Origin: a virus
Taxonomy: Duplodnaviria > Caudoviricetes
Length of the DNA stretch: 61,042 bases
Direction: 5' to 3' (one strand)
IMG/VR virus record: IMGVR_UViG_3300042377_000298
Location: 1-61,042 of that record
Shown here: positions 1-61,042 of the stretch, in pieces
Layout of the letters: each line of letters opens with the position of its first letter
How positions within the stretch are numbered: the stretch's first letter is position 1
Position numbers and translations under genes: made by a program
The notes under the pieces: model-generated
What the model saw: the letters and a program-made list of their open reading frames with translations, nothing else
What the model was told of the DNA's origin: nothing
The model's database searches: none

Positions 1-2
1 AT

Positions 3-1844
3 GAAGTAATAGTAACGATAACAGAAGTAGCAGAAGAAGCTATTATTCAACTTACAGAAGTGTCTGAGAATGTTGTTGTTACTATTCAAGAAGCTTTGAA
101 TGGGGAAATTGGACTAACTGGTCCTCCTGGAGCAAGCGGCGGCTCAACCTCGGCATGGGAATATAACGCCAAGACCAACGCGACCAGCGGTTATCCGGGC
201 AACGGCTACCTTTTATGGAACAACGCAACGCAGACAAGCGCAACAAGTATCATTGTCTCACACCTCACCGATGACGACACCGACATTGAGCTTTTACTTT
301 CATTTTTCGTCGTCAATCAAAAAATCTTTATTCAAGACCGCGACGACTCAAGCAAAAATCAAGTGTGGCTAATCAGCGGAACGCCAACGGTGACAGGTGC
401 GAATACGTCGACGGCTTATTACACTTTTCCAGTCACTTTGGTATCATCAGCGGGCGGGGCATTTACGAACAACCACTCGATTTTATTTGGACAAATCTCG
501 GTAGCTACTAACGCCGTTACAAGCGCGACGACCAGCGATGGGACTTGCGCGTTGAGCGTGGCTAGTCTTGGCAGTCTTGGATTAGTTGAGGGTGCAACTG
601 GATTCCAGTTTGGAGATGTTGAGACGGCGGCTGGAATGTTGGCTTTCAATTTTGACAATACAAGACTTAGTTGGGAAAGTGAATTACCCACCCAAAGAAG
701 CTACGGATTTAATGTCTTAAATCTGGCGCAAGACGTTTTTTTATACATTCCGAACGCCACTGGCACACTTGCACTAACATCATCAACAACAGGCGTGCCA
801 GACAAGCTCACAGACGGCACGATTGCAGGAACGCTAACGCTCAACAGCACAAGCTACACCTACGGAACAGGGGCGGCGGCGGCTCATCGCACGGCTTTAG
901 GGCTTACAACGCTCGCAACGACAACCCCAGCGGTAAACGTAGCAACATTTCTCGAATCGCCAACCAGCGCGAATCTTGCAGCAGCGGTCACAGGCGAAAC
1001 GGGCAGCGGCGCATTGGTTTTTGGCACATCGCCGACAATCGACGCGCCAACGATCAGCGGCAGCGCAGCATTCACATCGACGACACGCCCGACATCGGCA
1101 GGCACTGGAATGCCATCGGCTACGAGCTTAATGACAAGAGACGATGTTGCGCTAGAGCCATTTTACAACCTCGGCAGTGTTTTCCGCGTATCGGCAACGC
1201 CCGCTTTTGCAAATAGCGGAACTGGCTCAGCGGCATCTCAAGCAGCAGGCGACCGATGGGCAGCATTAAGCTCAGGAACTTCCAATAGTGGCTGGGGGAG
1301 AGCGCAAATAGGTAGAGGTATCACAACAATCCCATCATTGTCTGGAGCAGGTATAAACTTTGCATCAAAACTGGGAGTTTCGATTGTTTTATGGCTTGGA
1401 AATTCGGCAGCAACTAATAACTTAAACATTTTTCGATTGCGTTTTGGTTCAGATAACACACCTGTTGCCGATGGCGTTGATGCTGTTTCGTATCGAGGAT
1501 TTGGTGTAGAAATTAAAGCACGTGGAACCTCACACGATTGGCGAGTGTATGGACACAATGGAACATCAATAACATATAGCGCATGGTCAAATACAGGATT
1601 GAACGCAAATTCACTTCAAAGCAGAATTTCCCTAACTGTAATGAGCAATGGTGCTGGAAGTATTACTGCTAGTATTGGCATAAATGGATCAAGAATACTA
1701 TCAACCATATCAACAACTGGTGGGCCAACTACGGCAGGCACTAGCGCACAATCTCAGGTTGAGTGCCATGTAGCAAACTCAGCTAGCGGAACATTGCCAT
1801 TGGCTGCCGCGCTTTACGATGCAATCTTTTACGCTCAATCATAA
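3..1844 (+). CDS. Tail fibre / receptor-binding protein (5'-truncated by window)
   Basis: The frame is open from position 3. Gly/Ser/Thr-rich, with a short collagen-like GLTGPPGASG and a 'TPTSANLAAAVTGETGSGALVFGTSPT'-type fibre segment. Confidence 0.75.
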   Translation, partial: EVIVTITEVAEEAIIQLTEVSENVVVTIQEALNGEIGLTGPPGASGGSTSAWEYNAKTNATSGYPGNGYLLWNNATQTSATSIIVSHLTDDDTDIELLLSFFVVNQKIFIQDRDDSSKNQVWLISGTPTVTGANTSTAYYTFPVTLVSSAGGAFTNNHSILFGQISVATNAVTSATTSDGTCALSVASLGSLGLVEGATGFQFGDVETAAGMLAFNFDNTRLSWESELPTQRSYGFNVLNLAQDVFLYIPNATGTLALTSSTTGVPDKLTDGTIAGTLTLNSTSYTYGTGAAAAHRTALGLTTLATTTPAVNVATFLESPTSANLAAAVTGETGSGALVFGTSPTIDAPTISGSAAFTSTTRPTSAGTGMPSATSLMTRDDVALEPFYNLGSVFRVSATPAFANSGTGSAASQAAGDRWAALSSGTSNSGWGRAQIGRGITTIPSLSGAGINFASKLGVSIVLWLGNSAATNNLNIFRLRFGSDNTPVADGVDAVSYRGFGVEIKARGTSHDWRVYGHNGTSITYSAWSNTGLNANSLQSRISLTVMSNGAGSITASIGINGSRILSTISTTGGPTTAGTSAQSQVECHVANSASGTLPLAAALYDAIFYAQS

Positions 1845-1848
1845 AATT

Positions 1849-2211
1849 ATGCTCACACCAAAAACACAACTTGAAAAAGACCTAGCGGAAAAAGACGCTG
1901 GAATCATCCGTGCAGCAACTGCTTTGCACTACGCTGGAACCGTTATTGCAGCGGAGAACGCGCAGTTCTGGGCTTTACCACAAGATCGTTTGCTTGCCGT
2001 TCTCAACGACAACGTAGAGCGCACGCTGGCAATGTTTGAAGCAAACAGCGCAGCGGCTAACGCAATAAATTCGTTGCTTGATCAGATCGACAACGAAGCG
2101 TTGAGTCATCGCGTTCCGACTGCCATGCCTGCAAACTGGGTTTTTGCAAACGGAGCATTTGCATACGCTGAGCCACAGCCTGAGCCTGAACCTGAATCTC
2201 TTCTAGAATAA
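1849..2211 (+). CDS. Hypothetical protein, possible tail fibre chaperone
   Basis: ATG after AT-rich AAATT, directly downstream of the fibre gene. PEPEPE C-terminus. Confidence 0.5.
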   Translation: MLTPKTQLEKDLAEKDAGIIRAATALHYAGTVIAAENAQFWALPQDRLLAVLNDNVERTLAMFEANSAAANAINSLLDQIDNEALSHRVPTAMPANWVFANGAFAYAEPQPEPEPESLLE

Positions 2212-2216
2212 ATATC

Positions 2217-2399
2217 ATGATTGAGGAACACAGTGCGACATACAATATTGTCAATGGGCTTATCGGCATTGCCGCATCCTCATTAGGGGTCATTACTCAG
2301 TTCCAAGAACAATTGGATTGGGCTTTGAAAACATCTTCTACAATGTTATTAATTTGTGTTTCTATTGTTACTCTTTACAACCTATTGAAAAAGAAATGA
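2217..2399 (+). CDS. Holin-like membrane protein
   Basis: 60 aa, two hydrophobic segments, basic C-terminus (LKKK), upstream of the endolysin. Confidence 0.55.
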   Translation: MIEEHSATYNIVNGLIGIAASSLGVITQFQEQLDWALKTSSTMLLICVSIVTLYNLLKKK

Positions 2400-2593
2400 A
2401 CCAAAAACAATCTAGAGCAAGACTATCTCTGTATATTCTTATTGCAATGGGAACAAGTGCCAGCGCTGGCTTAACAACAGTTGATTTTTCGGATTGGCGA
2501 GAGACTGTTTCATTTATGCTATCAGTTGCAATGACAGGATTAATAACGGCACGAAGCTACATCGACCAAACACCAAGCAGAATTGATCAATGA
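2396..2593 (+). CDS. Holin/antiholin-like membrane protein
   Basis: ATGA overlap with the previous gene. Two hydrophobic helices. Confidence 0.55.
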   Translation: MNQKQSRARLSLYILIAMGTSASAGLTTVDFSDWRETVSFMLSVAMTGLITARSYIDQTPSRIDQ

Positions 2594-3063
2594 ACTACAG
2601 AATTCTTCATCCAATTAAAGAAGGAAAGCGCAAATATAGATTTGCAGCAGTGGGAGTAAATTGCATAGCCTTGAAGGGTAAGTTATCACAGCATCCGAAT
2701 GTTGAGTTCTACAGCGCTGACGGAGTGCTAAGAGCATGGATTAAGAACGGATGGATGTTCGCAACAAACGAGTATTTTTGGAACGGTTGCAGCCCTAAAA
2801 AATACGTCGGGATTCACCCGTTTGGATTTTGGGCGGGAACACCAGACTTTGCTGGCACCATCGAAGCATCATTTTGGCACGATGTTCTTTTCCAGTTCTC
2901 GGCGGTCGGCATGTATGACTTGCGTGATGCAAATTATCAATTTTTATATCTCATGGAACGTAACGGCTTTACTCTTGCCAGTCACTACTACGATGCTGTT
3001 GAAGCATATGGAGATAAGTATTTTGGCAAAGACAAAGATGGAGTATATGTTAAAATTTTATAA
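2590..3063 (+). CDS. DUF1353-like phage protein
   Basis: 'WNGCS...ASFWHDVLFQ...DANYQF' resembles the DUF1353 pattern. ATGA coupling. Confidence 0.5.
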   Translation: MNYRILHPIKEGKRKYRFAAVGVNCIALKGKLSQHPNVEFYSADGVLRAWIKNGWMFATNEYFWNGCSPKKYVGIHPFGFWAGTPDFAGTIEASFWHDVLFQFSAVGMYDLRDANYQFLYLMERNGFTLASHYYDAVEAYGDKYFGKDKDGVYVKIL

Positions 3064-3138
3064 GATATGTTAACGAAATCTGTTTCGGGAACATAAGCAA
3101 AAACATTGGATACCAATGAACTCACATAACAATAAATT

Positions 3139-3270
3139 ATGAAAAAATTAATTACAATTATTCTAACAATTATGCTTGCGTCGTGCGTAGAAAAAATTAC
3201 AGTGCAGGGGCAATACGGGGAATATTCCTTCAAACCCCGCAAAGTAATCGTCATCGAGGAGGCTAAATGA
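3139..3270 (+). CDS. Small lipoprotein (spanin-like), not in ORF track
   Basis: MKKLITIILTIMLASC has a signal peptide and LASC lipobox. 43 aa, ATGA overlap with the endolysin. Confidence 0.65.
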   Translation: MKKLITIILTIMLASCVEKITVQGQYGEYSFKPRKVIVIEEAK

Positions 3271-3860
3271 ATAAACAACAAATCACAGCAATGCAGCAAC
3301 GCATTCATGACAAGTTTGATAAGAACTTAATAGTGGATGGATTTTGGGGACAACGATCAATTGTTGCATGTCAAAGTTATCTACGTTCACTTATGCCTAG
3401 CCCTAATCCATGGCCTCGTAGTGACCAAGGAAGCCTTAATAAGTTTTATGGTAAAGCTGGTGATGAAAGCAATCTTGTCTCAATTACTTTCCCATTCCCA
3501 ATGTATTATGATGGGAAGCTTGTAAAAACAACACGCGTAAATAAGCGTTGTTCCGCATCATTACTTCGGGTCTTGACAGCTATTAGCGACAAGTATCACG
3601 GGAACAAGGAAGTCATTGAAGAAGCTGAAGACTATGGTGGGGTGTTCAACAACCGCAACAAACGGGGAGGCTCTTCCAAATCCCTTCATGCCTTTGGCGC
3701 TGCCATTGACATGGATGCGGATGACAATACTTTCAAAGATTCTTGGCCAATGATTGCTGATATGCCATTGGAGATTATGGAAGAGTTTGCTAAGGAGGGT
3801 TGGTTGTCTGCTGGCGCTTTTTGGGGTTATGATGGGATGCATTTTCAGGCAACAATTTAA
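3267..3860 (+). CDS. Endolysin, peptidase M15 family
   Basis: R...SLHAFGAAID and DGMHFQ zinc-binding motifs. Short N-terminal 'VDGFWG' peptidoglycan-binding-like segment. Confidence 0.85.
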   Translation: MNKQQITAMQQRIHDKFDKNLIVDGFWGQRSIVACQSYLRSLMPSPNPWPRSDQGSLNKFYGKAGDESNLVSITFPFPMYYDGKLVKTTRVNKRCSASLLRVLTAISDKYHGNKEVIEEAEDYGGVFNNRNKRGGSSKSLHAFGAAIDMDADDNTFKDSWPMIADMPLEIMEEFAKEGWLSAGAFWGYDGMHFQATI

Positions 3861-3878
3861 ATTAAGTTAAATCAAATT

Positions 3879-4673
3879 ATGAAGACAACGAGCAAAGTTC
3901 TATTAAATATTAGTGATCTGCACGTTGGATCAACCGTTGGGCTATGGCCTAAAGACTTCATTACTAATGAAGGAAACCATATTGGTCAAAACAACTTTCA
4001 GAAATGGTTGTGGTTGTGTTGGGTAGATATGCAGTCTTGGGCATGGAAGGTTATTGGAGATGATGACTTTGATATTGTTATTAATGGTGATGCTATTGAT
4101 GGAATTCACCACAGAACCTTACAAGTAATGACACCTGATGTAGGGGATCAATTCGCAGCCGTTAAGCATATACTTGGTGACATGGCAAAAAAATGTAAAA
4201 ATATCCATATCATCAAAGGAACGGAATGCCACACAACTAACTTTGAGATTGCACTAGGTCACGCTCTAGGCGCATCGAAAGACAAATCCACAGGTCAACA
4301 TGCATGGGACAACCTCGACTTAGAAGTTCACGGAACGCTTTATAACTTTGCGCATCACATTAGTGCGACAGCGCGAACATACCTCGAGGCGAGCGCACAC
4401 AGCATCATGCTGGGCAACCTGACCCATTCACGAGCAAGGACAGGCAAGCCAGTTCCAAAGGTCATGGTAAGGGCGCACAGGCATCGCCACGGCATCTGGC
4501 AGGATGGCAATCAGACAAGTGCAATTTGTGGAGCTTGGCAGGGGTTAACTCGATTTGGACATAAAGTAGTTCCAGACGCGATCCCGCAACCTAGCGCAAT
4601 TATCTTTGATCATCGTGGGCTTGATAAAAACGAAACGCCACTAATCCACCAACGAGTTTACACAGCAAAATGA
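3879..4673 (+). CDS. Calcineurin-like metallophosphoesterase
   Basis: SDLHVG, NGDAIDG, KGTECH, HH and HRH motifs. Confidence 0.8.
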   Translation: MKTTSKVLLNISDLHVGSTVGLWPKDFITNEGNHIGQNNFQKWLWLCWVDMQSWAWKVIGDDDFDIVINGDAIDGIHHRTLQVMTPDVGDQFAAVKHILGDMAKKCKNIHIIKGTECHTTNFEIALGHALGASKDKSTGQHAWDNLDLEVHGTLYNFAHHISATARTYLEASAHSIMLGNLTHSRARTGKPVPKVMVRAHRHRHGIWQDGNQTSAICGAWQGLTRFGHKVVPDAIPQPSAIIFDHRGLDKNETPLIHQRVYTAK

Positions 4674-4927
4674 AAACCATCGGAAACAGAAAGCAAGTCA
4701 TGAGCGCACTTGATTATGCGCTGGAACAAACTGAGACAGTGAAGCGAAAAGATGATGAATTCACATCAAGCGAGTTTTATAATGCATTGATTGCTAAGGG
4801 TGTAAAAATATCCAACTCAGGCGCAATGTACCGGTTGAAGGAAATGGTTGCTAGGAGAGAACTAGTAAAGCGCAAAACTATGATCAACGGCGCAACAACC
4901 AATTTATATAGTAAACCTAGCCTTTAA
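4670..4927 (+). CDS. Small winged-HTH-like protein
   Basis: ATGA-coupled. Helix-helix-wing pattern (FTSSEF...YRLKEMV...LVKRK...LYS). Confidence 0.45.
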   Translation: MKTIGNRKQVMSALDYALEQTETVKRKDDEFTSSEFYNALIAKGVKISNSGAMYRLKEMVARRELVKRKTMINGATTNLYSKPSL

Positions 4928-5150
4928 TAAGGATTCTGTTATTAAACATAATGAACGTATCCTTTAATATGGATGATAGCCAATCTGCGTAACCTCAAAT
5001 CTTCAAAGTAATTTTTACGTAATGATAGTTTATTTTTGCACAATAAACTAACATGGTTTATTGTGCATTAAGCCCTATGAAAACCCTATATTGACATAAG
5101 AATTATTTAGTCTTGCCAACAATATAAAATCAATTAACTTCTTTTCAGGT

Positions 5151-6413
5151 ATGAGTATTCCAATGCAGCGGTATCCAATCTTTGATGTTTCGACACCTTT
5201 GCGTGACTTAATATTCTATGAGGTTGTAGACTTCAATATTAGGTCAAATAGAGATATGGCATATGGAACGCCTCACCATAATGTTCCTGCTTATCCTAAT
5301 CATGAACTTGTTTACATTATGCCAAATGACAAAGAGGCTAAAACTTATCGTTTTTACTATGCTGCAAAAAGAGAAAATCAAGATGACTACAATTGGGAAA
5401 TACAAACTGGTGAACAATTGACCAGAACTTATGTTATTAAGCGTGAATTATATTTTGAAAGATCCTCATTGGAAGCAGAAGTTGTTGATGAGTTTACGTA
5501 TCCTGCAATTGGAACGCCAGATATTCGCTTTCCTAAATACGGCTTTGCAGATGATTCGGTAATGCAAAGTAACCAAGAAATTACGAGTCTTTATGTTTTT
5601 GTAAAAAGAAGATTCATCGAGCCAATTACTTCGGAGCTTAATTGGGATGATGACTTGGAAAGATATGTTTTAATCACAAAAGAAATTATTCCAGCAGAGG
5701 TTTACCCAACTCCTCCAGTAAGAATAGCTGGCTACACTAGTGAGGTTAAGCAGGGCAATACTTTTTTTGATGCAAAAATAACTAGACAGGTAATTGGAGA
5801 AAGTAATGAAATTGGAGACGAGCAAACATATCCTTATGAACTTGCTCCTATTCCTAGGTCAATTGATCAACCATTTCCTGCAAAGCTAAACTCTATTGAC
5901 TTAGTTACGGCATGGGCTTGGGCTATTTCAACAAGTGCTGCGCCAGCTTATGATGAGGCACATTATTGGAGATGGAACATTGTATCCGCTCGTCCCGGCC
6001 CTTATTCTGCTACATCAAGAAGATTTATTACTGACGATCCTGAAACAATTCAATTGCTTTATCCAATTGATATTATTCCAAAGCCAGTAAGAGATGTAAT
6101 TGGAATTGTTTATTCTTGGTTTAGCGCAGGTCAACAAGGAAATATTGCAGTAGCTTCAGCAAGTGAGGTGGAAGTTCCTTCAACTATTCACGATGAGATT
6201 ATTGTGGCTGAGAATTTAGAACCAGATGGTCCAACTGCCTCAGAACTAAAAAAAGCATACACTGAAACATTAGATGCGACTCCGGGCTACGCTGAGTTCA
6301 TGACAAAGATTGAAAATGGAACAGTAATCCTTGATCATAAAACGCAAAAAATGCCAATGGGTCTTTATATGGTAGAAGTTATTGAAGTAAACATTGAGAA
6401 TCTATATGGCTGA
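5151..6413 (+). CDS. Putative virion structural (tail) protein
   Basis: 420 aa, acidic and beta-rich, in the structural module. Confidence 0.5.
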   Translation: MSIPMQRYPIFDVSTPLRDLIFYEVVDFNIRSNRDMAYGTPHHNVPAYPNHELVYIMPNDKEAKTYRFYYAAKRENQDDYNWEIQTGEQLTRTYVIKRELYFERSSLEAEVVDEFTYPAIGTPDIRFPKYGFADDSVMQSNQEITSLYVFVKRRFIEPITSELNWDDDLERYVLITKEIIPAEVYPTPPVRIAGYTSEVKQGNTFFDAKITRQVIGESNEIGDEQTYPYELAPIPRSIDQPFPAKLNSIDLVTAWAWAISTSAAPAYDEAHYWRWNIVSARPGPYSATSRRFITDDPETIQLLYPIDIIPKPVRDVIGIVYSWFSAGQQGNIAVASASEVEVPSTIHDEIIVAENLEPDGPTASELKKAYTETLDATPGYAEFMTKIENGTVILDHKTQKMPMGLYMVEVIEVNIENLYG

Positions 6414-7422
6414 ACAAGAAGTAAATAGTATTGGGAAAACGCTTAAAGACTTTAATGCATCAGAAGATACATTAATGGGTTCTATGCCGAGCAACCCTCC
6501 GCGTGAAAGTTTTGTTTCTCCAGTTGGCGAGTATTTTGGTGGTCAAAAAGCTCCAATAATGTCACGGAAATTTGACGACAAGGTTGAAAATATTCCTAAA
6601 CGTTATGCTCCATTTACGCCTATTGTAGGAACAGTTGGAGCAACTTATAAAGTTTACATTACTGAAGGAACTTTGATTTGGTGCAATTGCTCAAATAATG
6701 GAAAGGTTTTTATGTACTTTGACCCTGTAGTAAAGGCTGGAGACAACTACATTGAGCACACTATTGCAGATGGGCAGTCATTATTATTATCTATCCCAGT
6801 AGGTTCTGATGGCGTTCCTAGCCCCGCTGCTGGCGACTTAGCGTTTTTTGTTGCTGACACTGCAACATATGATGGAGGAACACATTTCTACCCAGAAGTT
6901 GGAGATTATGCTGGCAATGCTGGCACTCATGTTTATAGGATGCTAGACTTTAGCCTAGTAGGTGATGCTCCAATAGTTGCATCTCGGCATTGTGGTTCGA
7001 ACTTGCTACATTATGATGAACGTGCTGAAATGATCAATGTTACAGATTCAATTGTTGATGGCGTTGATTATGGCGTTTTAAAAGAGGCTGATCCAGATTC
7101 AGATAGGATTACTTTCAGAACTCTTACACAAAAACCATATCCTGGAGTTGAAATTATTGATCCTGTTTCTGCCGACTCAATTCAAATAAGAAGAGTGAAA
7201 GAGCTTGATCTTTATCCACAAGTAAAGGTTCTTGAAGATGATGGAGCTATTTTAGTAAGGGGCAATAATGCTTATGGCTCACTATCTGTAACCAACTGCG
7301 ATGGGATTACTACAACTTTGTTATCGTGGGAAGATGGATTAATTACTACAGGAATAGACGTTCCTGAATATATTGACTTTGTTGCTGGATGTTCAGATTC
7401 GGGATCAGGAGGTATGGTGTGA
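6406..7422 (+). CDS. Putative virion structural protein
   Basis: ATG at 6406 overlaps the upstream stop. Acidic, Gly/Asp/Val-rich. Confidence 0.5.
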   Translation: MAEQEVNSIGKTLKDFNASEDTLMGSMPSNPPRESFVSPVGEYFGGQKAPIMSRKFDDKVENIPKRYAPFTPIVGTVGATYKVYITEGTLIWCNCSNNGKVFMYFDPVVKAGDNYIEHTIADGQSLLLSIPVGSDGVPSPAAGDLAFFVADTATYDGGTHFYPEVGDYAGNAGTHVYRMLDFSLVGDAPIVASRHCGSNLLHYDERAEMINVTDSIVDGVDYGVLKEADPDSDRITFRTLTQKPYPGVEIIDPVSADSIQIRRVKELDLYPQVKVLEDDGAILVRGNNAYGSLSVTNCDGITTTLLSWEDGLITTGIDVPEYIDFVAGCSDSGSGGMV

Positions 7423-8786
7423 CTTATGCTGCTATTGTTTGTTGCCATCAAGAAGATGCTTCAATGCTTCCATTCTTTATGTCACAATGGAAGAAGGTTT
7501 ATCCTGAAGTTCAACTATGGCTCGCTAATGACTCTGTCAGTCCAGTAATTGATGCCTGTGGACTTCCATTAACTAAAAAAGTAAAATGGGGCAAGGGTGT
7601 TGGTCGTGAGATGGTTGAGGCAATGTTGAGCACTGGCGCAGATATTGTTGCCAAGGTTGATGTTGATGGATGGCATCAAGAGCCATACTTATTTGCTCCT
7701 TTTGCGGATGAGAGTATAATGGCTTGTGGAATAGCTTGGCTCAATGATCCCGGACGCTTTCTTGGTATTGGCTATGCTGTAAGGCGTAAAGCATTGTCAC
7801 TTATTGAAATGTCAAACTCATGCGGAGATTGGGTAAGTTCGCAGGAGGATTTTTCTGTATGCAATGCTGTCAGGTTTGCTTTTCCTAATGGAGTATTTCT
7901 TTACAAAAATAAACATTGTCGCAGGGCTGACACCGATCCTAGCTCGTCTTCCGTGGTTCATTGCGGGATTCATGGACGCAACGACAAAGGAAGGAAACTT
8001 GCCTTAGGAGAAATGTTTAATTTGTCACAAGGTAACCCAGTTGTAGCAACCTTTGCAGAAACATGGATAGGATTGTCAATAATGCCCGATCGTCTGTCTT
8101 CTGCACGAAAAGTGCTAAACGGGCTACTTGCTAACACTCTTGCGCCTACTGGCATTGTTGTTGCAATACCTCACGTTATAAAAAGAACAGGGCAAGAATA
8201 CAGCTTAGAGTTTCTAGAAAGCATCTCATCTATTGACGAACGAATTAAAATTGTTCGATGCGAGGACAATGGTCCAATTACAAAGTATTTAGAACTTGTG
8301 AAGTATGTATCAAATCCAAAGGCTTTATGTATTATTGTTGATGATGACATTAATTATTCTTCTCAATTCATACAGCGCATGAGCGCAAACTATATGGCAG
8401 TAGATGATGAGGTTATATCCAATAATGTTTTAAGGGTAAGAGGGTTTGATTGGGTTGTTCCCGAAGGTTTTTCTGGAGTTGGTTTTATGCGCGACGTGAT
8501 TGAACTACCGCATTTTGAAAGCTATATTGAGTTTTCCAAACAGAACACGGAATCTTTTCTGGCTGATGATGCATTAATGGGCTTTTACTTTAACTTGATT
8601 GGCGCAAAAGTGTCTTCTTCTATTACTCAAATATTTACTACTCCAATGAATGAGAACTACGATGAAAACGCTTTGCACAAGATTGGCAAAGGACATTTGT
8701 CAAGATACAGACAAGTGATTGACTGGCTCAACAAAAATGTGCATACTTTTGAATACGCAATGCCACAACAATTAGAAAATAAATAA
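7419..8786 (+). CDS. Two-domain GT-A-like glycosyltransferase
   Basis: GTGA overlap start. N-domain KVDVDG and QED; C-domain 'EDNGPITKY...IIVDDDINY...ADDALMG'. Confidence 0.75.
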   Translation: MTYAAIVCCHQEDASMLPFFMSQWKKVYPEVQLWLANDSVSPVIDACGLPLTKKVKWGKGVGREMVEAMLSTGADIVAKVDVDGWHQEPYLFAPFADESIMACGIAWLNDPGRFLGIGYAVRRKALSLIEMSNSCGDWVSSQEDFSVCNAVRFAFPNGVFLYKNKHCRRADTDPSSSSVVHCGIHGRNDKGRKLALGEMFNLSQGNPVVATFAETWIGLSIMPDRLSSARKVLNGLLANTLAPTGIVVAIPHVIKRTGQEYSLEFLESISSIDERIKIVRCEDNGPITKYLELVKYVSNPKALCIIVDDDINYSSQFIQRMSANYMAVDDEVISNNVLRVRGFDWVVPEGFSGVGFMRDVIELPHFESYIEFSKQNTESFLADDALMGFYFNLIGAKVSSSITQIFTTPMNENYDENALHKIGKGHLSRYRQVIDWLNKNVHTFEYAMPQQLENK

Positions 8787-8790
8787 CTTT

Positions 8791-9660
8791 ATGACACCTA
8801 AGAAAATATCATCAGTTCAACGATTATTTGCAACAGCAACACCTCAGTCAAGTGGGTCATCTGGGACAATAATTATTAATGCAAATGCAGTTAATAAGAC
8901 ACTTAGCCCGACAACTTGTTTTCCATTGTTCCGCAAGGTTAGTATTTTTGATGCTACTGAAACTGGGACATGGCAGATTTCAGACTCTGAAGTGGTTGGT
9001 TCTGCTGCTTATGTTGCAGCAATTGCCCAGCAACACTCCATAACTTGCGTCGATCCAATTACGGAATTTTCCTACTTAGATATAGGAATAACATCTTCCG
9101 TATATTCGGCGCTTGACGATGATACTCTTGTCGTTAGAATTGGAATAACCTCTTCATCTTCCATAAATAAATTAAGTAGTCAATTAGCATTAAAACTCAA
9201 CCTCAATAAGCAATTCAGTCAATATTTTATTGCTTCATCCTCAAGCACAACATTAACAGTAAAAAGAATAATTGACACTTACGGATTAGTTACTGATGCA
9301 ACAATGAATGTTTCTCTTACTGTATTTAGTGGAGTAGGAACTGCTGTGCCAACATCTACAGAAAATGAAGCAGGTTCCTTAGCGCAAGGTGTTCTATGGG
9401 AAGGCAATGATCCAGTTGATGCAGAGGGCGTTAGCGTTCCTGTTCTTTACGGATTATTGAAGGCTTCTATGATTAATTGCATATCTGGACAAGGTAATGT
9501 TTTTGATTCTGTTACCGATCGTTTTATTCCAGCAATTGAGGGTAGTTGTGACAGTCATTGCAATAGTGGCGTATCAACTGGGTTTGGAGGGATTGTAACC
9601 GTATATTGCACAACTGCGCCATTTATCCTTGAAATGACATTTGTCGCGCTTATTGATTAA
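8791..9660 (+). CDS. Putative virion structural protein
   Basis: Ser/Thr-rich beta protein in the structural module. Confidence 0.45.
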   Translation: MTPKKISSVQRLFATATPQSSGSSGTIIINANAVNKTLSPTTCFPLFRKVSIFDATETGTWQISDSEVVGSAAYVAAIAQQHSITCVDPITEFSYLDIGITSSVYSALDDDTLVVRIGITSSSSINKLSSQLALKLNLNKQFSQYFIASSSSTTLTVKRIIDTYGLVTDATMNVSLTVFSGVGTAVPTSTENEAGSLAQGVLWEGNDPVDAEGVSVPVLYGLLKASMINCISGQGNVFDSVTDRFIPAIEGSCDSHCNSGVSTGFGGIVTVYCTTAPFILEMTFVALID

Positions 9661-9726
9661 TATTTCTTTAGTCAACTAAAGAATCAAGTTGATTATTTCA
9701 ATTGATAATAGTAGTTTTCTTTTGTC

Positions 9727-10395
9727 ATGTCGCAGTCAATTACATTTGCAGATGCCGCAGCTAGGTTTAGTGGCTTGGTTACTACTGAAGTCAACATTAC
9801 TGACGCTATTCAAGAGGTGGTAGATCGTGCTTATGAAATGGGACGATGGAGAGGAATGATTGAAGAAATTGAATGCACAACCAACCAATACGTCACCATT
9901 AGTGAAGACACTGAAAAACAAGAAGTTTATTTTGATTTTGACCCTGATCAATTTGACGGAGCTATTGGGTTCCGTCATGGAGGAAGAGGATACGGAATTA
10001 AGACATTAGTTTCTCTATACCAAGAAGATACAGGAGTTGGTAATTTGTCCTTTATTGATATTGGTGATGTTATTGTAGATGATGTCACTTACCGTCGCTA
10101 TCGAGCACCTCGTTCATGGAACACTCCCATAACGGAGCTGTACGCGCTTCTAAAGAAGGTTAGCAAGTCTCCGCTAGAAGATACAGACATTTTACCAATC
10201 AAAAGCATTGGCGCGCTTAAATCAGGCATTCTGGCAGTTGCATACGAAAACGTAAATGACATGGAGCGAGCAGATGCACATTGGCAAAAATTTATGCTAC
10301 TTATGGAAAGAGCACAGAAGCAATACAATGGAGGTCGGAAGATCTCTATTCGATTCAATGACAACATTAGAAAACGTCCAACCCAATTCAAATAA
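9727..10395 (+). CDS. Putative tail adaptor / tubular-A-like protein
   Basis: About 220 aa with helical termini, immediately before the ejection-type genes. Inferred from position and size. Confidence 0.45.
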   Translation: MSQSITFADAAARFSGLVTTEVNITDAIQEVVDRAYEMGRWRGMIEEIECTTNQYVTISEDTEKQEVYFDFDPDQFDGAIGFRHGGRGYGIKTLVSLYQEDTGVGNLSFIDIGDVIVDDVTYRRYRAPRSWNTPITELYALLKKVSKSPLEDTDILPIKSIGALKSGILAVAYENVNDMERADAHWQKFMLLMERAQKQYNGGRKISIRFNDNIRKRPTQFK

Positions 10396-11780
10396 TGGCA
10401 CTACAAGAAGATCCCACTAAAACTTTTGGTTCTACTTCTTATTTTAAGAATAAGGATGATCAACGCAAAGCAGTTAATGAAACTCGACAAGCCGAGAGGC
10501 AAAAGCGTATAGCGACGCAATTGCTTCGACGTAACATGAAGAAGTCCATGAGGGCTGGTGGCGATGGAGGTAATTTCATGCAAGCTGCCAAACTTGGCAA
10601 ACTAGACATCTTTGGAAGCAATGGGCTAGGAGAAGAGGCTGGTGCTGCCATGAGAAGGGCGCGTTACGACGTTGATCAAAACTTTCAAGCAGCAGCCAAG
10701 GCAAAGGCTATGGAAGAGTCTAAAAAGGGCAATGCGGGGCAAACGCCAGCAATCAACACAGGTGCGCCAATGCAAGCTGACTCGATTACTCAAACTGGAG
10801 ACACTACTCCAGCCAATACAACTCCTCCCCCACCCGTATCTAGTCAAGTAGCAACTCAACCAGCAGACTCCAAATCTGTATTAACTCGTCCTGATTGGGC
10901 TGATGAAGTAAAAAATGACAGGACGTTCAAAGATGTTGATTTTAATGATCCCGGAACTCTTGCCAAAATTCAAGGAAAATCAAGAGCTGAAGTATATGAT
11001 ATGCTTATGAAAGCAAAAGCCAGCAGTTTCATGTCTGGAGCAAGCAGGGCTGGCGCAAGCATGATAGCAGATGAAGAAGCTGCAATAAAATTAGCAGCAG
11101 AAGCGCAAGCAAAAAAAGAAAAAGGAATTTTTGATTCAAAAGTAAAAGACAAAGTTGATACGGCAATTATGAATTCCGCTGCGGGTTTAGATCGTGATCC
11201 TGATGGAGGCATTTTAAGAACAAGTAAAGCTGACACTGCATCTTATAATTTTGCACTGGAACAGGCAACCATGATTAATAAGTTGGCTAATAATTTGTCA
11301 GAGGAAAATTTTCAGTTCATGGGGACGACTAGAGAGAAGTTCTTACAGAAAGCTGCTCAAAATAATCCAGTAACTAATGAGTATCAAACTCCAAGCGCAG
11401 ATTACTATTCAATGTCGCTTGAAGACCAAGTTGCTGATCTTCAAAAAAGAAACAAGGATTATGATTCTGGAAACTCTCCACCTATAGGAACAGTTAAACA
11501 ATATGAATACAAGTTGTCTGATAATGGAGAAATTGTAGTTGAACTTAATCCTAATTACAAATCAAAAGAAGCAGAAACTTACGAGCAATTAAAGTTTGAG
11601 TCTCAGGATGGCGCTTCAACATTAATGAAAAACACTCGTGATCTTGTCTTGGCTGAAGACAAAGCCAAGCAACAAAGACTTGATAAACTAGCATTGGATA
11701 GAGCACAATATCAAGAACAACGTATACGTGATCAACAAGCAAAAGCAGCTGCTTCAACAATGTTTGGAACTGGATCTTAA
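10395..11780 (+). CDS. Putative internal virion (ejection) protein 1
   Basis: Ala/Gln/Lys-rich and helical. First of three consecutive ejection-like genes. Confidence 0.55.
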   Translation: MALQEDPTKTFGSTSYFKNKDDQRKAVNETRQAERQKRIATQLLRRNMKKSMRAGGDGGNFMQAAKLGKLDIFGSNGLGEEAGAAMRRARYDVDQNFQAAAKAKAMEESKKGNAGQTPAINTGAPMQADSITQTGDTTPANTTPPPPVSSQVATQPADSKSVLTRPDWADEVKNDRTFKDVDFNDPGTLAKIQGKSRAEVYDMLMKAKASSFMSGASRAGASMIADEEAAIKLAAEAQAKKEKGIFDSKVKDKVDTAIMNSAAGLDRDPDGGILRTSKADTASYNFALEQATMINKLANNLSEENFQFMGTTREKFLQKAAQNNPVTNEYQTPSADYYSMSLEDQVADLQKRNKDYDSGNSPPIGTVKQYEYKLSDNGEIVVELNPNYKSKEAETYEQLKFESQDGASTLMKNTRDLVLAEDKAKQQRLDKLALDRAQYQEQRIRDQQAKAAASTMFGTGS

Positions 11781-11802
11781 AATAATTACTTACTAAATTA
11801 AT

Positions 11803-13227
11803 ATGGCTGAAGAATTTGATAAATTAACTGAATCAGACAAGCTGCGTAGCTTTGTAGACACTAGCGGATTTAGAGAGCAATTAGCAGAAAGCACTGCTAA
11901 GATTTTTGATACAGAATTAAAAAGCATGCAGCTTGATGAATCAAAAATTGATATTGCTGAAAAGCAAAAACTATATGCGTCAAATGAAATTGAGAGACGA
12001 GAAAAACAAAAAGCAACCGAATATCAAATCAAATTTGCAGAATCTTCTTTTAATGCAAAAAATGTAGATGAAGTTAATTCGGCTGCGCAAAAGTTTATAT
12101 CCGAGAATCCTGGTTCCGCGTTATACGTCAGTCCTGCAATTGACAATAAAATTAAATCCTTGTCTGGCCAATCAGCTACAAAAGGTCAAGAATTGCAACT
12201 TAAAAGAGAAAAAGAACTTGAGGAACAACAAACTAAAGCAGATAAGGCAAGGCTAAGAGCAGACTCATTAAAAAGCGAGGTTGATGCAAGAAACATATTA
12301 ATCCAAGATAATTTAAGTTCTGGAGCAGTTGATCAAGCTGTGCTAGACATTACCGCTGATTTGCCAGAATCTTTTTATTCTGAGTCTAACAAAGCATTCA
12401 GTGAAATTAATAATATTACAGATCCTCTTGGCAAGCAACTAGCTGCTCAAGAATTTGCTAAAAAATATCAACCAATTGCAAGAGGTTACAGGATTGCAAA
12501 AGTTGTTACTTCTGATTTCTTTAATGATAATCTTCCGTATCTTAATGCACTTAGGGAAACCAAAAATGAATTTTTTGTAGACAAAGATGGGAAGCCTATT
12601 TCTCTTGGCAAATTAATTGAACATCTTGGTGGTGCAGACACTGAAGACGGTGCAAGTAGGGGGTCTATTCTTTTTGATCAATTAATTAGCGAGTCTAAGG
12701 ATGAGGGTGAAATAAAAAAACTTATGGACATGCGTAAAAACTTTGATCAAATTTCTGACTTGCAAAAACTTCAAGCTAAAGTTATTGCAACTAGTAAAAG
12801 TGATTCACTTGATTCTGAAGGAATACCACTTACTCCTGAAATGCGCACAGTTAAACTAAGATTAGAGACTGCTGCTTTTGCAAGGCAATCCGAAATAGTT
12901 GCGGCTTCAAGAGATATTGAAATGAAACGTGAACTAGAAAATCTTGGATTAATGCAAAAACAAGCCAATCTTGAAAAGACTGTTGTTCAAACTGATACAG
13001 CAAAAGATGTAAACGCCATTAAGCTTTTAAGTATTTCATTGACCAGCGCATCAGAAAAATTAAGAACAATATCAAAAAAAGCAGATAAAGAGCTTGAGGA
13101 ACGAAACACAGTTAATGCTTCGACTAAACTTGCTCTTGAGGCAGCACAAAAAGAATATAATGATCTGCAAGATAAAATTCAAAATTTTAAAACCCAGAAC
13201 AATGATGATGGGAATCTTGATGATTGA
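11803..13227 (+). CDS. Putative internal virion (ejection) protein 2
   Basis: Coiled-coil-rich, 474 aa. Confidence 0.55.
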   Translation: MAEEFDKLTESDKLRSFVDTSGFREQLAESTAKIFDTELKSMQLDESKIDIAEKQKLYASNEIERREKQKATEYQIKFAESSFNAKNVDEVNSAAQKFISENPGSALYVSPAIDNKIKSLSGQSATKGQELQLKREKELEEQQTKADKARLRADSLKSEVDARNILIQDNLSSGAVDQAVLDITADLPESFYSESNKAFSEINNITDPLGKQLAAQEFAKKYQPIARGYRIAKVVTSDFFNDNLPYLNALRETKNEFFVDKDGKPISLGKLIEHLGGADTEDGASRGSILFDQLISESKDEGEIKKLMDMRKNFDQISDLQKLQAKVIATSKSDSLDSEGIPLTPEMRTVKLRLETAAFARQSEIVAASRDIEMKRELENLGLMQKQANLEKTVVQTDTAKDVNAIKLLSISLTSASEKLRTISKKADKELEERNTVNASTKLALEAAQKEYNDLQDKIQNFKTQNNDDGNLDD

Positions 13228-13260
13228 TAAAAACAAAATTAATTCACCAAACTAAATAAC

Positions 13261-16200
13261 ATGTCTGAAATTTCTCCTATTAATACTGAAAATGATAAAT
13301 TACCTATTGATGATCAGCCTAATAATGCAACAAATATAACTCCAGTTATTGCTCCTTTAGATCAATCAATAAAACAAGAAGCTTCCACAGCCAAGGCTCC
13401 TAAAGTTCCAGATGTAGAAAAAACAAATGCTCGCCGCAAGACTTATGAGTTTTTGGATATCGACCCAATTGATTCATTAAATGTTTTCAATAAAGTAAAT
13501 AAAAATGAATGGAGTTCTGCTGATCCTTCTCGTCGAGATGAAATTGCTTCTGAGAGATTAAATGAGCTAAATCAAAACTTAATAGCAGCAGACCCTAGCA
13601 CCCCATCTGGGCGTGTAGAGATTCCATCATTGCGCAAAATAATTGTAGACGGTAAAGAGACAGAAGAGTTAGTAAATGTTCCTGCTAGCGACAGTTCTGG
13701 AAGGCTTAGCAAGGCTGGTCAGGATTACTACAATCAATCATCTTCTTTACTTTCATCAGCAGCAAAAGATGAGAAAGGTGGACTACGCATAAATCCACTT
13801 ACTGGGAAAACGGTATCGAAAATTGGATCTCGTTTATTAACGCCATATGCAAAAGATGAAATTGATCCTGAGAGATTTTCTGTAAATGAAGAAGGAATTA
13901 AATATGAAAAATTAAATCCAGAAGATGTTGTTGATTACGCGCATGTTCGCAGAATTTATCAGGCAAGAGCGAAACAAGCTGGCATATCCTACAAAAAATT
14001 AATTACTGAATTAATAAGTCCAGGCGAGTCATTGGATCAACTTGATGTAAATAGGCGCATTGTATCTGATATTGGATACAATGCGGGAACCTATGAGGAT
14101 GGATCAAGTGGTGAATTTGTTAATGATCTAGAGCTGCTTGCACAAATTAAAAATTCAAAAATTGGTTCTGAAAACAAAGAAGAAAATGAAAAGTTACAGG
14201 CAATACTTACCAAAAGTATTGCAAGACTTAAAGCCGAAGAAGGCATGGGTTCCAAATTGGTTGATCTTCATGATGGTCAACCAATTTTCAATATGGAGAA
14301 AATAAAAAATATTAATGATATTGAACAAGCATTAGAACAACTTCCAATTTCTAAAACAGAAAAACAATCACTTAAATTAAACTTCAAGACAAATTTTGAA
14401 TCCCAAGCTGTTGAGTTAATTAGAAAACTAGATGTTGGGGATCAGATGACTGATCTTTTCAGGAATAATGATGGACTTGAAAAACTTGCTGATTACATAG
14501 ATCCGGAAACACGTAAAAAATTAGATATTCCTGATTTCCGTGATTTTAGCTCGTTTGAATCATTTACAAATTCTGGGCTATCTGCATATGATTGGCTAAA
14601 ACAAAATTCTGATTTATACGATACTAATATTATATCTTCCAGCATAGAAAAAATTCTTCTTGGAACGCTTGACTCTTTTGACTCTACTAGAGTTGCTGTT
14701 TTAAGTCTTGGAGCTGGAATTGCTCAAGCAGGCATGTCTGTATTGCCAAATACCATAAGCGAAGGACTTAAAGGTAGAGAGTTGCTAGAAGATGCACGGC
14801 TAGGTTTAGCTGAAGGGAAAGCTTTTTTTTCAGAAATGAAAAAAGGTAGAGCTGCCCAGCTTGGGAAATGGGATTTAATAGGCAACGAAGATAGTTATAT
14901 TAATATTACAAGTGATGATATTTTTGACGCTGCTGGAAATATTATTGAAATGTATCTTACGCTAGGTACTTCAAGCGCTGTAAAGGGTCTTGGACTAATT
15001 GGATCAAGAACATTGACCGTTGCAGCATCCAAAGAGTTAGGGAAAAAAGCTGCTGTGGAGTCAACAAAAATGGCAGCAAAATTGCAAGGCGCAGATTCTT
15101 TATTGTTAAGGAACATTGGCAAGATTTCTAAATCTGGAATTGAGTTTAAAGAAGGTGCTAAAGCTTTATGGCAAAACGCAGAAGCATTGAATACTGCGGC
15201 AAATGTATTAAAGACAAGTTTGTATGGCTCATTTACGTCCGCTGGTGGCGGTATCGGAGAAGGTTATTCACGCGCTATACAAGCAGGCAAGAGTGAAGAC
15301 GAAGCTCTTATTGAAGCTACCTCTACTGGGCTTAGCAATGGCCTTGCTACTTTTGTTGCAATGACTGTAATGAACGGGTTGTTTCCTAGTCTAGGTGTCG
15401 AGAAAGGGCTTATTAAAGCCTCTGAGGGAGTTGGATTACGCACATCAATCAGAAACACTATTGCTAGAAACAAATCTTCCGATTCTATTTCAAAGGGCCT
15501 TAGGGAATTAGTTAAAGATAAAGCAACATTAAAGGGAGTTCCAAAAGGTGTTGCAGATGCAATGCGTGGCATTTCTAAATCGCAAGGAATTGTTGGCTTT
15601 GGCAAATCTGTTACTTTTGGAAGCATTGCAGAAGGCATTGAAGAATGGGGTGATGAAATGCTTGCTCCCGTTATTAATGCTTATCTATTAAAAAATGAAT
15701 CTGCTCGTAAACAATTAGAAACAGATGGGTATTGGCTTGGAGCACTTAAGGCTGGAGTTATTGGCATGTTGATGGGTGGAGCAACATCTTTAGGAACAAA
15801 AACTTCTGAAGGTAAAGCAAAGGCTTTTGAACTTGCTAATCAACGTATGGATTCTTATATTGAAAGAGTTCTACCTGCATATAAAGGAATGCAAGACGAG
15901 CTTGTATCTGTAAAGTCTACAACTGCCGAGGGAGCCGAAGCAATTGGCACATTACGCAATATTTTAGAAACTGGCACTACTGACCAAAAGGTTCAGGCGT
16001 TGACAGAGCTTGGCAAACAAAAAATTCAACAATTATCTTTTGATGCGAATACCAAACAAGAAGGTGTTTTAAAAACTCCATCTACTCCTCAAGATTCTGA
16101 CACGAGCAAAAATCCAGATGCAAAAGGTGACCCAATAACTCCAAAAGAAAAAACTACTACTGTAATTGAAAAAAAGAAATTTGATATTCCAAGTAAAATA

Positions 16201-19200
16201 ACAAATAAACAAAATAATGTAAATGTCCCAGTGCAAGAAGAAAGCAATCTTGCTTCATTTGCTTACAATCAAGCGCATGGTCTAGAGATTAAAGATACGA
16301 ATATGCCTAGTCCAAAACTCGAAGTAAGTGGCTCTAGCGTATTCCAAAAAGTTGGTGGCAATATCACTGTTACAAGTTATAACATTAATGGCAATGAAGC
16401 CGATCTTCATAGTTTTGAAGATACAAATGGAGATACTATTTTTACAAATAAAACCAATTTAGGGAAATTATTACTCAAGTCGCATGGCCAAGGAGTTGTT
16501 CTTAAGAATTTATCAAAAGTTTCAAATACTGATAACGTTGCTTCTTTAATAAAATCCTCAGAAAGCAATGTTGATAAAAATCAAACACCAGAAAAAGATA
16601 AAGCTTCTGATCCTGAAGTCACAGAAAAAGATGATTCAAATAAATCAACTTCTGAGCAAGATCCTTTGTCAACAGATACAGCTCCTATTGAAGCAGAGGA
16701 GAAAACTGAAGATATTTACGATGAGAATAAACAAGTTGTTGGAGAAAATAAATTAAAACCAGCACTTAAAAAAGTTTACGACAAGTATCGAAATTATTTT
16801 AATAGAAAGAAAATTGGTATTATTATTGTAACCAATGCTAGTGAGCTTGAAAACATACCCGAATTTAAAAACTTTAAAAAAACCTCAATGGGATTTGCAG
16901 GGACAATTAATATTGGGAAATCAAATCAACGCGATGTTATTGTTATTATAACAGATAATATTGAATCCCAGAAAGCAAGCACACCAGAGGCATCTATTGA
17001 AACAATTTTTGAAGATATTCTTGAGCACGAAAATGCTCATGTCATTACAAAACGATTTAATAGAACAAAAAAAGGCAATAAGCTCAGGAAGGATTTTGAA
17101 GAAGATTTATTCAACAATCAGAAACTTAATGAAGCAATGGATGAAGACTATCCAAGTTTTTCAAAACAAAGTAATGATACCAAGTTTTTTGAATTTGTTA
17201 GAACATTTGTTTCTGGAAAACTAACTAATAGAACTTTGTCTGCGATGATGAGCATCAGCCCATCAATGAAGAAATGGATAGCTGGATTTATTAAGTTTGC
17301 AAAAAAAGAACTAAAAAACTACAGAGGAGCTAAGACTTATTTATCTGCATTTGAAAAGTTTTACATTCAAGAAATTAAGGATGACGCTGCGTTATTCAAG
17401 TATTCTCCATCATCCACTGAAGCATTTAAGAATTTTATTACCAATCTTATATCAAAGGTTTCCCCAACCAAAGCTCGCAAACAAGGAAAGCTTTTAACAA
17501 CAAAAGAAATTGACTTTAGTAATGTTGATAGATATGCAGATGCTTTTACTGATTTTCTTAGAACTGGAATTACAGATTTAACATCTCCTAATGATTTAGT
17601 ATCTAAACTAGTCGATATTCTTAATGGATTTTCTGAAGAATCAATTGGATTAGGGCCAGAATCTAAAAAAGAAATTTTCAATAAAGTAATTGAAGATTGG
17701 AGAAATAACGAAACAAACACAGATATTCTTAATGCATTGTTGGATGCCTCTAATAAAATTGGATCAGTCGATAACGCTCCTCACATTTCTGACGAGTCTA
17801 CTCCTGCTTCAGAGATGGTTCTTAAAGCTACTGAAGAAAGACTAGCATACAACCAGTATACGCGCATTAGAAAGACAGTTGCAGACACTCTTGTAGTTTT
17901 GGTCAAGAACGATACAACCGCCACCCAAAAGGCTGTAACAGAGATTGACAAGCCTTCTGACACTCAAGGAAATTCTGCCAGTAATGCGTATATCTTAGGG
18001 AGGATTGATCAAGCAACTGGTGAAATTATTGATCTTGGATTTGAGGTAGGAGACGTTGTAAGCGTAGTCAATTCAAGCGGCGATGTTATACAACATTTAG
18101 TTTACGTTAAATCGGAAATCTTCATTGCGCCTAATGGACAGAAAGAAGCTAGGCATGAGTTTCTTTCTGGAGTTGTTTCAGAAAATGGCAAACTAAGTTC
18201 TTTTGGGATTGGTTTGCAAACAATGTTTTCTGACAAGTTTCGGAAAGACTTTGAAGAAAGTGGGCTTGTTGATGATATGTTTGCTGTTGAAAGTGGCAAT
18301 CTGAAACTTGATAATGTTGATAAATTATTGCAATTTGTTTTTGAATCACTCACTAATAAGGCAATTAATTCCGAAGGCAAAAATATTAACTCAATTGAAA
18401 TTGCTGGAAAGAGCTACACATTTAATGATTTATTTTTATTTGATATTACAGGAAAGACTAGTGATGCCAATGCATCTCCATTTTATTACAAAGATGGCAA
18501 AATTGTAGTAAACATTGATGCGTTAAGAACTGAGTTTTCTTTTATTAATGACAGTCTTTTAAAGGACTCTGATAACAAAAAAACTATTGGATTGCTTATT
18601 GCTCAAGCGGTTCGCACCGCAATTGACGAAGAGTTGCTTCACCACATTACAACACTGACATTTGGTGAAGATGAACTTGTTAGCCTATATAACGATTTAG
18701 CAGAAAATGATAGATTTAGTGGCTTGTTAAATCAAATTGCCAATGCGCAAGGTATTTACGTATCTAGCGAACAATTTACAGATCAGCAGCGTTATGTTAT
18801 TGCTACAGAGTTCCTTGCATTTATTAATCAAAAGTCTTTTGATGGCGCAACATATGCAGATCAATACAATCAATTACTCAAGTCTTACGCCAGTGCCAAG
18901 CCAGATGGGAAAGCTCTTGCTACTGCATCTTTATATGGAAAACGATTTAAAGATATTCTCATAGCTAGATCCGCTACATCACTAATGGCTCCGCGTCTTA
19001 TTGACATGGTTAACAAACTATCAGTATTGAAAAGCGAAGTCATGCCAAAGCAATCTAGCTCCAACATGGCCAATGTATACGCAAACTTCAATGCAGATGC
19101 ATACACTAAATCCAGAGGTCGTATGCAGCAATCTATTGATAATGCATTCTTAAAACAATATTCCGCTGTAAATGACTTGCGCACTTACCTTGCTGAGAGT

Positions 19201-22200
19201 CGATTAATGGCAAATCAAATATTAGATTTTGACTTTAACAATAACACTGTTTCTTTATCTCCAGAATTTAGGGCTGTATATCAAAACAAAATTACAGCCG
19301 AAGAATTGGCTGAACTAGATGATTACTTTAGCCGACTAAACAATGATTCTGTAGTAAGAGAGTTTCTTGTTACGCTTTCAGCCGCAAGAGCAAGTCTTGA
19401 TGCAATTACTGAGCAAGTTGACGTGAACAATAATGATCCTGATTTGGGTAATAGATTTCAACAAGCAACTAAAAATTACAATAATCTTGTATTGGACTAT
19501 GCTGATATTTTCCTAAACAAAAACCTTACAAAAGTTGATGAGTTTGGTAGATCCTTTGCAGTAATTGGTTCCGAGCTTGGAGGAGAATCATTTCCTGTTT
19601 ATTCAGAAACATCTGATAACTCTGTCACAGTCAAATTTAATGCAGATACCAGCAATGTCACTATATTCACATACGATGTTAATTTGTTTGGTTATGAAAA
19701 TCAAAATCCAAGTAACGCAATTAATGACCGATATGAACAAAGAAAAAAATTTGCAGATGTTAACAATGATTTGGAAAAAGCAAAAACAGAAACTCTTTGG
19801 TTTTATGGCTACAGGGGTAGATACACAAGTTCCGATCGCCAAAACTTTCCCAACAAGGTTTCGACAATTGAAGGCAATGCGGCGTTTCTTGGAGAAGAGG
19901 AATTCAACTTCTTTTATATTTCAAGAATTAATGGAGAATCATTTAGATTAAATAACAACCCATATAGTTACACTGACTTTAGGAAAATGATGGGTTTTAA
20001 TCCCATTGATTTCAAGATCAATAGTGATGGGGAAAAAGTCTTCTTAAACTTCAATGAAGTTATTAATAAATTTATTATTTCTGACGAAGAACTTGAAACT
20101 GGTGTTTCAAATACAAGCACTGGAGAATCTTACACGGTTACAATTCGACGCATGTCCGAAAGCAAATTGCTTAAGGATTCGGAACCAGAGAGACAAAGAA
20201 TTGTTCTAGGATCTGCTTTGCAAAGGTTTTTTGGCGATACTAAAAATATTTTAACTTGGTTCAATAAACTTGAAGAGATTATTGGTTATGAACGCAGTAG
20301 CGGTGATATCAATGTTATTAATGAAATATCTGGAAGAGAAACATTTGCTAGCAAGTTTGCCAAGCAGCTTAAGTATCGGATGTTTAACAATAGGTTAATT
20401 CATGGCAATGGTATTCATGAAAAAATAGATGGTGAAACTGAAAGTGATCAATCTCTCTATGGAATGATTAAGGAGCTTCAGTCTGCTTATTATGCATTAT
20501 TTGCCAGCATTACTCCACCAAGCGATGTCAAGCTTTTCAAATCAGTTGGCAAAAACGAATTAAGTAATGCAGAAGTTAGCAACCTACTTGCTAAATTGCC
20601 TGTGTTTCTAGAGGCAATTGATTCACTGAATCAAGATATTGGATTGGCTCGAAAAGCATATACACGTTTCACTAGCAGTTATCTTCTCAATACAATTAAG
20701 GGCGACATTCGATTGATTCAAGAACAAAACACTGAGGGTCTTAGAGCTAATGAAGAACTATTAAGGGCGATCCAGTATAGTTTTTATGATATTCAGGCAA
20801 TGGAGGATGTTGAGTTTTTAATGGACTACAGGAATAATGGTGGAAGAAACGGAATAAATGGCATTATTGCGCTTAACCTTCTTGATCAACTTGCCAACAT
20901 TCCTAGTTCTGCGCAAAATGAATATTATGTCAGCAATACTCCATCTAAAAACGTTGCTTATTTGCTACAAACATACGCTATGTATCTTGAAAATGGAGTT
21001 AATCCAAGAACAAAAGATGCTGATGGTAAGTCAACCTATCCAACTGACAACTTAGTATTTAATGTTATTCAGAAATATGGAGACAAGGCTAACGAGAATG
21101 AAGATGATTTCAATGCGGATATTGACACTAAACCAAGCGACACTGCCGAAACCATTGGCATGTCTGGTGTCTCTCCAGTAACTGGTAGAGATGAGGCAAG
21201 TCAGGAGGCTATTGATTCAGCACGCAGAGAGTCAATGCACGAAGAGGTCAAGAGAATGAAGTCTTGGACTTTCCACGCTGCTATCTCTATTTTCCAAAGA
21301 ATTGTTGGCAATGACAATGATATAACTATTGATGGAATTGATACTTCAAAAACTAAATTGTTCTTTTACTTATTTGCTAAAATTCAAAATCGTCCAAGCA
21401 TGGAAAATGATTTCAATGAAGAGGACTTTAGCCAACTAAAGAAAGATCATCAAGACTTAAGCAACTTAATGCTTGATCAATTAAAAGCTCTTTCAAATCA
21501 CTACAACATGACAAACTCACCTAACACTGGGTTTGAACAGATCGCAAACAAAGTGCGTAAATCTAGTTATACGCATCCAATGGAATTCCTTGCTGATGTT
21601 GTTGAGGTGATTGGTGCAATGGAAAGAGATTATCTTGATGAGGTTACTGATGCTGGGAAAACTCTTGCTGAATATTCACAAAGAGAGCTTAAAAAGGAAA
21701 TAGCTAAATCTGAATCCGCAGTTAGCGTAGATAAAGGCGCTACAAGTTTTGCTGATACTAGTAAATTGCAAGAAAAACTTGAGTCATTGATTGAAGGATT
21801 AAATCTTGAATTAGATAGTCCATCTGTGTCTCCATCAATTATAGCACTGTATAAAACTAAAATTTCTGAGATTGAATCTGAGATTGAGTCTGCTACACAA
21901 GGTGCTGCTCAACAGGTTCAGGGCCAATCTGCTGTTAAGCGTTACATTAAAAAAGACACAACAGAGTTGCGCCAAAAACTGGACTTTCTTAATAGCCAGC
22001 TTGATGCATTTAAAACTTCCTTATTAGAAATAAGAGCGGACAACCCAAAGAATCCAAGCATTCCGGGTGTAATGAAAGAAATATCAAATAAGCAAGCTGA
22101 GGTAAAGAGAGCTACTTACGAACTTAAAAACTTAACATCAGAAAATGAAAAAGCTGATGCGCAAATAAAAACCCCAATTGAAAAACTTGAAAATTATTAT

Positions 22201-25200
22201 CAAGCACTTAGATCAAAGTTGTATGCGGCGCAGCAAAAAGCAACTACTGATGATCTTGGAAATGCAGTTTCTGAAACAACCAAAAGAGACATTGGTAATG
22301 AAGGTCAATTTTTGCGTAGGCCTCGAGTTGGAGAAACAGAAAATATTGCAGTTAACGAACTTGCTGCTGATGCGCAAATTGAAAGCATAATGAATCGAGT
22401 TGGCTTGATGATTTCAAAACTACAGAATTTACAAGAAAAACCAAAGTCAATGCTTAGCTATAACCAAGAGCAAGCACAGTTGGTATTGGACTCCATGCAG
22501 GAAGATTCAGACAAGAATAAATTAAGTGCAGGAACTATTTTTTACGCTAGAACATTTAAATTCAAATCTAATGAATCATTAATTAATGATAGCTTGTTCA
22601 TGAAGTTTCCTTTATTTAGCGCATTAATTCAATCAATGCCTAACCTGATTGTGTATCAACCAGATACAAACTATAATGGGAAAACAAATAATCTTCCTGA
22701 TGGTGCTGGCCTTGTGCAATTGTCAAATGGAGACAATATATTGTATATCACAAATCCTGATCAATTAAATAATAGCAAACAAGCTCAGATTCTAGAGTCT
22801 TTAATTGTCGCACAAATTAAATCAGAATCGGACAATGGCGCTCGCCCTTCTGTTTTACAGCAGACAATTGATCAAATGGCTGAAGTAGTGCAAACTCAAG
22901 CTAAGCACGCAATCAACATGACCCCAGACAGGATTAATGTAATGATGGCAAGAGCTGAACTTGCGATTAACAAACTTACAACAATTGATAATAAAGTTAA
23001 AAAAGCGATAATTAGTCGTTACAAAAAGTCACTAGAGGCAAATGCTTACGACTCAATCAAGTTGCTAACTAATCGGACAGCTAGGCGTTCATACATTGAG
23101 GATCGCGTATCTAATCGCACGGAAAACGTAAGTCGTTTCTTTGACCAATTAGTAACTGCTGATCGTGCAAATGGGAAGACATCAACAATTGACAATATTC
23201 AAATGATTGTTGATATGTTTACTAATCCAGATTCATATAGGTTATTAAGCACATTCAAATCTCCTGATTTAGATTTTAATGCATATTCACCATTGCCTCA
23301 ATTTGATGCTTTGCTTAATAAGGCTTTGTCAATTTTTGCAATTCCCGAAGTTCGAAGTAGTGCAATTCATGAAATTCAAATACAAAAAAGACTTCAGTTA
23401 ATAGATGAAGCAAACGAAGGAATTGAAGAAGACAATGTTGAGACTGATCCAAATTTAATTTACGAAGCTATTGCTGAAAATTACAACGAAGAAAATCGCA
23501 CTCGAAAAAAACTAAGCAAACCTGAGATTTTAAATATCATCAAGCAAATGTCGGATAGTCAAATTAAGGGCATTATTGACCCTCTCATCATGGAGAGGTA
23601 TTTCTTGACCAATCGCTCACCTGAAGCTGCAAAAGACCTTGTTGAGGCATTTAAGCAGAACACTGCGCAACCTGACTTCCTATACAGATATGTTGGATCA
23701 CAATTAATGAAAGCAATGGAGCCTACATTAATTAACGCAGATCCTTCAATTAAGGAAACATCTATTTTTGATAATGAGTTTCCAACTAAATCACTTAGTC
23801 GTGAAGCAAGAGCATATGACGTTTTGTTTGCAACCAATAAGCCAATCTTACTTAGCACTATGATGGACCCAGCCATTGGAACTAATAATACTTTTTCCAA
23901 TGTTGAGGCGAGAACGCCAACTGGAGATATTACTAATTTCTATTATGGCCACAGCCCAATGACTGAAACTTATAGGGTCAATCGCAAAAAAGTTCTTCTT
24001 GGGATGTTACTTGGCAAAACTGAAACTGGCAAAAGTTTAGTTGATAAGCTATTTGATGATCAAGAAGAATTAGCTATGGAAGTTTTTTCCGTCACTTCCT
24101 CTGTAAGCCTTGATAAGTTTTCTGGCATTTTAGGATTAATGATTAAGGAACTACCCGCATTAATAGGCGATGATGTAGTAGCTAGGGCAGAGCAAATCGT
24201 TGATAGAATTGCTGTCTTAGCGCGCAACAACAAAGAAGAAACCAAGAAACGTATTGCTGAATTAAGCAATCAATTAGAGGTGATTAAACAACAAGGACGA
24301 GAATTCTTATTAGAGAAACTTATTGAGCGAAATAAAGAAGCTGCTAAAGTCGCAACTTCACAACTTCTTTTTACTCCTGATGAAAACGAAGAAAACATTG
24401 GTATTTATGACTCTCGATCCACACTGGAATCTATTGCAAATCGTATTTCTAATTATCTCATTTCTGAAAAACTTGGTTTGAATCGCAACAGTTATAACTT
24501 AGCTAAAAAACTAGAAACAAATGCAAATAGCTATTTGTTAAAATATAAAAATGCTATTTCAAGAATATCTAATTATGATCAACAAATTGCAACTTTATTT
24601 GATGGAGACTTTTCTTCCGACTATACTAGAAATAACACCAAGTATCGTTTTCTTGTTGATGGACGCAATAATTTAATTGATAAGGCTGAAATCTATAAAT
24701 CTGAGTATGTAAAGCTTGCGGCAATGGATTTAATGGGAGAGTTAATTAATCCGTCTCATTTCTTTGCAAGTCCCAATTCAGATGTGCAAGGTTATATCCG
24801 TAGTCGCCTGAATGAAATAGGCAATTATGGTAAGATTAAATACAGAAGTGTTTCACCATTTGATGAAGATGCTACCTCATCTGCTGTTTTCAGGGGAATT
24901 TCTGGTAGTCTTGTTACTAGAGGACGCAAAACAAATTTAATGCTTGGCATTAATAAAGCTACAAGGCCTGAATTTGCATCTGAATTGCTTGATGGAATTA
25001 CCAAGAACGAAGCAAAAGAAATGTTTGCTTCACTAGGTCCAGATTTGCTGAAAAATTTTGCAAACAATAAAGGATACCTACAAGACAACTTCAAGTCTGA
25101 AATGGTGCGCGAATTCTTTAGCCGACTAAAACAAGAAGGAACAATATCCAAGTTTGCTAAGGAGATGTCGCAAAAAATAGACGTTCTCAAATACAATGAG

Positions 25201-28200
25201 AGCCAAATCAAGGAAATGGTTATCAAGTCTCTTTCTGAAAACAAATCATTATTAAAACTTATTAATGATGAGTTCATTGTTACTGATTTAGAATTAGCTG
25301 AATCTGATGTTGAGACTGGAAAGAAAATTCTTGATGGAAACATTGAAGGAAAAATTGAAGAAATCACATCTGAAATTGAAAGATTAACAAAAATTAGAAA
25401 TACAACTCAAGGTCACTCTACGCAATTATCCAAAACAGGATCTCCAAAAATTGGTAACGTGACGCTATTTGAAATACCAGCTTACAAATATCCAGATGAA
25501 AATGATGCAAGAAAGCGCATGAACATGGGCATGCCAGCAAGCAGAAAAGTCAATCTCAGATTGACAAGAAGCCTTAACGAGTCTGACTTAAGCACTGATC
25601 AAATAGCGCGCTTTGATGCTACGACTAGGGATGCTCGTATTATTAACGAAGCTATGAACATCTTTCTTGAAGAAGAGGGCGAGGTTGCTTACAAGGCGCT
25701 ATCCGAAGAAGTTGATTTGTATGGCGAAGGTTTCGACGTTAAGCAAAACATTCAAAACGTAATTGAATTAATACAACTCAAAAACAATCTTTCTGAAAAA
25801 ACAAATACTAAATTTGAATTAATGATTCAGGAAATGTCAAAGATTGACACAATTCTCAATGAAGCAGATCAGCCAGCAATTGAGCTATATGGTATGACGT
25901 TGCGTGACATGATCAAGTTGGGCTTGTCTCCAGCAACTTTAATTAATGAGAAGGGCAAAAAAGAAGTTATTAATATTGCAGACAAGTCTTCCACTCAGTC
26001 TGAAATCAATAGAATTAAACAAACTGCGTTATTTATTAAAAATGAAGCTGGGTTAGCGGTATTTATGCCGACAGATGGAAAACTTGTCGACCAGCCGGGA
26101 AGAAGTCATTTTCTTTATAGTCGATCAGCGCTGAATCATTTGCAAAGTTTCAAGAAAATCACTAAACAAAAAGGAAAAGCAGAGAGTTTGTTGAAAGACG
26201 CTATCTTTAGAGCCTCACGTGGCGCTACTGGATTTGACACATTCCTTAGAACACAAAGCCATGAAAATGTAGACTTTGATGCAAGCAAGCCAGTCAGTTC
26301 AGAACTTGCTGTTGCTACTGGTGTAAATCCAGCAATGACAAAAGGAGAGTTTGTTAAGACTGCTAAAAGACTCTTTAATGAATACTTCTTAAAAGAAATA
26401 GGCAACTACGTGTTTTCTTCATTTGCTAAAGGTATTGGGATTTATAGCACGATCAAAAAAACTGATCGCATGAATGATCAAGAAATTCAAGAAGCATTTG
26501 ATTCTGTTTACAGCTTTGCATCTGATGTAGCAAATGATGCTATATTGAAATCTTCTGGTTTTTCTGTTTTAACAAAAGCAAAACAGGACTACACAAATAA
26601 TGAAAAAGCGAAAATTGTTAAATCTGCTTACGATATTGCAATTAATGAGAACAAATTTTTAGCTCCAAATTCACATGCATCAAACAATATTTTGCTTAAT
26701 GAATCTATGTTTGAAGACATTATTACAATGTTGGAAAGTGATAAGTTCGCCTTGCTTAATAAAAACAAATCAGTAAGCGCATATGAAGTTGCTGCAATTA
26801 ATGCAATAGCAAGTGTATTTAGTAACGAAATTAATACGGCAAATAGCACTTCTGGCAAATTCTTTAGCTTTGATACAGCTATTACGCGTCTTGATTTACG
26901 TCAAAACTATTCAAGACTTTATTCGTTGCTTTACTCACAAGATATTTTCACTGATCTTCTTAGTGGTGTTGTTGATTCAGAGAAAAGAGACAGCAATGAT
27001 TTATTTACTCATTCAAATGCTTTAGTGAAACAAAAGTTCGCAAGAAGCTTTGGTTCTTATCAAAGGGCATTAAGTTTGCAAGGATTGATTGAGCAAGGTA
27101 TTAATGGAAATTCTGGAAGAAATAAATACTCAGCAAAATATGAGGAGTATCAAGACAGGATTGGAAAAGCAGCAAGTCAAATTGGAAATGATTTTGACCT
27201 AGGCTCACGTGCTTATATGGTGGCTGTGACAAAAGGAATTGTTGAAGCCAATAATAGAGATGGGGGAACTGATTTGGACTTGGCTTTGAAATTGCATTAT
27301 TTTGCTTCTGCTTACAACAATGGGATAAGAGATCATCGCCAATTGCTTAGAGACATTAAGGATTTCAAGAAAAATGGCAACATGTTTTCTCGCGCAGTTA
27401 AACTCTTTGATACTATTGGAAGAAAGCAATCAAGAGAAGACATGAACGTCAGCCTTATTAATAATTTAATTGGGGCGGAAATTGAATTAATTGCGCGAAG
27501 AGATCCAAAATCATTAACAAGACAAGAAGTTCAGTCCTATATCAATCAAATTGAAAATATTCTTTATGATGGATTTGACTCCAAAACAATTAGTGGAATG
27601 AACAATTATGCGAATGCATTATTGGAAGAATTTACTGGGATTTACGAAGGCCATAGAATTGCAAATGCTTTTGCTTCTGAAGAAACATTGCGTGGAATTG
27701 AAGAGGTTGTTGATCCTAAAATAAGCAAAACTGCAAAAACATTAAAAAATCCATATAGCGTTATTCCATTGCGTTTTGGGCATGTGAAAAATCCATTAAG
27801 TAAAAAAGATCCAAGTATTGGCAATGGATCTCCAACTATTGATAGCTTTGTGAACTTTGAGCAAAGTTTAATGAACTATAAGGGACGAACAATCTATGAC
27901 TTGCAAAAAGAAAGCTTTGTTCGCGTTTTACGTCCTTTAGACATGAACCCATTTACTGCTCCAGATCAAATTGCCAATGATGCAATTTATAGAATGTATT
28001 TGAATCCATCATATACTGTTATTCGCAAAATGCTTGGAGAGTATGGAGTTGATGTCAATGGAATTCCAAAAACAGAAAATGGACATTTGGTTGGAGCTAT
28101 AAAAGCACTTTACAATATAAGCAATGATCAAAGAATTGAAAAAATTGGTCAATATAATCAAATATCTGCTTACATTATAGATAAAATTAACACTGAAATT

Positions 28201-29766
28201 AAAAACGATATGCCAATGGATTTGGCTGATAGTTTGCTTGCTGATGCACTTCGCATTTCTAATGTTCATTTAATGGTGAAAACCTTGGCGAGTGTAACGC
28301 AAATCTTGACACAAGGAATTTTACCAGCATTAGCCAAATACCTTAATGTTAAAATTGGTAATTTTGCAGGACTGCATCAAAAAGATTCTGCAAGATTAAC
28401 AGAGGCTTACGCTTTGGCATTAAAAGATTATTTTAAGTCTAGCAGCGAGGGAGATGGCCGAAACTTTGTTAAAGAGAATAGCACTAATAGTTACAAGTGG
28501 AGAGCTGAAGGGGCTAATAAAAGAGATTCGCAAGTCAGCATGACCAAGTATGCAAGCCAAAATCATCTCACTTATTTAACAAGAGTTTTTGGAGCTTCAT
28601 TCAATAAACTTGGAGAAGGATTGCTGGATGCTACAATTGGAAAACCAGAAAGAGCACTGGTGCAAGCTATTTACATGTTTGAATTATTTAATGAACTGCA
28701 AAAAGACATGGGGCAAAACGCGCCAAAAACAATTGCAGAAATGATCAAAATGAATCCAGATCAATTTAGCACCTATGCTAAAACAAAAGCTGATACAATG
28801 GTCACTGACTTTATGGGCATTGGTGATAGAGCTAAAAAAGCTAGAATTTACAACCTACCTAGAAATAGGGCGGTAGAGACATTGTTATTGAACTATGTGA
28901 CTAGATATGGGAATCACGCGCTTACTGTTGGCCCGAATTTAATGGTCAACATGGATCAATTGTATAAGCAATTAAGCGGAACATACAGCGACAAGCAAAT
29001 GCGCAATGATGCACTTGAAAACGTTATTGGAACTGTTTTGCAAACATTGTTATTTAGGTTTGGTCAGGTCCAAGTGATGTTGCCAAACTTGATTTATTTG
29101 TTTTACGGCATTACTGGATTGCTTGGTGGTGATAAAGACGAGGATGAGGAAGATGCTACGCAAAAAACGCTGGATTTATTGCGTAGATTGGATGTTTATG
29201 GAGAGCCTGAACTTGAAGAGGATACATTTATGACAATACTTAGCAGAAGATTGAGAACTTATTTGCTACCGCAGCAATTTGCTGCTACTAAAAAAGAAAA
29301 TAGAACTGCTAAATTATTTGGATGGCAATTCAAACATAGTCCAATTCTTGAATCTAATTTAGGAGCGCTTAGAAAATCTGCATTAGATACACTTCCTGTT
29401 ATTTCTTATCTAAAGGCTGGGTCTGCTTTAAGCGTCCCACTGGGCAACAATTTTATTGATCTTACTTCTGAAATTTCAATGATGGGATTAAGAGGCGATA
29501 ATGTTGATTTCTCTGATATTGGTCGCATTGCATTTAAAACGGAAAATATAGCATCTGCTCCAGTTTTGTCTTTGCTTGAAAGCTATAAAGGAGTAATGAA
29601 CACTGCTTCTGTTCCGTTAAATTACTTTTTACCAAAAGAAGGAATGGAAGGTATTTCTGCTACAGAAATGCTTGAAGGAATGTTAGTATCACCTCTTGGT
29701 ACAAGAGAATATCGCCCAACATATTATGAGCGAATTAAAAATAAAGGTGGATGGGGGGACTATTAA
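13261..29766 (+). CDS. Giant (5501 aa) internal virion / polyvalent-type protein
   Basis: Uninterrupted 16.5-kb ORF. Gly/Ala-rich hydrophobic region around aa 470-850, HExxH (HENAH) near aa 1256 and EExxH (EELLH) near aa 1790, coiled coils. Confidence 0.75.
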   Translation: MSEISPINTENDKLPIDDQPNNATNITPVIAPLDQSIKQEASTAKAPKVPDVEKTNARRKTYEFLDIDPIDSLNVFNKVNKNEWSSADPSRRDEIASERLNELNQNLIAADPSTPSGRVEIPSLRKIIVDGKETEELVNVPASDSSGRLSKAGQDYYNQSSSLLSSAAKDEKGGLRINPLTGKTVSKIGSRLLTPYAKDEIDPERFSVNEEGIKYEKLNPEDVVDYAHVRRIYQARAKQAGISYKKLITELISPGESLDQLDVNRRIVSDIGYNAGTYEDGSSGEFVNDLELLAQIKNSKIGSENKEENEKLQAILTKSIARLKAEEGMGSKLVDLHDGQPIFNMEKIKNINDIEQALEQLPISKTEKQSLKLNFKTNFESQAVELIRKLDVGDQMTDLFRNNDGLEKLADYIDPETRKKLDIPDFRDFSSFESFTNSGLSAYDWLKQNSDLYDTNIISSSIEKILLGTLDSFDSTRVAVLSLGAGIAQAGMSVLPNTISEGLKGRELLEDARLGLAEGKAFFSEMKKGRAAQLGKWDLIGNEDSYINITSDDIFDAAGNIIEMYLTLGTSSAVKGLGLIGSRTLTVAASKELGKKAAVESTKMAAKLQGADSLLLRNIGKISKSGIEFKEGAKALWQNAEALNTAANVLKTSLYGSFTSAGGGIGEGYSRAIQAGKSEDEALIEATSTGLSNGLATFVAMTVMNGLFPSLGVEKGLIKASEGVGLRTSIRNTIARNKSSDSISKGLRELVKDKATLKGVPKGVADAMRGISKSQGIVGFGKSVTFGSIAEGIEEWGDEMLAPVINAYLLKNESARKQLETDGYWLGALKAGVIGMLMGGATSLGTKTSEGKAKAFELANQRMDSYIERVLPAYKGMQDELVSVKSTTAEGAEAIGTLRNILETGTTDQKVQALTELGKQKIQQLSFDANTKQEGVLKTPSTPQDSDTSKNPDAKGDPITPKEKTTTVIEKKKFDIPSKITNKQNNVNVPVQEESNLASFAYNQAHGLEIKDTNMPSPKLEVSGSSVFQKVGGNITVTSYNINGNEADLHSFEDTNGDTIFTNKTNLGKLLLKSHGQGVVLKNLSKVSNTDNVASLIKSSESNVDKNQTPEKDKASDPEVTEKDDSNKSTSEQDPLSTDTAPIEAEEKTEDIYDENKQVVGENKLKPALKKVYDKYRNYFNRKKIGIIIVTNASELENIPEFKNFKKTSMGFAGTINIGKSNQRDVIVIITDNIESQKASTPEASIETIFEDILEHENAHVITKRFNRTKKGNKLRKDFEEDLFNNQKLNEAMDEDYPSFSKQSNDTKFFEFVRTFVSGKLTNRTLSAMMSISPSMKKWIAGFIKFAKKELKNYRGAKTYLSAFEKFYIQEIKDDAALFKYSPSSTEAFKNFITNLISKVSPTKARKQGKLLTTKEIDFSNVDRYADAFTDFLRTGITDLTSPNDLVSKLVDILNGFSEESIGLGPESKKEIFNKVIEDWRNNETNTDILNALLDASNKIGSVDNAPHISDESTPASEMVLKATEERLAYNQYTRIRKTVADTLVVLVKNDTTATQKAVTEIDKPSDTQGNSASNAYILGRIDQATGEIIDLGFEVGDVVSVVNSSGDVIQHLVYVKSEIFIAPNGQKEARHEFLSGVVSENGKLSSFGIGLQTMFSDKFRKDFEESGLVDDMFAVESGNLKLDNVDKLLQFVFESLTNKAINSEGKNINSIEIAGKSYTFNDLFLFDITGKTSDANASPFYYKDGKIVVNIDALRTEFSFINDSLLKDSDNKKTIGLLIAQAVRTAIDEELLHHITTLTFGEDELVSLYNDLAENDRFSGLLNQIANAQGIYVSSEQFTDQQRYVIATEFLAFINQKSFDGATYADQYNQLLKSYASAKPDGKALATASLYGKRFKDILIARSATSLMAPRLIDMVNKLSVLKSEVMPKQSSSNMANVYANFNADAYTKSRGRMQQSIDNAFLKQYSAVNDLRTYLAESRLMANQILDFDFNNNTVSLSPEFRAVYQNKITAEELAELDDYFSRLNNDSVVREFLVTLSAARASLDAITEQVDVNNNDPDLGNRFQQATKNYNNLVLDYADIFLNKNLTKVDEFGRSFAVIGSELGGESFPVYSETSDNSVTVKFNADTSNVTIFTYDVNLFGYENQNPSNAINDRYEQRKKFADVNNDLEKAKTETLWFYGYRGRYTSSDRQNFPNKVSTIEGNAAFLGEEEFNFFYISRINGESFRLNNNPYSYTDFRKMMGFNPIDFKINSDGEKVFLNFNEVINKFIISDEELETGVSNTSTGESYTVTIRRMSESKLLKDSEPERQRIVLGSALQRFFGDTKNILTWFNKLEEIIGYERSSGDINVINEISGRETFASKFAKQLKYRMFNNRLIHGNGIHEKIDGETESDQSLYGMIKELQSAYYALFASITPPSDVKLFKSVGKNELSNAEVSNLLAKLPVFLEAIDSLNQDIGLARKAYTRFTSSYLLNTIKGDIRLIQEQNTEGLRANEELLRAIQYSFYDIQAMEDVEFLMDYRNNGGRNGINGIIALNLLDQLANIPSSAQNEYYVSNTPSKNVAYLLQTYAMYLENGVNPRTKDADGKSTYPTDNLVFNVIQKYGDKANENEDDFNADIDTKPSDTAETIGMSGVSPVTGRDEASQEAIDSARRESMHEEVKRMKSWTFHAAISIFQRIVGNDNDITIDGIDTSKTKLFFYLFAKIQNRPSMENDFNEEDFSQLKKDHQDLSNLMLDQLKALSNHYNMTNSPNTGFEQIANKVRKSSYTHPMEFLADVVEVIGAMERDYLDEVTDAGKTLAEYSQRELKKEIAKSESAVSVDKGATSFADTSKLQEKLESLIEGLNLELDSPSVSPSIIALYKTKISEIESEIESATQGAAQQVQGQSAVKRYIKKDTTELRQKLDFLNSQLDAFKTSLLEIRADNPKNPSIPGVMKEISNKQAEVKRATYELKNLTSENEKADAQIKTPIEKLENYYQALRSKLYAAQQKATTDDLGNAVSETTKRDIGNEGQFLRRPRVGETENIAVNELAADAQIESIMNRVGLMISKLQNLQEKPKSMLSYNQEQAQLVLDSMQEDSDKNKLSAGTIFYARTFKFKSNESLINDSLFMKFPLFSALIQSMPNLIVYQPDTNYNGKTNNLPDGAGLVQLSNGDNILYITNPDQLNNSKQAQILESLIVAQIKSESDNGARPSVLQQTIDQMAEVVQTQAKHAINMTPDRINVMMARAELAINKLTTIDNKVKKAIISRYKKSLEANAYDSIKLLTNRTARRSYIEDRVSNRTENVSRFFDQLVTADRANGKTSTIDNIQMIVDMFTNPDSYRLLSTFKSPDLDFNAYSPLPQFDALLNKALSIFAIPEVRSSAIHEIQIQKRLQLIDEANEGIEEDNVETDPNLIYEAIAENYNEENRTRKKLSKPEILNIIKQMSDSQIKGIIDPLIMERYFLTNRSPEAAKDLVEAFKQNTAQPDFLYRYVGSQLMKAMEPTLINADPSIKETSIFDNEFPTKSLSREARAYDVLFATNKPILLSTMMDPAIGTNNTFSNVEARTPTGDITNFYYGHSPMTETYRVNRKKVLLGMLLGKTETGKSLVDKLFDDQEELAMEVFSVTSSVSLDKFSGILGLMIKELPALIGDDVVARAEQIVDRIAVLARNNKEETKKRIAELSNQLEVIKQQGREFLLEKLIERNKEAAKVATSQLLFTPDENEENIGIYDSRSTLESIANRISNYLISEKLGLNRNSYNLAKKLETNANSYLLKYKNAISRISNYDQQIATLFDGDFSSDYTRNNTKYRFLVDGRNNLIDKAEIYKSEYVKLAAMDLMGELINPSHFFASPNSDVQGYIRSRLNEIGNYGKIKYRSVSPFDEDATSSAVFRGISGSLVTRGRKTNLMLGINKATRPEFASELLDGITKNEAKEMFASLGPDLLKNFANNKGYLQDNFKSEMVREFFSRLKQEGTISKFAKEMSQKIDVLKYNESQIKEMVIKSLSENKSLLKLINDEFIVTDLELAESDVETGKKILDGNIEGKIEEITSEIERLTKIRNTTQGHSTQLSKTGSPKIGNVTLFEIPAYKYPDENDARKRMNMGMPASRKVNLRLTRSLNESDLSTDQIARFDATTRDARIINEAMNIFLEEEGEVAYKALSEEVDLYGEGFDVKQNIQNVIELIQLKNNLSEKTNTKFELMIQEMSKIDTILNEADQPAIELYGMTLRDMIKLGLSPATLINEKGKKEVINIADKSSTQSEINRIKQTALFIKNEAGLAVFMPTDGKLVDQPGRSHFLYSRSALNHLQSFKKITKQKGKAESLLKDAIFRASRGATGFDTFLRTQSHENVDFDASKPVSSELAVATGVNPAMTKGEFVKTAKRLFNEYFLKEIGNYVFSSFAKGIGIYSTIKKTDRMNDQEIQEAFDSVYSFASDVANDAILKSSGFSVLTKAKQDYTNNEKAKIVKSAYDIAINENKFLAPNSHASNNILLNESMFEDIITMLESDKFALLNKNKSVSAYEVAAINAIASVFSNEINTANSTSGKFFSFDTAITRLDLRQNYSRLYSLLYSQDIFTDLLSGVVDSEKRDSNDLFTHSNALVKQKFARSFGSYQRALSLQGLIEQGINGNSGRNKYSAKYEEYQDRIGKAASQIGNDFDLGSRAYMVAVTKGIVEANNRDGGTDLDLALKLHYFASAYNNGIRDHRQLLRDIKDFKKNGNMFSRAVKLFDTIGRKQSREDMNVSLINNLIGAEIELIARRDPKSLTRQEVQSYINQIENILYDGFDSKTISGMNNYANALLEEFTGIYEGHRIANAFASEETLRGIEEVVDPKISKTAKTLKNPYSVIPLRFGHVKNPLSKKDPSIGNGSPTIDSFVNFEQSLMNYKGRTIYDLQKESFVRVLRPLDMNPFTAPDQIANDAIYRMYLNPSYTVIRKMLGEYGVDVNGIPKTENGHLVGAIKALYNISNDQRIEKIGQYNQISAYIIDKINTEIKNDMPMDLADSLLADALRISNVHLMVKTLASVTQILTQGILPALAKYLNVKIGNFAGLHQKDSARLTEAYALALKDYFKSSSEGDGRNFVKENSTNSYKWRAEGANKRDSQVSMTKYASQNHLTYLTRVFGASFNKLGEGLLDATIGKPERALVQAIYMFELFNELQKDMGQNAPKTIAEMIKMNPDQFSTYAKTKADTMVTDFMGIGDRAKKARIYNLPRNRAVETLLLNYVTRYGNHALTVGPNLMVNMDQLYKQLSGTYSDKQMRNDALENVIGTVLQTLLFRFGQVQVMLPNLIYLFYGITGLLGGDKDEDEEDATQKTLDLLRRLDVYGEPELEEDTFMTILSRRLRTYLLPQQFAATKKENRTAKLFGWQFKHSPILESNLGALRKSALDTLPVISYLKAGSALSVPLGNNFIDLTSEISMMGLRGDNVDFSDIGRIAFKTENIASAPVLSLLESYKGVMNTASVPLNYFLPKEGMEGISATEMLEGMLVSPLGTREYRPTYYERIKNKGGWGDY

Positions 29767-29787
29767 TAGCTCGCACCTTATTTTACA

Positions 29788-30150
29788 TCAAGCATCCATA
29801 GCCTTAACCGTATTGATTAAGATTGTTGCTGACTCTACGCGCTTTTTGATAATCTCATGGCGCGTAGGGGTCATTGGTTGTTTTGATAACATGAAGCGAA
29901 TAGCGTCCATTAATAATGGAACTACTCGCAACACCTCTAGCTTCACCACCAATGGCGTTATAAGGGGCAGAGAAGGCAGGGATAGCGCACTTGGGTATGG
30001 AGACTCCGCTTCGCCCTCAAGATCGCTAGAATCACCGCTTATGTCCTCCTGCTGAGCTTCTATGCTTGGCTCGCTGTAGTTTTCCATTTCTGGTGGTGCT
30101 TCAATAGTTTCCTCATCAATGATGAGATTTCGTTTTTTTAGTTTAGGCAT
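29788..30150 (-). CDS. Hypothetical protein
   Basis: ATG with AT-rich initiation region. Last gene of the - strand block. Confidence 0.5.
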   Translation of the reverse strand: MPKLKKRNLIIDEETIEAPPEMENYSEPSIEAQQEDISGDSSDLEGEAESPYPSALSLPSLPLITPLVVKLEVLRVVPLLMDAIRFMLSKQPMTPTRHEIIKKRVESATILINTVKAMDA

Positions 30151-30300
30151 AATTTGTTTAGAAAGTTTTGCGGTGGTTAAGTTGCTGCCGCATCAGCTAC
30201 ACATCAGGCTCCCTTAACCTAGAGCAGAACAGGGGAATACAAAACCCTACCTTCTGTGCAAATCTTTAGTCGGCTAAAGCCGAATTATTAAGGAATATTA

Positions 30301-30549
30301 TTAAACCAAATCCGTCCATCTACCTAAACCAGGATATCCCTTCCACGGTTTTTCTAATAAATCACGGGCTATGTCAAGCATTATTTGCGAACGTTTCCAT
30401 GATGCAAGCCAATACTCATAAGCGCCATGCTCAATCCAGCAATTGCAAGACTCAGACCAGACAGTAAATTTATAGCCATGCCCAAACTTAAATAATGTAG
30501 ACACTTCGGAACGGGCTTTTTTAATTGCTGTTGTTTTATTGATTTTCAT
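30301..30549 (-). CDS. Hypothetical protein
   Basis: ATG at 30549, Trp-rich, 82 aa. Confidence 0.55.
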   Translation of the reverse strand: MKINKTTAIKKARSEVSTLFKFGHGYKFTVWSESCNCWIEHGAYEYWLASWKRSQIMLDIARDLLEKPWKGYPGLGRWTDLV

Positions 30550-31024
30550 TTGATTTGATTTTTGATTTTGAATACCCAAGTTCTCTAGCCAGCTTCAAGT
30601 TGCGCTCGATCCATGGGTGACACCCTTCTGTCTGGTTTGACTCAGGATGCTGTGTGTTTAAGTATGTTGACCCAGCCATGCAGACTTGGAGAAAGTTTGA
30701 ATGATCATAAAGAAGTTTTCCACTTCTTCCTGCAATATGGTGGATACTTAGGTTTTCTAAATTACCACAAATTTCACAGTTTGCCACATTGTAAGACTTC
30801 TTTGCTAGTTGATATTTCGCCAGCCTGTCTTTCATTTTGTTGCTAACTTGCTTAATTGCTTTTCTTGGCTTGACTACAATAGTTGAAGTCTTTGTGAATT
30901 TTAACCAGTAAGTTACAACGCTTTGTAACAGTCCAAGTTGCTTTGCTAGGTCACGAGGGCGCATTTCAGCATTGTTCCTAATGAATTTAATTTCATCTTT
31001 TGTTGCTTGTTTGCGTGGCTTCAT
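30536..31024 (-). CDS. HTH + HNH-type endonuclease (NinG-like)
   Basis: N-terminal HTH (RDLAKQLG...VVTYW). CEIC...IHH...NFLQVC...CHPWI. Confidence 0.65.
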   Translation of the reverse strand: MKPRKQATKDEIKFIRNNAEMRPRDLAKQLGLLQSVVTYWLKFTKTSTIVVKPRKAIKQVSNKMKDRLAKYQLAKKSYNVANCEICGNLENLSIHHIAGRSGKLLYDHSNFLQVCMAGSTYLNTQHPESNQTEGCHPWIERNLKLARELGYSKSKIKSNENQ

Positions 31025-31028
31025 TTAT

Positions 31029-31343
31029 TTACTTAAGAATTTTTCCGTCTACCAACAATCCTTCTTTTGTTAAGAGATCGATGGCTTTTTGGATTTCTGT
31101 TTCAGGACGATTATCAACGATTGTTCCATCGGAGTTCTCGTAGTAAATCCGATTACCCTTGGAATCCCATCTCCGCTTTATCCAGAATCCATTGGAAGCT
31201 TCCAAGTAAATCTCTTTACCCTCGGAATCGTATTCATGCTTTCGCCAATCTCCATTGGAGTCCTCGCAGTAAATCTGATTACCTTTGGAATCTTTGATTT
31301 CAAATGGAAACTCTTTGATCTTTAATTGTTGAGCGATTGTCAT
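31029..31343 (-). CDS. 21-aa repeat protein, paralogue A
   Basis: EYDSxGxxIYxExSxGxW repeats. Confidence 0.75.
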   Translation of the reverse strand: MTIAQQLKIKEFPFEIKDSKGNQIYCEDSNGDWRKHEYDSEGKEIYLEASNGFWIKRRWDSKGNRIYYENSDGTIVDNRPETEIQKAIDLLTKEGLLVDGKILK

Positions 31344-31357
31344 GTTATTATTATATT

Positions 31358-31738
31358 TTAGTTTTCAAGAATCTTACCATCTACGATTAATCCTTCTTTC
31401 GTGAGAAGATCGATTGCCTTTTGGATTTCTGTTTGGGGGCGATTATCAATAATTCTTCCCTTGGAGTCCTTGGAGTAAATCTTTTTACCATCGGAATCGT
31501 ATTCATTCTTTACCCAATATCTATCGGAGTTCTCGTAGTAAATCTCTTTACCCTCGGAATCGTATTCATTCTTTGCCCAATATCCCTTTGAGTCCTCCCA
31601 GTAAATCTCTTTCCCCTTGGAATCGTATTCCATCTTTGCCCAATATCCATCAGAGTTCTCATAGTAAATCTTATTACCCTCGGAATTTTTGATTTCAAAT
31701 GGGAACTCTTTGATCTTTAATTGTTTGGCGATTGTCAT
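31358..31738 (-). CDS. 21-aa repeat protein, paralogue B
   Basis: Same N- and C-termini as paralogue A, with one extra repeat. Confidence 0.75.
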   Translation of the reverse strand: MTIAKQLKIKEFPFEIKNSEGNKIYYENSDGYWAKMEYDSKGKEIYWEDSKGYWAKNEYDSEGKEIYYENSDRYWVKNEYDSDGKKIYSKDSKGRIIDNRPQTEIQKAIDLLTKEGLIVDGKILEN

Positions 31739-31742
31739 GTTA

Positions 31743-32099
31743 TTATTTATTAATTGCATTTATATTGCGACCTACAATTTTTACAAATGCAGCATTGTCA
31801 ATATATCCCGTCCCATCATGGAATCGTTCAAGTTGATACGGATTGTATCGCACTGTTGTCATTTCATCATCAGGAACTTGTTCGACAAGATTGCCAATAA
31901 TAAACGCATGAACATTTTTGCGCTTCTCACTTAGAACTCGTTGCCTACCTTTCTCGTATACTTTAAACTTTATATCTGCCAACATGATCTCATCCGCGTG
32001 TCTAGTGACTTTCCACTGACCATTTACTTTTTCTTGGATGGATAGCTTTTTACGATGAAGATTAAAGTAAACACGAACTTGTTTGCATGTTGTTGACAT
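31743..32099 (-). CDS. Conserved phage hypothetical protein
   Basis: 'VYFNLH...GRQRVL.EKRKNVHAF...YNPY' pattern common in phages. Confidence 0.65.
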   Translation of the reverse strand: MSTTCKQVRVYFNLHRKKLSIQEKVNGQWKVTRHADEIMLADIKFKVYEKGRQRVLSEKRKNVHAFIIGNLVEQVPDDEMTTVRYNPYQLERFHDGTGYIDNAAFVKIVGRNINAINK

Positions 32100-32104
32100 A
32101 AGAA

Positions 32105-33937
32105 TTAAGTCCAAGGCTTTTCACTTTGGGAATACATTGGACGAACAGGGCCTGGACTTGAAAGAAAACGCTTTGTAGCTTTATCAAACCAAGTGTTTGT
32201 CATTGGAATCTCACCAGTGGCACGTTGCTTGCGACAGATTAGTTTACCGCAAGGAGTAGACTCCCAGAACTCTTGCATTGCATCGTCTGGATAATCATTG
32301 GCTTTCATCTCTGCAAGGCGCTCATGCTTTGAAACATCGCGCCATACCGTAATAATGTTGTCTGGCATATTGCCCCATTCACTAGCACCTTGAATTTCTG
32401 CAATAGCTGGTGGGCTACTGACCCCTTCTCCACTCTTACGTGGATGAGCAACAACGTGGACATGCACAGGATAATTAGATGCAAAGACGCGAATATTATC
32501 AATGGCTTGTGCTTGTGCTGTATTGTCACCACGATCGACATCCATCGTCATGACGTTATCAATAACAAAATTAGTTACCCCATACCGTTTGTGTGCATGA
32601 ATAAACATGTTGATGAGTTTTAGAGGGTTTGCTTTTTCTCTGCTTTTGTAAATAAAGCAATGCTCGCTAAGGTATTTGAATGCTTTATCAAAATCATCAT
32701 TAGCAACAATCTCTGAACTACCAGTCATATTCATCAATATGGAACCAAACGTTCGCTCTGGAGGCTGTTCAAAAGAAGCAACAACACTCATCACCCCACG
32801 CGCAGCTAAGTTAGCAACTTGATTTTGCACGGCTTGAGACTTGCCTTGCGAAGTGTATCCAAACCATAAAGTAATCTCATGCTTACGGAATGTAAGGTCA
32901 AAGCCCGGCAGGAAGAATGGATCGCCATCAAAAAGATAGTCGCCACGAATGAAGTCAATAACTCCACTCTTCATCTCCTTGGCATCTACAATCTCGTCAA
33001 GCTGACCTTTGGCAGTAGAGTCAATAAGATTTATAATCTCCCCGCCACGACCAGCTTTGAGCATGTCATTAGCGTCCTTGAGTGGGAGGTTTACAATGAT
33101 GCATTTGTCAATGCCAAGCCTTGCTGCAACATCTGCCGAGCATTTCTTGCCAGCAGCATCACTGTCCATAATAAGAACAATGGTATCAAAGTAAGAAAGA
33201 TATTCATAATCCTCCTTAATCCAGTTCATGTTTGACACGCCAGAAGGAATTGAAACAGCAGGAAGTCCAAGTTCATATAGAGCCAAAGCGTCCCATTGAC
33301 CTTCTACAATAATCAACCGATCACTATTAGAAGAAGGATCACAAACATCTTTACCAAACAAATTGTGAACAGGGTTTGCACTGCTCCACATTGTTTTGTC
33401 ATTATTGGGCATCCAGTGTTTAGTCAGGCTAAGCCGTGATTCGCAGTCATAGTGGGGGAAAATAAACTCTCCACGACTTCCTGATCCCACACTGTAAGTC
33501 TCTAATGTCTTTTTATTAATCTTACGAGTAGCAGCATACTTAATGCAATCTTCATTGAGGGGTTGGATTAACTCTGCTAGCTCTTTGTAATTTGATGACT
33601 TGTTTGCCCCTGAAAAGTTTTGAATAGGAGCTACATTGAGAAAATTACCAAGCCATGCAATACTAGCGGGGATAGAAATCCCTTTAACTAGATGCACAAG
33701 CTTCCATGCGCTGCCCTTAATTGAGGGATTTGCATGGTCATAGAATTGCCCAATGTTATACGTCTTAGTTGAAATGCTAAGGCTGTCGCCGGGATTGCCA
33801 TCAATGTTGCCAATGCGGTAACACCCAGTTTGTTTCTTAGCTGCGGGAAACAAGGTTAGAACGAACTCGTCAATGCGATATTCTAGCTTTGTTTTAATTT
33901 CTTGTAAGTCGTATATTGTCTTTGTTTCAGTCATCAT
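32105..33937 (-). CDS. Primase-helicase (T7 gp4 / Twinkle-like)
   Basis: TOPRIM (VEGQWDA, MDSDAAG, KDAND) fused to an SF4 helicase (GYTSQGKS, FEQ, VIDN, VAHPRK, KQR). Confidence 0.9.
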   Translation of the reverse strand: MMTETKTIYDLQEIKTKLEYRIDEFVLTLFPAAKKQTGCYRIGNIDGNPGDSLSISTKTYNIGQFYDHANPSIKGSAWKLVHLVKGISIPASIAWLGNFLNVAPIQNFSGANKSSNYKELAELIQPLNEDCIKYAATRKINKKTLETYSVGSGSRGEFIFPHYDCESRLSLTKHWMPNNDKTMWSSANPVHNLFGKDVCDPSSNSDRLIIVEGQWDALALYELGLPAVSIPSGVSNMNWIKEDYEYLSYFDTIVLIMDSDAAGKKCSADVAARLGIDKCIIVNLPLKDANDMLKAGRGGEIINLIDSTAKGQLDEIVDAKEMKSGVIDFIRGDYLFDGDPFFLPGFDLTFRKHEITLWFGYTSQGKSQAVQNQVANLAARGVMSVVASFEQPPERTFGSILMNMTGSSEIVANDDFDKAFKYLSEHCFIYKSREKANPLKLINMFIHAHKRYGVTNFVIDNVMTMDVDRGDNTAQAQAIDNIRVFASNYPVHVHVVAHPRKSGEGVSSPPAIAEIQGASEWGNMPDNIITVWRDVSKHERLAEMKANDYPDDAMQEFWESTPCGKLICRKQRATGEIPMTNTWFDKATKRFLSSPGPVRPMYSQSEKPWT

Positions 33938-34343
33938 TAAATTGCTTTTGATTTATTTCTTCTATTGCTTTTGTTACAGGATCAAACCCAATGGTTGCTG
34001 CCATTGAGCCAATCAAAGAAGTAACAAAATTCAATCCTATTGCATCAGCCATAGGAACTAACATCATTACTTGATTCATATTCTTCTCCATGATTTCAAT
34101 GCTTTGCGCATCAGGAAGTTTTTTGAATTCATCTACGTATTCAGAATTTTCTTCTGATTCACGCTTAAATGCTTCTGTTATTTCTTTTTGAAGAAATGTC
34201 GTTAAATCTCCAATCTCGATAATAATGTTTCTTAATCCTTCGTGCGTATCTTGTGCTCCTTCCCGTTGATCTTGATCACATTGGTTTTCAGATTGATCAC
34301 AATTTCCGCTGTCGGTTCCGTCATGCTTTTGGTTCTCTTCCAT
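33927..34343 (-). CDS. Hypothetical protein
   Basis: Fills the gap before the primase gene. Overlaps the upstream gene by 112 nt, so the start is uncertain. Confidence 0.5.
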   Translation of the reverse strand: MEENQKHDGTDSGNCDQSENQCDQDQREGAQDTHEGLRNIIIEIGDLTTFLQKEITEAFKRESEENSEYVDEFKKLPDAQSIEIMEKNMNQVMMLVPMADAIGLNFVTSLIGSMAATIGFDPVTKAIEEINQKQFNDD

Positions 34344-35227
34344 AAATTATTTTCGTCGCAAGTCACATAGTCAATTGAAGCATCTTTACATGCTGCAATC
34401 AAATCAATTGCTTGGTCTTTAGATGATAGGTCAACAATTACTGAGTTGCCTATTTTTTTGCAAATACTTGCAAGACTTCTTACATTTTTAGCTGACAATC
34501 CAATCTCTTCAGCTTTTTTAAGGATAAGATCTTTGTCTTCTTTTTCAATTTTAGAGTAAAATGCTTCTTTGTGGTGGCTGAATGATAGATTGAACTTTCG
34601 TCCATTGTATTCCTTGAACACGCTTACTGCTGTCACGATAGTATTGTATGCTTTGTCAGATACTTCAATTACCTGACTTACATCAAATTGATTGCCAAAA
34701 TAGTTTTCTAGTTCTGACGTGATACTGCCAAGCAGCCAAGTTGAATAGTCGTCAATTTTATCTGTTACTTCACGCGCTACAAATATTCGGTCAATTACTT
34801 TATAGGCTTGCTCTAAAGTAGGAGGATTATCTGATCTCATTACAGCTTGCCCACCATCTCTGATTATGAAGTGCTCTGAAATCGGATCTGTTACAATCTG
34901 CATTAAAGCAGCAACATCTTGTCGCTTGTCGTCAATTTGATCAGGATGGCTCAGGACGGCGGTTACGTCAACTTTGGATACAACATGCACCTCAGTTAGT
35001 TGCGTCTCTTCTAGGCACTGTTCTGGCTCTCTGGTGAGCAACGAGATGAAATCTTCTACTCGCTTTTTAATTACTCCGCTATAAGCGTTCCCTGTAAGCT
35101 CTTTCCCATTTCGATATTGAGCTAAAAGTTCTGCAATAACGTCGTATGGAATTGAATATTCTTCACTTACCGCTCCGATGTCATCATTTTCTAATGGAAT
35201 TCCGTCAAGATATACTGTGTCTGTCAT
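34232..35227 (-). CDS. Hypothetical protein, possibly DNA-binding
   Basis: 331 aa. 'WLLG...LSFSHHKE...LKKAEE.GLS...VR' resembles phage DNA-binding modules. Confidence 0.55.
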   Translation of the reverse strand: MTDTVYLDGIPLENDDIGAVSEEYSIPYDVIAELLAQYRNGKELTGNAYSGVIKKRVEDFISLLTREPEQCLEETQLTEVHVVSKVDVTAVLSHPDQIDDKRQDVAALMQIVTDPISEHFIIRDGGQAVMRSDNPPTLEQAYKVIDRIFVAREVTDKIDDYSTWLLGSITSELENYFGNQFDVSQVIEVSDKAYNTIVTAVSVFKEYNGRKFNLSFSHHKEAFYSKIEKEDKDLILKKAEEIGLSAKNVRSLASICKKIGNSVIVDLSSKDQAIDLIAACKDASIDYVTCDENNLWKRTKSMTEPTAEIVINLKTNVIKINGKEHKIRTKD

Positions 35228-35229
35228 TT

Positions 35230-35472
35230 TTATTCTTCTTCACTTGTTGTTTCTAACCCCAATCCATTGATTCCAGCTTCTCTAAGCAGTAAATCATATG
35301 CATTTGGTGGGTCAGGTTGGTTGAATTTGAAATTTGCTGCAAGTTTTAATTTGTATAAGATATGTTTTTCATGCTGATGAACAGTTTCCCATTTTCCTGT
35401 TTCTTCTACAAATCTCACTTCCAGAAACATTTTGGCAATTTGATGCCAGTTTTCAATTATTGATACCTTCAT
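35230..35472 (-). CDS. Hypothetical protein
   Basis: Tightly packed ORF in the operon. Confidence 0.5.
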   Translation of the reverse strand: MKVSIIENWHQIAKMFLEVRFVEETGKWETVHQHEKHILYKLKLAANFKFNQPDPPNAYDLLLREAGINGLGLETTSEEE

Positions 35473-35719
35473 CGTATTGATCTTGCATTTTTTGCAGGAC
35501 TTTCCTTGCTATCCCAGCCATTTCAAAAATAACTGAAGCATCATCATTGATCAATAAGGAACTTTTTACTCCCCAAGGATCAGAAATTTCACGCAATGCA
35601 TCAACCATTTCTGGCAAATTCATTGCTGCAACAGTATCTGCCTCTTTAACTACAATGTAATTTAACTGATCTACTCCCCATGGTGAAGGAGTGATGTCTT
35701 GCAAGATTGATTTGTTCAT
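35453..35719 (-). CDS. Hypothetical protein
   Basis: TPSPW N-terminal motif typical of small phage proteins. Confidence 0.5.
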   Translation of the reverse strand: MNKSILQDITPSPWGVDQLNYIVVKEADTVAAMNLPEMVDALREISDPWGVKSSLLINDDASVIFEMAGIARKVLQKMQDQYDEGINN

Positions 35720-36024
35720 TGTTCTGTTTCAGTAAAAGTTAAAATATAAGCTTTGGGATGCGTTTGATTTAATTGCTCTAGTCTACTTAATACTGCTGAT
35801 CTTACTGGCGTTACAAAAACAAAAAGTCCTTCAGCGTAAATAGCATAAAGCTTTTTCTTTTCTGGATTTTTTTCATAATGATATTTCTCCCAGTTCCATG
35901 ATGGATTTAAGTCTAATTCAAATGGGTCATCAACATAATACTTTATTCGGGATACCACTTCGCCGCCATTAAAGAAATGACGCATTACTTCAACCATGTA
36001 TTCAGTATCAATTTTTTCTTCCAT
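35716..36024 (-). CDS. Hypothetical protein
   Basis: PSWNW...Y motif typical of small phage proteins. Confidence 0.55.
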   Translation of the reverse strand: MEEKIDTEYMVEVMRHFFNGGEVVSRIKYYVDDPFELDLNPSWNWEKYHYEKNPEKKKLYAIYAEGLFVFVTPVRSAVLSRLEQLNQTHPKAYILTFTETEQ

Positions 36025-36028
36025 ATAT

Positions 36029-37033
36029 TTAGTTGGCTAAAGATACTGCTGACTCAAGGAGTTTTGTTCCGCGTTTTACATTGTTTTCCCAATCTTGCTC
36101 AAAGCGTTGAGCAGCAATGGTTTTTGTCAATGCAGATGCGCCCCAGTTACTAGTGTAGTTCTGTGACCCAGCTTCTTTACGATTTGATGACTCGTGCGTC
36201 TCAAACTCTGTAAGTGCTTGGAAGGCATCAAGGCGTGTGCGACCTTCATTGCCGCGACCAGAATCAAACAACTCACCAATGCGAGCAGCTTTTTGAACAA
36301 GGGCATTTGTTCCTTTGTCCATGTTGCGACCATGAATACCAGCAGCCCAAGCTTTTGCTTCATCTCGTGAGCATTGCACATCATGTGCGCGCTGCAACAT
36401 AGACTTGAACATATTTGAAGTGCCAGCAAAGCCATCAATTGCATCAATAAGGCGAGAAACATTTACCTCAAGCATTTGGGTGTGCTTAGCTTTGCCAAGT
36501 TCTACACCAGAAGCCATGGATGCCATGAATGTATTATTGCAAACTGTGCAGAAATTAAGGTATTTAGCCGTAAGTGCTGTAGTTTTGTCAAAAGAATCCA
36601 ATACTGTAATGAAATCATCAAATTGGCGACCAGCAACTTCAAAACCTTCAGTAACCTTAAGCGAAGCAAATATCTTGCGACGATTATCAACTGTGCCAGC
36701 AGATACAATTTGATAAGGAGTTTGTCCCATTCCCTTCTTGATCACATCCCAAAACATATTGATTGATGATGGTTGATAGCTTGTGCCGTATGGATCACCA
36801 ATTGGGAGCCAATCGTCATTAGCCAATAGAATCTTGAATTCTGGATCTTCGATATAAATATCTTTGGTAACGCCGAAGTAATCTTGTTCCTGTCTTTTGT
36901 AGTAGATAGGGGACTCAACAACCTCAAAGGGCATAGAGTTCTCTTGGTTAACTTCGGAGACAATAGTTGTCAGATTGTGCCATGCTTGCTCTAGCCCTGC
37001 TTGGATGTCGCGTTCTTGAATTAGGTGTGCCAT
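36029..37033 (-). CDS. DUF932 / DUF945-family protein
   Basis: AWHNL, YQP, SAGTVDNRRKIF, SFD, VCNNT, KHT, AFQALTEFETH. Confidence 0.8.
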   Translation of the reverse strand: MAHLIQERDIQAGLEQAWHNLTTIVSEVNQENSMPFEVVESPIYYKRQEQDYFGVTKDIYIEDPEFKILLANDDWLPIGDPYGTSYQPSSINMFWDVIKKGMGQTPYQIVSAGTVDNRRKIFASLKVTEGFEVAGRQFDDFITVLDSFDKTTALTAKYLNFCTVCNNTFMASMASGVELGKAKHTQMLEVNVSRLIDAIDGFAGTSNMFKSMLQRAHDVQCSRDEAKAWAAGIHGRNMDKGTNALVQKAARIGELFDSGRGNEGRTRLDAFQALTEFETHESSNRKEAGSQNYTSNWGASALTKTIAAQRFEQDWENNVKRGTKLLESAVSLAN

Positions 37034-37075
37034 AATTTTGGTTGTATTTTTTGTTGTTTGTTTTAATGTTTGGCT

Positions 37076-37627
37076 ATGGAGCCATCTGGTTTATCAATTA
37101 ATCCACCTGTAAAGGTGGAATGGAAAGGGAATATTATCTATGTTAGTGGTGCTAGAGCAGCATTGATGGAAAATAAAATTCAATTTGAAGATCGTGATGA
37201 ATTTCTAAAAGCTATTTATGATGTAAATCCATCATTGGTTACAGACCCTAATGCTAAATCTCAATACAAAATTCATTTAGGAGACTTCCTCCAATACCTA
37301 AAGGCACTAAAGGCGCGCTGGTCTGATGGTATACCTTTGGTCACTGAAGACGAAGCTACACGTAGATCAAAAATTTGCATGTTATGTCCAGAGAAGTCAA
37401 AAGCTAATGGATGCTATGGGTGTAGCGGAATATCCAAGCTACTCATGCATATCCCAAAGACATTAATGGAAAACACAGATGGTTGCGGGGTTTGCAAATG
37501 TTACTTAAATAATAAGATCTGGATGAGTAATGAAGTTCTAGAGGTTGATACTAGAGATCTTCAGTATCCTTCAAACTGTTGGATACACGAAGCTTCTCTT
37601 CAGCAGTTACCTGTGAATGACAAGTAA
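37076..37627 (+). CDS. Cys-rich hypothetical protein, counter-oriented
   Basis: CxxC, CxxC, CxxCxC and C-terminal CW. Long ORF with no competing - strand gene over most of its length. Confidence 0.7.
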   Translation: MEPSGLSINPPVKVEWKGNIIYVSGARAALMENKIQFEDRDEFLKAIYDVNPSLVTDPNAKSQYKIHLGDFLQYLKALKARWSDGIPLVTEDEATRRSKICMLCPEKSKANGCYGCSGISKLLMHIPKTLMENTDGCGVCKCYLNNKIWMSNEVLEVDTRDLQYPSNCWIHEASLQQLPVNDK

Positions 37628-37988
37628 TGCACAATGCTCTAAAGCCTGACGCTTCGCAAAACAATCGTTGAGCAAAGCTAGGCAAGTCCTCAAATTCCCT
37701 CAAGCTGCCAGCTGGTATTATGTGATCAATTTGAATTTCTTTGCCCGGATATATGCTTTTACACAAAGCACATTTGTAATGCTTTGATACTCTTTTTGTT
37801 TTCTCATTCATCCGTGTGTCAAAGTATGCTGCTTTTAAGCAATCAAACTTTGGTTGCCAACGTGTGCTGGCACTACGTAATGCACTTCTTATGAACCCAA
37901 AGAAACGAGATTTTGTCCATTCGCCACTATTATATGGACGATCAACATCTAGCTTCCTCTTTACTGGTCTTGCTTTTTTCTTAGCCAT
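37551..37988 (-). CDS. HNH endonuclease
   Basis: 'FIRSALR...W', CALC, QIDHIIP, LCITCH. Confidence 0.8.
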   Translation of the reverse strand: MAKKKARPVKRKLDVDRPYNSGEWTKSRFFGFIRSALRSASTRWQPKFDCLKAAYFDTRMNEKTKRVSKHYKCALCKSIYPGKEIQIDHIIPAGSLREFEDLPSFAQRLFCEASGFRALCITCHSQVTAEEKLRVSNSLKDTEDL

Positions 37989-38202
37989 ATTCTTTCTCAT
38001 GGCAAATCTCGCATATTAAACGCAAATCTACAATCTTTTGTATGAAATCTTTTTTTATTCCTTGTGCAGGAAAGTTTACAAATGATTTTTTTGTAATTGA
38101 AAAGTAGCGTTCAACATCATCATTGATCTCTTGAGCAGTCACTTTGCTTTTGCAATCTTGACACTCCACAATGACATTTTTTAGTTCTATTGATTCATCC
38201 AT
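37981..38202 (-). CDS. Zinc-finger protein
   Basis: CQDC...CEIC. Confidence 0.55.
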   Translation of the reverse strand: MDESIELKNVIVECQDCKSKVTAQEINDDVERYFSITKKSFVNFPAQGIKKDFIQKIVDLRLICEICHEKEYG

Positions 38203-38309
38203 ATTGATGAGTAGTTAATTGTAATTGATACAGACTATTTCCGGTCTGTAAGCGGAGCTATTGTTCCATGTTTAACAAAATTATTCCATGGAATTATTAC
38301 AAGTTTCCT

Positions 38310-38867
38310 TCAATCGTTCACGTCTACAACTTCTTCAGGAACTGCTTCCTTGAGTTGTTGCTCACCGAAACCCCACATTGCTGCGTATTCAGGCGCACGA
38401 GACACGATTTTCTCTATTGTTACTTTGTCGATCTCCATAACTCGGAGAGCTTCTTGCAATTCAAATGTGAATAGCGCCATCTGTTTAGCAAGCTCGTGTA
38501 AGGGTAGCTTGTTGGCTGACGGAGCATGTGTTGGTTTGCTGGTAGAAGTAGTTACAGTCGGGACAGTAACGCTTGCACCAGAGATTGTGCATGATTCACT
38601 AGAAATGCTTACAGCGCCATTGTATTCATTCTTTTTGAGAGTTCCTACAAATGTAACTGTATCACCTTGGTTCAGATTGCATTCACATGCAGCACCCCAT
38701 AATGACATTTTGGATTTACCAGAATTATCTGAGATGCTGATGTTGCGATAGTTTTTCCCATTGGAGCTTTGCTTTGTCTCATAAACTGCATCGATCTTGA
38801 CAGGACCAAGTGACATTGCTGTTCCTCTTTGAGGTAAATTTAATACTTGATGAATTGTGCTTGCCAT
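38310..38867 (-). CDS. OB-fold ssDNA-binding protein (RPA-like)
   Basis: 'NISISDNSGKSKMSLWG...GDTV...KNEYNG' OB-fold pattern, acidic C-terminus. Confidence 0.65.
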   Translation of the reverse strand: MASTIHQVLNLPQRGTAMSLGPVKIDAVYETKQSSNGKNYRNISISDNSGKSKMSLWGAACECNLNQGDTVTFVGTLKKNEYNGAVSISSESCTISGASVTVPTVTTSTSKPTHAPSANKLPLHELAKQMALFTFELQEALRVMEIDKVTIEKIVSRAPEYAAMWGFGEQQLKEAVPEEVVDVND

Positions 38868-38906
38868 ATTTATTTTTTAATTGATTACAGTTTTTAACTT
38901 AACAAA

Positions 38907-39191
38907 TTAAAATCCTTCGTCAACTGCTGACTCCAACTCTTTTGACGTTTTAATTCCGTCACGAACGTAAATTACTTTCCCATTGCCAATATAGGTTTTG
39001 GGTTTTTTAGCCTTACGCTCATCTTCGCTTTGGCTGATTGTAGCCGATACGTTTTGTTTGAATTTATCATTCTTGTCATCTATGAAAAGAGTCAAGGGAA
39101 TGTAAGTTGCGTTTTTCCCGACGATAAACGTAGCTGGGTCTAGTTTATCAAGGTCTTCTTTCTTCAAGCTGATGCTTATAATTGCTGACAT
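38907..39191 (-). CDS. Putative small SSB-like protein
   Basis: 'GKNATY...SQSEDERK...YIGNGK' with an acidic/aromatic tail (DEGF). Confidence 0.5.
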   Translation of the reverse strand: MSAIISISLKKEDLDKLDPATFIVGKNATYIPLTLFIDDKNDKFKQNVSATISQSEDERKAKKPKTYIGNGKVIYVRDGIKTSKELESAVDEGF

Positions 39192-39194
39192 AAT

Positions 39195-39776
39195 TTATTT
39201 AATTAATCTAGTTTTGTTGTTTTGGTATGCGGCTTGAACTACTGGGTTCGCGCCGTGAATTGTTGTGTTTGCTTTGGCAAGTTTTGCGTCAAGCTCGGCA
39301 AGTGTAGTTTGTGCATTGAAAGATGCAATAATTTTATTGACCAATTCTGAATTTATTTCTGAAGCATTATCTCTTTTTCCGTGGTCATTGGTAGCGTCAG
39401 CATCTTTTGTGTCGTCAATGCAGAACAAGCCATTAAGGGCATACTTGCGTGAGTAAGATGAACAAGCTCCTGTAACTTGGGCCGAGTCTTGCCCTTTCTT
39501 TTCGTCAGCTTCACGTGCAAAAGCACTTACTTCTAGCCACTCTCCTGTCTCAACACTAATTAAGCGAGCAGTAGATCGAACGTAAATTCTATCCCCGATC
39601 ATTGAGATGTCGTCACTTATAGTTAACGCAAGACTGTTTTGAGCAAGAAGAGGTTTAACTGCTTCTAAAATGCCTTCCGCATTGCGATAATTGTATTTAG
39701 CAAAAGCGTTAAATTGATCTTTGGGGCATTTCAAGTCACGTTGGACTTTACATAGTTTATGAGCAATGTCTTTCAT
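39195..39776 (-). CDS. erf: ERF-family ssDNA annealing protein
   Basis: PK.QFN.F.KYNYR, ILEAVKP, AQVTGACSSYSRKYALNGLF.IDD.KDAD. Confidence 0.9.
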   Translation of the reverse strand: MKDIAHKLCKVQRDLKCPKDQFNAFAKYNYRNAEGILEAVKPLLAQNSLALTISDDISMIGDRIYVRSTARLISVETGEWLEVSAFAREADEKKGQDSAQVTGACSSYSRKYALNGLFCIDDTKDADATNDHGKRDNASEINSELVNKIIASFNAQTTLAELDAKLAKANTTIHGANPVVQAAYQNNKTRLIK

Positions 39777-39780
39777 TTTT

Positions 39781-40212
39781 TTATTTTTGTGTTGGTTGAG
39801 TAAGAGCTTTTTCTATTGTCCATCCTCTGCTGATTCTTGTGCGGATGGTTTGTCTTTTAATGCCAGTGGCTTTTTGCCAATCTAGTAAATGCTTTGTCTG
39901 ATTATTGTGTGTTAAATAAATGGTGTTTTCTTTATTGTTAGCATTCATTTGAGGAGTTACAAATCGGCAGTTTTCAGGTGAGTATCCTTTGTAATTTTTG
40001 ATTCGATCAAGTTGAAGACCTTGTGCGTATCCATTGTTTTCAGCCCATTCAATAAATGCTGCGGCTGAAACCCATTCTTCACATACGGATATTTTCTTTT
40101 CTTTGTATGATTTTGTTTTTGGATAGTTACCTTTGCATCTTCGATGCATTTCTTTCCAGACTTCGTGAATTTTACTTCCTGTTTTTCCGTGCTTAGTGTA
40201 ACTTCTTTTCAT
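39781..40212 (-). CDS. HNH homing endonuclease
   Basis: W..M..RC, ISVCEEW, LDRIKN.KGYSPENCRF, C-terminal HTH. Inserted between the exonuclease and ERF genes. Confidence 0.85.
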   Translation of the reverse strand: MKRSYTKHGKTGSKIHEVWKEMHRRCKGNYPKTKSYKEKKISVCEEWVSAAAFIEWAENNGYAQGLQLDRIKNYKGYSPENCRFVTPQMNANNKENTIYLTHNNQTKHLLDWQKATGIKRQTIRTRISRGWTIEKALTQPTQK

Positions 40213-40262
40213 GAATGGGTGAATAATTACTCACGCTTTTGAAGTTGTCAATTGTTTTTTTA

Positions 40263-41084
40263 TTAATTTTCTGATTTGAATTGAGGACAACAATGCGCAA
40301 ATCCACAAAAAGAATTACAGTAGGTCTTTTCTCCTGCTCTTTTCTCAATGATTTCTCCAGGTTTAATGTTTTCATCAGCTTCTGCTTTAGTGTCATAGAC
40401 CCTTCTTGCTCGTTGTGCATCTGGTTTCTTGACTGCAAAAGTGTCTGGCTTTGCCCATTGTTCATCTAAGGTGCATTTCCTTGAATCCCCAAGCGAAGCT
40501 CTATGATGCTCCATAACACTGCTATAAATTAGCTTATTAGCATATTCTTCGTCATAAGGATGAATGAATGTTCTGATTGGTGTCTTTGGATACGATGGAT
40601 CAACCTTGCTTAGCATGTATTTCCAGTCTCGCTGGAAGTAAGTTACTCCTACATACTCGCATTTGATTCCATTTCTTATCGCCAACCAAGCATTCATTTG
40701 AACCTGTTTGTAATGTTCATCTTTTGCTTTCTCTTGAACGCCTCCAGTAGCTTTGTAATCATAAAGGCAATTGTCAGCCCAAAAATCCATTTGCCCTGAG
40801 ATAGTGACTGACTGATTTCCAATTACGATATTAGCAAAGTTTCTTACTTCAGCTAGTTCTCCATTCTCTGGACGCGCATACTTCTCAAGAATACTATGGA
40901 TTGCTGTGCCTAGGAGAGCCATGAAGGACGAATACTCGTCTTTTACGGGTTGTGAATGCATAGCGAGGTAAGTGCGCTGTGGCGGCCCCACAAGCTGCGT
41001 GACGGTGTAGTCTGAATTGCCTTTGTTATAGTCGCTTGCTGCTAGTGCGCGAGCAAACGGTGCTGGTAGTGATGAATTGGACAT
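40263..41084 (-). CDS. PD-(D/E)XK exonuclease (Cas4/RecB-like)
   Basis: GTAIH, E, GQMD, DYK, Q..MN and C-terminal C...C.....C. Confidence 0.8.
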   Translation of the reverse strand: MSNSSLPAPFARALAASDYNKGNSDYTVTQLVGPPQRTYLAMHSQPVKDEYSSFMALLGTAIHSILEKYARPENGELAEVRNFANIVIGNQSVTISGQMDFWADNCLYDYKATGGVQEKAKDEHYKQVQMNAWLAIRNGIKCEYVGVTYFQRDWKYMLSKVDPSYPKTPIRTFIHPYDEEYANKLIYSSVMEHHRASLGDSRKCTLDEQWAKPDTFAVKKPDAQRARRVYDTKAEADENIKPGEIIEKRAGEKTYCNSFCGFAHCCPQFKSEN

Positions 41085-42289
41085 TAAATAGATTGTTGGT
41101 GTTGAATTATGATGTATTGATTGTGGACTAGTCTGGCAATATGATTACACAAATACTGTTCGTATCTGCGATCTTCATCTACGTATCCATCAATGTGAGC
41201 AAACTCTTCAATTAACGTAGAAGTAAGATAGTCTTCTCCACTGGCAAAAGCTGATTCTGTCAAATTAACTTCACCATTCATTACAAAAGCAATTAACTTA
41301 GAATCAATACATCTTACTTTTTTGATTTTGTCGCAAGTGTTTATACCTGCTGATTTGATTTTGGCAACTGCATTTGCAATCATTATTTTTTCGTGAATAG
41401 ATGGTTCTAAAACTTCAAATTGATATTTTTTACTTTTCAAAAGCATGGAAGCAACTTCCTTGTTCATTTTATGAGGGTTCTCATTAAACAGATTAGTAGC
41501 TGTTTCCTTAAAGACATCGCACCAATCATGAATTTCCGGGAAACTGCATTCTCGTTCTTTGCCTTCTGCTGTAAGAAACTTAGTTATTAAGCTAACATTT
41601 GTTGACTTTGCAATTGCTCTGCCAATATCCCACATTACGCTCCATTGGCTCTTTAATGTCCTATCCTCTGTAAGCTGAGTTTTTGTTTTTAGATTGTAGC
41701 CATATGTGAATTCTTCTGCTACTCCAACAAAGATCCCACGATAAAACCATTTAGCTGAGTGCTTATCTGACAACATCTCAAACTCTGGGCAATCTTCTTC
41801 TATCTTATAGCTTTCTTCATTGAGGATGTATTCTCCAATATTGGCCATACAAGCGGCGATCTCTTCGCTTTCGATTATAACTACACTTGATCCTCTATCT
41901 GCGCTTACAGGGGCATCTGAGACGATTGTGCTACCATTCTCGTCAACAGTGTTTGAATACAACTCTCTCATTACTGTCCAGTCGTCCCAATGCTTGCCTA
42001 AATCAGTAGTGTATGGCATTTGTTTGTCATTGCACATAACTAAAGATTTTTCCTCACCCCTGAAATCTATCTTTTTTGAAGTAAATTTATAGGTTTCAAT
42101 TAATCCATTGTTATTGTTTACAATAGTGATTGGCCAATTACGTGAGACGCAAATTGCAATGGCATATTTAAGCCCAGTTCCGTAATAACCTATGGGAGAG
42201 TCTGAGTTTGGTTTCGCCGTCATCGCCATAATTTCCCAACTTAATGGATTTATGACTGTTGGTGTGATAAAGTTAATGAAATTTTTCAT
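41084..42289 (-). CDS. GHKL-like ATPase with C-terminal zincin-like motif
   Basis: IGYYGTGLK and RELYSN..DE motifs, plus LIEEFAH...DE. Confidence 0.6.
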   Translation of the reverse strand: MKNFINFITPTVINPLSWEIMAMTAKPNSDSPIGYYGTGLKYAIAICVSRNWPITIVNNNNGLIETYKFTSKKIDFRGEEKSLVMCNDKQMPYTTDLGKHWDDWTVMRELYSNTVDENGSTIVSDAPVSADRGSSVVIIESEEIAACMANIGEYILNEESYKIEEDCPEFEMLSDKHSAKWFYRGIFVGVAEEFTYGYNLKTKTQLTEDRTLKSQWSVMWDIGRAIAKSTNVSLITKFLTAEGKERECSFPEIHDWCDVFKETATNLFNENPHKMNKEVASMLLKSKKYQFEVLEPSIHEKIMIANAVAKIKSAGINTCDKIKKVRCIDSKLIAFVMNGEVNLTESAFASGEDYLTSTLIEEFAHIDGYVDEDRRYEQYLCNHIARLVHNQYIIIQHQQSI

Positions 42290-42315
42290 AATACAAAATA
42301 ATCAAAAGGAACTAT

Positions 42316-42723
42316 TTAACAAATAGCGTGTCTATAAGAGCGATTAATCATGGCGACTGGCGCCCAAACTTCAGTTATGTGGAGTTTTAATTGATTTCCG
42401 TTCATGTGGTAACAAGTAGAATTTTCTTCATATGCTATTTCTGCAATAACTTCTAAGCCATCATCAGAAATTGACGTTATTCGGCACGGAGCCATATAGC
42501 AATATAGGTTCTTTCCGTCAGTAATAGAATGAACAATTGGTTTACCAACTTCGCAATATCCATCAATTGATTCATAGTCAACTAATGGACCGTTCCACTC
42601 TGGCCAACAGATCTTTAGGATTTTGCGATGCTTTTTAACTTCTTCTTTATCTTCATGAATAATCTTTTGAGCAGTTGCCACAGCTTCTTCTTTGATGAAG
42701 AAGTCAAACATTGGGGTGTCCAT
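42316..42723 (-). CDS. Hypothetical protein
   Basis: Packed ORF in the operon. Confidence 0.55.
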   Translation of the reverse strand: MDTPMFDFFIKEEAVATAQKIIHEDKEEVKKHRKILKICWPEWNGPLVDYESIDGYCEVGKPIVHSITDGKNLYCYMAPCRITSISDDGLEVIAEIAYEENSTCYHMNGNQLKLHITEVWAPVAMINRSYRHAIC

Positions 42724-42726
42724 AAG

Positions 42727-42966
42727 TTAAACTAGATCAAGGATTGATCTCCCTGACATCATCATCATTAAAATATAAGGATGTGGTTCCTTATCTGGTG
42801 TGCCAAACATATATCCCAATAAGAAACTAAACTCTACAGTAGCTGCTTGTTTTGTTCTCTCGCCGCTTTTAGTTTTTTCTACTACTCCCGCTTGAGAAAA
42901 GACTTTTCTCAATCTTTCTTTTAAGGGTGCAAATTGATCTTCTTTTGTAATTGGTTCTTCAGTCAT
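42727..42966 (-). CDS. Hypothetical protein
   Basis: Packed ORF in the operon. Confidence 0.55.
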   Translation of the reverse strand: MTEEPITKEDQFAPLKERLRKVFSQAGVVEKTKSGERTKQAATVEFSFLLGYMFGTPDKEPHPYILMMMMSGRSILDLV

Positions 42967-42971
42967 ATTTA

Positions 42972-43328
42972 TTATTTTACTTCTAATGTTTGTTGTTGGA
43001 TTTTACCCACTTTAAGCATCCAAGGATCAGGATTTTGAAGCAACGGCCTGAGCCAGTCTTGAACAGTTGGAATATAACCGCAGTCTTCTGTTACATGCTG
43101 CTCTGATAAAAGCTTCACTGGTATTTTTTTGCCATGACTATTTGTAATGTAATGACCAAATACTAAGATTGACTGTTCAACTCCTTGTGCGTGATGACGT
43201 AAGGCTCTATGAGTCCAGTTACCAGTCAGTTGCTTTGTCTCATCAAACCATTGATGTAGGTCAATGTAGTCTTCTGGAGTGCCGCCCCACTTAATGCAGC
43301 TGCTTTCAGCGTGTTTGTAAGGAGTCAT
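42972..43328 (-). CDS. DUF6915-like protein
   Basis: PYKHAESS..KWGG.PEDY..LH.WFD...HRALRHH...EQHV.EDCG.IPT..DWL. Confidence 0.75.
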   Translation of the reverse strand: MTPYKHAESSCIKWGGTPEDYIDLHQWFDETKQLTGNWTHRALRHHAQGVEQSILVFGHYITNSHGKKIPVKLLSEQHVTEDCGYIPTVQDWLRPLLQNPDPWMLKVGKIQQQTLEVK

Positions 43329-43639
43329 AATACATCTAGTTTTACAGAGCCTTGATAAGTATCAGTTCTTTCCATAGTCCATTCCATATGGCTCACGGTA
43401 TTATTAACAAGATCATATTCAATATTATCTCCATAATCAGTTCCGTCTCCAGCGCCATTATATGGATAATGATCATCTGCCCATTCATATAACTCATCTC
43501 GCAGTTCTGGGCTGTAAGGATATGTCTGAATTTCTAAATTCCCGCAATCGCTTCCACCTGATAATTCAACAACAAATTGTTTAATTTCTGCTGCAAGTAG
43601 TTTTTGATGTAGTAGTTTTGGTAATGGTTGTATAGTCAT
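43325..43639 (-). CDS. DUF6878-like protein
   Basis: SGGSDCG motif, acidic, coupled to the DUF6915-like gene. Confidence 0.6.
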   Translation of the reverse strand: MTIQPLPKLLHQKLLAAEIKQFVVELSGGSDCGNLEIQTYPYSPELRDELYEWADDHYPYNGAGDGTDYGDNIEYDLVNNTVSHMEWTMERTDTYQGSVKLDVL

Positions 43640-43803
43640 TTTGTTTTTGGTCTATAGTTGTATGGGTATTCCCCGTAAAAAGCTTTATAATTTTCAATAA
43701 CTTCCATGTTTGTATGAGTGCATGACCCATCTTTCCACATGAGGGTTACCTTTTCTTGGTTTTTAGGTCTAGGTTTTTCTTTAGTTATTGCATTGCTACT
43801 CAT
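43636..43803 (-). CDS. Small hypothetical protein (55 aa, not in ORF track)
   Basis: MSSNAITKEK...RPKTK. ATGA coupling to the downstream gene. Confidence 0.45.
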   Translation of the reverse strand: MSSNAITKEKPRPKNQEKVTLMWKDGSCTHTNMEVIENYKAFYGEYPYNYRPKTK

Positions 43804-43820
43804 GTTTAATTTAGTTGGCT

Positions 43821-44495
43821 AAAAAAGGTGGCCGATGCGCGCGGCATTATGACTTTTCATCTTACAGTGTGTCGCTAGTATTACGTTTAGCTGTCCAGAG
43901 GTGAGAATTATTAGAGTTTCATCCGATCGACCTTTTATGTTCCTGCTTACCGTATGCAGGGCTAGCTTGACGCTACTAGCGGGTCCATCAGGAATCCTCT
44001 TTATCAGTGAGTTCCTAATGCCTAAGGCAGCGTCTTTCCGCTGTGTCTTTGTGGTGATGTGCTACTACGCTAAAGAGAAGATCGACCTTACCATTTACGG
44101 GGTGTCTCACTACTTAACCAAGGGAGCCAAACGAAACTCGTTTTCAGGAAAGCTATCCCATTGCTTTAGTGATTAGCGAAATCACCTTGCATTGATAAAT
44201 GGTTCTCACGGTAATCAAAGCCGAATTACATTTACCCTCTGAACTTTCACATGATTGATGCTCCTCTCACATGCTACAACGTCACGATTTGCTCTTGTCC
44301 CACTCATTATAGGATGGCTGCTTCTAAGCCAACCTTTCACCACACTCGCACCCACTGTTCAGGTCGCTCAACATCCACCCAAGCTTGCTGTTGGACGTAT
44401 ATCCTAAGTAGAGACTTACAGGTATTGTTTACTCAGTTGCCCTCAATGCAATAAGCGCGAGTGTAGTGACATGCTAAACGGCATGTCAGCGTTTA
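43821..44495 (-). ncRNA. Large structured ncRNA candidate containing a split 23S rRNA H42-H44 (uL11 site) mimic
   Basis: No credible ORF, many helices. AGGUUGGCUUAGAAGCAGCCAUCCU at 44335-44311 and GCGUAGUAGC at 44070-44061, closed by GUGGUGA/UCACCAC. U-tract at the 3' end. Confidence 0.8.
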
Positions 44496-44497
44496 TC

Positions 44498-44544
44498 GAA
44501 CATGTTGATGCAATCAACCTTGCGGTGATTGATCTTTTCTATTC
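44498..44544. repeat. attC-like hairpin site 1
   Basis: GAACA-N4-GAT-g-CAATCA-a-CC TTGC GG-TGATTG-ATC-N5-TATTC. Confidence 0.7.
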
Positions 44545-44674
44545 GGAATATTAATTAATTACACAATCATCTAAAGCAAAGCTAATTTCAATTTATTTAG
44601 TTTTAATTTTTATATTTTTATTTGCTTTTTTGATTTTAGCCAACTAAAGTTTGCTTGTGGACAGAACTGCCATA

Positions 44675-44941
44675 ATGAAGAAACTTGGATTGCAAGGTTT
44701 TAACAAGCCAAAGCGAACTCCATCACACCCAAAGAAATCTCATGTAGTCATGAGTAAAGAGGGCGACAAGACTAAGCTGATTCGTTTTGGTGAACAAGGT
44801 GCTAGTGTGGCAGGAAAGCCTAAAGCTGGCGAGTCTGAGCGAATGAAGGCAAAGCGCAAGTCGTTTAAGGCTAGACATGCACGTAACATTGCAAAAGGAA
44901 AGATGTCAGCGGCGTGGTGGGCCTCAAAAGTCAAATGGTAG
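44675..44941 (+). CDS. Small basic conserved phage protein
   Basis: 'NKPKRTP.HPKKSHVV...KLIRFG.QG...RKSFKARH...SAAWW..KW'. Confidence 0.75.
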   Translation: MKKLGLQGFNKPKRTPSHPKKSHVVMSKEGDKTKLIRFGEQGASVAGKPKAGESERMKAKRKSFKARHARNIAKGKMSAAWWASKVKW

Positions 44942-44952
44942 TATAATTTCTT

Positions 44953-45072
44953 ATGATGAATAAAAAAATGGCCGGATACGGCAAACCGATGGTAGCAGCT
45001 AAATCAGCTGTTAAAAAAGTGGCTAAGAAAATGGCTCCAGCAGCTAATAAACTTGCCAAGAAGATGAAATAA
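44953..45072 (+). CDS. Lys/Ala-rich micro-protein (39 aa, not in ORF track)
   Basis: MMNKKMAGYGKPMVAAKSAVKKVAKKMAPAANKLAKKMK, followed by a terminator. Confidence 0.55.
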   Translation: MMNKKMAGYGKPMVAAKSAVKKVAKKMAPAANKLAKKMK

Positions 45073-45078
45073 TAACCT

Positions 45079-45115
45079 AGCGTAGCCTCGTAACTGGGGC
45101 TGCGCTTTTCTTTTT
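45079..45115 (+). terminator. Rho-independent terminator
   Basis: AGCGTAGCCTC GTAACT GGGGCTGCGCT followed by TTTCTTTTT. Confidence 0.7.
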
Positions 45116-45209
45116 ATGAAAAACACTAAAAGCACAGTTCAATTTGTTAAGCAACCAAAATCAATAGCTAAAAAAACATCAACATATCGACAGTAAGTTT
45201 ACAAAAAAC

Positions 45210-45584
45210 TTAAACTAATGATATGGCTTTTCCTTTTTTGTCTTTATTGGATTGGCTTCTATGCGATTCTGTGTCTATTGGAATGAAACACAACAAATCT
45301 CCTAATTTATTAATACCAGCATTGGATAACTTGTGGCGATATGACTTTTTGTTTCTATCGTTTCTTGTTTCTTCTGAGATAAGCGCCCACTGTGAGCGTT
45401 TTAGCTGCCCTGCTGCTGTCTCTCCTGACATTCCAAGGACTTTTGACACTTCTGTAGACGTAACCCACTGATCTGTCTCTCCAACCAGTTCTGCGATAGC
45501 CATTAGCATGAAAGCTTCTTGGTAATTAATAGCGTTTTTGTTTATGTTTCTTGCAAAACAGTTTAATGCTTGTATTTTGTTCAT
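45210..45584 (-). CDS. Winged-HTH (MarR-like) regulator, paralogue A
   Basis: MNKI.A...F.RN, helix-turn-helix, wing ending 'Y..KLSNAG'. Confidence 0.6.
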   Translation of the reverse strand: MNKIQALNCFARNINKNAINYQEAFMLMAIAELVGETDQWVTSTEVSKVLGMSGETAAGQLKRSQWALISEETRNDRNKKSYRHKLSNAGINKLGDLLCFIPIDTESHRSQSNKDKKGKAISLV

Positions 45585-45595
45585 TTTTTTGTTGG

Positions 45596-45955
45596 TTAAT
45601 ATTGTTTTTTATATGTTGCTATGTCCATTAGCTCTTGAATGCCAATTATTTTGAAATCTAACAAGTTATTTACTGTTTCAATGCCTTTTGCGTTAAGCCA
45701 ATAATACGACTTGTGGACTTTGCCTGTTTTTCTACGCTTGAATTCGAGCCAGAACTTTAGCCGACTAATCGTTGATCTCATTTCCATGCTGGTCATTAAG
45801 TTAACCTCAGCTTGAGTAGCTTCAGGAACTAGCCCAATTGCTGCTTTATTAGCGCATATACCAGCAACTGCCACAATAATGCAGGCTTCTTTGACCGTTA
45901 AGCCATAAGCCATGCTGTTTCGAGTGAATGATGTTATAGCGTCTATTTTGTTCAT
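45596..45955 (-). CDS. Winged-HTH (MarR-like) regulator, paralogue B
   Basis: MNKIDA..SFTRN...KSYYWLNAKG, similar to paralogue A. Confidence 0.6.
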   Translation of the reverse strand: MNKIDAITSFTRNSMAYGLTVKEACIIVAVAGICANKAAIGLVPEATQAEVNLMTSMEMRSTISRLKFWLEFKRRKTGKVHKSYYWLNAKGIETVNNLLDFKIIGIQELMDIATYKKQY

Positions 45956-46257
45956 GATATTTCTTGATCAATTGGTGCTTGTCTTGCGTATAAAGTATCA
46001 CCATCTACCAAAACTGAATAATTACCAACATCTTTACTATCAGGCAACAATGGCAACTCAATAGTTACAACTCTTGCGCAATACAGTGAGGTGTTTGCTA
46101 TTTTAATAACTTCTTCATTAGCTTTTTCTGGCAATCCTGTTCTCCATGGATAACCAGTGTTGCTCATGTGCATTGTCCATATTGTTGATCCTCTTGGTCT
46201 GACGAAGATAAGGTGTATTTTTCTTAGTTGCATAAGTTTGGTGTGACTAGGTTCCAT
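45952..46257 (-). CDS. Hypothetical protein
   Basis: Coupled ORF. Confidence 0.5.
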   Translation of the reverse strand: MEPSHTKLMQLRKIHLIFVRPRGSTIWTMHMSNTGYPWRTGLPEKANEEVIKIANTSLYCARVVTIELPLLPDSKDVGNYSVLVDGDTLYARQAPIDQEIS

Positions 46258-46445
46258 ATTTCTTTTCTAAGTCTTCTTGATTTTGCTTCTGACTCTTCTA
46301 GCATTTCAGTGAATTTGATTAATGCGTTTGCTAATTTGCAATAATTGCTTGCTAATTCGCCAGCTTCTTCAGCATTTAGCAAAATGTCTTCAAAGCCATT
46401 ATTAATTTGTTTGTAAATGTTAATGATAATATCTTCACGATTCAT
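46224..46445 (-). CDS. Hypothetical protein
   Basis: Coupled ORF. Confidence 0.5.
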   Translation of the reverse strand: MNREDIIINIYKQINNGFEDILLNAEEAGELASNYCKLANALIKFTEMLEESEAKSRRLRKEIWNLVTPNLCN

Positions 46446-46720
46446 AATTTATTCTTTCTTATACTGTGTTTTAACTCAATTAATTCATCTTCAAGTTGTT
46501 TGATTCTCTTGGTTTGGCTTGCAATTATTTCTTTAGCAAATTCGTCAGCAAAAAGCCTTTTGTTTTTTGGAATTGATTCGTTTAAGCGATCATATTTAGA
46601 CGCAATAGCATTAAGCTCGCGTTCTAATTCTCTGCATAAATCAAGAGTTATTGGCGCACTGCTCCAAGAATCTTGCCATGATTTGAAATAAGCATCTGTC
46701 CTAGGTGTGTCTTCAATCAT
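46442..46720 (-). CDS. TPRTD/LEREL coiled-coil protein
   Basis: DTPRTD...RELERELN. Confidence 0.65.
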   Translation of the reverse strand: MIEDTPRTDAYFKSWQDSWSSAPITLDLCRELERELNAIASKYDRLNESIPKNKRLFADEFAKEIIASQTKRIKQLEDELIELKHSIRKNKL

Positions 46721-47036
46721 TTTTCTTCAGTTTGCAAGAAATAATTAATAGCTTTCCGTCTACTGATTTCACGTCTAGCCCATACATTTTCAGCACTACC
46801 TCCAGCGCGTCCCGTTGTTCTTTAAGCCTGATAAGGTTAGACCTGCACTCGGTCGCGTCATGGCCATCGAGTAACTCAGCTAGGCAGTTGTAGTCCTTTT
46901 GTGTTTCCATCAGCTCCTCTGTCGCATCGGCAAGCTCGAGTTCTAGATTTTTGCTTAAGCGTTTAGCGCATTGCAAATGCTCTAAATAACCGCTAAAGTG
47001 CTGCCATACGGAATCTGTTCTTGGTGTCTCGTTCAT
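46713..47036 (-). CDS. TPRTD/LEREL coiled-coil protein
   Basis: ETPRTD...NLELELA. Confidence 0.65.
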   Translation of the reverse strand: MNETPRTDSVWQHFSGYLEHLQCAKRLSKNLELELADATEELMETQKDYNCLAELLDGHDATECRSNLIRLKEQRDALEVVLKMYGLDVKSVDGKLLIISCKLKKND

Positions 47037-47053
47037 TTTGTTTCGTTTGTTGG

Positions 47054-47326
47054 TTATTCAGAACATTCCGCATCAGGCAACTCTGGGCGTGCCTGTGCTT
47101 GGCTGTTCGGCTGAATAAATTCGTGCGGGAACTCCTCGCTGAATCCGTAGTGTTCCCTGAACTCTTCCCCCGTCATCGGATCGTTTTTTGCAGCCACCAA
47201 TCCGTCTGTGGCATCAACCGTTTTCAGGACATATCTGCGTTCCATCTTATTGCGGTCGATAGTGACCACAAAAGGCCACGGTGGTGCGCAACCTTCGGGC
47301 GCGTCGGAGTTGGTTTGTGTTTTCAT
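47054..47326 (-). CDS. Hypothetical protein (cassette-like)
   Basis: GC-richer ORF reading through hairpin site 2. Confidence 0.55.
   Translation of the reverse strand: MKTQTNSDAPEGCAPPWPFVVTIDRNKMERRYVLKTVDATDGLVAAKNDPMTGEEFREHYGFSEEFPHEFIQPNSQAQARPELPDAECSE
47061..47108. repeat. attC-like hairpin site 2
   Basis: GAACA-N4-GCA-t-CAGGCA-a-C TCTGGGC G-TGCCTG-TGC-N5-TGTTC. Confidence 0.7.
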
Positions 47327-47392
47327 AGCAAAAAAGAACGCCACGAGACCTGTTGCGCGGGGGCAAGGAAGGTTTCTCGTGGCTAGGTAAGT

Positions 47393-47420
47393 ATTTTAAC
47401 ATGGAAAATCAGCATTGCAA
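47393..47420 (-). promoter_or_regulatory. Sigma70-like promoter
   Basis: TTGCAA-N16-TAAAAT with extended -10 TG, followed by a GCCACGAGA...TCTCGTGGC leader hairpin. Confidence 0.45.
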
Positions 47421-47453
47421 GCCTAACAATTTGCGCATTCCTCGCATACGTCA

Positions 47454-47639
47454 TCATTTTGTTCTGCTAATGTTTTCCAAGATAAAAAAAGCTAGCTTAT
47501 CTCTACCGTAAAAGCAATTATCGCAAAAACAGTTACTTCTTGGCAATGGCTTTTCTGATTCTTCCAAATAAAAAAGTGCGTTATTTGGATTTCTTTCATC
47601 ATACACGCAAAGATATGTTAGTATTTCTTCGATGTTCAT
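47454..47639 (-). CDS. Hypothetical protein
   Basis: LC.YD.RNP...CFCDNCFYGR motif. Confidence 0.6.
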   Translation of the reverse strand: MNIEEILTYLCVYDERNPNNALFYLEESEKPLPRSNCFCDNCFYGRDKLAFFILENISRTK

Positions 47640-47791
47640 GCTTCATCCTCCTGTTCGCGTTCTCCCATGAAATCGTGCATCTGCTCGATCTTGTCCATTT
47701 TCATCTGCCATTCCCACTCGTCGTTCTCGCGGTTGAGTCGATCTGTTAGGTTTAGCATTGACACGGCATAATTTGCTTCTGGTTCGTTCAT
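47636..47791 (-). CDS. Small hypothetical protein (51 aa, not in ORF track)
   Basis: MNEPEANY...EDEA, ATGA-coupled. AACAACTATG start context. Confidence 0.5.
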   Translation of the reverse strand: MNEPEANYAVSMLNLTDRLNRENDEWEWQMKMDKIEQMHDFMGEREQEDEA

Positions 47792-47811
47792 AGTTGTTTT
47801 AGTTAAAGTTA

Positions 47812-47858
47812 GAACATGTCGATGCGCTCAACCTTTCGGTGAGCGATCTTTGCTGGTC
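47812..47858. repeat. attC-like hairpin site 3
   Basis: GAACA-N4-GAT-g-CGCTCA-a-CC TTTC GG-TGAGCG-ATC-N5-TGGTC. Confidence 0.7.
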
Positions 47859-48085
47859 GCGTGGAAAGATTCTAGCGCGTCACGGATCAGTTCCGCTTTG
47901 CGTTTGCATGAGGTCAGGCAGATTCGATCTTGCCCCCGATGGTCGCCCACTTCCCATTCGTGCCACTTTTGCAGCGGGGCTAGATTTTTCAGCAGGTAGC
48001 CGGGCTGAGCGATGAAGAAACGCGAACAATGCACGGCATGAGCGGATTTCTTCTTCGTGGTTTTCGTGGCTTTTTTCGCGCTCAT
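47828..48085 (-). CDS. Hypothetical protein (cassette-like)
   Basis: GC-richer ORF. Start lies inside degenerate site 4 and stop inside site 3. Confidence 0.55.
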   Translation of the reverse strand: MSAKKATKTTKKKSAHAVHCSRFFIAQPGYLLKNLAPLQKWHEWEVGDHRGQDRICLTSCKRKAELIRDALESFHATSKDRSPKG

Positions 48086-48101
48086 GTCTGTGCTGTGTCG
48101 A

Positions 48102-48374
48102 TCATAAACAATCCTCCTCTGCAATCTCATCCATTGTTGGTAATTTGCCTTTTTTATCGCCAAACTCTGAAGCATACGCTTTTTCATTTTCCGTTTGAGG
48201 TAGTTCGCCGCAAAATTCGCATCGTTTTTCTTTGAATGATTTCGCAATCTCGGAAAGCTCGCGCTCTAGTTGCTTGGCGTGGTCTTCTAGCTCTATAATG
48301 TAATCGAGAGCATTTCTTTTGCGTTCTTGAGTCGGCTTTATAGCGTCCGTTCTCGGTGTCGGTGTGTCGTTCAT
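48102..48374 (-). CDS. TPRTD/LEREL coiled-coil protein with CxxC
   Basis: TPTPRTDA...AKQLERELS, CEFCG. Confidence 0.65.
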   Translation of the reverse strand: MNDTPTPRTDAIKPTQERKRNALDYIIELEDHAKQLERELSEIAKSFKEKRCEFCGELPQTENEKAYASEFGDKKGKLPTMDEIAEEDCL

Positions 48375-48622
48375 AGTTCGTTCGGGGTTGTTATTTCCCA
48401 AGGCAGCAGCGTTTCATCAGCTTTTTCTAGGGTGTCGCATGATAGGTCGCGGTATTTCTCGGCTAGGCGACGCGCTTCGTCCCGCTGCTCGGTGACGGCG
48501 GTAAGCTCGCGTTCTAGGAATTGCCTTTTATCATCAAGTTCTATCCACGCTTTACGCAGTCCTCTTGATTCAGATCTTTCGGCATTTATCGCACCGTGGT
48601 CTGGGTCGTTACATTCATTCAT
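48371..48622 (-). CDS. LEREL coiled-coil protein
   Basis: FLERELTAVTEQRDEAR. Confidence 0.6.
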   Translation of the reverse strand: MNECNDPDHGAINAERSESRGLRKAWIELDDKRQFLERELTAVTEQRDEARRLAEKYRDLSCDTLEKADETLLPWEITTPNEL

Positions 48623-48726
48623 AGTTCGTTTTAGTTTGTTAGATATTTATTTTTTGATTGGAAAATTCGCCCTGTCGTGATTCTCTGGGCTAGAGTGTTT
48701 TTAACCGTCATGACTCGGTGCTGGAG

Positions 48727-48969
48727 TTATGTGCGACTTCTGAAGAATCGCGTATTGTAGCTGTTTCCTGGCTTCGCCTCGCGGAACTCTACGCCTTCCA
48801 TTAGACTACTTCCATGATCCGATTCGACTTTTGCTCTTGAAAGCCATAAGTCTCTCTTGAATCCTACAGAAGATACTAGGTACTTCTGCTCATCTGCATT
48901 GAAGCCTACTATTTTTTTATCGTAGTAGACTGTTCCTATTTCTAGCGGTGTATCGTCAAATATGCTCAT
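48727..48969 (-). CDS. Hypothetical protein
   Basis: ORF in the - strand operon. Confidence 0.55.
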   Translation of the reverse strand: MSIFDDTPLEIGTVYYDKKIVGFNADEQKYLVSSVGFKRDLWLSRAKVESDHGSSLMEGVEFREAKPGNSYNTRFFRSRT

Positions 48970-49001
48970 GGTCGTGCGTTGGTTAATTCTATAGCATTGT
49001 T

Positions 49002-49211
49002 TTAGATGTTGTCATATACAGAAAACCATTTATCAGGAAAATCACAAGGTTCACTACAGTATTTACAGTTTGGACATGTGATTTCTTCCGCATACATTTT
49101 GTGTAGTAGTGTGAATCCGCAATTGCCGCAGGTTACCATGTTGACACTTTCTAGTTTGTTAATTGCTTTTACTAAGCACAGCTGTTCGTCTACTAATAAG
49201 TTTGTTTTCAT
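49002..49211 (-). CDS. Zinc-ribbon protein
   Basis: VTCGNCG...CPNC....PCDFPD. Confidence 0.6.
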   Translation of the reverse strand: MKTNLLVDEQLCLVKAINKLESVNMVTCGNCGFTLLHKMYAEEITCPNCKYCSEPCDFPDKWFSVYDNI

Positions 49212-49255
49212 AGTTTGTTTTTGCCTAGGCTCAGCGTCTTTGCCTGTTCGTACAC

Positions 49256-49288
49256 AAAAAAAGGGAGAGACGGACTAGCCGCCTCCCC
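49256..49288 (-). terminator. Rho-independent terminator
   Basis: On the - strand, GGGGGAGGCGG CTAGT CCGTCTCTCCC followed by TTTTTT. Confidence 0.65.
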
Positions 49289-49309
49289 CAAACACTACAC
49301 ACGGAAAGT

Positions 49310-49705
49310 TTATGGTAGGTCTTCTGTTGCTGGAGCGCCACCTTGACCGATGGCTTTTAGATACAATGCAGATGCAATAAGCTCTTCATAAGCTTCATTG
49401 TCCATGATCTCCATCGTTGCGATATGGCGTGGTGGCATACAGCCTGACGAACGACCACCTCCCGGCAGTGCTTTGTCCCATGCGCGAAGCACAGTGACTT
49501 TGCCAAGCGCGCAAGCAACGTCTAGCGGCAGTCCTGTCGTGGTGATTGATTCACCAGATCGGGCTGCAATCTGTAGCTCTACTTGTGTTGGTGTTGTCAG
49601 TCCGAAGACTACCTTAGCACCAGCAATCGCGCTAGGCATAATGTTTTTTAGCACGTTGAATTCAGCTTCATCACGGCAATGGATTAGTTTGTTTACGTTT
49701 GACAT
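49310..49705 (-). CDS. Hypothetical protein
   Basis: ATG at 49705 after an A-rich leader. Confidence 0.6.
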   Translation of the reverse strand: MSNVNKLIHCRDEAEFNVLKNIMPSAIAGAKVVFGLTTPTQVELQIAARSGESITTTGLPLDVACALGKVTVLRAWDKALPGGGRSSGCMPPRHIATMEIMDNEAYEELIASALYLKAIGQGGAPATEDLP

Positions 49706-49796
49706 ATTTGTATTTAGTTTAGTTTGTTGAGTAGCGTGTATTTGACGGAATACGCAACCTCCGTTGTAATTAACACTTATCAATTACATAACCACC

Positions 49797-51350
49797 TCAT
49801 GCGAAGCTTTCTTTTCGCTTTGCAATCTTTAACGCTTTTGGCAACGAACCAGTCAGTGTCATGGCTGATACGATTGCGTCCAGTTTTGGATAGTCGCGCA
49901 GGCTAAACTGTTTTGGTTGCTTAGCTGGTGCTACTCCACGTTGACCTAGTGCATTTACGCATTGGCTACTAGGCTTAGCCCATATGTGTGATATGGTTTT
50001 GCTTGGGATTGCTGGACTAGTTATCGGCTCTGAGAACTTCTGAACTGGGGGAACATACAGTGTGCTTTCCAAGAATTTAGTCTGGCTAAACGGATTTGGT
50101 GCTGGCATGAAATACTTTTCATACGTTGTGGTAACGCCCATGATGTTTGTAGTGACATTGCGCGTTGAACCCTTCATCTGGAACAAAGGCTTTTCTTTTA
50201 CCTCTGTATAGCAATACGCTTGAGTGTCTTCCAACGCATCGTATTGCTCGTTGTGCATCATACGTGCTACGTAGAACGCTTTTTCGATGTTTCCGTCATA
50301 TTTCTTGACGAGACGCATTGCTGTTTGCTCTACGCGCTGATCAATGATGTCATGGTAGTCTTGTGACTGATATGTTGGAGAACCTGACATGAAGTCAATT
50401 AGGTCACCATTTTCAGCAGCTAACTCCATCACCAACATTTCTGTCGGGGACATGGTTTCTGTGTCTAGTTTGTCAGACATGGCTTCTACCATCATCTGAG
50501 CCTGATGATCACCATCGAACTCGTAACAGTATTGCAGCGAGTGCTCTGAGTCATCCTCTTCGATTATACCCTTGATTAAGGCATACTCTACTTCTGACAC
50601 AGAATTGGATGGATGGTTTGCGTCCGTAGATTTCACAGTGCCTTCCATTGTTACATGGAAAGACGCTGGTGTTATCTTAGGGTCGCGCATCATTGTTATG
50701 AGGACAATCCATTGATTTCCAACACGCATTGCTGTTGATGTCGCAATAAGGTCTGTATCACCAACAATCTGTTGTGCAACACGATTGAAGTCACCACCAA
50801 TTGATCTTCCAAGGCGCGTAGCAACGGATTGCAATGCACTGTTTGGATTGTTGTGCATGATTGGAGAGTATTTCCCATCCTGTGCTCCAAGGTCAACTCT
50901 GATCGAGCCGTGCTTGAAGATGTAACGTGCGGGGCGATGATAAACCGTATTGTTTACCAAGCCACTACGTGTAACTGGACGCTCATATGGAGGCCATAAG
51001 CAAGTTTCTAAGTCATTCCACTTGCCATTAACTTTAGAGCTAACGGTGATGGATTGATGCGACTTACGCAGATTAGCCGCTTTCCATTTCTCTAGCGATT
51101 TGTGCGAAGCAATCACACCAAACACTATGGATATGGCAATCTGTGGATGGTAAGGCTCTTGTGAGGCAACCTCCATTAACTGGCGGCGAACTCGTGATGG
51201 GACACCACCAAACTCCTTAACTATCCACTTCCGCGCATAGCTAGGTAGAAGCCCTGTTTTAAGGTGGGCGTATTCCTGTTCGCTGATTAAGTTTTGATCA
51301 TGTAGGCCAGCGAAACCCGCATAATTTTCTGTATCGTGTTGTGTATTCAT
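49797..51350 (-). CDS. Hypothetical protein (517 aa)
   Basis: Long ORF with no motif I recognise. Confidence 0.7.
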   Translation of the reverse strand: MNTQHDTENYAGFAGLHDQNLISEQEYAHLKTGLLPSYARKWIVKEFGGVPSRVRRQLMEVASQEPYHPQIAISIVFGVIASHKSLEKWKAANLRKSHQSITVSSKVNGKWNDLETCLWPPYERPVTRSGLVNNTVYHRPARYIFKHGSIRVDLGAQDGKYSPIMHNNPNSALQSVATRLGRSIGGDFNRVAQQIVGDTDLIATSTAMRVGNQWIVLITMMRDPKITPASFHVTMEGTVKSTDANHPSNSVSEVEYALIKGIIEEDDSEHSLQYCYEFDGDHQAQMMVEAMSDKLDTETMSPTEMLVMELAAENGDLIDFMSGSPTYQSQDYHDIIDQRVEQTAMRLVKKYDGNIEKAFYVARMMHNEQYDALEDTQAYCYTEVKEKPLFQMKGSTRNVTTNIMGVTTTYEKYFMPAPNPFSQTKFLESTLYVPPVQKFSEPITSPAIPSKTISHIWAKPSSQCVNALGQRGVAPAKQPKQFSLRDYPKLDAIVSAMTLTGSLPKALKIAKRKESFA

Positions 51351-51389
51351 AGTATGTAATGCTAATTTAACCTATAGCGAAGCTTCTTC

Positions 51390-51417
51390 TTGACAACCAT
51401 TGCCAATTTAGTAAGCT
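51390..51417 (+). promoter_or_regulatory. Sigma70-like promoter for the putative TerS (possibly leaderless)
   Basis: TTGACA-N16-TAAGCT, ending 6 nt before the ATG. Confidence 0.5.
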
Positions 51418-51423
51418 AACGCT

Positions 51424-51906
51424 ATGGGAGATTCTATTCAGCCTGTCCGTAAGGGACGACCACCAAAGATCGCAGATCAAGTTTGGTTGGAAATTGAAGA
51501 AAGGTTTATATCTGGTGACAGTTCTTTGAAAGACTTAGCCATTGAGTTCGGGCTTAAGTATCAAACTGTCTTGTCACGAAGCAAAGATAAACGCTGGCTT
51601 AGTGCTCAACGTGTGTCTCGTGCATTAACCCGCACTGATTTACCCCCAACTGATACAGCAAAGCAAATCGCAGATAAATGGGCGGCGAGAAAAGAAGAGT
51701 TTAGAGAGAAGTTATACAAAGGAACAACTAGAGCATTAGACTCATTCTGGCTCATGTCTCCTATCCCTCAGGACTTTGCGGAGGCGGAGAAAGCTATGAA
51801 GATGCTTGATAAAGCCATCAACCCTGAAGAAGGTAAGTCAGATGGTTCTATCAACCTCAGCATTCTTACCAATGGCTTCAACCCAACACCAATCATTGAT
51901 GTTTAG
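51424..51906 (+). CDS. Putative terminase small subunit
   Basis: N-terminal HTH (W.EI...F......LKDLA.EFG...QTV..RS....W), helical middle, beta-strand C-terminus. Confidence 0.6.
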   Translation: MGDSIQPVRKGRPPKIADQVWLEIEERFISGDSSLKDLAIEFGLKYQTVLSRSKDKRWLSAQRVSRALTRTDLPPTDTAKQIADKWAARKEEFREKLYKGTTRALDSFWLMSPIPQDFAEAEKAMKMLDKAINPEEGKSDGSINLSILTNGFNPTPIIDV

Positions 51907-52841
51907 CCAAGTTTAGCGTAGCATTGATTATGGCTATTAAGCTGATATGCTCAATAAAGGCAAAGAAACAGCTAAAATACGCCTAAACAGAGCACACAAT
52001 GGCACTTTCTAGCCCACTTTGACCACTGACTAGGGTGGAGACAGCGGAAACGTGTTACCCCCTGCTTAAATCGGCTTGTAGGAGCACTGTGGGCATGGAT
52101 GTTTAGATGGGATTGCCCTAGGTATTTGCCTGAATGTGGTGATGATGTGTGGTTTATTGGGGGAATAGCAGTACAGATCAACCAAACACTGGTTTATTGC
52201 AGTAGCAAGGGATTTTGTGTTTACGCCCCGTGTGGAGACAAGTCTTGCTGTACTGTTGCCTTAGATTATTGTTGTTACATTGTATTCTTATTAATGAAGA
52301 CAAGTATCCTTACAACCTCCCTAGTGCGTTCCGAATGAAAAGCATTATCTACTCGGAACTTTCTACGTCCATTAAAGAACGACACCTTAGGAGTCAACCT
52401 CCTGCCAGCTTGTTTAGTCTCCCGCTGACACCCGTTAGCCGCTTTCCAGCTGTTCAGGTCTAGTTGAGAGTGTGGAAGATTCACGTCTTCTCGCGTAGCC
52501 CTCTCTTTTATACTGTGATCGGGGAGCGAACAGTGGGCAATGAAAAACCCGTCCGAGATACTACCTTCGAACGGGCTTTCCAACCATGAAACACAAGCAC
52601 GGAAATCTTTGTTATACGGTAGTATCGCAAGAACGAGCAACGATTAATGCATTAATAGTAACTTGTCAACATTTATTTTCTTTGCCTGTTGCATTACCAC
52701 CAAGGGCACTATTAGTGACCTGTCTTTGCCTGCTGATCCTGTGCTGTTAGAGAATTGGATAAGTTAAGTTGTTCTCTGTAATGCGCTTTGCACCCAGACC
52801 TAAGCCCACAAGGTTGTTACGCCCTGTGAGCTACGGTCTGA

Positions 52842-53036
52842 TTACAACTCTACATTACGGAGAGGAACAGTCATGTCACCCCAGCGACTGAAGAGCCTGA
52901 AGAGTGTAGACTTCCTGTGTTGCGATGGAACTTTGAGCAATGTGATAGGCTCAGACTTAGGCTTACGCCCTTGTAGGTATTCCATTGCCGCCAACTGACC
53001 CACTGCACGCAGGTTTCTTTCTTGTTTATTATTCAT
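52842..53036 (-). CDS. Early hypothetical protein
   Basis: ATG after GAAT, stop followed by a CAGAC hairpin. Confidence 0.5.
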   Translation of the reverse strand: MNNKQERNLRAVGQLAAMEYLQGRKPKSEPITLLKVPSQHRKSTLFRLFSRWGDMTVPLRNVEL

Positions 53037-53147
53037 ATTCTTTATTCCTTAACCTCCTTGAACGGAAGGAGTAACCGAGTGTTGCCGTGTTGACACCACC
53101 ATTGCTGTCCACTTTAGTCTGGCTAAAATGAACAGTGTATGGAAGCA

Positions 53148-53387
53148 TTAAACCTCTTGATACAGCTCAAGGAACTTATCAAGAGAGTGCGTCACAGTCG
53201 CCCCAGTGCTCTCGTTAAAGCACAGGACAACCCAATGTAGGGTGGCATTCACAATCCTCCCTCGTCTCGCCGTCAGCTTAGATACCCATAAGGAACCAAT
53301 GCTTGGCGTATCAATTAATGGTTGATCAACCTGCTTGTTTATAATCTCAAGCATTCTCTCAACCCAGTCATCATCAGTGTAATCCAT
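53148..53387 (-). CDS. Early hypothetical protein
   Basis: 'IGSLWVSK...SLDKFLELY' SH3-like pattern. Confidence 0.55.
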   Translation of the reverse strand: MDYTDDDWVERMLEIINKQVDQPLIDTPSIGSLWVSKLTARRGRIVNATLHWVVLCFNESTGATVTHSLDKFLELYQEV

Positions 53388-53502
53388 AGTTAAATACTCT
53401 GTTTTAGCCAACTAAAGTGCGCGAGCAAACACCTTAGCTTCTACTTAACCTTAAGCAGACTACAACCCACCACCATTGGCTGATGATGGGCTGTGTGTCT
53501 GA

Positions 53503-53757
53503 TTATATTCTCACTCTGAAAGTTGCCAATTTTTCTGAGTGAACTACCCTTACTTCATTAGCTTTCGTATGTGGGAGCGCTTTGGAGCTAGTTGATATTT
53601 CGACCCCCCATGGAGTATTCTCCTGAACCTGCCACCTATACCCAAGGTGATCGATCCAGAATGCCCACTCTTCTACACTTAAGTGTTCAAGTGGCAGTGT
53701 TTGAGCATTAACAGAGTAGTCAAATCCAAGCAACTCCTTGATGTTTTCCGTAGTCAT
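53503..53757 (-). CDS. Early hypothetical protein
   Basis: ACACATATG start context, stop followed by a CAGAC hairpin. Confidence 0.55.
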   Translation of the reverse strand: MTTENIKELLGFDYSVNAQTLPLEHLSVEEWAFWIDHLGYRWQVQENTPWGVEISTSSKALPHTKANEVRVVHSEKLATFRVRI

Positions 53758-53908
53758 ATGTGTATATGCAACTGCATGTGCGCGGTGCAGAATCCAATCA
53801 CTGCACAGATAACCAACATCGCTGGTCAGGCGTTGCTCTCCCCATTAGAACTGAATAAGGGGCAGGAAATTCGTGCCAGTTTAGAGACATGGCTGGTCTC
53901 GATGGAGG

Positions 53909-54103
53909 CTACTCCCACATCTCTTTAGATGTGTAGTCCTCGCTTGCCCAATCAGGCACTGGCTCAAACTCGACTGCCTTAGCAGCCTCATAGCTACCAA
54001 GTTTGCCCAGTTCGGTTGCCGCCACTGAAGCAATCCGAAGATCGCCAATGGCAATTGCGTGTGCTTGGATGCAATGCCCAAGCTTTTGTAGTTCACTAGT
54101 CAT
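53909..54103 (-). CDS. Early hypothetical protein
   Basis: ACACGAATATG start context. Confidence 0.5.
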   Translation of the reverse strand: MTSELQKLGHCIQAHAIAIGDLRIASVAATELGKLGSYEAAKAVEFEPVPDWASEDYTSKEMWE

Positions 54104-54165
54104 ATTCGTGTATGGTTTGGTTCAAGCTGGCCTACCAACGTGGTAGGTTGCAGCGAGAGGAATAT

Positions 54166-54238
54166 GACGCAACCCCCATCACCTTTCGGTGACAGGACGC
54201 TTTGGGCTTAATGTCTGTTTAACGTCGCCCAAACGACG
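54166..54238 (-). ncRNA. Pistol self-cleaving ribozyme
   Basis: CGUCG UUUGGG CGACG UUAAACAG ACA UUAAG CCCAAA GCG [10-bp P3, GAAA loop] GU UG matches pistol architecture. P2 is imperfect. Confidence 0.8.
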
Positions 54239-54271
54239 GAGTAGTTTTAACGCCTTGCTCAGGGCGAAGTC

Positions 54272-54520
54272 TTACCAATTACGATCTATCAAGCAACGCT
54301 TAATGATCTCTGATATTGTCTCATCAATCTCATTGATTGCGTGATTGATGAAGCCTGAGCCTGAACCCATTCCTGCTCTCACGCTTCGGCAGTCAGCCTC
54401 GTGTCTTTCTTCAAACGGGAACGATCCTTTAGGTAGTAACGCTCTCAAGCCTTCCTTCCTTGCTTGTAGTTGATTGATCGCTAACGCGGCTGTCTCTGGT
54501 AGTTGTAGTGTAGTATTCAT
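54272..54520 (-). CDS. Early hypothetical protein
   Basis: ACACACACATATG start context. First gene of the - strand block. Confidence 0.55.
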   Translation of the reverse strand: MNTTLQLPETAALAINQLQARKEGLRALLPKGSFPFEERHEADCRSVRAGMGSGSGFINHAINEIDETISEIIKRCLIDRNW

Positions 54521-54715
54521 ATGTGTGTGTGTTGTGTGTGTAGTCTGAGGGGCGGCGGGTGTCACCTGACTCCCCTACTCCGCTGCATCGACTACACAGA
54601 TGGAACAGAAGGTTTATGAGAAAATTTGTGAAAAAATTCATGAAAAAATTCTAATAAAAAAATCCAACTAAAAAAATCCCTTGAGTGTGTAGGGGGTATG
54701 GGGTAATAAGGGTGC

Positions 54716-56443
54716 ATGGATAAGTATGGGTATAGCTGGCCGATGGGGGTGAACCAGTTAACGATTGAGTTGTGGTGCTATGCGCACAGGAGTTGTGGTG
54801 TTGATGAGAAGTGGGGGCATTTTAAGAACATAGTTGATTTGGCATTTAATGGTGAGGGGAGTATTCGGAGGGTTGTTTGGAACAAGTGGACAGACAAGAT
54901 GATTCGGAGTGCGATTGGTGATGGTGGGAAGAAGAGGTTTTTGGGAATTGCTGGTTGTTCGTCTAGTGGTAAGAGTGATGGATTTGCGTTGTATGCTTTG
55001 GTGGAGTTTTGGAGTAGGCCAGCAGACACGTATGTGTTTGTGATGAGCACGACAAAGGCAGATGCTAGGAAAAGGATTTGGAGAAGTATTACGCAATTGT
55101 TTACGCAAGCGCAGAGGATGGGATGTCCGGGCAAGTTGGTTGATAGCCTTGGGGTGATTCAGGGGGTTAACAAGATGGGCAAGCTGACAAGGAACAGTGG
55201 GATTGAGTTGGTGGCTGCAGGGAAAGCGGAGGCTGGAGAGGCAAGCAGTGGATTGATTGGTATTAAGAGTCCTAATGTTGTAGTGATTGCAGACGAGATG
55301 CCAAACCTTGGAGATGGTATTTTGGAAGCTGCTTGGGATAACCTTACGTCAAACGATCGGGTGTTCTTTGGTGGGTTGGGGAATCCGAATTTGTTTAGTG
55401 ATCCATTTGCTGATTTGTGTGAGCCTATTGGTGGCTGGGCTACGATAACAGAAGATGATGAGGATTGGAAAACAAAGTATGGAACATGTATTCGATTTAA
55501 TGCTGAGAAGAGTCCTAGGATTTTAGAACCTGATGGAGAGAAGTATTTCTGGCAACCAGACCAACAGTATTGCGATAGGATTTCTGAAGCTAGGGGTGGG
55601 AAGAAGAGCCGAGGGTATTACAGGTTTGTTAAAGCATTTTGGTGTCCTGAAGGTGCTGGCAATACAATTTACCAAGAGAGTGAGTTTCTTATTAACAAGG
55701 CAACAGAGAATCAAGAACCTGAATGGGATGGGACACCAATTGTAATTACTTCGCTAGACCCTGCATTTACTCGTGGAGGTGACAGGGCATACACAGGCAT
55801 TGCTAAGATTGGCAAGGTTGCAGGACGTGACCACATGCACGTCTGTCAATACAGGGGGCTAGAAGAGGACACTTCTGATAAAAAAAATCCTTTGTCCCAT
55901 CAATTAGTAATTCAATGGAAAGAGTTGGCTACAGATTGGGGAGTAACGCCATACAGGGCGACGCTAGACGGCACAGGAAGCGGGATTAGTTTTGGACACA
56001 TAGTTGACGCGCTTTGGAGTCCTGCTGTCTCTAAGGTCAATTTTAGCTCAAAGGCTTCAGGAAGAAAAGCGTTCTTCCGTGGGAAGGAGGTTGAGTATTA
56101 CAACAAGAACAGCGAGTTGTGGATTCAGCCAAAAGAGTTTATTCGTGGTGGGCAGATAACGGGAGTCAGCAAAGAGTTAATGAAGGAGCTTTGCACACGG
56201 CAGTATTACTCAAAAGAAACTGAAAAGCTGCGCGTAGAAAGCAAGGACGAGCACAAGAAGAACAATAATGGAGAGTCATGCGACATTGCTGATATGTTCC
56301 TTATGTTAGTGGATAAATCTATTGCTTTGGGAATGTTTCATTCCGAGGAAGTTAAGAACGTAACTAAGGTGACAGGAAAGAACTGGAGAAAATTAGTTAA
56401 GAAAAAACAAATAAATGCTTGCTGTGGTAGAAAATTAAGGTAA
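54716..56443 (+). CDS. terL: Terminase large subunit
   Basis: Walker A GCSSSGKS, Walker B VIADE, LGNP motif; nuclease LDPA...GD, LDGTG, DIAD. Confidence 0.92.
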   Translation: MDKYGYSWPMGVNQLTIELWCYAHRSCGVDEKWGHFKNIVDLAFNGEGSIRRVVWNKWTDKMIRSAIGDGGKKRFLGIAGCSSSGKSDGFALYALVEFWSRPADTYVFVMSTTKADARKRIWRSITQLFTQAQRMGCPGKLVDSLGVIQGVNKMGKLTRNSGIELVAAGKAEAGEASSGLIGIKSPNVVVIADEMPNLGDGILEAAWDNLTSNDRVFFGGLGNPNLFSDPFADLCEPIGGWATITEDDEDWKTKYGTCIRFNAEKSPRILEPDGEKYFWQPDQQYCDRISEARGGKKSRGYYRFVKAFWCPEGAGNTIYQESEFLINKATENQEPEWDGTPIVITSLDPAFTRGGDRAYTGIAKIGKVAGRDHMHVCQYRGLEEDTSDKKNPLSHQLVIQWKELATDWGVTPYRATLDGTGSGISFGHIVDALWSPAVSKVNFSSKASGRKAFFRGKEVEYYNKNSELWIQPKEFIRGGQITGVSKELMKELCTRQYYSKETEKLRVESKDEHKKNNNGESCDIADMFLMLVDKSIALGMFHSEEVKNVTKVTGKNWRKLVKKKQINACCGRKLR

Positions 56444-56452
56444 TAAAAGCCC

Positions 56453-58771
56453 ATGTCTTTTGTCGAAAGCACACGCGAGCTTGATATGATCGCTGATAAC
56501 TTGAAGAGCATTAACCCCGAAACGGGTGCTGCTCCAAAGGAGCGTATGGTGACCCCAGCTGGTCTTAGATCAATTCATGGCAAGAACATCACTGATGATG
56601 AAGTTGGCTCCTATAATAGGGGTTTAGTGCAACAAGACATGGACTTTAGTCCTCCATTTGACGAGAATGAACTAAAAAACAAGGGACAAGGTGAAAGATT
56701 CAACTTCAACACTGGCGAAGCTGCTGCAATTAAGAATGAAGCAGTGTCTGGTTATGTTGACATCTATAGCACTCCTACTACTATTGCGCAGATACCATTG
56801 AAAAATGTTTCTGACCCAATGCGTAGCATGTATGAAAACATTCTTGCAGAAGAGTTCACTACTATTGACAGGGCTAATGATTCTTCTTTTCCTACATTCT
56901 TGCAACTTTGCGACATTTACGTAACTCATGGCGTTGCTGTTGGTTATTTTGAAGATAAGCAAACAATGCATTACAAGGTTGGTGGATTAGATCGGTTTAA
57001 GTTTCCACGCAAGACAACAATCATCACGAGCGACATGCCTATGTGTACTTGCTCCAGCACAATGAGCATCATTGAGCTTTACAGTAAGATCAATGGTGAT
57101 TCACCACTAAAAGGCTGGGATAAGGATGCCGTGATCAAGGCAATCACAACTGCCGCTGGACAAACGGATACTAAGTGGAACGAGTGGGAACGCTTAGAAG
57201 AAGATTTAAAATGTAATGACGTTTATCTTGAGAGCGCAGTTGACATGATTGAACTGGTTTATGGTTGGGTTGTTGAATTTGACAAGAGCGTTTCATTCTA
57301 CATTACAACGAAAAGCGGTTCTGACATTAACACAGCTAAAGGAAATGAAGGATTTTTATTCAAGGAAGTCAGTTACTATGAAAATACAAACCAAGCGTTT
57401 CAGATCTTTTCCTTTACTATTGGAAACAATGCTCGTATTCACTCCGTAAGAGGGTTGGGTTATTTAATTTATCAAATTTGCAATGCAATGAACGTCTTGA
57501 CTTGTAAGATGATGGACAATGCAAGGATTGAGGGATCAATGGTTATTCAGGCTACTACGCAAGAAGACCTTGAAGACTTGGAAATTATTGACTTTGCTGG
57601 AGGCATTGCACTTCCACCAAACATTAATCTCCCAGCAAGATCACAAGCAAACAACCTCAACAACTCTATGATTCCAGCCATCCAGCTTGGTCGTGGACTA
57701 CTTGATCGCGCTACTGGTGGACTCAGCGCTGGCAACATGATTTTATCTGGTCAGCAAGATCGACGCACAAAACTTGAAGTTAGTGCGCAACTTGATTGGA
57801 TTAACAAATTAAACAGTTTTGCCATTAACTTATTTTATGGTCCTCTTGATAAATTGATGCGTGAAAAAGTAAAGCGCGCATTTACAGTTCGTCAACCAGA
57901 CAAGGAAAGCCGTAGAATGGTAGATGAAATGAAACGCCGCTGTATTGAACGTGGCGTTCCAGAAGAAGTCTTTGGCATGATTGACTATGAAAAGGTCAAG
58001 GCACAGCGCATTATCGGCACAGGCTCAAGAGTTAGCCGTGTAATGATCTATGATCAATTGCAGCAAATGTATGCAAGCATGGATGAAGTAGGGCGTAAAA
58101 ACTTTACCTTCGACGTATCTGCTGAACTTATTGGCGCTGACAAAACAATTCGTTACTTTGGTAAACCAGAAGAGCAACGTCTTCCAATGGATGCTAAAAT
58201 TGCTGATCTCGAAAACACTCTATTGCTACAAGGCCAACAAGTTAATCCAATTGATGGAGAGATGCACATGGTTCATATTCCTCGTCACTTGGCAATCCTT
58301 GAAGAGTCACTACAAGGAGTTGAGAATGGTCAGGTTGATCTAATGCAGTATGCAACAACATTCTCTCCAGTTCATGAGCATCTTACTCAAACTCTAGAGA
58401 TGACTACTGTGCAACCTGAAATCCAAGAACAGTATAACTCATTCCTACAAAGAACTCAACAAATTGGTGAGATCATTGTTAATGGTATTCGCGCTTACAA
58501 CAAGCAGCAACAAAAAGCTGAAGAAGAAGCAGCCGCCGCTCAAGAGCAAGGACAACCACAAGATCAACAGGCTGGAGCAATTCAAAGTGCTTCTCAAGAA
58601 GAGCGCATGAAGATGCAAATGCAAGCTGAGATCCACCAAGAGAAACTCCGTCAAATGAGAGAAATCGGACAACAAAAAATTGTTCTTGAAACTCAAAAAG
58701 CTATGAGTCAAATCGCAGCTAAAGATGCTGAAGTAAAAGCAAAGCTGGACAGGATTAAAGCCATGGGCTAA
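56453..58771 (+). CDS. Portal protein
   Basis: 772 aa after TerL, with a Gln-rich coiled-coil C-terminal barrel as in podovirus portals. Confidence 0.8.
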   Translation: MSFVESTRELDMIADNLKSINPETGAAPKERMVTPAGLRSIHGKNITDDEVGSYNRGLVQQDMDFSPPFDENELKNKGQGERFNFNTGEAAAIKNEAVSGYVDIYSTPTTIAQIPLKNVSDPMRSMYENILAEEFTTIDRANDSSFPTFLQLCDIYVTHGVAVGYFEDKQTMHYKVGGLDRFKFPRKTTIITSDMPMCTCSSTMSIIELYSKINGDSPLKGWDKDAVIKAITTAAGQTDTKWNEWERLEEDLKCNDVYLESAVDMIELVYGWVVEFDKSVSFYITTKSGSDINTAKGNEGFLFKEVSYYENTNQAFQIFSFTIGNNARIHSVRGLGYLIYQICNAMNVLTCKMMDNARIEGSMVIQATTQEDLEDLEIIDFAGGIALPPNINLPARSQANNLNNSMIPAIQLGRGLLDRATGGLSAGNMILSGQQDRRTKLEVSAQLDWINKLNSFAINLFYGPLDKLMREKVKRAFTVRQPDKESRRMVDEMKRRCIERGVPEEVFGMIDYEKVKAQRIIGTGSRVSRVMIYDQLQQMYASMDEVGRKNFTFDVSAELIGADKTIRYFGKPEEQRLPMDAKIADLENTLLLQGQQVNPIDGEMHMVHIPRHLAILEESLQGVENGQVDLMQYATTFSPVHEHLTQTLEMTTVQPEIQEQYNSFLQRTQQIGEIIVNGIRAYNKQQQKAEEEAAAAQEQGQPQDQQAGAIQSASQEERMKMQMQAEIHQEKLRQMREIGQQKIVLETQKAMSQIAAKDAEVKAKLDRIKAMG

Positions 58772-58779
58772 TAAACTTT

Positions 58780-59013
58780 ATGACAGAACTAGAACAACAA
58801 GCATTAAGCAATATTTTAGCAACTCCGTTAATGGAGAAAACATTTTCCGAAATCACCCGCACTAGATGCAGGACAGATGTTGACACAATAGAAAAAGCCG
58901 CGTTATCGCAGGCTTACAACATGGGTATTTTAGCCGGGCTAAACGCATTTTACGAGTTAGCAAAAATAAAACAAACTGTTACATTAACAACTAGAAAACT
59001 AAAACATGAGTGA
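58780..59013 (+). CDS. Small head-module protein
   Basis: Between portal and scaffold, helical. Confidence 0.55.
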   Translation: MTELEQQALSNILATPLMEKTFSEITRTRCRTDVDTIEKAALSQAYNMGILAGLNAFYELAKIKQTVTLTTRKLKHE

Positions 59014-60175
59014 AGAAGTAAACGACGACGGGGGAGATATTGAAATTCTCAGAGCAATGAACGATTCATTTCCAGTGAGTGATGAGAATGCATTTCCTGA
59101 TAATAGCGAGCAATTGGAGCAAGTCCAAGCACCAGAGACGCAAGAAAAGAAAGAAGTAGTCAATAAGAGCATTGAGCAACCTGATGATTCTAATTTAATT
59201 GACGAAGCTGATGAATTCCTTGCTTTGTCTGAAGATGAGAAAGCACCTGAGTATAGCGAAGAGTCTTTCAACAAAGAGACAGAAGAAATGTCAAAAGGCA
59301 TGGACGCTAAAGCTGGAGATAAATTCCGAGCTTTGCGACAAGAACTTAAGGAGTATAAGGAAAAGAAAGTAGATGTCAAAGTTTCACCTGACATTGAATC
59401 TAAAATTAAAGATCTTGAGTTGAAGGCTGCTGAGGCTGAAGGCTTACGCCAACAAGTTGAAGAGCTTAGTTCGGTTAGTGCAAAGGTTAAGGTTGAGTCA
59501 TCGCGTGAATACAAACAAAAGGTTCTTGAGCCAGCTGTTACTATTCTACAAGAGTCAGAAAAGATTGCTAAAGCTCATGATGTTGATGCAGAGGTGATTC
59601 ATGATATTATTCGTGAACAAGATAGAGAGTTACAAATTGATCTTATCAATGCTCATCTATCTGGACTTAACGAGCTTGAGAAACAAGACTTGTATCGCAT
59701 GATGTATGAATACCGCAATCTTGGAAAACTAAGAAGCGAGATGTTAGACAATGCATCAACAAAACTAAGTCAGATTGAGGCAGAGCAAATTGAGCAACAG
59801 AGCCAACAGTTTGAAGCTGAAAAGAAAGCAGTGCAACAAATTCAATCTAGTATCTGGGATAAGTATAAAACAATAATTCCGGGATTCACTAATGAAAATG
59901 GTGAAGCTACTGAGGATTGGTCTAAGTTGCGCAATAGATCATTGTCTATTGACTTCAGCAAAGCAGCAGGAAAAGATAAGGCATATGCTGCGTTTGCTGG
60001 TGTTGCGTTACCTCACGTAATCAAGGAACTCAACAATGCTAAGAAAATGTTACAGGAACTTACAGGCAAGGAAGCAAACGAAGTGTTGCGCCGACCAAAA
60101 CTGGGGCAACCAATTGCGCAAAATTCTAGTGAACCAGAAGATTTCCTTTCCGCTATGAGAAAAATGAAATTTTAA
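59006..60175 (+). CDS. Capsid scaffolding protein
   Basis: Highly acidic N-terminus and coiled coils, located after the portal. Confidence 0.7.
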   Translation: MSEEVNDDGGDIEILRAMNDSFPVSDENAFPDNSEQLEQVQAPETQEKKEVVNKSIEQPDDSNLIDEADEFLALSEDEKAPEYSEESFNKETEEMSKGMDAKAGDKFRALRQELKEYKEKKVDVKVSPDIESKIKDLELKAAEAEGLRQQVEELSSVSAKVKVESSREYKQKVLEPAVTILQESEKIAKAHDVDAEVIHDIIREQDRELQIDLINAHLSGLNELEKQDLYRMMYEYRNLGKLRSEMLDNASTKLSQIEAEQIEQQSQQFEAEKKAVQQIQSSIWDKYKTIIPGFTNENGEATEDWSKLRNRSLSIDFSKAAGKDKAYAAFAGVALPHVIKELNNAKKMLQELTGKEANEVLRRPKLGQPIAQNSSEPEDFLSAMRKMKF

Positions 60176-60257
60176 TTCTAATAAAAAAAGTTTTGACACA
60201 TACTACTTTTCCAGATAATTGTCTCTCGAACTGTTAACTAATAACTAAAATAATAAT

Positions 60258-60605
60258 ATGCCAGCTAAAAAGAAAATGTCAGATTCTCAACTTAATGCCC
60301 ACATGCAACAAATAGGTCATAGAAAACTTATGCTAGGACCTAATCCATTCCCATTTCGGGAAAAGAAATTTGCAGAGGAAAGCACAAAAAAATTACGAGA
60401 AAAACAAAGTATGCAAAAATCACAATCATTGGCTGGCCCATCCCGATCCCAGCTTTTACATGAACAAGAATTTGCTTCTCGTACAAAAGAATTAAAGGAG
60501 CGATCATCACCCTCTGCCTATAAGCCACCATCACCTCCTTCACGATCTTCACTCTTAAAGGCTCGCGGAACAAAATCATCGGCTACTCGTAAGCTAATCA
60601 AGTAA
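60258..60605 (+). CDS. Basic low-complexity protein (moron)
   Basis: MPAKKK..., with an internal imperfect repeat (KKFAEESTKKLRE / QEFASRTKELKE; PSRSQLL / PSRSSLL). Confidence 0.6.
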   Translation: MPAKKKMSDSQLNAHMQQIGHRKLMLGPNPFPFREKKFAEESTKKLREKQSMQKSQSLAGPSRSQLLHEQEFASRTKELKERSSPSAYKPPSPPSRSSLLKARGTKSSATRKLIK

Positions 60606-60876
60606 TGGAGAAGAGATTCAAAAAAGTAATCACGAACCCAGCAACGGGACGCAAGAGAACCGTGAAGTTTGGGCAAGCCTAAGCAAGTATCTCGCCGTGC
60701 GGGTCGCAATGCTGCGCGAGCGAAAGCAGTGAAGTCTGGCATGGCATGCAAAGGAGACGGAAAGAATATTCATCACAAGAACAATAATCCCAAGGATAAC
60801 CGTTCTTGTAACATTGCATCTGTATCAGTAAGCAAGAACAGAGGGTTTCCACGAACATCAACTAACAAACCGAAAG
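60605..60876 (+). pseudogene. Fused gene remnants: 25-aa 'TVKFGQA' fragment plus start-less HNH endonuclease fragment
   Basis: 60605-60682 encodes MEKRFKK...KFGQA*. Another frame gives RRAGRNAAR...KGDGKNIHHKNNNP..N...N....S...NR, which runs into the repeat. Confidence 0.55.
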
Positions 60877-61042
60877 GAAGATTTCATTTCTGCTATGAGA
60901 AAAATGAAATTTTAATTTTAGTAAAAAAAGTTTTGACACATGCTGCTTTTTCGGATAATTGTCTCTCGAACTGTTCGAGGTGCATGGTTCTAAAAAGCAG
61001 CATTTTCCGTTGGCTCGGTCGTTATCCGTTCTAGTTGTTACT

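Follow-up and report, generated by a model that had tools for sequence, protein, structure and literature searches.

Analysis of a 61,042-nt stretch of DNA from a virus of the Caudoviricetes (IMG/VR record IMGVR_UViG_3300042377_000298; the whole stretch is referred to as the window) revealed three hairpins that belong to a small, previously undescribed family located at gene junctions in several unrelated lake phages. The hairpin structure is under selection, and where phages are otherwise unrelated, the homology they share ends precisely at the edges of the motif. The shape of the hairpins is similar to that of integron recombination sites, but the tests of that identity came out negative. 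The reading put forward here, tentatively and with slightly less than an even chance of being correct, is that of an RNA element of the sense strand where cistrons meet, tied to translation and doubling as a module-exchange patch of the kind represented by the promoter-early stem-loop (PeSL). Structure, strand, position, reading frame and breakpoint pattern were observed directly.

Hairpins in the window

The preliminary description had reported three hairpins sharing one geometry, and both the positions and the common geometry were confirmed; the structure, which it had placed on the plus strand, belongs instead to the minus (gene-sense) strand. The hairpins and the neighbouring features are as follows.

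43804..44497, minus strand: ORF-poor, GC-richer region after S1, a proposed ncRNA
44498..44544, minus strand: hairpin S1 (family model R1, 63.7 bits, E 4e-12)
46713..47036, minus strand: gene after S2, starting 24 nt past S2
47037..47060, minus strand: A/C-rich leader of 24 nt after S2, up to the ATG of ORF 46713-47036
47061..47108, minus strand: hairpin S2 (R1, 88.9 bits)
47054..47344, minus strand: ORF upstream of S2, its last 18 codons being the S2 hairpin
47792..47811, minus strand: leader of 20 nt after S3, up to the ATG of ORF 47636-47791
47812..47858, minus strand: hairpin S3 (R1, 66.5 bits)
47828..48085, minus strand: ORF upstream of S3, ending within S3

On the gene strand, the outer part of each hairpin comprises a 5-bp GAACA/UGUUC helix, a 5x4-nt internal loop and a 3-bp helix, while the inner part is a 6-bp helix set off by a single bulged base (3' arm) on its outer side and a bulged U on its inner side, followed by one or two further pairs and a variable loop. 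A loose hairpin pattern gave 14 matches against 4.6 expected, the only exact matches being S1, S2 and S3, all three on the gene strand. Folded as minus-strand RNA, S1, S2 and S3 reach -16.0, -20.8 and -15.9 kcal/mol (z -3.6, -3.1 and -2.3), with plus-strand RNA giving z of -0.9, -0.8 and -1.1. Minus-strand DNA folds far less stably than the RNA (-6.3, -12.0 and -8.5 kcal/mol; z -1.15, -3.0 and -1.6), and in S3 folded as DNA the outer helix does not form.

A degenerate fourth site at 48024..48099 on the minus strand and half-sites at 47638-47656 and 47460-47464, also proposed previously, find no support in the family model. A search of 30000-61042 with R1 and filters off returned only S1 to S3 (E 1e-18 to 1e-12), the next match having an E of 0.98 and none up to E 10 falling at the fourth site or the half-sites; 48024..48099 was consequently rejected as a family member. 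The fold of 48016-48107 is a different, long-range pairing (z -1.98).

Covariation and conservation of the hairpin family

The family alignment consists of 20 copies from 11 freshwater phage records, with few copies (1-3) per genome, and the family has no match in Rfam. The covariation of the arms noted in the initial three hairpins is real, as 97.0% of the cells are paired and compensatory pairs amount to 8 of 15 across the 20 copies. The covariation score of this alignment was reached by none of 500 shuffles, pairing drops to 21-41% in slid controls, and RNAalifold independently predicts the same helices. Non-Watson-Crick cells on the gene strand are eight G-U and no A-C, the opposite strand showing the reverse, a small count in which some cells are common by descent. 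Since an enrichment of G:T mispairs is likewise described for the functional attC bottom strand in a passage of PMC5027507, this 8:0 asymmetry indicates the strand and not the molecule.

Regarding primary sequence, nine columns are invariant in all 20 copies. In the basal helix, GUU is present in every copy and AAC in 17 of 20, the base after GUU being C or U in 18 of 18 readable copies. Two extrahelical bases lie 7 nt apart on the arm opposite AAC, of which the first is A, C or U but never G and the second is U in all but one of the 20 copies. The core measures 47-48 nt and the terminal part is variable (3-7 nt, once about 50 nt). Decayed copies also occur, G002a having three unpaired cells within a fused ORF and L008 being a short form.

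Location at cistron junctions and neighbouring genes

Every copy is on the gene-sense strand. A same-strand upstream ORF enters the hairpin in 18 of the 20, always in one fixed frame in which AAC is a codon, with 39-253 open codons running into the hairpin; the remaining two frames have 0-52 open codons in the eight copies for which all three frames were computed. The distance to a downstream ATG is 7-26 nt in 14 of 20 copies, and one more copy has an ATG in its terminal loop. AGC is the sole Ser codon and CAA the sole Gln codon seen in the fixed frame, and in S1- and S3-type copies the 3' arm lies past the stop codon yet covaries, which together argue for constraint on the nucleotides rather than on the peptide. 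Arrays with about one ORF per interval were found in L185 (three copies about 0.85 kb apart) and in G001 (G001a and G001b, 340 nt apart).

Within the window, ORF 47054-47344 reads through all of S2, with 95 open codons upstream and a coded tail of 18 residues; the stretch directly upstream of this ORF, 47345-47390, forms a terminator-like hairpin with a run of U. The 3' arm of S3 holds the stop codon of its upstream ORF, while S1 has no upstream ORF, only four codons being open. Pfam gave no family for ORF 47828..48085 or gene 46713..47036, the latter belonging to a small paralogous family with N-termini of the form MN-x-TP..PRTD. As claimed, S1 abuts the 5' end (gene strand) of the ORF-poor ncRNA stretch 43804-44497; this region is context, outside the hairpin family, and its first ~65 nt recur in G002 with no hairpin ahead.

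A Shine-Dalgarno sequence precedes 3 of the 64 ORFs of the phage, no sigma-70-like promoter was detectable (8 sites against 11 expected), and none of the RNA runs searched contains sequence of the hairpin region. The early region that contains the hairpins has further RNA devices on their strand, namely a pistol ribozyme (61.6 bits) as well as two long hairpins rich in G-U pairs (z -6.7 and -4.9). The phage also encodes a 5501-aa protein without known family.

Homology breakpoints

Whether breakpoints in relatives map to the sites had been proposed as a check, and the outcome was positive: of 155 HSP ends between phages, 30 are no more than 6 nt away from an edge of the motif, where a uniform chance distribution would give about 0.5. 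The motif-bearing records have almost nothing else in common, and BLASTP at E 1e-5 detected no protein common to these phages except small neighbouring ORFs. Near-identical S2-type copies, present for S2 itself in six other records, occur in records of differing GC (39-49%) with no genes in common, and the hairpin block is 80-99% identical among otherwise unrelated phages of the same lakes. In S2-type pairs, similarity ends 0-2 nt from the 5' edge in 20 of 21 and the downstream leader stays linked; 14-38 nt of this A/C-rich leader are shared downstream of the hairpin in 10 of the 21.

A whole-gene replacement between L206 and L219 has one end exactly at the 5' edge of the hairpin, the left borders of the replaced genes being motif-free. 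Breakpoints are also found at the 3' edge (S3 of the window vs G004; L106 vs L008): S3 and its gene have a 91% identical counterpart in record G004, homology stopping 1 nt past UGUUC. Others lie within genes, as at 47279; the G001 homologue of ORF 47054-47344 shares only the internal part 47098-47279. In a variant contig, all of 42586-44618 is exchanged in one piece, and a border lies 75 nt from S1.

Comparison with alternative explanations

The identification as integron attC-like sites made in the preliminary description held for the shape, which is like that of a folded attC bottom strand, while heptamers, size, orientation and cross-model tests speak against it. Under this explanation, the sites would act on folded ssDNA with the gene-sense strand as the bottom strand, and a host integron integrase or other hairpin-recognising tyrosine recombinase would cut at AAC of the 5' arm, so that each exchanged cassette has a hairpin at its start and, at its end, an ORF without a stop codon of its own. 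The likeness covers the imperfect hairpin with its AAC/GTT basal helix on the sense strand, the unpaired 5x4 central spacer, the single extrahelical bases opposite AAC with the second, T or U, about 7 nt from the first (6-8 nt for the T of the attC bottom strand, in passages of PMC2727003 and PMC5027507), and the variable terminal part. The position at the ends of ORFs that run into the hairpin, the mosaic gene content, the linkage of hairpin to leader at the 5' breakpoint and the arrays also fit, and integrase-less attC clusters have a precedent in virulent phages, five of six tested sites recombining with IntI1 (PMC9892861). However, RYYYAAC/GTTRRRY heptamers are found in 0 of 18 readable copies, the base after GUU being C or U in each; the core is shorter than any described attC (57-142 nt in PMC2727003), its first extrahelical base is never G, and its primary sequence is far more conserved. 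The ORFs lie on the bottom-like strand, opposite to the usual cassette orientation, and the fixed frame is predicted by nothing in the model. DNA folds are weak, and breakpoints at both edges, within genes and at motif-free borders, along with the variant contig border, define no single crossover point. The reported absence of an integrase in the window is upheld, PF00589 giving no match there or in five other motif-bearing records (six in total) while the control was positive in 14 of 14 genomes. A covariance model trained on 12 genuine attC sites of Vibrio phages detected 34 sites in two Vibrio genomes and none in G000, G001 and G002, and the hairpin model in turn recovered none of those Vibrio sites. 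An attC-like function is considered unlikely.

A selfish or passive palindromic repeat (MITE-, REP- or RPE-like) spreading among co-infecting phages, tolerated only in frame at ORF ends and affecting the phage solely by providing homology for recombination, is also improbable. Sharp edges on both sides with unrelated flanks, ends that are 5-bp inverted repeats, the near-identical S2-type copies across dissimilar genomes and the decayed copies would suit such an element, and Rickettsia palindromic elements are known to occupy ORFs in frame; but the flanks examined show no sign of target-site duplication, no Y1 transposase (PF01797) was found in five records, nor a tyrosine recombinase in six, and the few copies, always co-oriented with genes at junctions beside a start codon, look like selection for position. 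Compensatory changes across subtypes further indicate that pairing has been maintained in the long term. A DNA-hairpin promoter or other start signal at the DNA level, comparable to those of the phage N4 virion RNA polymerase and driving the ncRNA that follows S1 and the genes that follow S2 and S3, is very improbable, even though S1 heads a unit without a same-strand upstream ORF, the 7-26 nt leaders suit a start at the hairpin foot and the large protein of no known family could be accommodated. The N4-type promoter hairpin forms on the template strand; here the wobble pairs point to the non-template (sense) strand, the hairpin is read through by upstream ORFs, and no large common protein that could serve as shared polymerase was found among motif-bearing phages. 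A search for PF00940 gave no match in the window and is uninformative, the control being positive in 0 of 14 genomes.

Among similar systems already known, the RNase III hairpins of phage T7 have about 16-20 bp with an asymmetric internal loop and lie between the cistrons of early polycistronic transcripts, where they are intercistronic and untranslated. The lake hairpins are likewise interrupted by an internal loop and placed between cistrons, but upstream ORFs read into or through them, and RNase III cleavage is here a candidate only. Other, longer hairpins of the phage, at 52795-52840 and 53456-53501, look more like RNase III substrates than S1-S3. The PeSL of T4-type phages is a short conserved intergenic stem-loop motif of hyperplastic early regions, and, like the PeSL (PMC4122927), the lake hairpin is an exchange point between otherwise unrelated sequences; unlike the PeSL, a composite of terminator and promoter, it has no detectable promoter and no U tract, overlaps the upstream coding frame and is common to phages unrelated to each other.

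Proposed role of the hairpins

The strand asymmetry, the difference between RNA and DNA stability and the fixed frame speak for a role at the RNA level that is linked to translation, and other RNA devices on the same strand of the early region count in its favour. The element would act on the gene-sense strand, most likely as RNA in polycistronic early and middle transcripts; a short A/C-rich leader lacking a Shine-Dalgarno sequence separates the hairpin from the next start codon. As so few ORFs have Shine-Dalgarno starts, local mRNA structure should matter for initiation. The folded hairpin would adjoin the downstream initiation region and may be bound by a conserved host factor, recognition of specific bases being suggested by the invariant bases in the internal loop, basal helix and bulged U. 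Ribosomes ending the upstream ORF would melt the hairpin, tying downstream expression or processing to upstream translation; a plausible variant involves cleavage by a double-strand-specific RNase or shielding of the new 5' end.

Such coupling cannot be the role of S1, which has no upstream ORF. It is also counted against the RNA-level reading that a purely structural coupling device needs neither invariant bases nor two bulges, that the motif-bearing phages have no protein in common at BLASTP E 1e-5 beyond small neighbouring ORFs, and that the fixed frame is not predicted, at least one other frame also ending soon after the motif; the attC-like geometry is left unexplained by it. As a by-product of the proposed RNA element, the conserved block, given its high identity across unrelated phages, would work as a homology patch for gene swaps in these lake phages, comparable to the PeSL of T4-type phages.

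Structure and distribution of the hairpin family

The three hairpins that the preliminary description had taken for integron attC-like sites are present in the window and belong to a family unknown to Rfam:

44498-44544, minus strand: hairpin S1, core of 47 nt from outer helix to outer helix, terminal loop GCAA
47061-47108, minus strand: hairpin S2, core of 48 nt, terminal loop of seven bases
47812-47858, minus strand: hairpin S3, core of 47 nt, terminal loop GAAA

Read on the gene strand, the shared layout comprises a 5-bp outer helix (GAACA/UGUUC), a 5 x 4 nt internal loop, a 3-bp helix and one bulged base in the 3' arm, followed towards the loop by a 6-bp helix, a bulged U, one or two more pairs and the terminal loop. 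A covariance model of the phage hairpin (R1) was built from 10 sequences; an IMG/VR pattern scan yielded 19 loci, 7 of which had true homologues, and three further pattern scans together with R1 brought the family to 20 copies in 11 freshwater phage records. Matches to R1 across the family are mostly 68-73 nt long, including 22 nt of flank, and in one copy the loop is enlarged by a 40-nt insert. With the filters off, R1 scores only S1, S2 and S3 in the window, so that the degenerate fourth site (48024-48099) and the half-sites (47638-47656 and 47460-47464) that had also been proposed are not members of the family.

Regarding the wider searches, a pattern scan of viral contigs returned 91 stretches, for which 78 plus 9 new loci were scanned and three loci accounted for six true copies; locus L231 (19.2 bits, E 0.099) was rejected on inspection. 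No family member was detected with another viral-contig pattern (four new loci, L107-L110), by R1 among 63 loci from a strict-pattern scan of metagenome contigs, or among 31 loci from the same kind of scan of bacterial and archaeal genomes, where six Vibrio matches proved to be a conserved coding gene. A search for related loci with a 401-aa neighbour protein gave six pattern matches, none of which was confirmed. At about 1460-1510 (reverse strand) of locus L008 there is a short degenerate hairpin, consisting of the outer helix and the 3-bp helix only, in the position orthologous to a full copy in locus L106; R1 missed it, and the count of 20 copies is therefore a lower bound.

Pairing holds in 97.0% of the cells of the 20-copy alignment, changes on both sides occur in 8 of 15 pairs (42 cells), and the covariation score was reached by none of 500 shuffles; sliding the partner columns as a control lowered pairing to 21-41%. 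This alignment was fitted to R1, which favours the structure, but the compensatory changes are also plain in a MAFFT alignment, and RNAalifold independently recovers the same helices. At gathering thresholds, the only Rfam 15 match in the whole window is a Pistol ribozyme at 54168-54238, which leaves the hairpins uncovered, and at E up to 5 the interval 43000-49000 gave four weak matches, none on the hairpins; the family is absent from Rfam and no description of it was found in the literature searched. A K-turn and a tetraloop receptor were dropped on inspection of the hairpin sequence, as was a hairpin ribozyme, for which there is no Rfam match either.

Functional strand

Wobble-capable cells that are not Watson-Crick pairs amount, on the gene strand of the 20 copies, to eight G-U and no A-C. 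Folded as RNA, the gene strands of S1, S2 and S3 reach -16.0, -20.8 and -15.9 kcal/mol (z -3.6, -3.1 and -2.3), and the opposite strands have z of about -1; folded as DNA, they are less stable, at -6.3, -12.0 and -8.5 kcal/mol, and S3 loses its outer helix. The asymmetry between G-U and A-C fixes the functional strand but is by itself no proof of RNA: in attC sites, too, the active strand is enriched in G:T mispairs (PMC5027507).

Comparison with integron attC sites

According to excerpts of PMC2727003 and PMC5027507, attC sites carry the heptamers RYYYAAC/GTTRRRY (PMC5027507), are 57-142 nt long (PMC2727003), have two or three extrahelical bases opposite the arm with AAC, namely a conserved G in L'' and, 6-8 nt past it, a T (PMC2727003), and combine an unpaired central spacer with a variable terminal structure, the bottom strand recombining between A and C (PMC2727003, PMC5027507). 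On its sense strand the phage hairpin has this same layout, and the resemblance is real: all 20 copies have the unpaired internal loop of 5 and 4 nt that separates the 5-bp helix from the 3-bp helix, the attC-like triplets AAC and GUU are present in 17 and 20 of 20, respectively, and the 3' arm has two single bulges 7 nt apart, the distal one being U in 19 of 20 copies and so matching the T of attC.

The differences are of several kinds. Of the 18 copies in which the columns can be read, none has the full RYYYAAC; after GUU, where attC requires a purine, 17 copies have C and one has U; the cores in the window are shorter than attC (47-48 nt), and the proximal bulge is A (11 copies), C (7) or U (2) but never the G of attC. 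In integrons the cassette consists of the ORF followed by attC, and the bottom strand, which recombines, lies antisense to the ORF, whereas in the phages the strand with AAC in its 5' arm, the bulges in its 3' arm and all eight G-U pairs is ORF sense. As the preliminary description had stated, the window contains no integrase (no match to PF00589), and PF00589 was likewise absent from five further records (G001-G004 and G006), with positive controls in 14 of 14 genomes. A covariance model of Vibrio attC (R2), built from 12 sites of the integron of Vibrio phage MK672802, detected 21 and 13 sites in two Vibrio genomes carrying an integron integrase; this Vibrio-type model found no site at E up to 10 in the window or in records G001 and G002, and R1 found none of the attC sites detected by R2 in the Vibrio genomes. 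The proposed attC-like character stands for the layout on the sense strand and fails for the heptamers, the size, the first extrahelical base, the orientation to the ORF, the integrase (0 of 6 records) and cross-detection between R1 and the Vibrio-type R2, and the phage hairpin is not filed as attC. The idea itself is not categorically new, given that Qi et al. (PMC9892861) reported integrase-free attC clusters in virulent phages, with five of six tested sites active with IntI1.

Gene junctions and reading frame

For 18 of the 20 copies an ORF extends into the motif after 39-253 open codons and has the conserved AAC as one of its codons; one of the remaining two has an in-phase stop just before the motif, and S1 is without an upstream ORF. 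The upstream proteins are unrelated up to the codon preceding AAC, with the exception of one gene common to S3 and record G004 and another common to L008 and L011. The conserved codons do not vary at their third positions, so that the constraint acts on the nucleotides. The upstream stop codon lies in the 5' arm, in the loop, in the 3' arm or in an ATGA overlap with the next gene, and an ATG follows UGUUC after 7-26 nt in 14 of 20 copies, the leaders between hairpin and ATG being A/C-rich. A translational bypass or frameshift signal was considered and dropped; the repeat that flanks S2-type copies is not in phase with the gene that follows.

A Shine-Dalgarno-like word precedes only 3 of the 64 ATG-started ORFs of at least 90 aa in the window, and the leaders are A-rich; together these features suggest a host that may initiate translation without Shine-Dalgarno pairing, e.g., Bacteroidota, as a candidate host type only.

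At the copy G002a and in L008 the upstream ORF is fused in frame, via a tail encoded by the hairpin, to a downstream gene, either of the type with an MN-x-TP..PRTD start or other. Small paralogous proteins with this start followed by a coiled coil are encoded on the minus strand of the window at 46442-46720, 46713-47036 and 48102-48374 and in L031 (record G002) at 9333-9689. A Pfam search with 10 small ORFs near the hairpins gave no match above the cut-offs.

Mosaicism and breakpoints

The records bearing the motif are not relatives; BLASTP detects just a few small ORFs in common, and their GC contents range from 39 to 49%. Among S2-type pairs, similarity ends 0-2 nt from the 5' edge in 20 of 21 and 14-38 nt of downstream leader is common in 10 of 21, the linkage being with the leader and not with the upstream ORF. 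S3 and its counterpart in G004 have 206 nt upstream in common, and their similarity ends 1 nt past the 3' edge. Counted across all records, 30 of 155 HSP ends fall 6 nt or less from a motif edge, where a uniform distribution would give about 0.5; the observed count is inflated by HSPs that cover the motif only. Between loci L206 and L219 a whole gene is replaced, with one end exactly at the 5' edge and a left border without the motif, and between L106 and L008 the replacement ends at the 3' edge, where L008 retains its degenerate copy.

Other homology borders fall inside genes (47279). Regarding the DNA contigs of four lake runs, one contig has a G001-type arrangement from 47110, the 5' edge of S2, and another a block replacement at 42586-44618 with its border 75 nt from S1 (a single contig in each case, likeness threshold 85); among the matches listed, no joints at hairpins were detected. 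Of the runs listed as containing the sequence, none was an RNA run. The proposal that breakpoints coincide with the sites holds as a clustering at motif edges, but breakpoints also lie inside genes and at motif-free borders.

A second shared island, at 48346-48516 of the window, has about 92% identity with records G002 and G005 and comprises the last part of ORF 48371-48622 together with its junction to the following gene. This island lacks a hairpin, and its loose ends are sharp in two lake runs.

Genomic setting

The window spans an entire virus record of 61,042 bases from lake water; between about 51.4 and 30.5 kb its genes run mainly on the minus strand. Among INPHARED phages, 11 records match it in small pieces only, and deposited phages include no close relative; most of its large proteins are without a family. 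Further features of the window are as follows:

13261-29766, plus strand: one ORF of 5501 aa, no Pfam family at E up to 0.01, two weak PHROG matches (E 0.003-0.006)
47345-47390, minus strand: strong hairpin (-21 kcal/mol, z -5.1) then a U run, directly before ORF 47054-47344 begins; resembles an intrinsic terminator within the early operon (candidate)
52795-52840, minus strand: long hairpin, -35.4 kcal/mol, z -6.7
53456-53501, minus strand: long hairpin, -28.7 kcal/mol, z -4.9
54168-54238, minus strand: Pistol ribozyme, full-length model, 61.6 bits against a gathering score of 34.5, in the same early region as the hairpins

The two long hairpins have a CAGAC/GUCUG base and G-U-rich upper stems, a geometry unlike that of the family.

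Regarding the ORF-poor stretch directly downstream of S1 (43804-44497, termed the ncRNA), contig depth at 44005-44338, especially 44301-44335, rises to 76-298 in each of the four lake runs, whereas in almost every other bin it is in single digits; the loose ends there resemble ribosomal RNA in sequence, so that this piece is almost identical to part of bacterial 23S rRNA. A match of about 50 nt, at 88-90% identity, also exists with unannotated DNA of Pseudomonas phages pf16 and UNO-G1W1. The beginning of the ncRNA (44339-44502) recurs in the unrelated phage G002 (L031, 17171-17290) as two blocks, 86% and 100% identical, directly after a protein gene, with no hairpin before and different sequence beyond. 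A tRNA-like element at this stretch of G002 was dropped, ARAGORN having found no tRNA.

Interpretation and significance

Our best reading, held tentatively at a little less than an even chance, is that of a putative translation-linked RNA element at cistron junctions which is also a point of exchange resembling PeSL. As with PeSL of T4-type phages, a conserved short stem-loop motif stands where indels or replacements between phages begin or end; PeSL, however, combines an early promoter with a terminator-like stem-loop, and no U tract follows the phage hairpins, nor were these among the promoter-like or terminator-like sites of a promoter/terminator scan, in which promoter-like sites showed no enrichment (8 vs. 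11.0 expected; a weak test, with a promoter consensus that may not be the host's). That the hairpin acts as a promoter is very improbable; its position ahead of an ATG would suit such a role. PF00940 had no match in the window, and since its control likewise gave none this search is uninformative; RNase III (PF14622) was detected in none of five records.

A selfish palindrome could account for copies scattered over unrelated records and is an unlikely explanation; the Y1 transposase (PF01797) was found in 0 of 5 records, and a target-site duplication with an "empty site" was dropped, none having been found. An attC-like recombination site would agree with the layout of the sense strand and the clustering of HSP ends at motif edges, and is equally unlikely in view of the heptamers, the ORF orientation and the integrase count. 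In a broader form, which we likewise regard as unlikely, the phages would carry an integron-like exchange system acting on folded single strands, with GAACA/UGUUC as its core, the coding strand as substrate and a recombinase from the host or a co-infecting element, by which unrelated lytic lake phages would trade cassettes of stop-less ORFs in a fixed frame.

If the hairpin is indeed an RNA element tied to translation, it would be a new portable signal between genes of one transcript, used by freshwater phages unrelated to each other in hosts that seem to begin translation without Shine-Dalgarno pairing and in which the expression of internal cistrons is little understood; its constant reading frame and unvarying unpaired bases would then offer a concrete route to a putative host factor. 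The hairpin marks gene-swap points between phage lineages to the nucleotide, so that phage mosaicism can be tested directly in the natural community of a lake. If recombination is instead its role, integron-like cassette exchange would reach a new core sequence and lytic phages.

Follow-up and report, generated by a model that had tools for sequence, protein, structure and literature searches.

The pistol ribozyme family reportedly goes back to Weinberg in 2015, and more than 500 pistol ribozymes are known in bacteria and phages, as are many twisters and hammerheads. Pistols cleave by internal phosphoester transfer at a GU junction, the known cleavage position of the family, which yields a 2',3'-cyclic phosphate and a 5'-OH; the one tested member for which a rate is given reaches about 10 per minute at physiological Mg2+ (PMC4604425). 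The roles of general acid, general base and supporting scaffold are assigned to five core nucleotides, purine-32, G33, G40, C41 and G42 (PMC6154101). Twister, hammerhead, pistol and hatchet ribozymes cluster in bacteria and phages, and the processing of polycistronic mRNAs has been suggested as their function, in a 2019 review that still calls the roles of bacterial ribozymes "largely elusive" (PMC6765202).

The DNA analyzed here, referred to as the window, spans an entire IMG/VR virus record of 61,042 nt, which is linear, has an estimated completeness of 92% and belongs to an uncultivated freshwater (lake) phage. A reading of this DNA from its letters alone had placed a pistol ribozyme at 54166-54238, between the first two putative early genes. 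It does lie between the first two genes of a leftward operon, and the Rfam pistol model (RF02679) matches 54168-54238 on the minus strand, 71 nt that cover model positions 1-68 of 68; 54166 lies 2 nt past the end of the model match. With 61.6 bits, the match exceeds the gathering score of 34.5 by 27 bits (E 8.2e-9, for 4227 families searched over both strands of the entire window); the proposed identity passes its cmsearch check. It is the sole Rfam match at gathering score in the 61-kb window. In 29000-61042 it is also the sole match at E<=1, with no further ribozymes, and in 52600-54720 at E<=10 the other Rfam matches were five noise matches to snoRNA and lncRNA models. The pistol model matched none of 14 control genomes, and the 41-nt 5' half of the element occurs once in the window and not at all in 100 shuffles. 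A promoter and terminator scan of the window gave no enrichment over shuffles, and its single 'terminator' is the complement of P1. The pistol copy is identical in four DNA runs (X9, X14, X17 and X19), where it occurs on short contigs with no alternative joints; the same arrangement is present, without differences, in four lake samples. These are DNA runs and are silent on expression, and a search for RNA runs over window positions 53300-54720 found none listed as carrying the sequence.

The elements that the sequence-only reading had listed on the minus strand are all present (Table 1). P3 is followed by exactly two junction nucleotides, G54173 and U54172, and these by UGCG, which is the pistol layout. 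The pseudoknot helix also forms in nested folding. In the nested minimum-free-energy fold with flanks, sequence upstream of the element competes with P1.

Table 1. Features of the window: pistol ribozyme, neighboring genes and intergenic elements, other genes and palindromic sites.
Feature	Position	Strand	Basis or remark
P1 hairpin	54238-54234 with 54227-54223	-	CGUCG/CGACG, 5 bp, in sequence
P1 loop UUUGGG (pseudoknot 5' strand)	54233-54228	-	complementary to CCCAAA
Pseudoknot 3' strand CCCAAA	54206-54201	-	6 bp with P1 loop
Linker UUAAACAG, A-rich, then UUAAG	between P1 and pseudoknot 3' strand	-	sequence
Catalytic-core segment: UUAAG, pseudoknot strand, GCG (54200-54198)	54198-54211	-	model alignment
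P3, 10 bp (three G.U), GAAA tetraloop	54197-54188 with 54183-54174	-	model match, sequence
Predicted cleavage junction G54173/U54172	54172-54173	-	the model's two unpaired junction positions
P2 3' strand UGCG, against GACA (54215-54212)	54168-54171	-	model register
Gene 1, 82 aa, ATG 54520	54272-54520	-	start context family D4
Small hairpin CGCC, 8-nt loop, GGCG	54251-54266	-	between gene 1 and ribozyme
Gene 2 leader	54099-54168	-	fold with flanks
Gene 2, 64 aa	53909-54103	-	
Island A, intergenic	53758-53908	-	95-97% nt identity in L005, L006, L010, L012, L033, L039
Gene 3, 84 aa	53503-53757	-	
Long hairpin, ~22 bp, from gene 3 stop codon	53452-53505	-	fold z -5.2
Gene 4, 79 aa	53148-53387	-	twister directly upstream of L034 homologue
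ERF recombinase	39195-39776	-	E 3.9e-40
OB-fold protein	38310-38867	-	weak matches below cut-off
DUF932 protein	36029-37033	-	
Toprim/AAA_25 primase-helicase	32105-33937	-	
Peptidase_M15_4 endolysin	3267-3860	+	
TTTAG-N4-5-CTAAA sites	9667, 19327, 21427, 25117, 30265, 36028, 43810, 44635, 50076, 53113, 53403, 58929		

For comparison, 19 pistols were aligned, namely that of the window, four from close relatives and 14 from other phage contigs; because they were collected with a pattern derived from the window pistol, they represent a subtype and not the whole family. In P1 and the pseudoknot together, pairing is seen in 95.2% of the cells of this alignment and drops to 27-48% if the 3' partners are shifted, and 7 of the 11 pairs have changed on both sides. 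Such two-sided changes affect 4 of the 5 pairs of P1, and 3 of the 6 pseudoknot pairs are compensatory, with 95.6% of the pseudoknot cells paired. The covariation score of the two helices was reached by none of 500 shuffles. U29, A30, G32, G39, C40 and G41 (window ribozyme numbering) and the linker AAA are invariant in all 19. The core aligns with the published purine-32, G33, G40, C41 and G42, a correspondence assigned in the present analysis; all of these positions agree with the model consensus, and the equivalent of purine-32 is A or G across the alignment.

The one element that appears weak is P2. In the model register, the window has two of four canonical pairs (the U-A and the G-C beside the junction), and an alternative register with a 2-nt bulge gives four pairs by eye. 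From this the sequence-only reading had suggested attenuated activity. Its description is accurate, in that two of the four pairs are non-canonical, but other pistols lend the attenuation no support. P2 was parsed in 16 pistols of other phage contigs, with L002, the second copy of L015 and the second copy of L024 dropped as ambiguous. Among the 13 other phage pistols with a GU junction, of which L017 and L022 are near-identical, the number of canonical P2 pairs is two in 4, three in 7 and four in 2. Two pairs in P2 are therefore nothing unusual among natural phage pistols. In the pistol of L010, UGUU replaces UGCG and all 4 of 4 pairs are formed. A weak P2, taken alone, could also hint that the sequence resembles the pistol model by chance. 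The probability of this is negligible in view of the E-value, the 14 control genomes without a match, the covariation, the retention of the element in four related contigs and its unchanged sequence in the four DNA runs. Over 74-100 nt, the pistols of L007, L008, L010 and L033 are 96-99% identical to that of the window, against 74-83% for the neighboring plus-strand genes. The minus strand at 54168-54238 almost certainly encodes a real pistol ribozyme.

The same subtype accounts for 21 pistol matches in 16 viral contigs, and it is also found in contigs labelled Maribacter, Prochlorococcus and Aliivibrio and in Gordonia phage GMA7. By mechanical ORF calls, 12 of the 18 phage-locus pistols have a same-strand ORF that ends within 60 nt upstream, and 12 of 18 have one that starts within 65 nt downstream. 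Three pistols (L016 8428-8500, L019 7285-7357 and L023 2857-2929) each precede a long tRNA array by ~550 nt, on the strand of the array. No tRNA genes were found in the 61,042-nt window. In the phage database, the sole match is to 42 nt of the pistol, in its 5' half, at 90.5% identity in Gordonia phage GMA7 (NC_028673), a cultured actinobacteriophage. The GMA7 pistol (L002 2502-2570, 44.1 bits) is located 6 nt after Orf82, between two hypothetical genes, and there is no annotation at its position.

In the window, the pistol follows the stop codon of gene 1 by 33 nt and precedes the start of gene 2 by 64 nt, on the same strand. These genes open a leftward operon (minus strand, ~54.5 kb to 30 kb) that continues into the replication genes and that, from its layout, is presumably early. 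Gene 1 has no Pfam or PHROG match and Atlas scores below 0.8; by tblastn it is found at 100, 90, 89 and 89% amino acid identity in L034, L004, L009 and L031, respectively. No homologue of gene 2 was found in the related loci, and the ten proteins neighboring the pistol gave no PHROG match. Island A, which is ~110-150 nt long and nearly invariant between unrelated ORFs, is abutted on its 5' side by a twister-P5 in L012. As a candidate structured RNA it was ruled out as an obvious fold (z 0.08; no Rfam match at E<=10).

Elsewhere in the window, no spanin-like feature was seen by eye beside the endolysin gene. A single ORF of 5501 aa occupies 13261-29766 on the plus strand, and none of the three pieces into which it was divided has a Pfam or PHROG match. 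The palindrome TTTAG-N4-5-CTAAA occurs 12 times in the window, against 0.35 expected; three of these sites are within the 5501-aa ORF and several are just upstream of early genes, and similar motifs are present in spacers of L004 and L005. These sites could be operators, hairpin promoters or terminators.

The window gives indirect indications of the host. A Shine-Dalgarno-like 4-mer precedes 4 of its 43 gene starts, against a background of 12% at random positions; gene starts are preceded by A/T-rich sequence, and a CA-rich start context (family D4) is common to genes 1-3. A scarcity of Shine-Dalgarno-like starts is typical of Bacteroidota-type translation initiation, and may give indirect support for the diderm host that had been suggested for this phage. 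A search for relatives of the primase-helicase in bacterial genomes found none. In any case, a diderm host for a pistol would not be new, since the pistol of a member of the Bacteroidota, Alistipes putredinis, was already assayed by Harris in 2015 (PMC4604425).

Relatives of the locus were anchored on the adjacent 575-aa protein, which gave 11 viral-contig loci and 6 metagenome-contig loci, two of them duplicates; L039 was added by the island-A pattern, for a total of 16 distinct related contigs and the window. A search by the 3' end of gene 1 recovered only L004 and L009. The position of interest, or slot, is immediately 3' of the first early gene. Four contigs (L003, L011, L013 and L032) stop short of it, and 13, the window included, cover it. 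The slot is occupied by a pistol in four of these contigs, by a twister in six, by a hammerhead (by our own descriptor) in two and by a 22-bp hairpin in one, and the number of independent lineages is lower than 13 because L005, L006 and L039 are near-identical regionally, as are L004 and L031. Besides that of the window, the slot pistols are those of L007, L008 and L033; with the window at 61.6 bits, these three score 55.5-63.4 bits. Matches to twister-P5 occupy the slot in L005, L006, L012 and L039 (55.2-56.5 bits, gathering score 37.6). The remaining two twisters were assigned with the twister-P1 model at scores below its cut-off of 67.2, that of L034 with 54.3 bits (E 1e-9) and that in the first slot of L010 with 43.6 bits (E 1.7e-6). 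L010 contains four ribozymes within 1.2 kb (2185-3400, minus strand), one per intergenic spacer between small ORFs: one of the twister-P1 type, one pistol and two twister-P5.

The slot element of L004 and L031 has the features of a type II hammerhead according to a descriptor that combines the CUGAUGA and GAAA core, A15.1-U16.1, G10.1-C11.1, H17 and three stems with stem II open, which we take to be the defining core of the class. In 634,778 nt, both strands included, this descriptor finds only the L004 and L031 sites, and 50 shuffles of the window contain no such site. The two copies differ by 3 substitutions, all of them pair-preserving. Because a search of the L004 record with the Rfam model Hammerhead_II (RF02276) found nothing at E<=10, these elements are called hammerhead-like by core and topology and are not Rfam-confirmed; the match to Hammerhead_3 is weak (25.7 bits, E 0.25). 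In both copies, the CUGAUGA core (L004 ~1514-1530 and L031 ~3532-3548, minus strand) can pair with a UCAUCAG just downstream, a competing hairpin that both have kept.

The slot element of L009 is a 22-bp imperfect hairpin located directly after the stop codon, with no Rfam match at E<=1. It was considered as a recurrent module and set aside, as its pattern recovered only L009 itself in the viral contigs. Hairpins of ~20-22 bp that start from a stop codon nonetheless form a family, which comprises the long hairpin after gene 3 of the window and those at L009 2908-2958, L012 2424-2474 and L010 ~620-680. The base AGAC/GUCUG is shared (it was found in the window, L009 and L012), and the upper stems differ yet are paired.

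Exchange at the slot is most easily seen where the flanks are the same. The last 19 codons of gene 1 are common to five contigs, and they are followed by a pistol in the window, by a twister in L034, by the hammerhead in L004 and L031, and by the hairpin in L009. On either side of the slot, L034 and the window are 97.7% identical, but where L034 has 75 nt with a twister, the window has 850 nt that begin with the pistol and go on through gene 2, island A and gene 3 to the hairpin spacer. The two sequences part within a few nucleotides of the 5' end of the pistol and come together again at the ATG of gene 4. In the window, L010 and L033, a pistol is preceded by the small CGCC/GGCG hairpin, which also precedes a twister in L034 and L010. 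The leader of gene 2 is shared as well, after the pistol in the window and after a twister-P5 in L005, L006 and L039. L010 has one leader that is present both after its first twister and after its pistol, and one 30-residue ORF N-terminus is found 3' of the pistol of L033 as well as 3' of a twister-P5 of L010.

It may be that the pistol is a decayed or weak copy that is kept as a conserved patch of DNA, at which cassettes of early genes recombine, much as with the promoter/stem-loop cassettes of T4-type phages, and for which cleavage is irrelevant. The early region is a mosaic, in which conserved intergenic islands (93-99% identity) alternate with unrelated small ORFs, and homology with the relatives begins and ends within a few nucleotides of the pistol ends. 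P3, for which the family tolerates any sequence, is the same in 4 of the 5 close copies, as would fit recent exchange, and the weakness of P2 points in the same direction. However, the different ribozyme classes that fill the slot share no sequence, and therefore cannot act as homology patches for each other. All core positions are intact, a P2 of two pairs is also present in 4 of the 13 other pistols, and substitutions among copies preserve pairs: in L008, a G.U pair of P3 has become A-U, and the GAAA loop has become GCAA. We consider a DNA patch with no need for cleavage unlikely.

A second alternative concerns the leader of gene 2, in which 54168-54160 can pair over 9 bp with 54107-54099, across the AUG (54103-54101) and with an inner 7-bp hairpin between the two strands. 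If the pistol were a regulator specific to gene 2, the cut would free the 5' end of this leader, and the pairing would set the translation of gene 2. The pairing is kept in the leader of L005, where a C-to-U change turns a C-G pair into U.G. Furthermore, the last nucleotide of P2, G54168, is common to both structures and in the fold with flanks is able to pair in the leader stem instead. The distribution of the leader nevertheless argues for a stem that is independent of the pistol, because the same leader (54094-54168) recurs 3' of twister-P5 in L005, L006 and L039 with 93-95% nucleotide identity; there it lies 42 nt downstream of the twister, and the cleavage site is elsewhere. Conversely, the pistols of L007, L008, L010 and L033 precede leaders other than that of the window. 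A role confined to gene 2 therefore seems rather unlikely.

It is also conceivable that the ribozymes serve the cassettes and not the phage, with the flanked ORFs freed as unit-length RNAs, bearing 5'-OH and 2',3'-cyclic phosphate ends, that could be ligated or circularized and spread as selfish modules. The dense series of ribozymes in L010, each between small ORFs, would suit such a life cycle, as would the fact that cassettes differ between near-identical phages. The window, by contrast, has a single ribozyme, and therefore no ORF in it has a ribozyme at either end; the ribozymes are combined freely with upstream genes and with downstream leaders, and there is no reverse transcriptase or ligase among the proteins scanned. 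Such modules are very unlikely to explain the locus.

The reading that we favor, and regard as likely, is that the pistol is an interchangeable intercistronic cleavage module in an early region with shuffled cassettes. P1, the P1-loop pseudoknot and P3 would fold as the RNA is made, and the 2'-OH of G54173 would attack its own 3' phosphate, with a co-transcriptional cut between G54173 and U54172. The upstream product would be the gene 1 mRNA, with the folded ribozyme and its 2',3'-cyclic phosphate at the 3' end. The downstream product would start with the 5'-OH of U54172 and continue through the structured 69-nt leader of gene 2 into the later genes. The early transcript would in this manner process itself, as the sequence-only reading had proposed; we take it as quite likely that the pistol cleaves in vivo. 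For the phage, the benefit may be that neighboring cistrons are separated, or insulated, in a region where genes are shuffled as cassettes, such that the stability and translation of each become independent of its neighbor; a role in intercistronic processing or insulation appears moderately probable.

The three interchangeable classes cut at different places in their folds and leave different structures on the two products, which argues that the cut itself would be the selected property. As a guess, the long hairpins (slot 1 of L009 and 53452-53505 of the window) may be cut by a host double-strand RNase. A broader proposal, made here tentatively and somewhat more likely to be wrong than right, is that in this lineage of lake phages the spacers among the small early genes are obligatory RNA-cutting sites that are filled by a pistol, a twister, a hammerhead or possibly a nuclease-cut hairpin, each exchanged independently of the flanking genes. 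If this is true, these loci are a natural demonstration that the job of a phage ribozyme can be the context-free separation of cistrons in a cassette-shuffled operon. Near-identical phages that differ in ribozyme class, or in having a hairpin, at one slot amount to a natural swap experiment, and confirmation would argue for selection on the cut and not on a class-specific structure or a response to a ligand. They also supply matched natural constructs for a reporter test, with the same gene 1, the same leader and four different modules.

Compared with the pistol family as described (RF02679; Harris 2015, PMC4604425), the window copy has the same P1, P1-loop pseudoknot, P3, 2-nt GU junction and core, with P2 in its usual place, and it shares the family's habit of adjoining phage genes. 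Its fold does not differ; its particulars are the two canonical pairs of P2 and neighbors without Pfam or PHROG matches. The ribozyme clusters of bacteria and phages, as far as the review portrays them, likewise have several classes per neighborhood on the coding strand, but here the classes replace each other at one orthologous position, in phages up to 97.7% identical (PMC6765202). The window pistol is thus a further member of a known family, and the new point is the comparative exchange at the slot, which is not claimed to be unreported: the literature searched, supplementary locus lists excepted, contained no account of one class taking the place of another at an orthologous slot.

Phages of the T7 type have RNase III processing hairpins between their early genes. 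The intercistronic cleavage of early mRNA proposed here is similar, and the 22-bp hairpins of L009 and the window follow stop codons; it may be guessed that these are RNase III sites. The predicted self-cleavage differs in needing no host enzyme, and in producing cyclic phosphate and 5'-OH ends, not 3'-OH and 5'-phosphate ends. In the engineered RiboJ, a ribozyme upstream of a gene strips off variable upstream RNA and expression becomes independent of context (PMC6206723); natural insulation at the phage slot would be the parallel of this design. Finally, the PeSLs of T4-type phages are mobile regulatory cassettes, conserved intergenic elements that flank shuffled early genes in hyperplastic regions, as in the lake phages (PMC2839356, PMC4122927). 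As those sources describe it, a PeSL consists of a promoter and a stem-loop, whereas the intergenic modules of the present loci include three classes of ribozyme.
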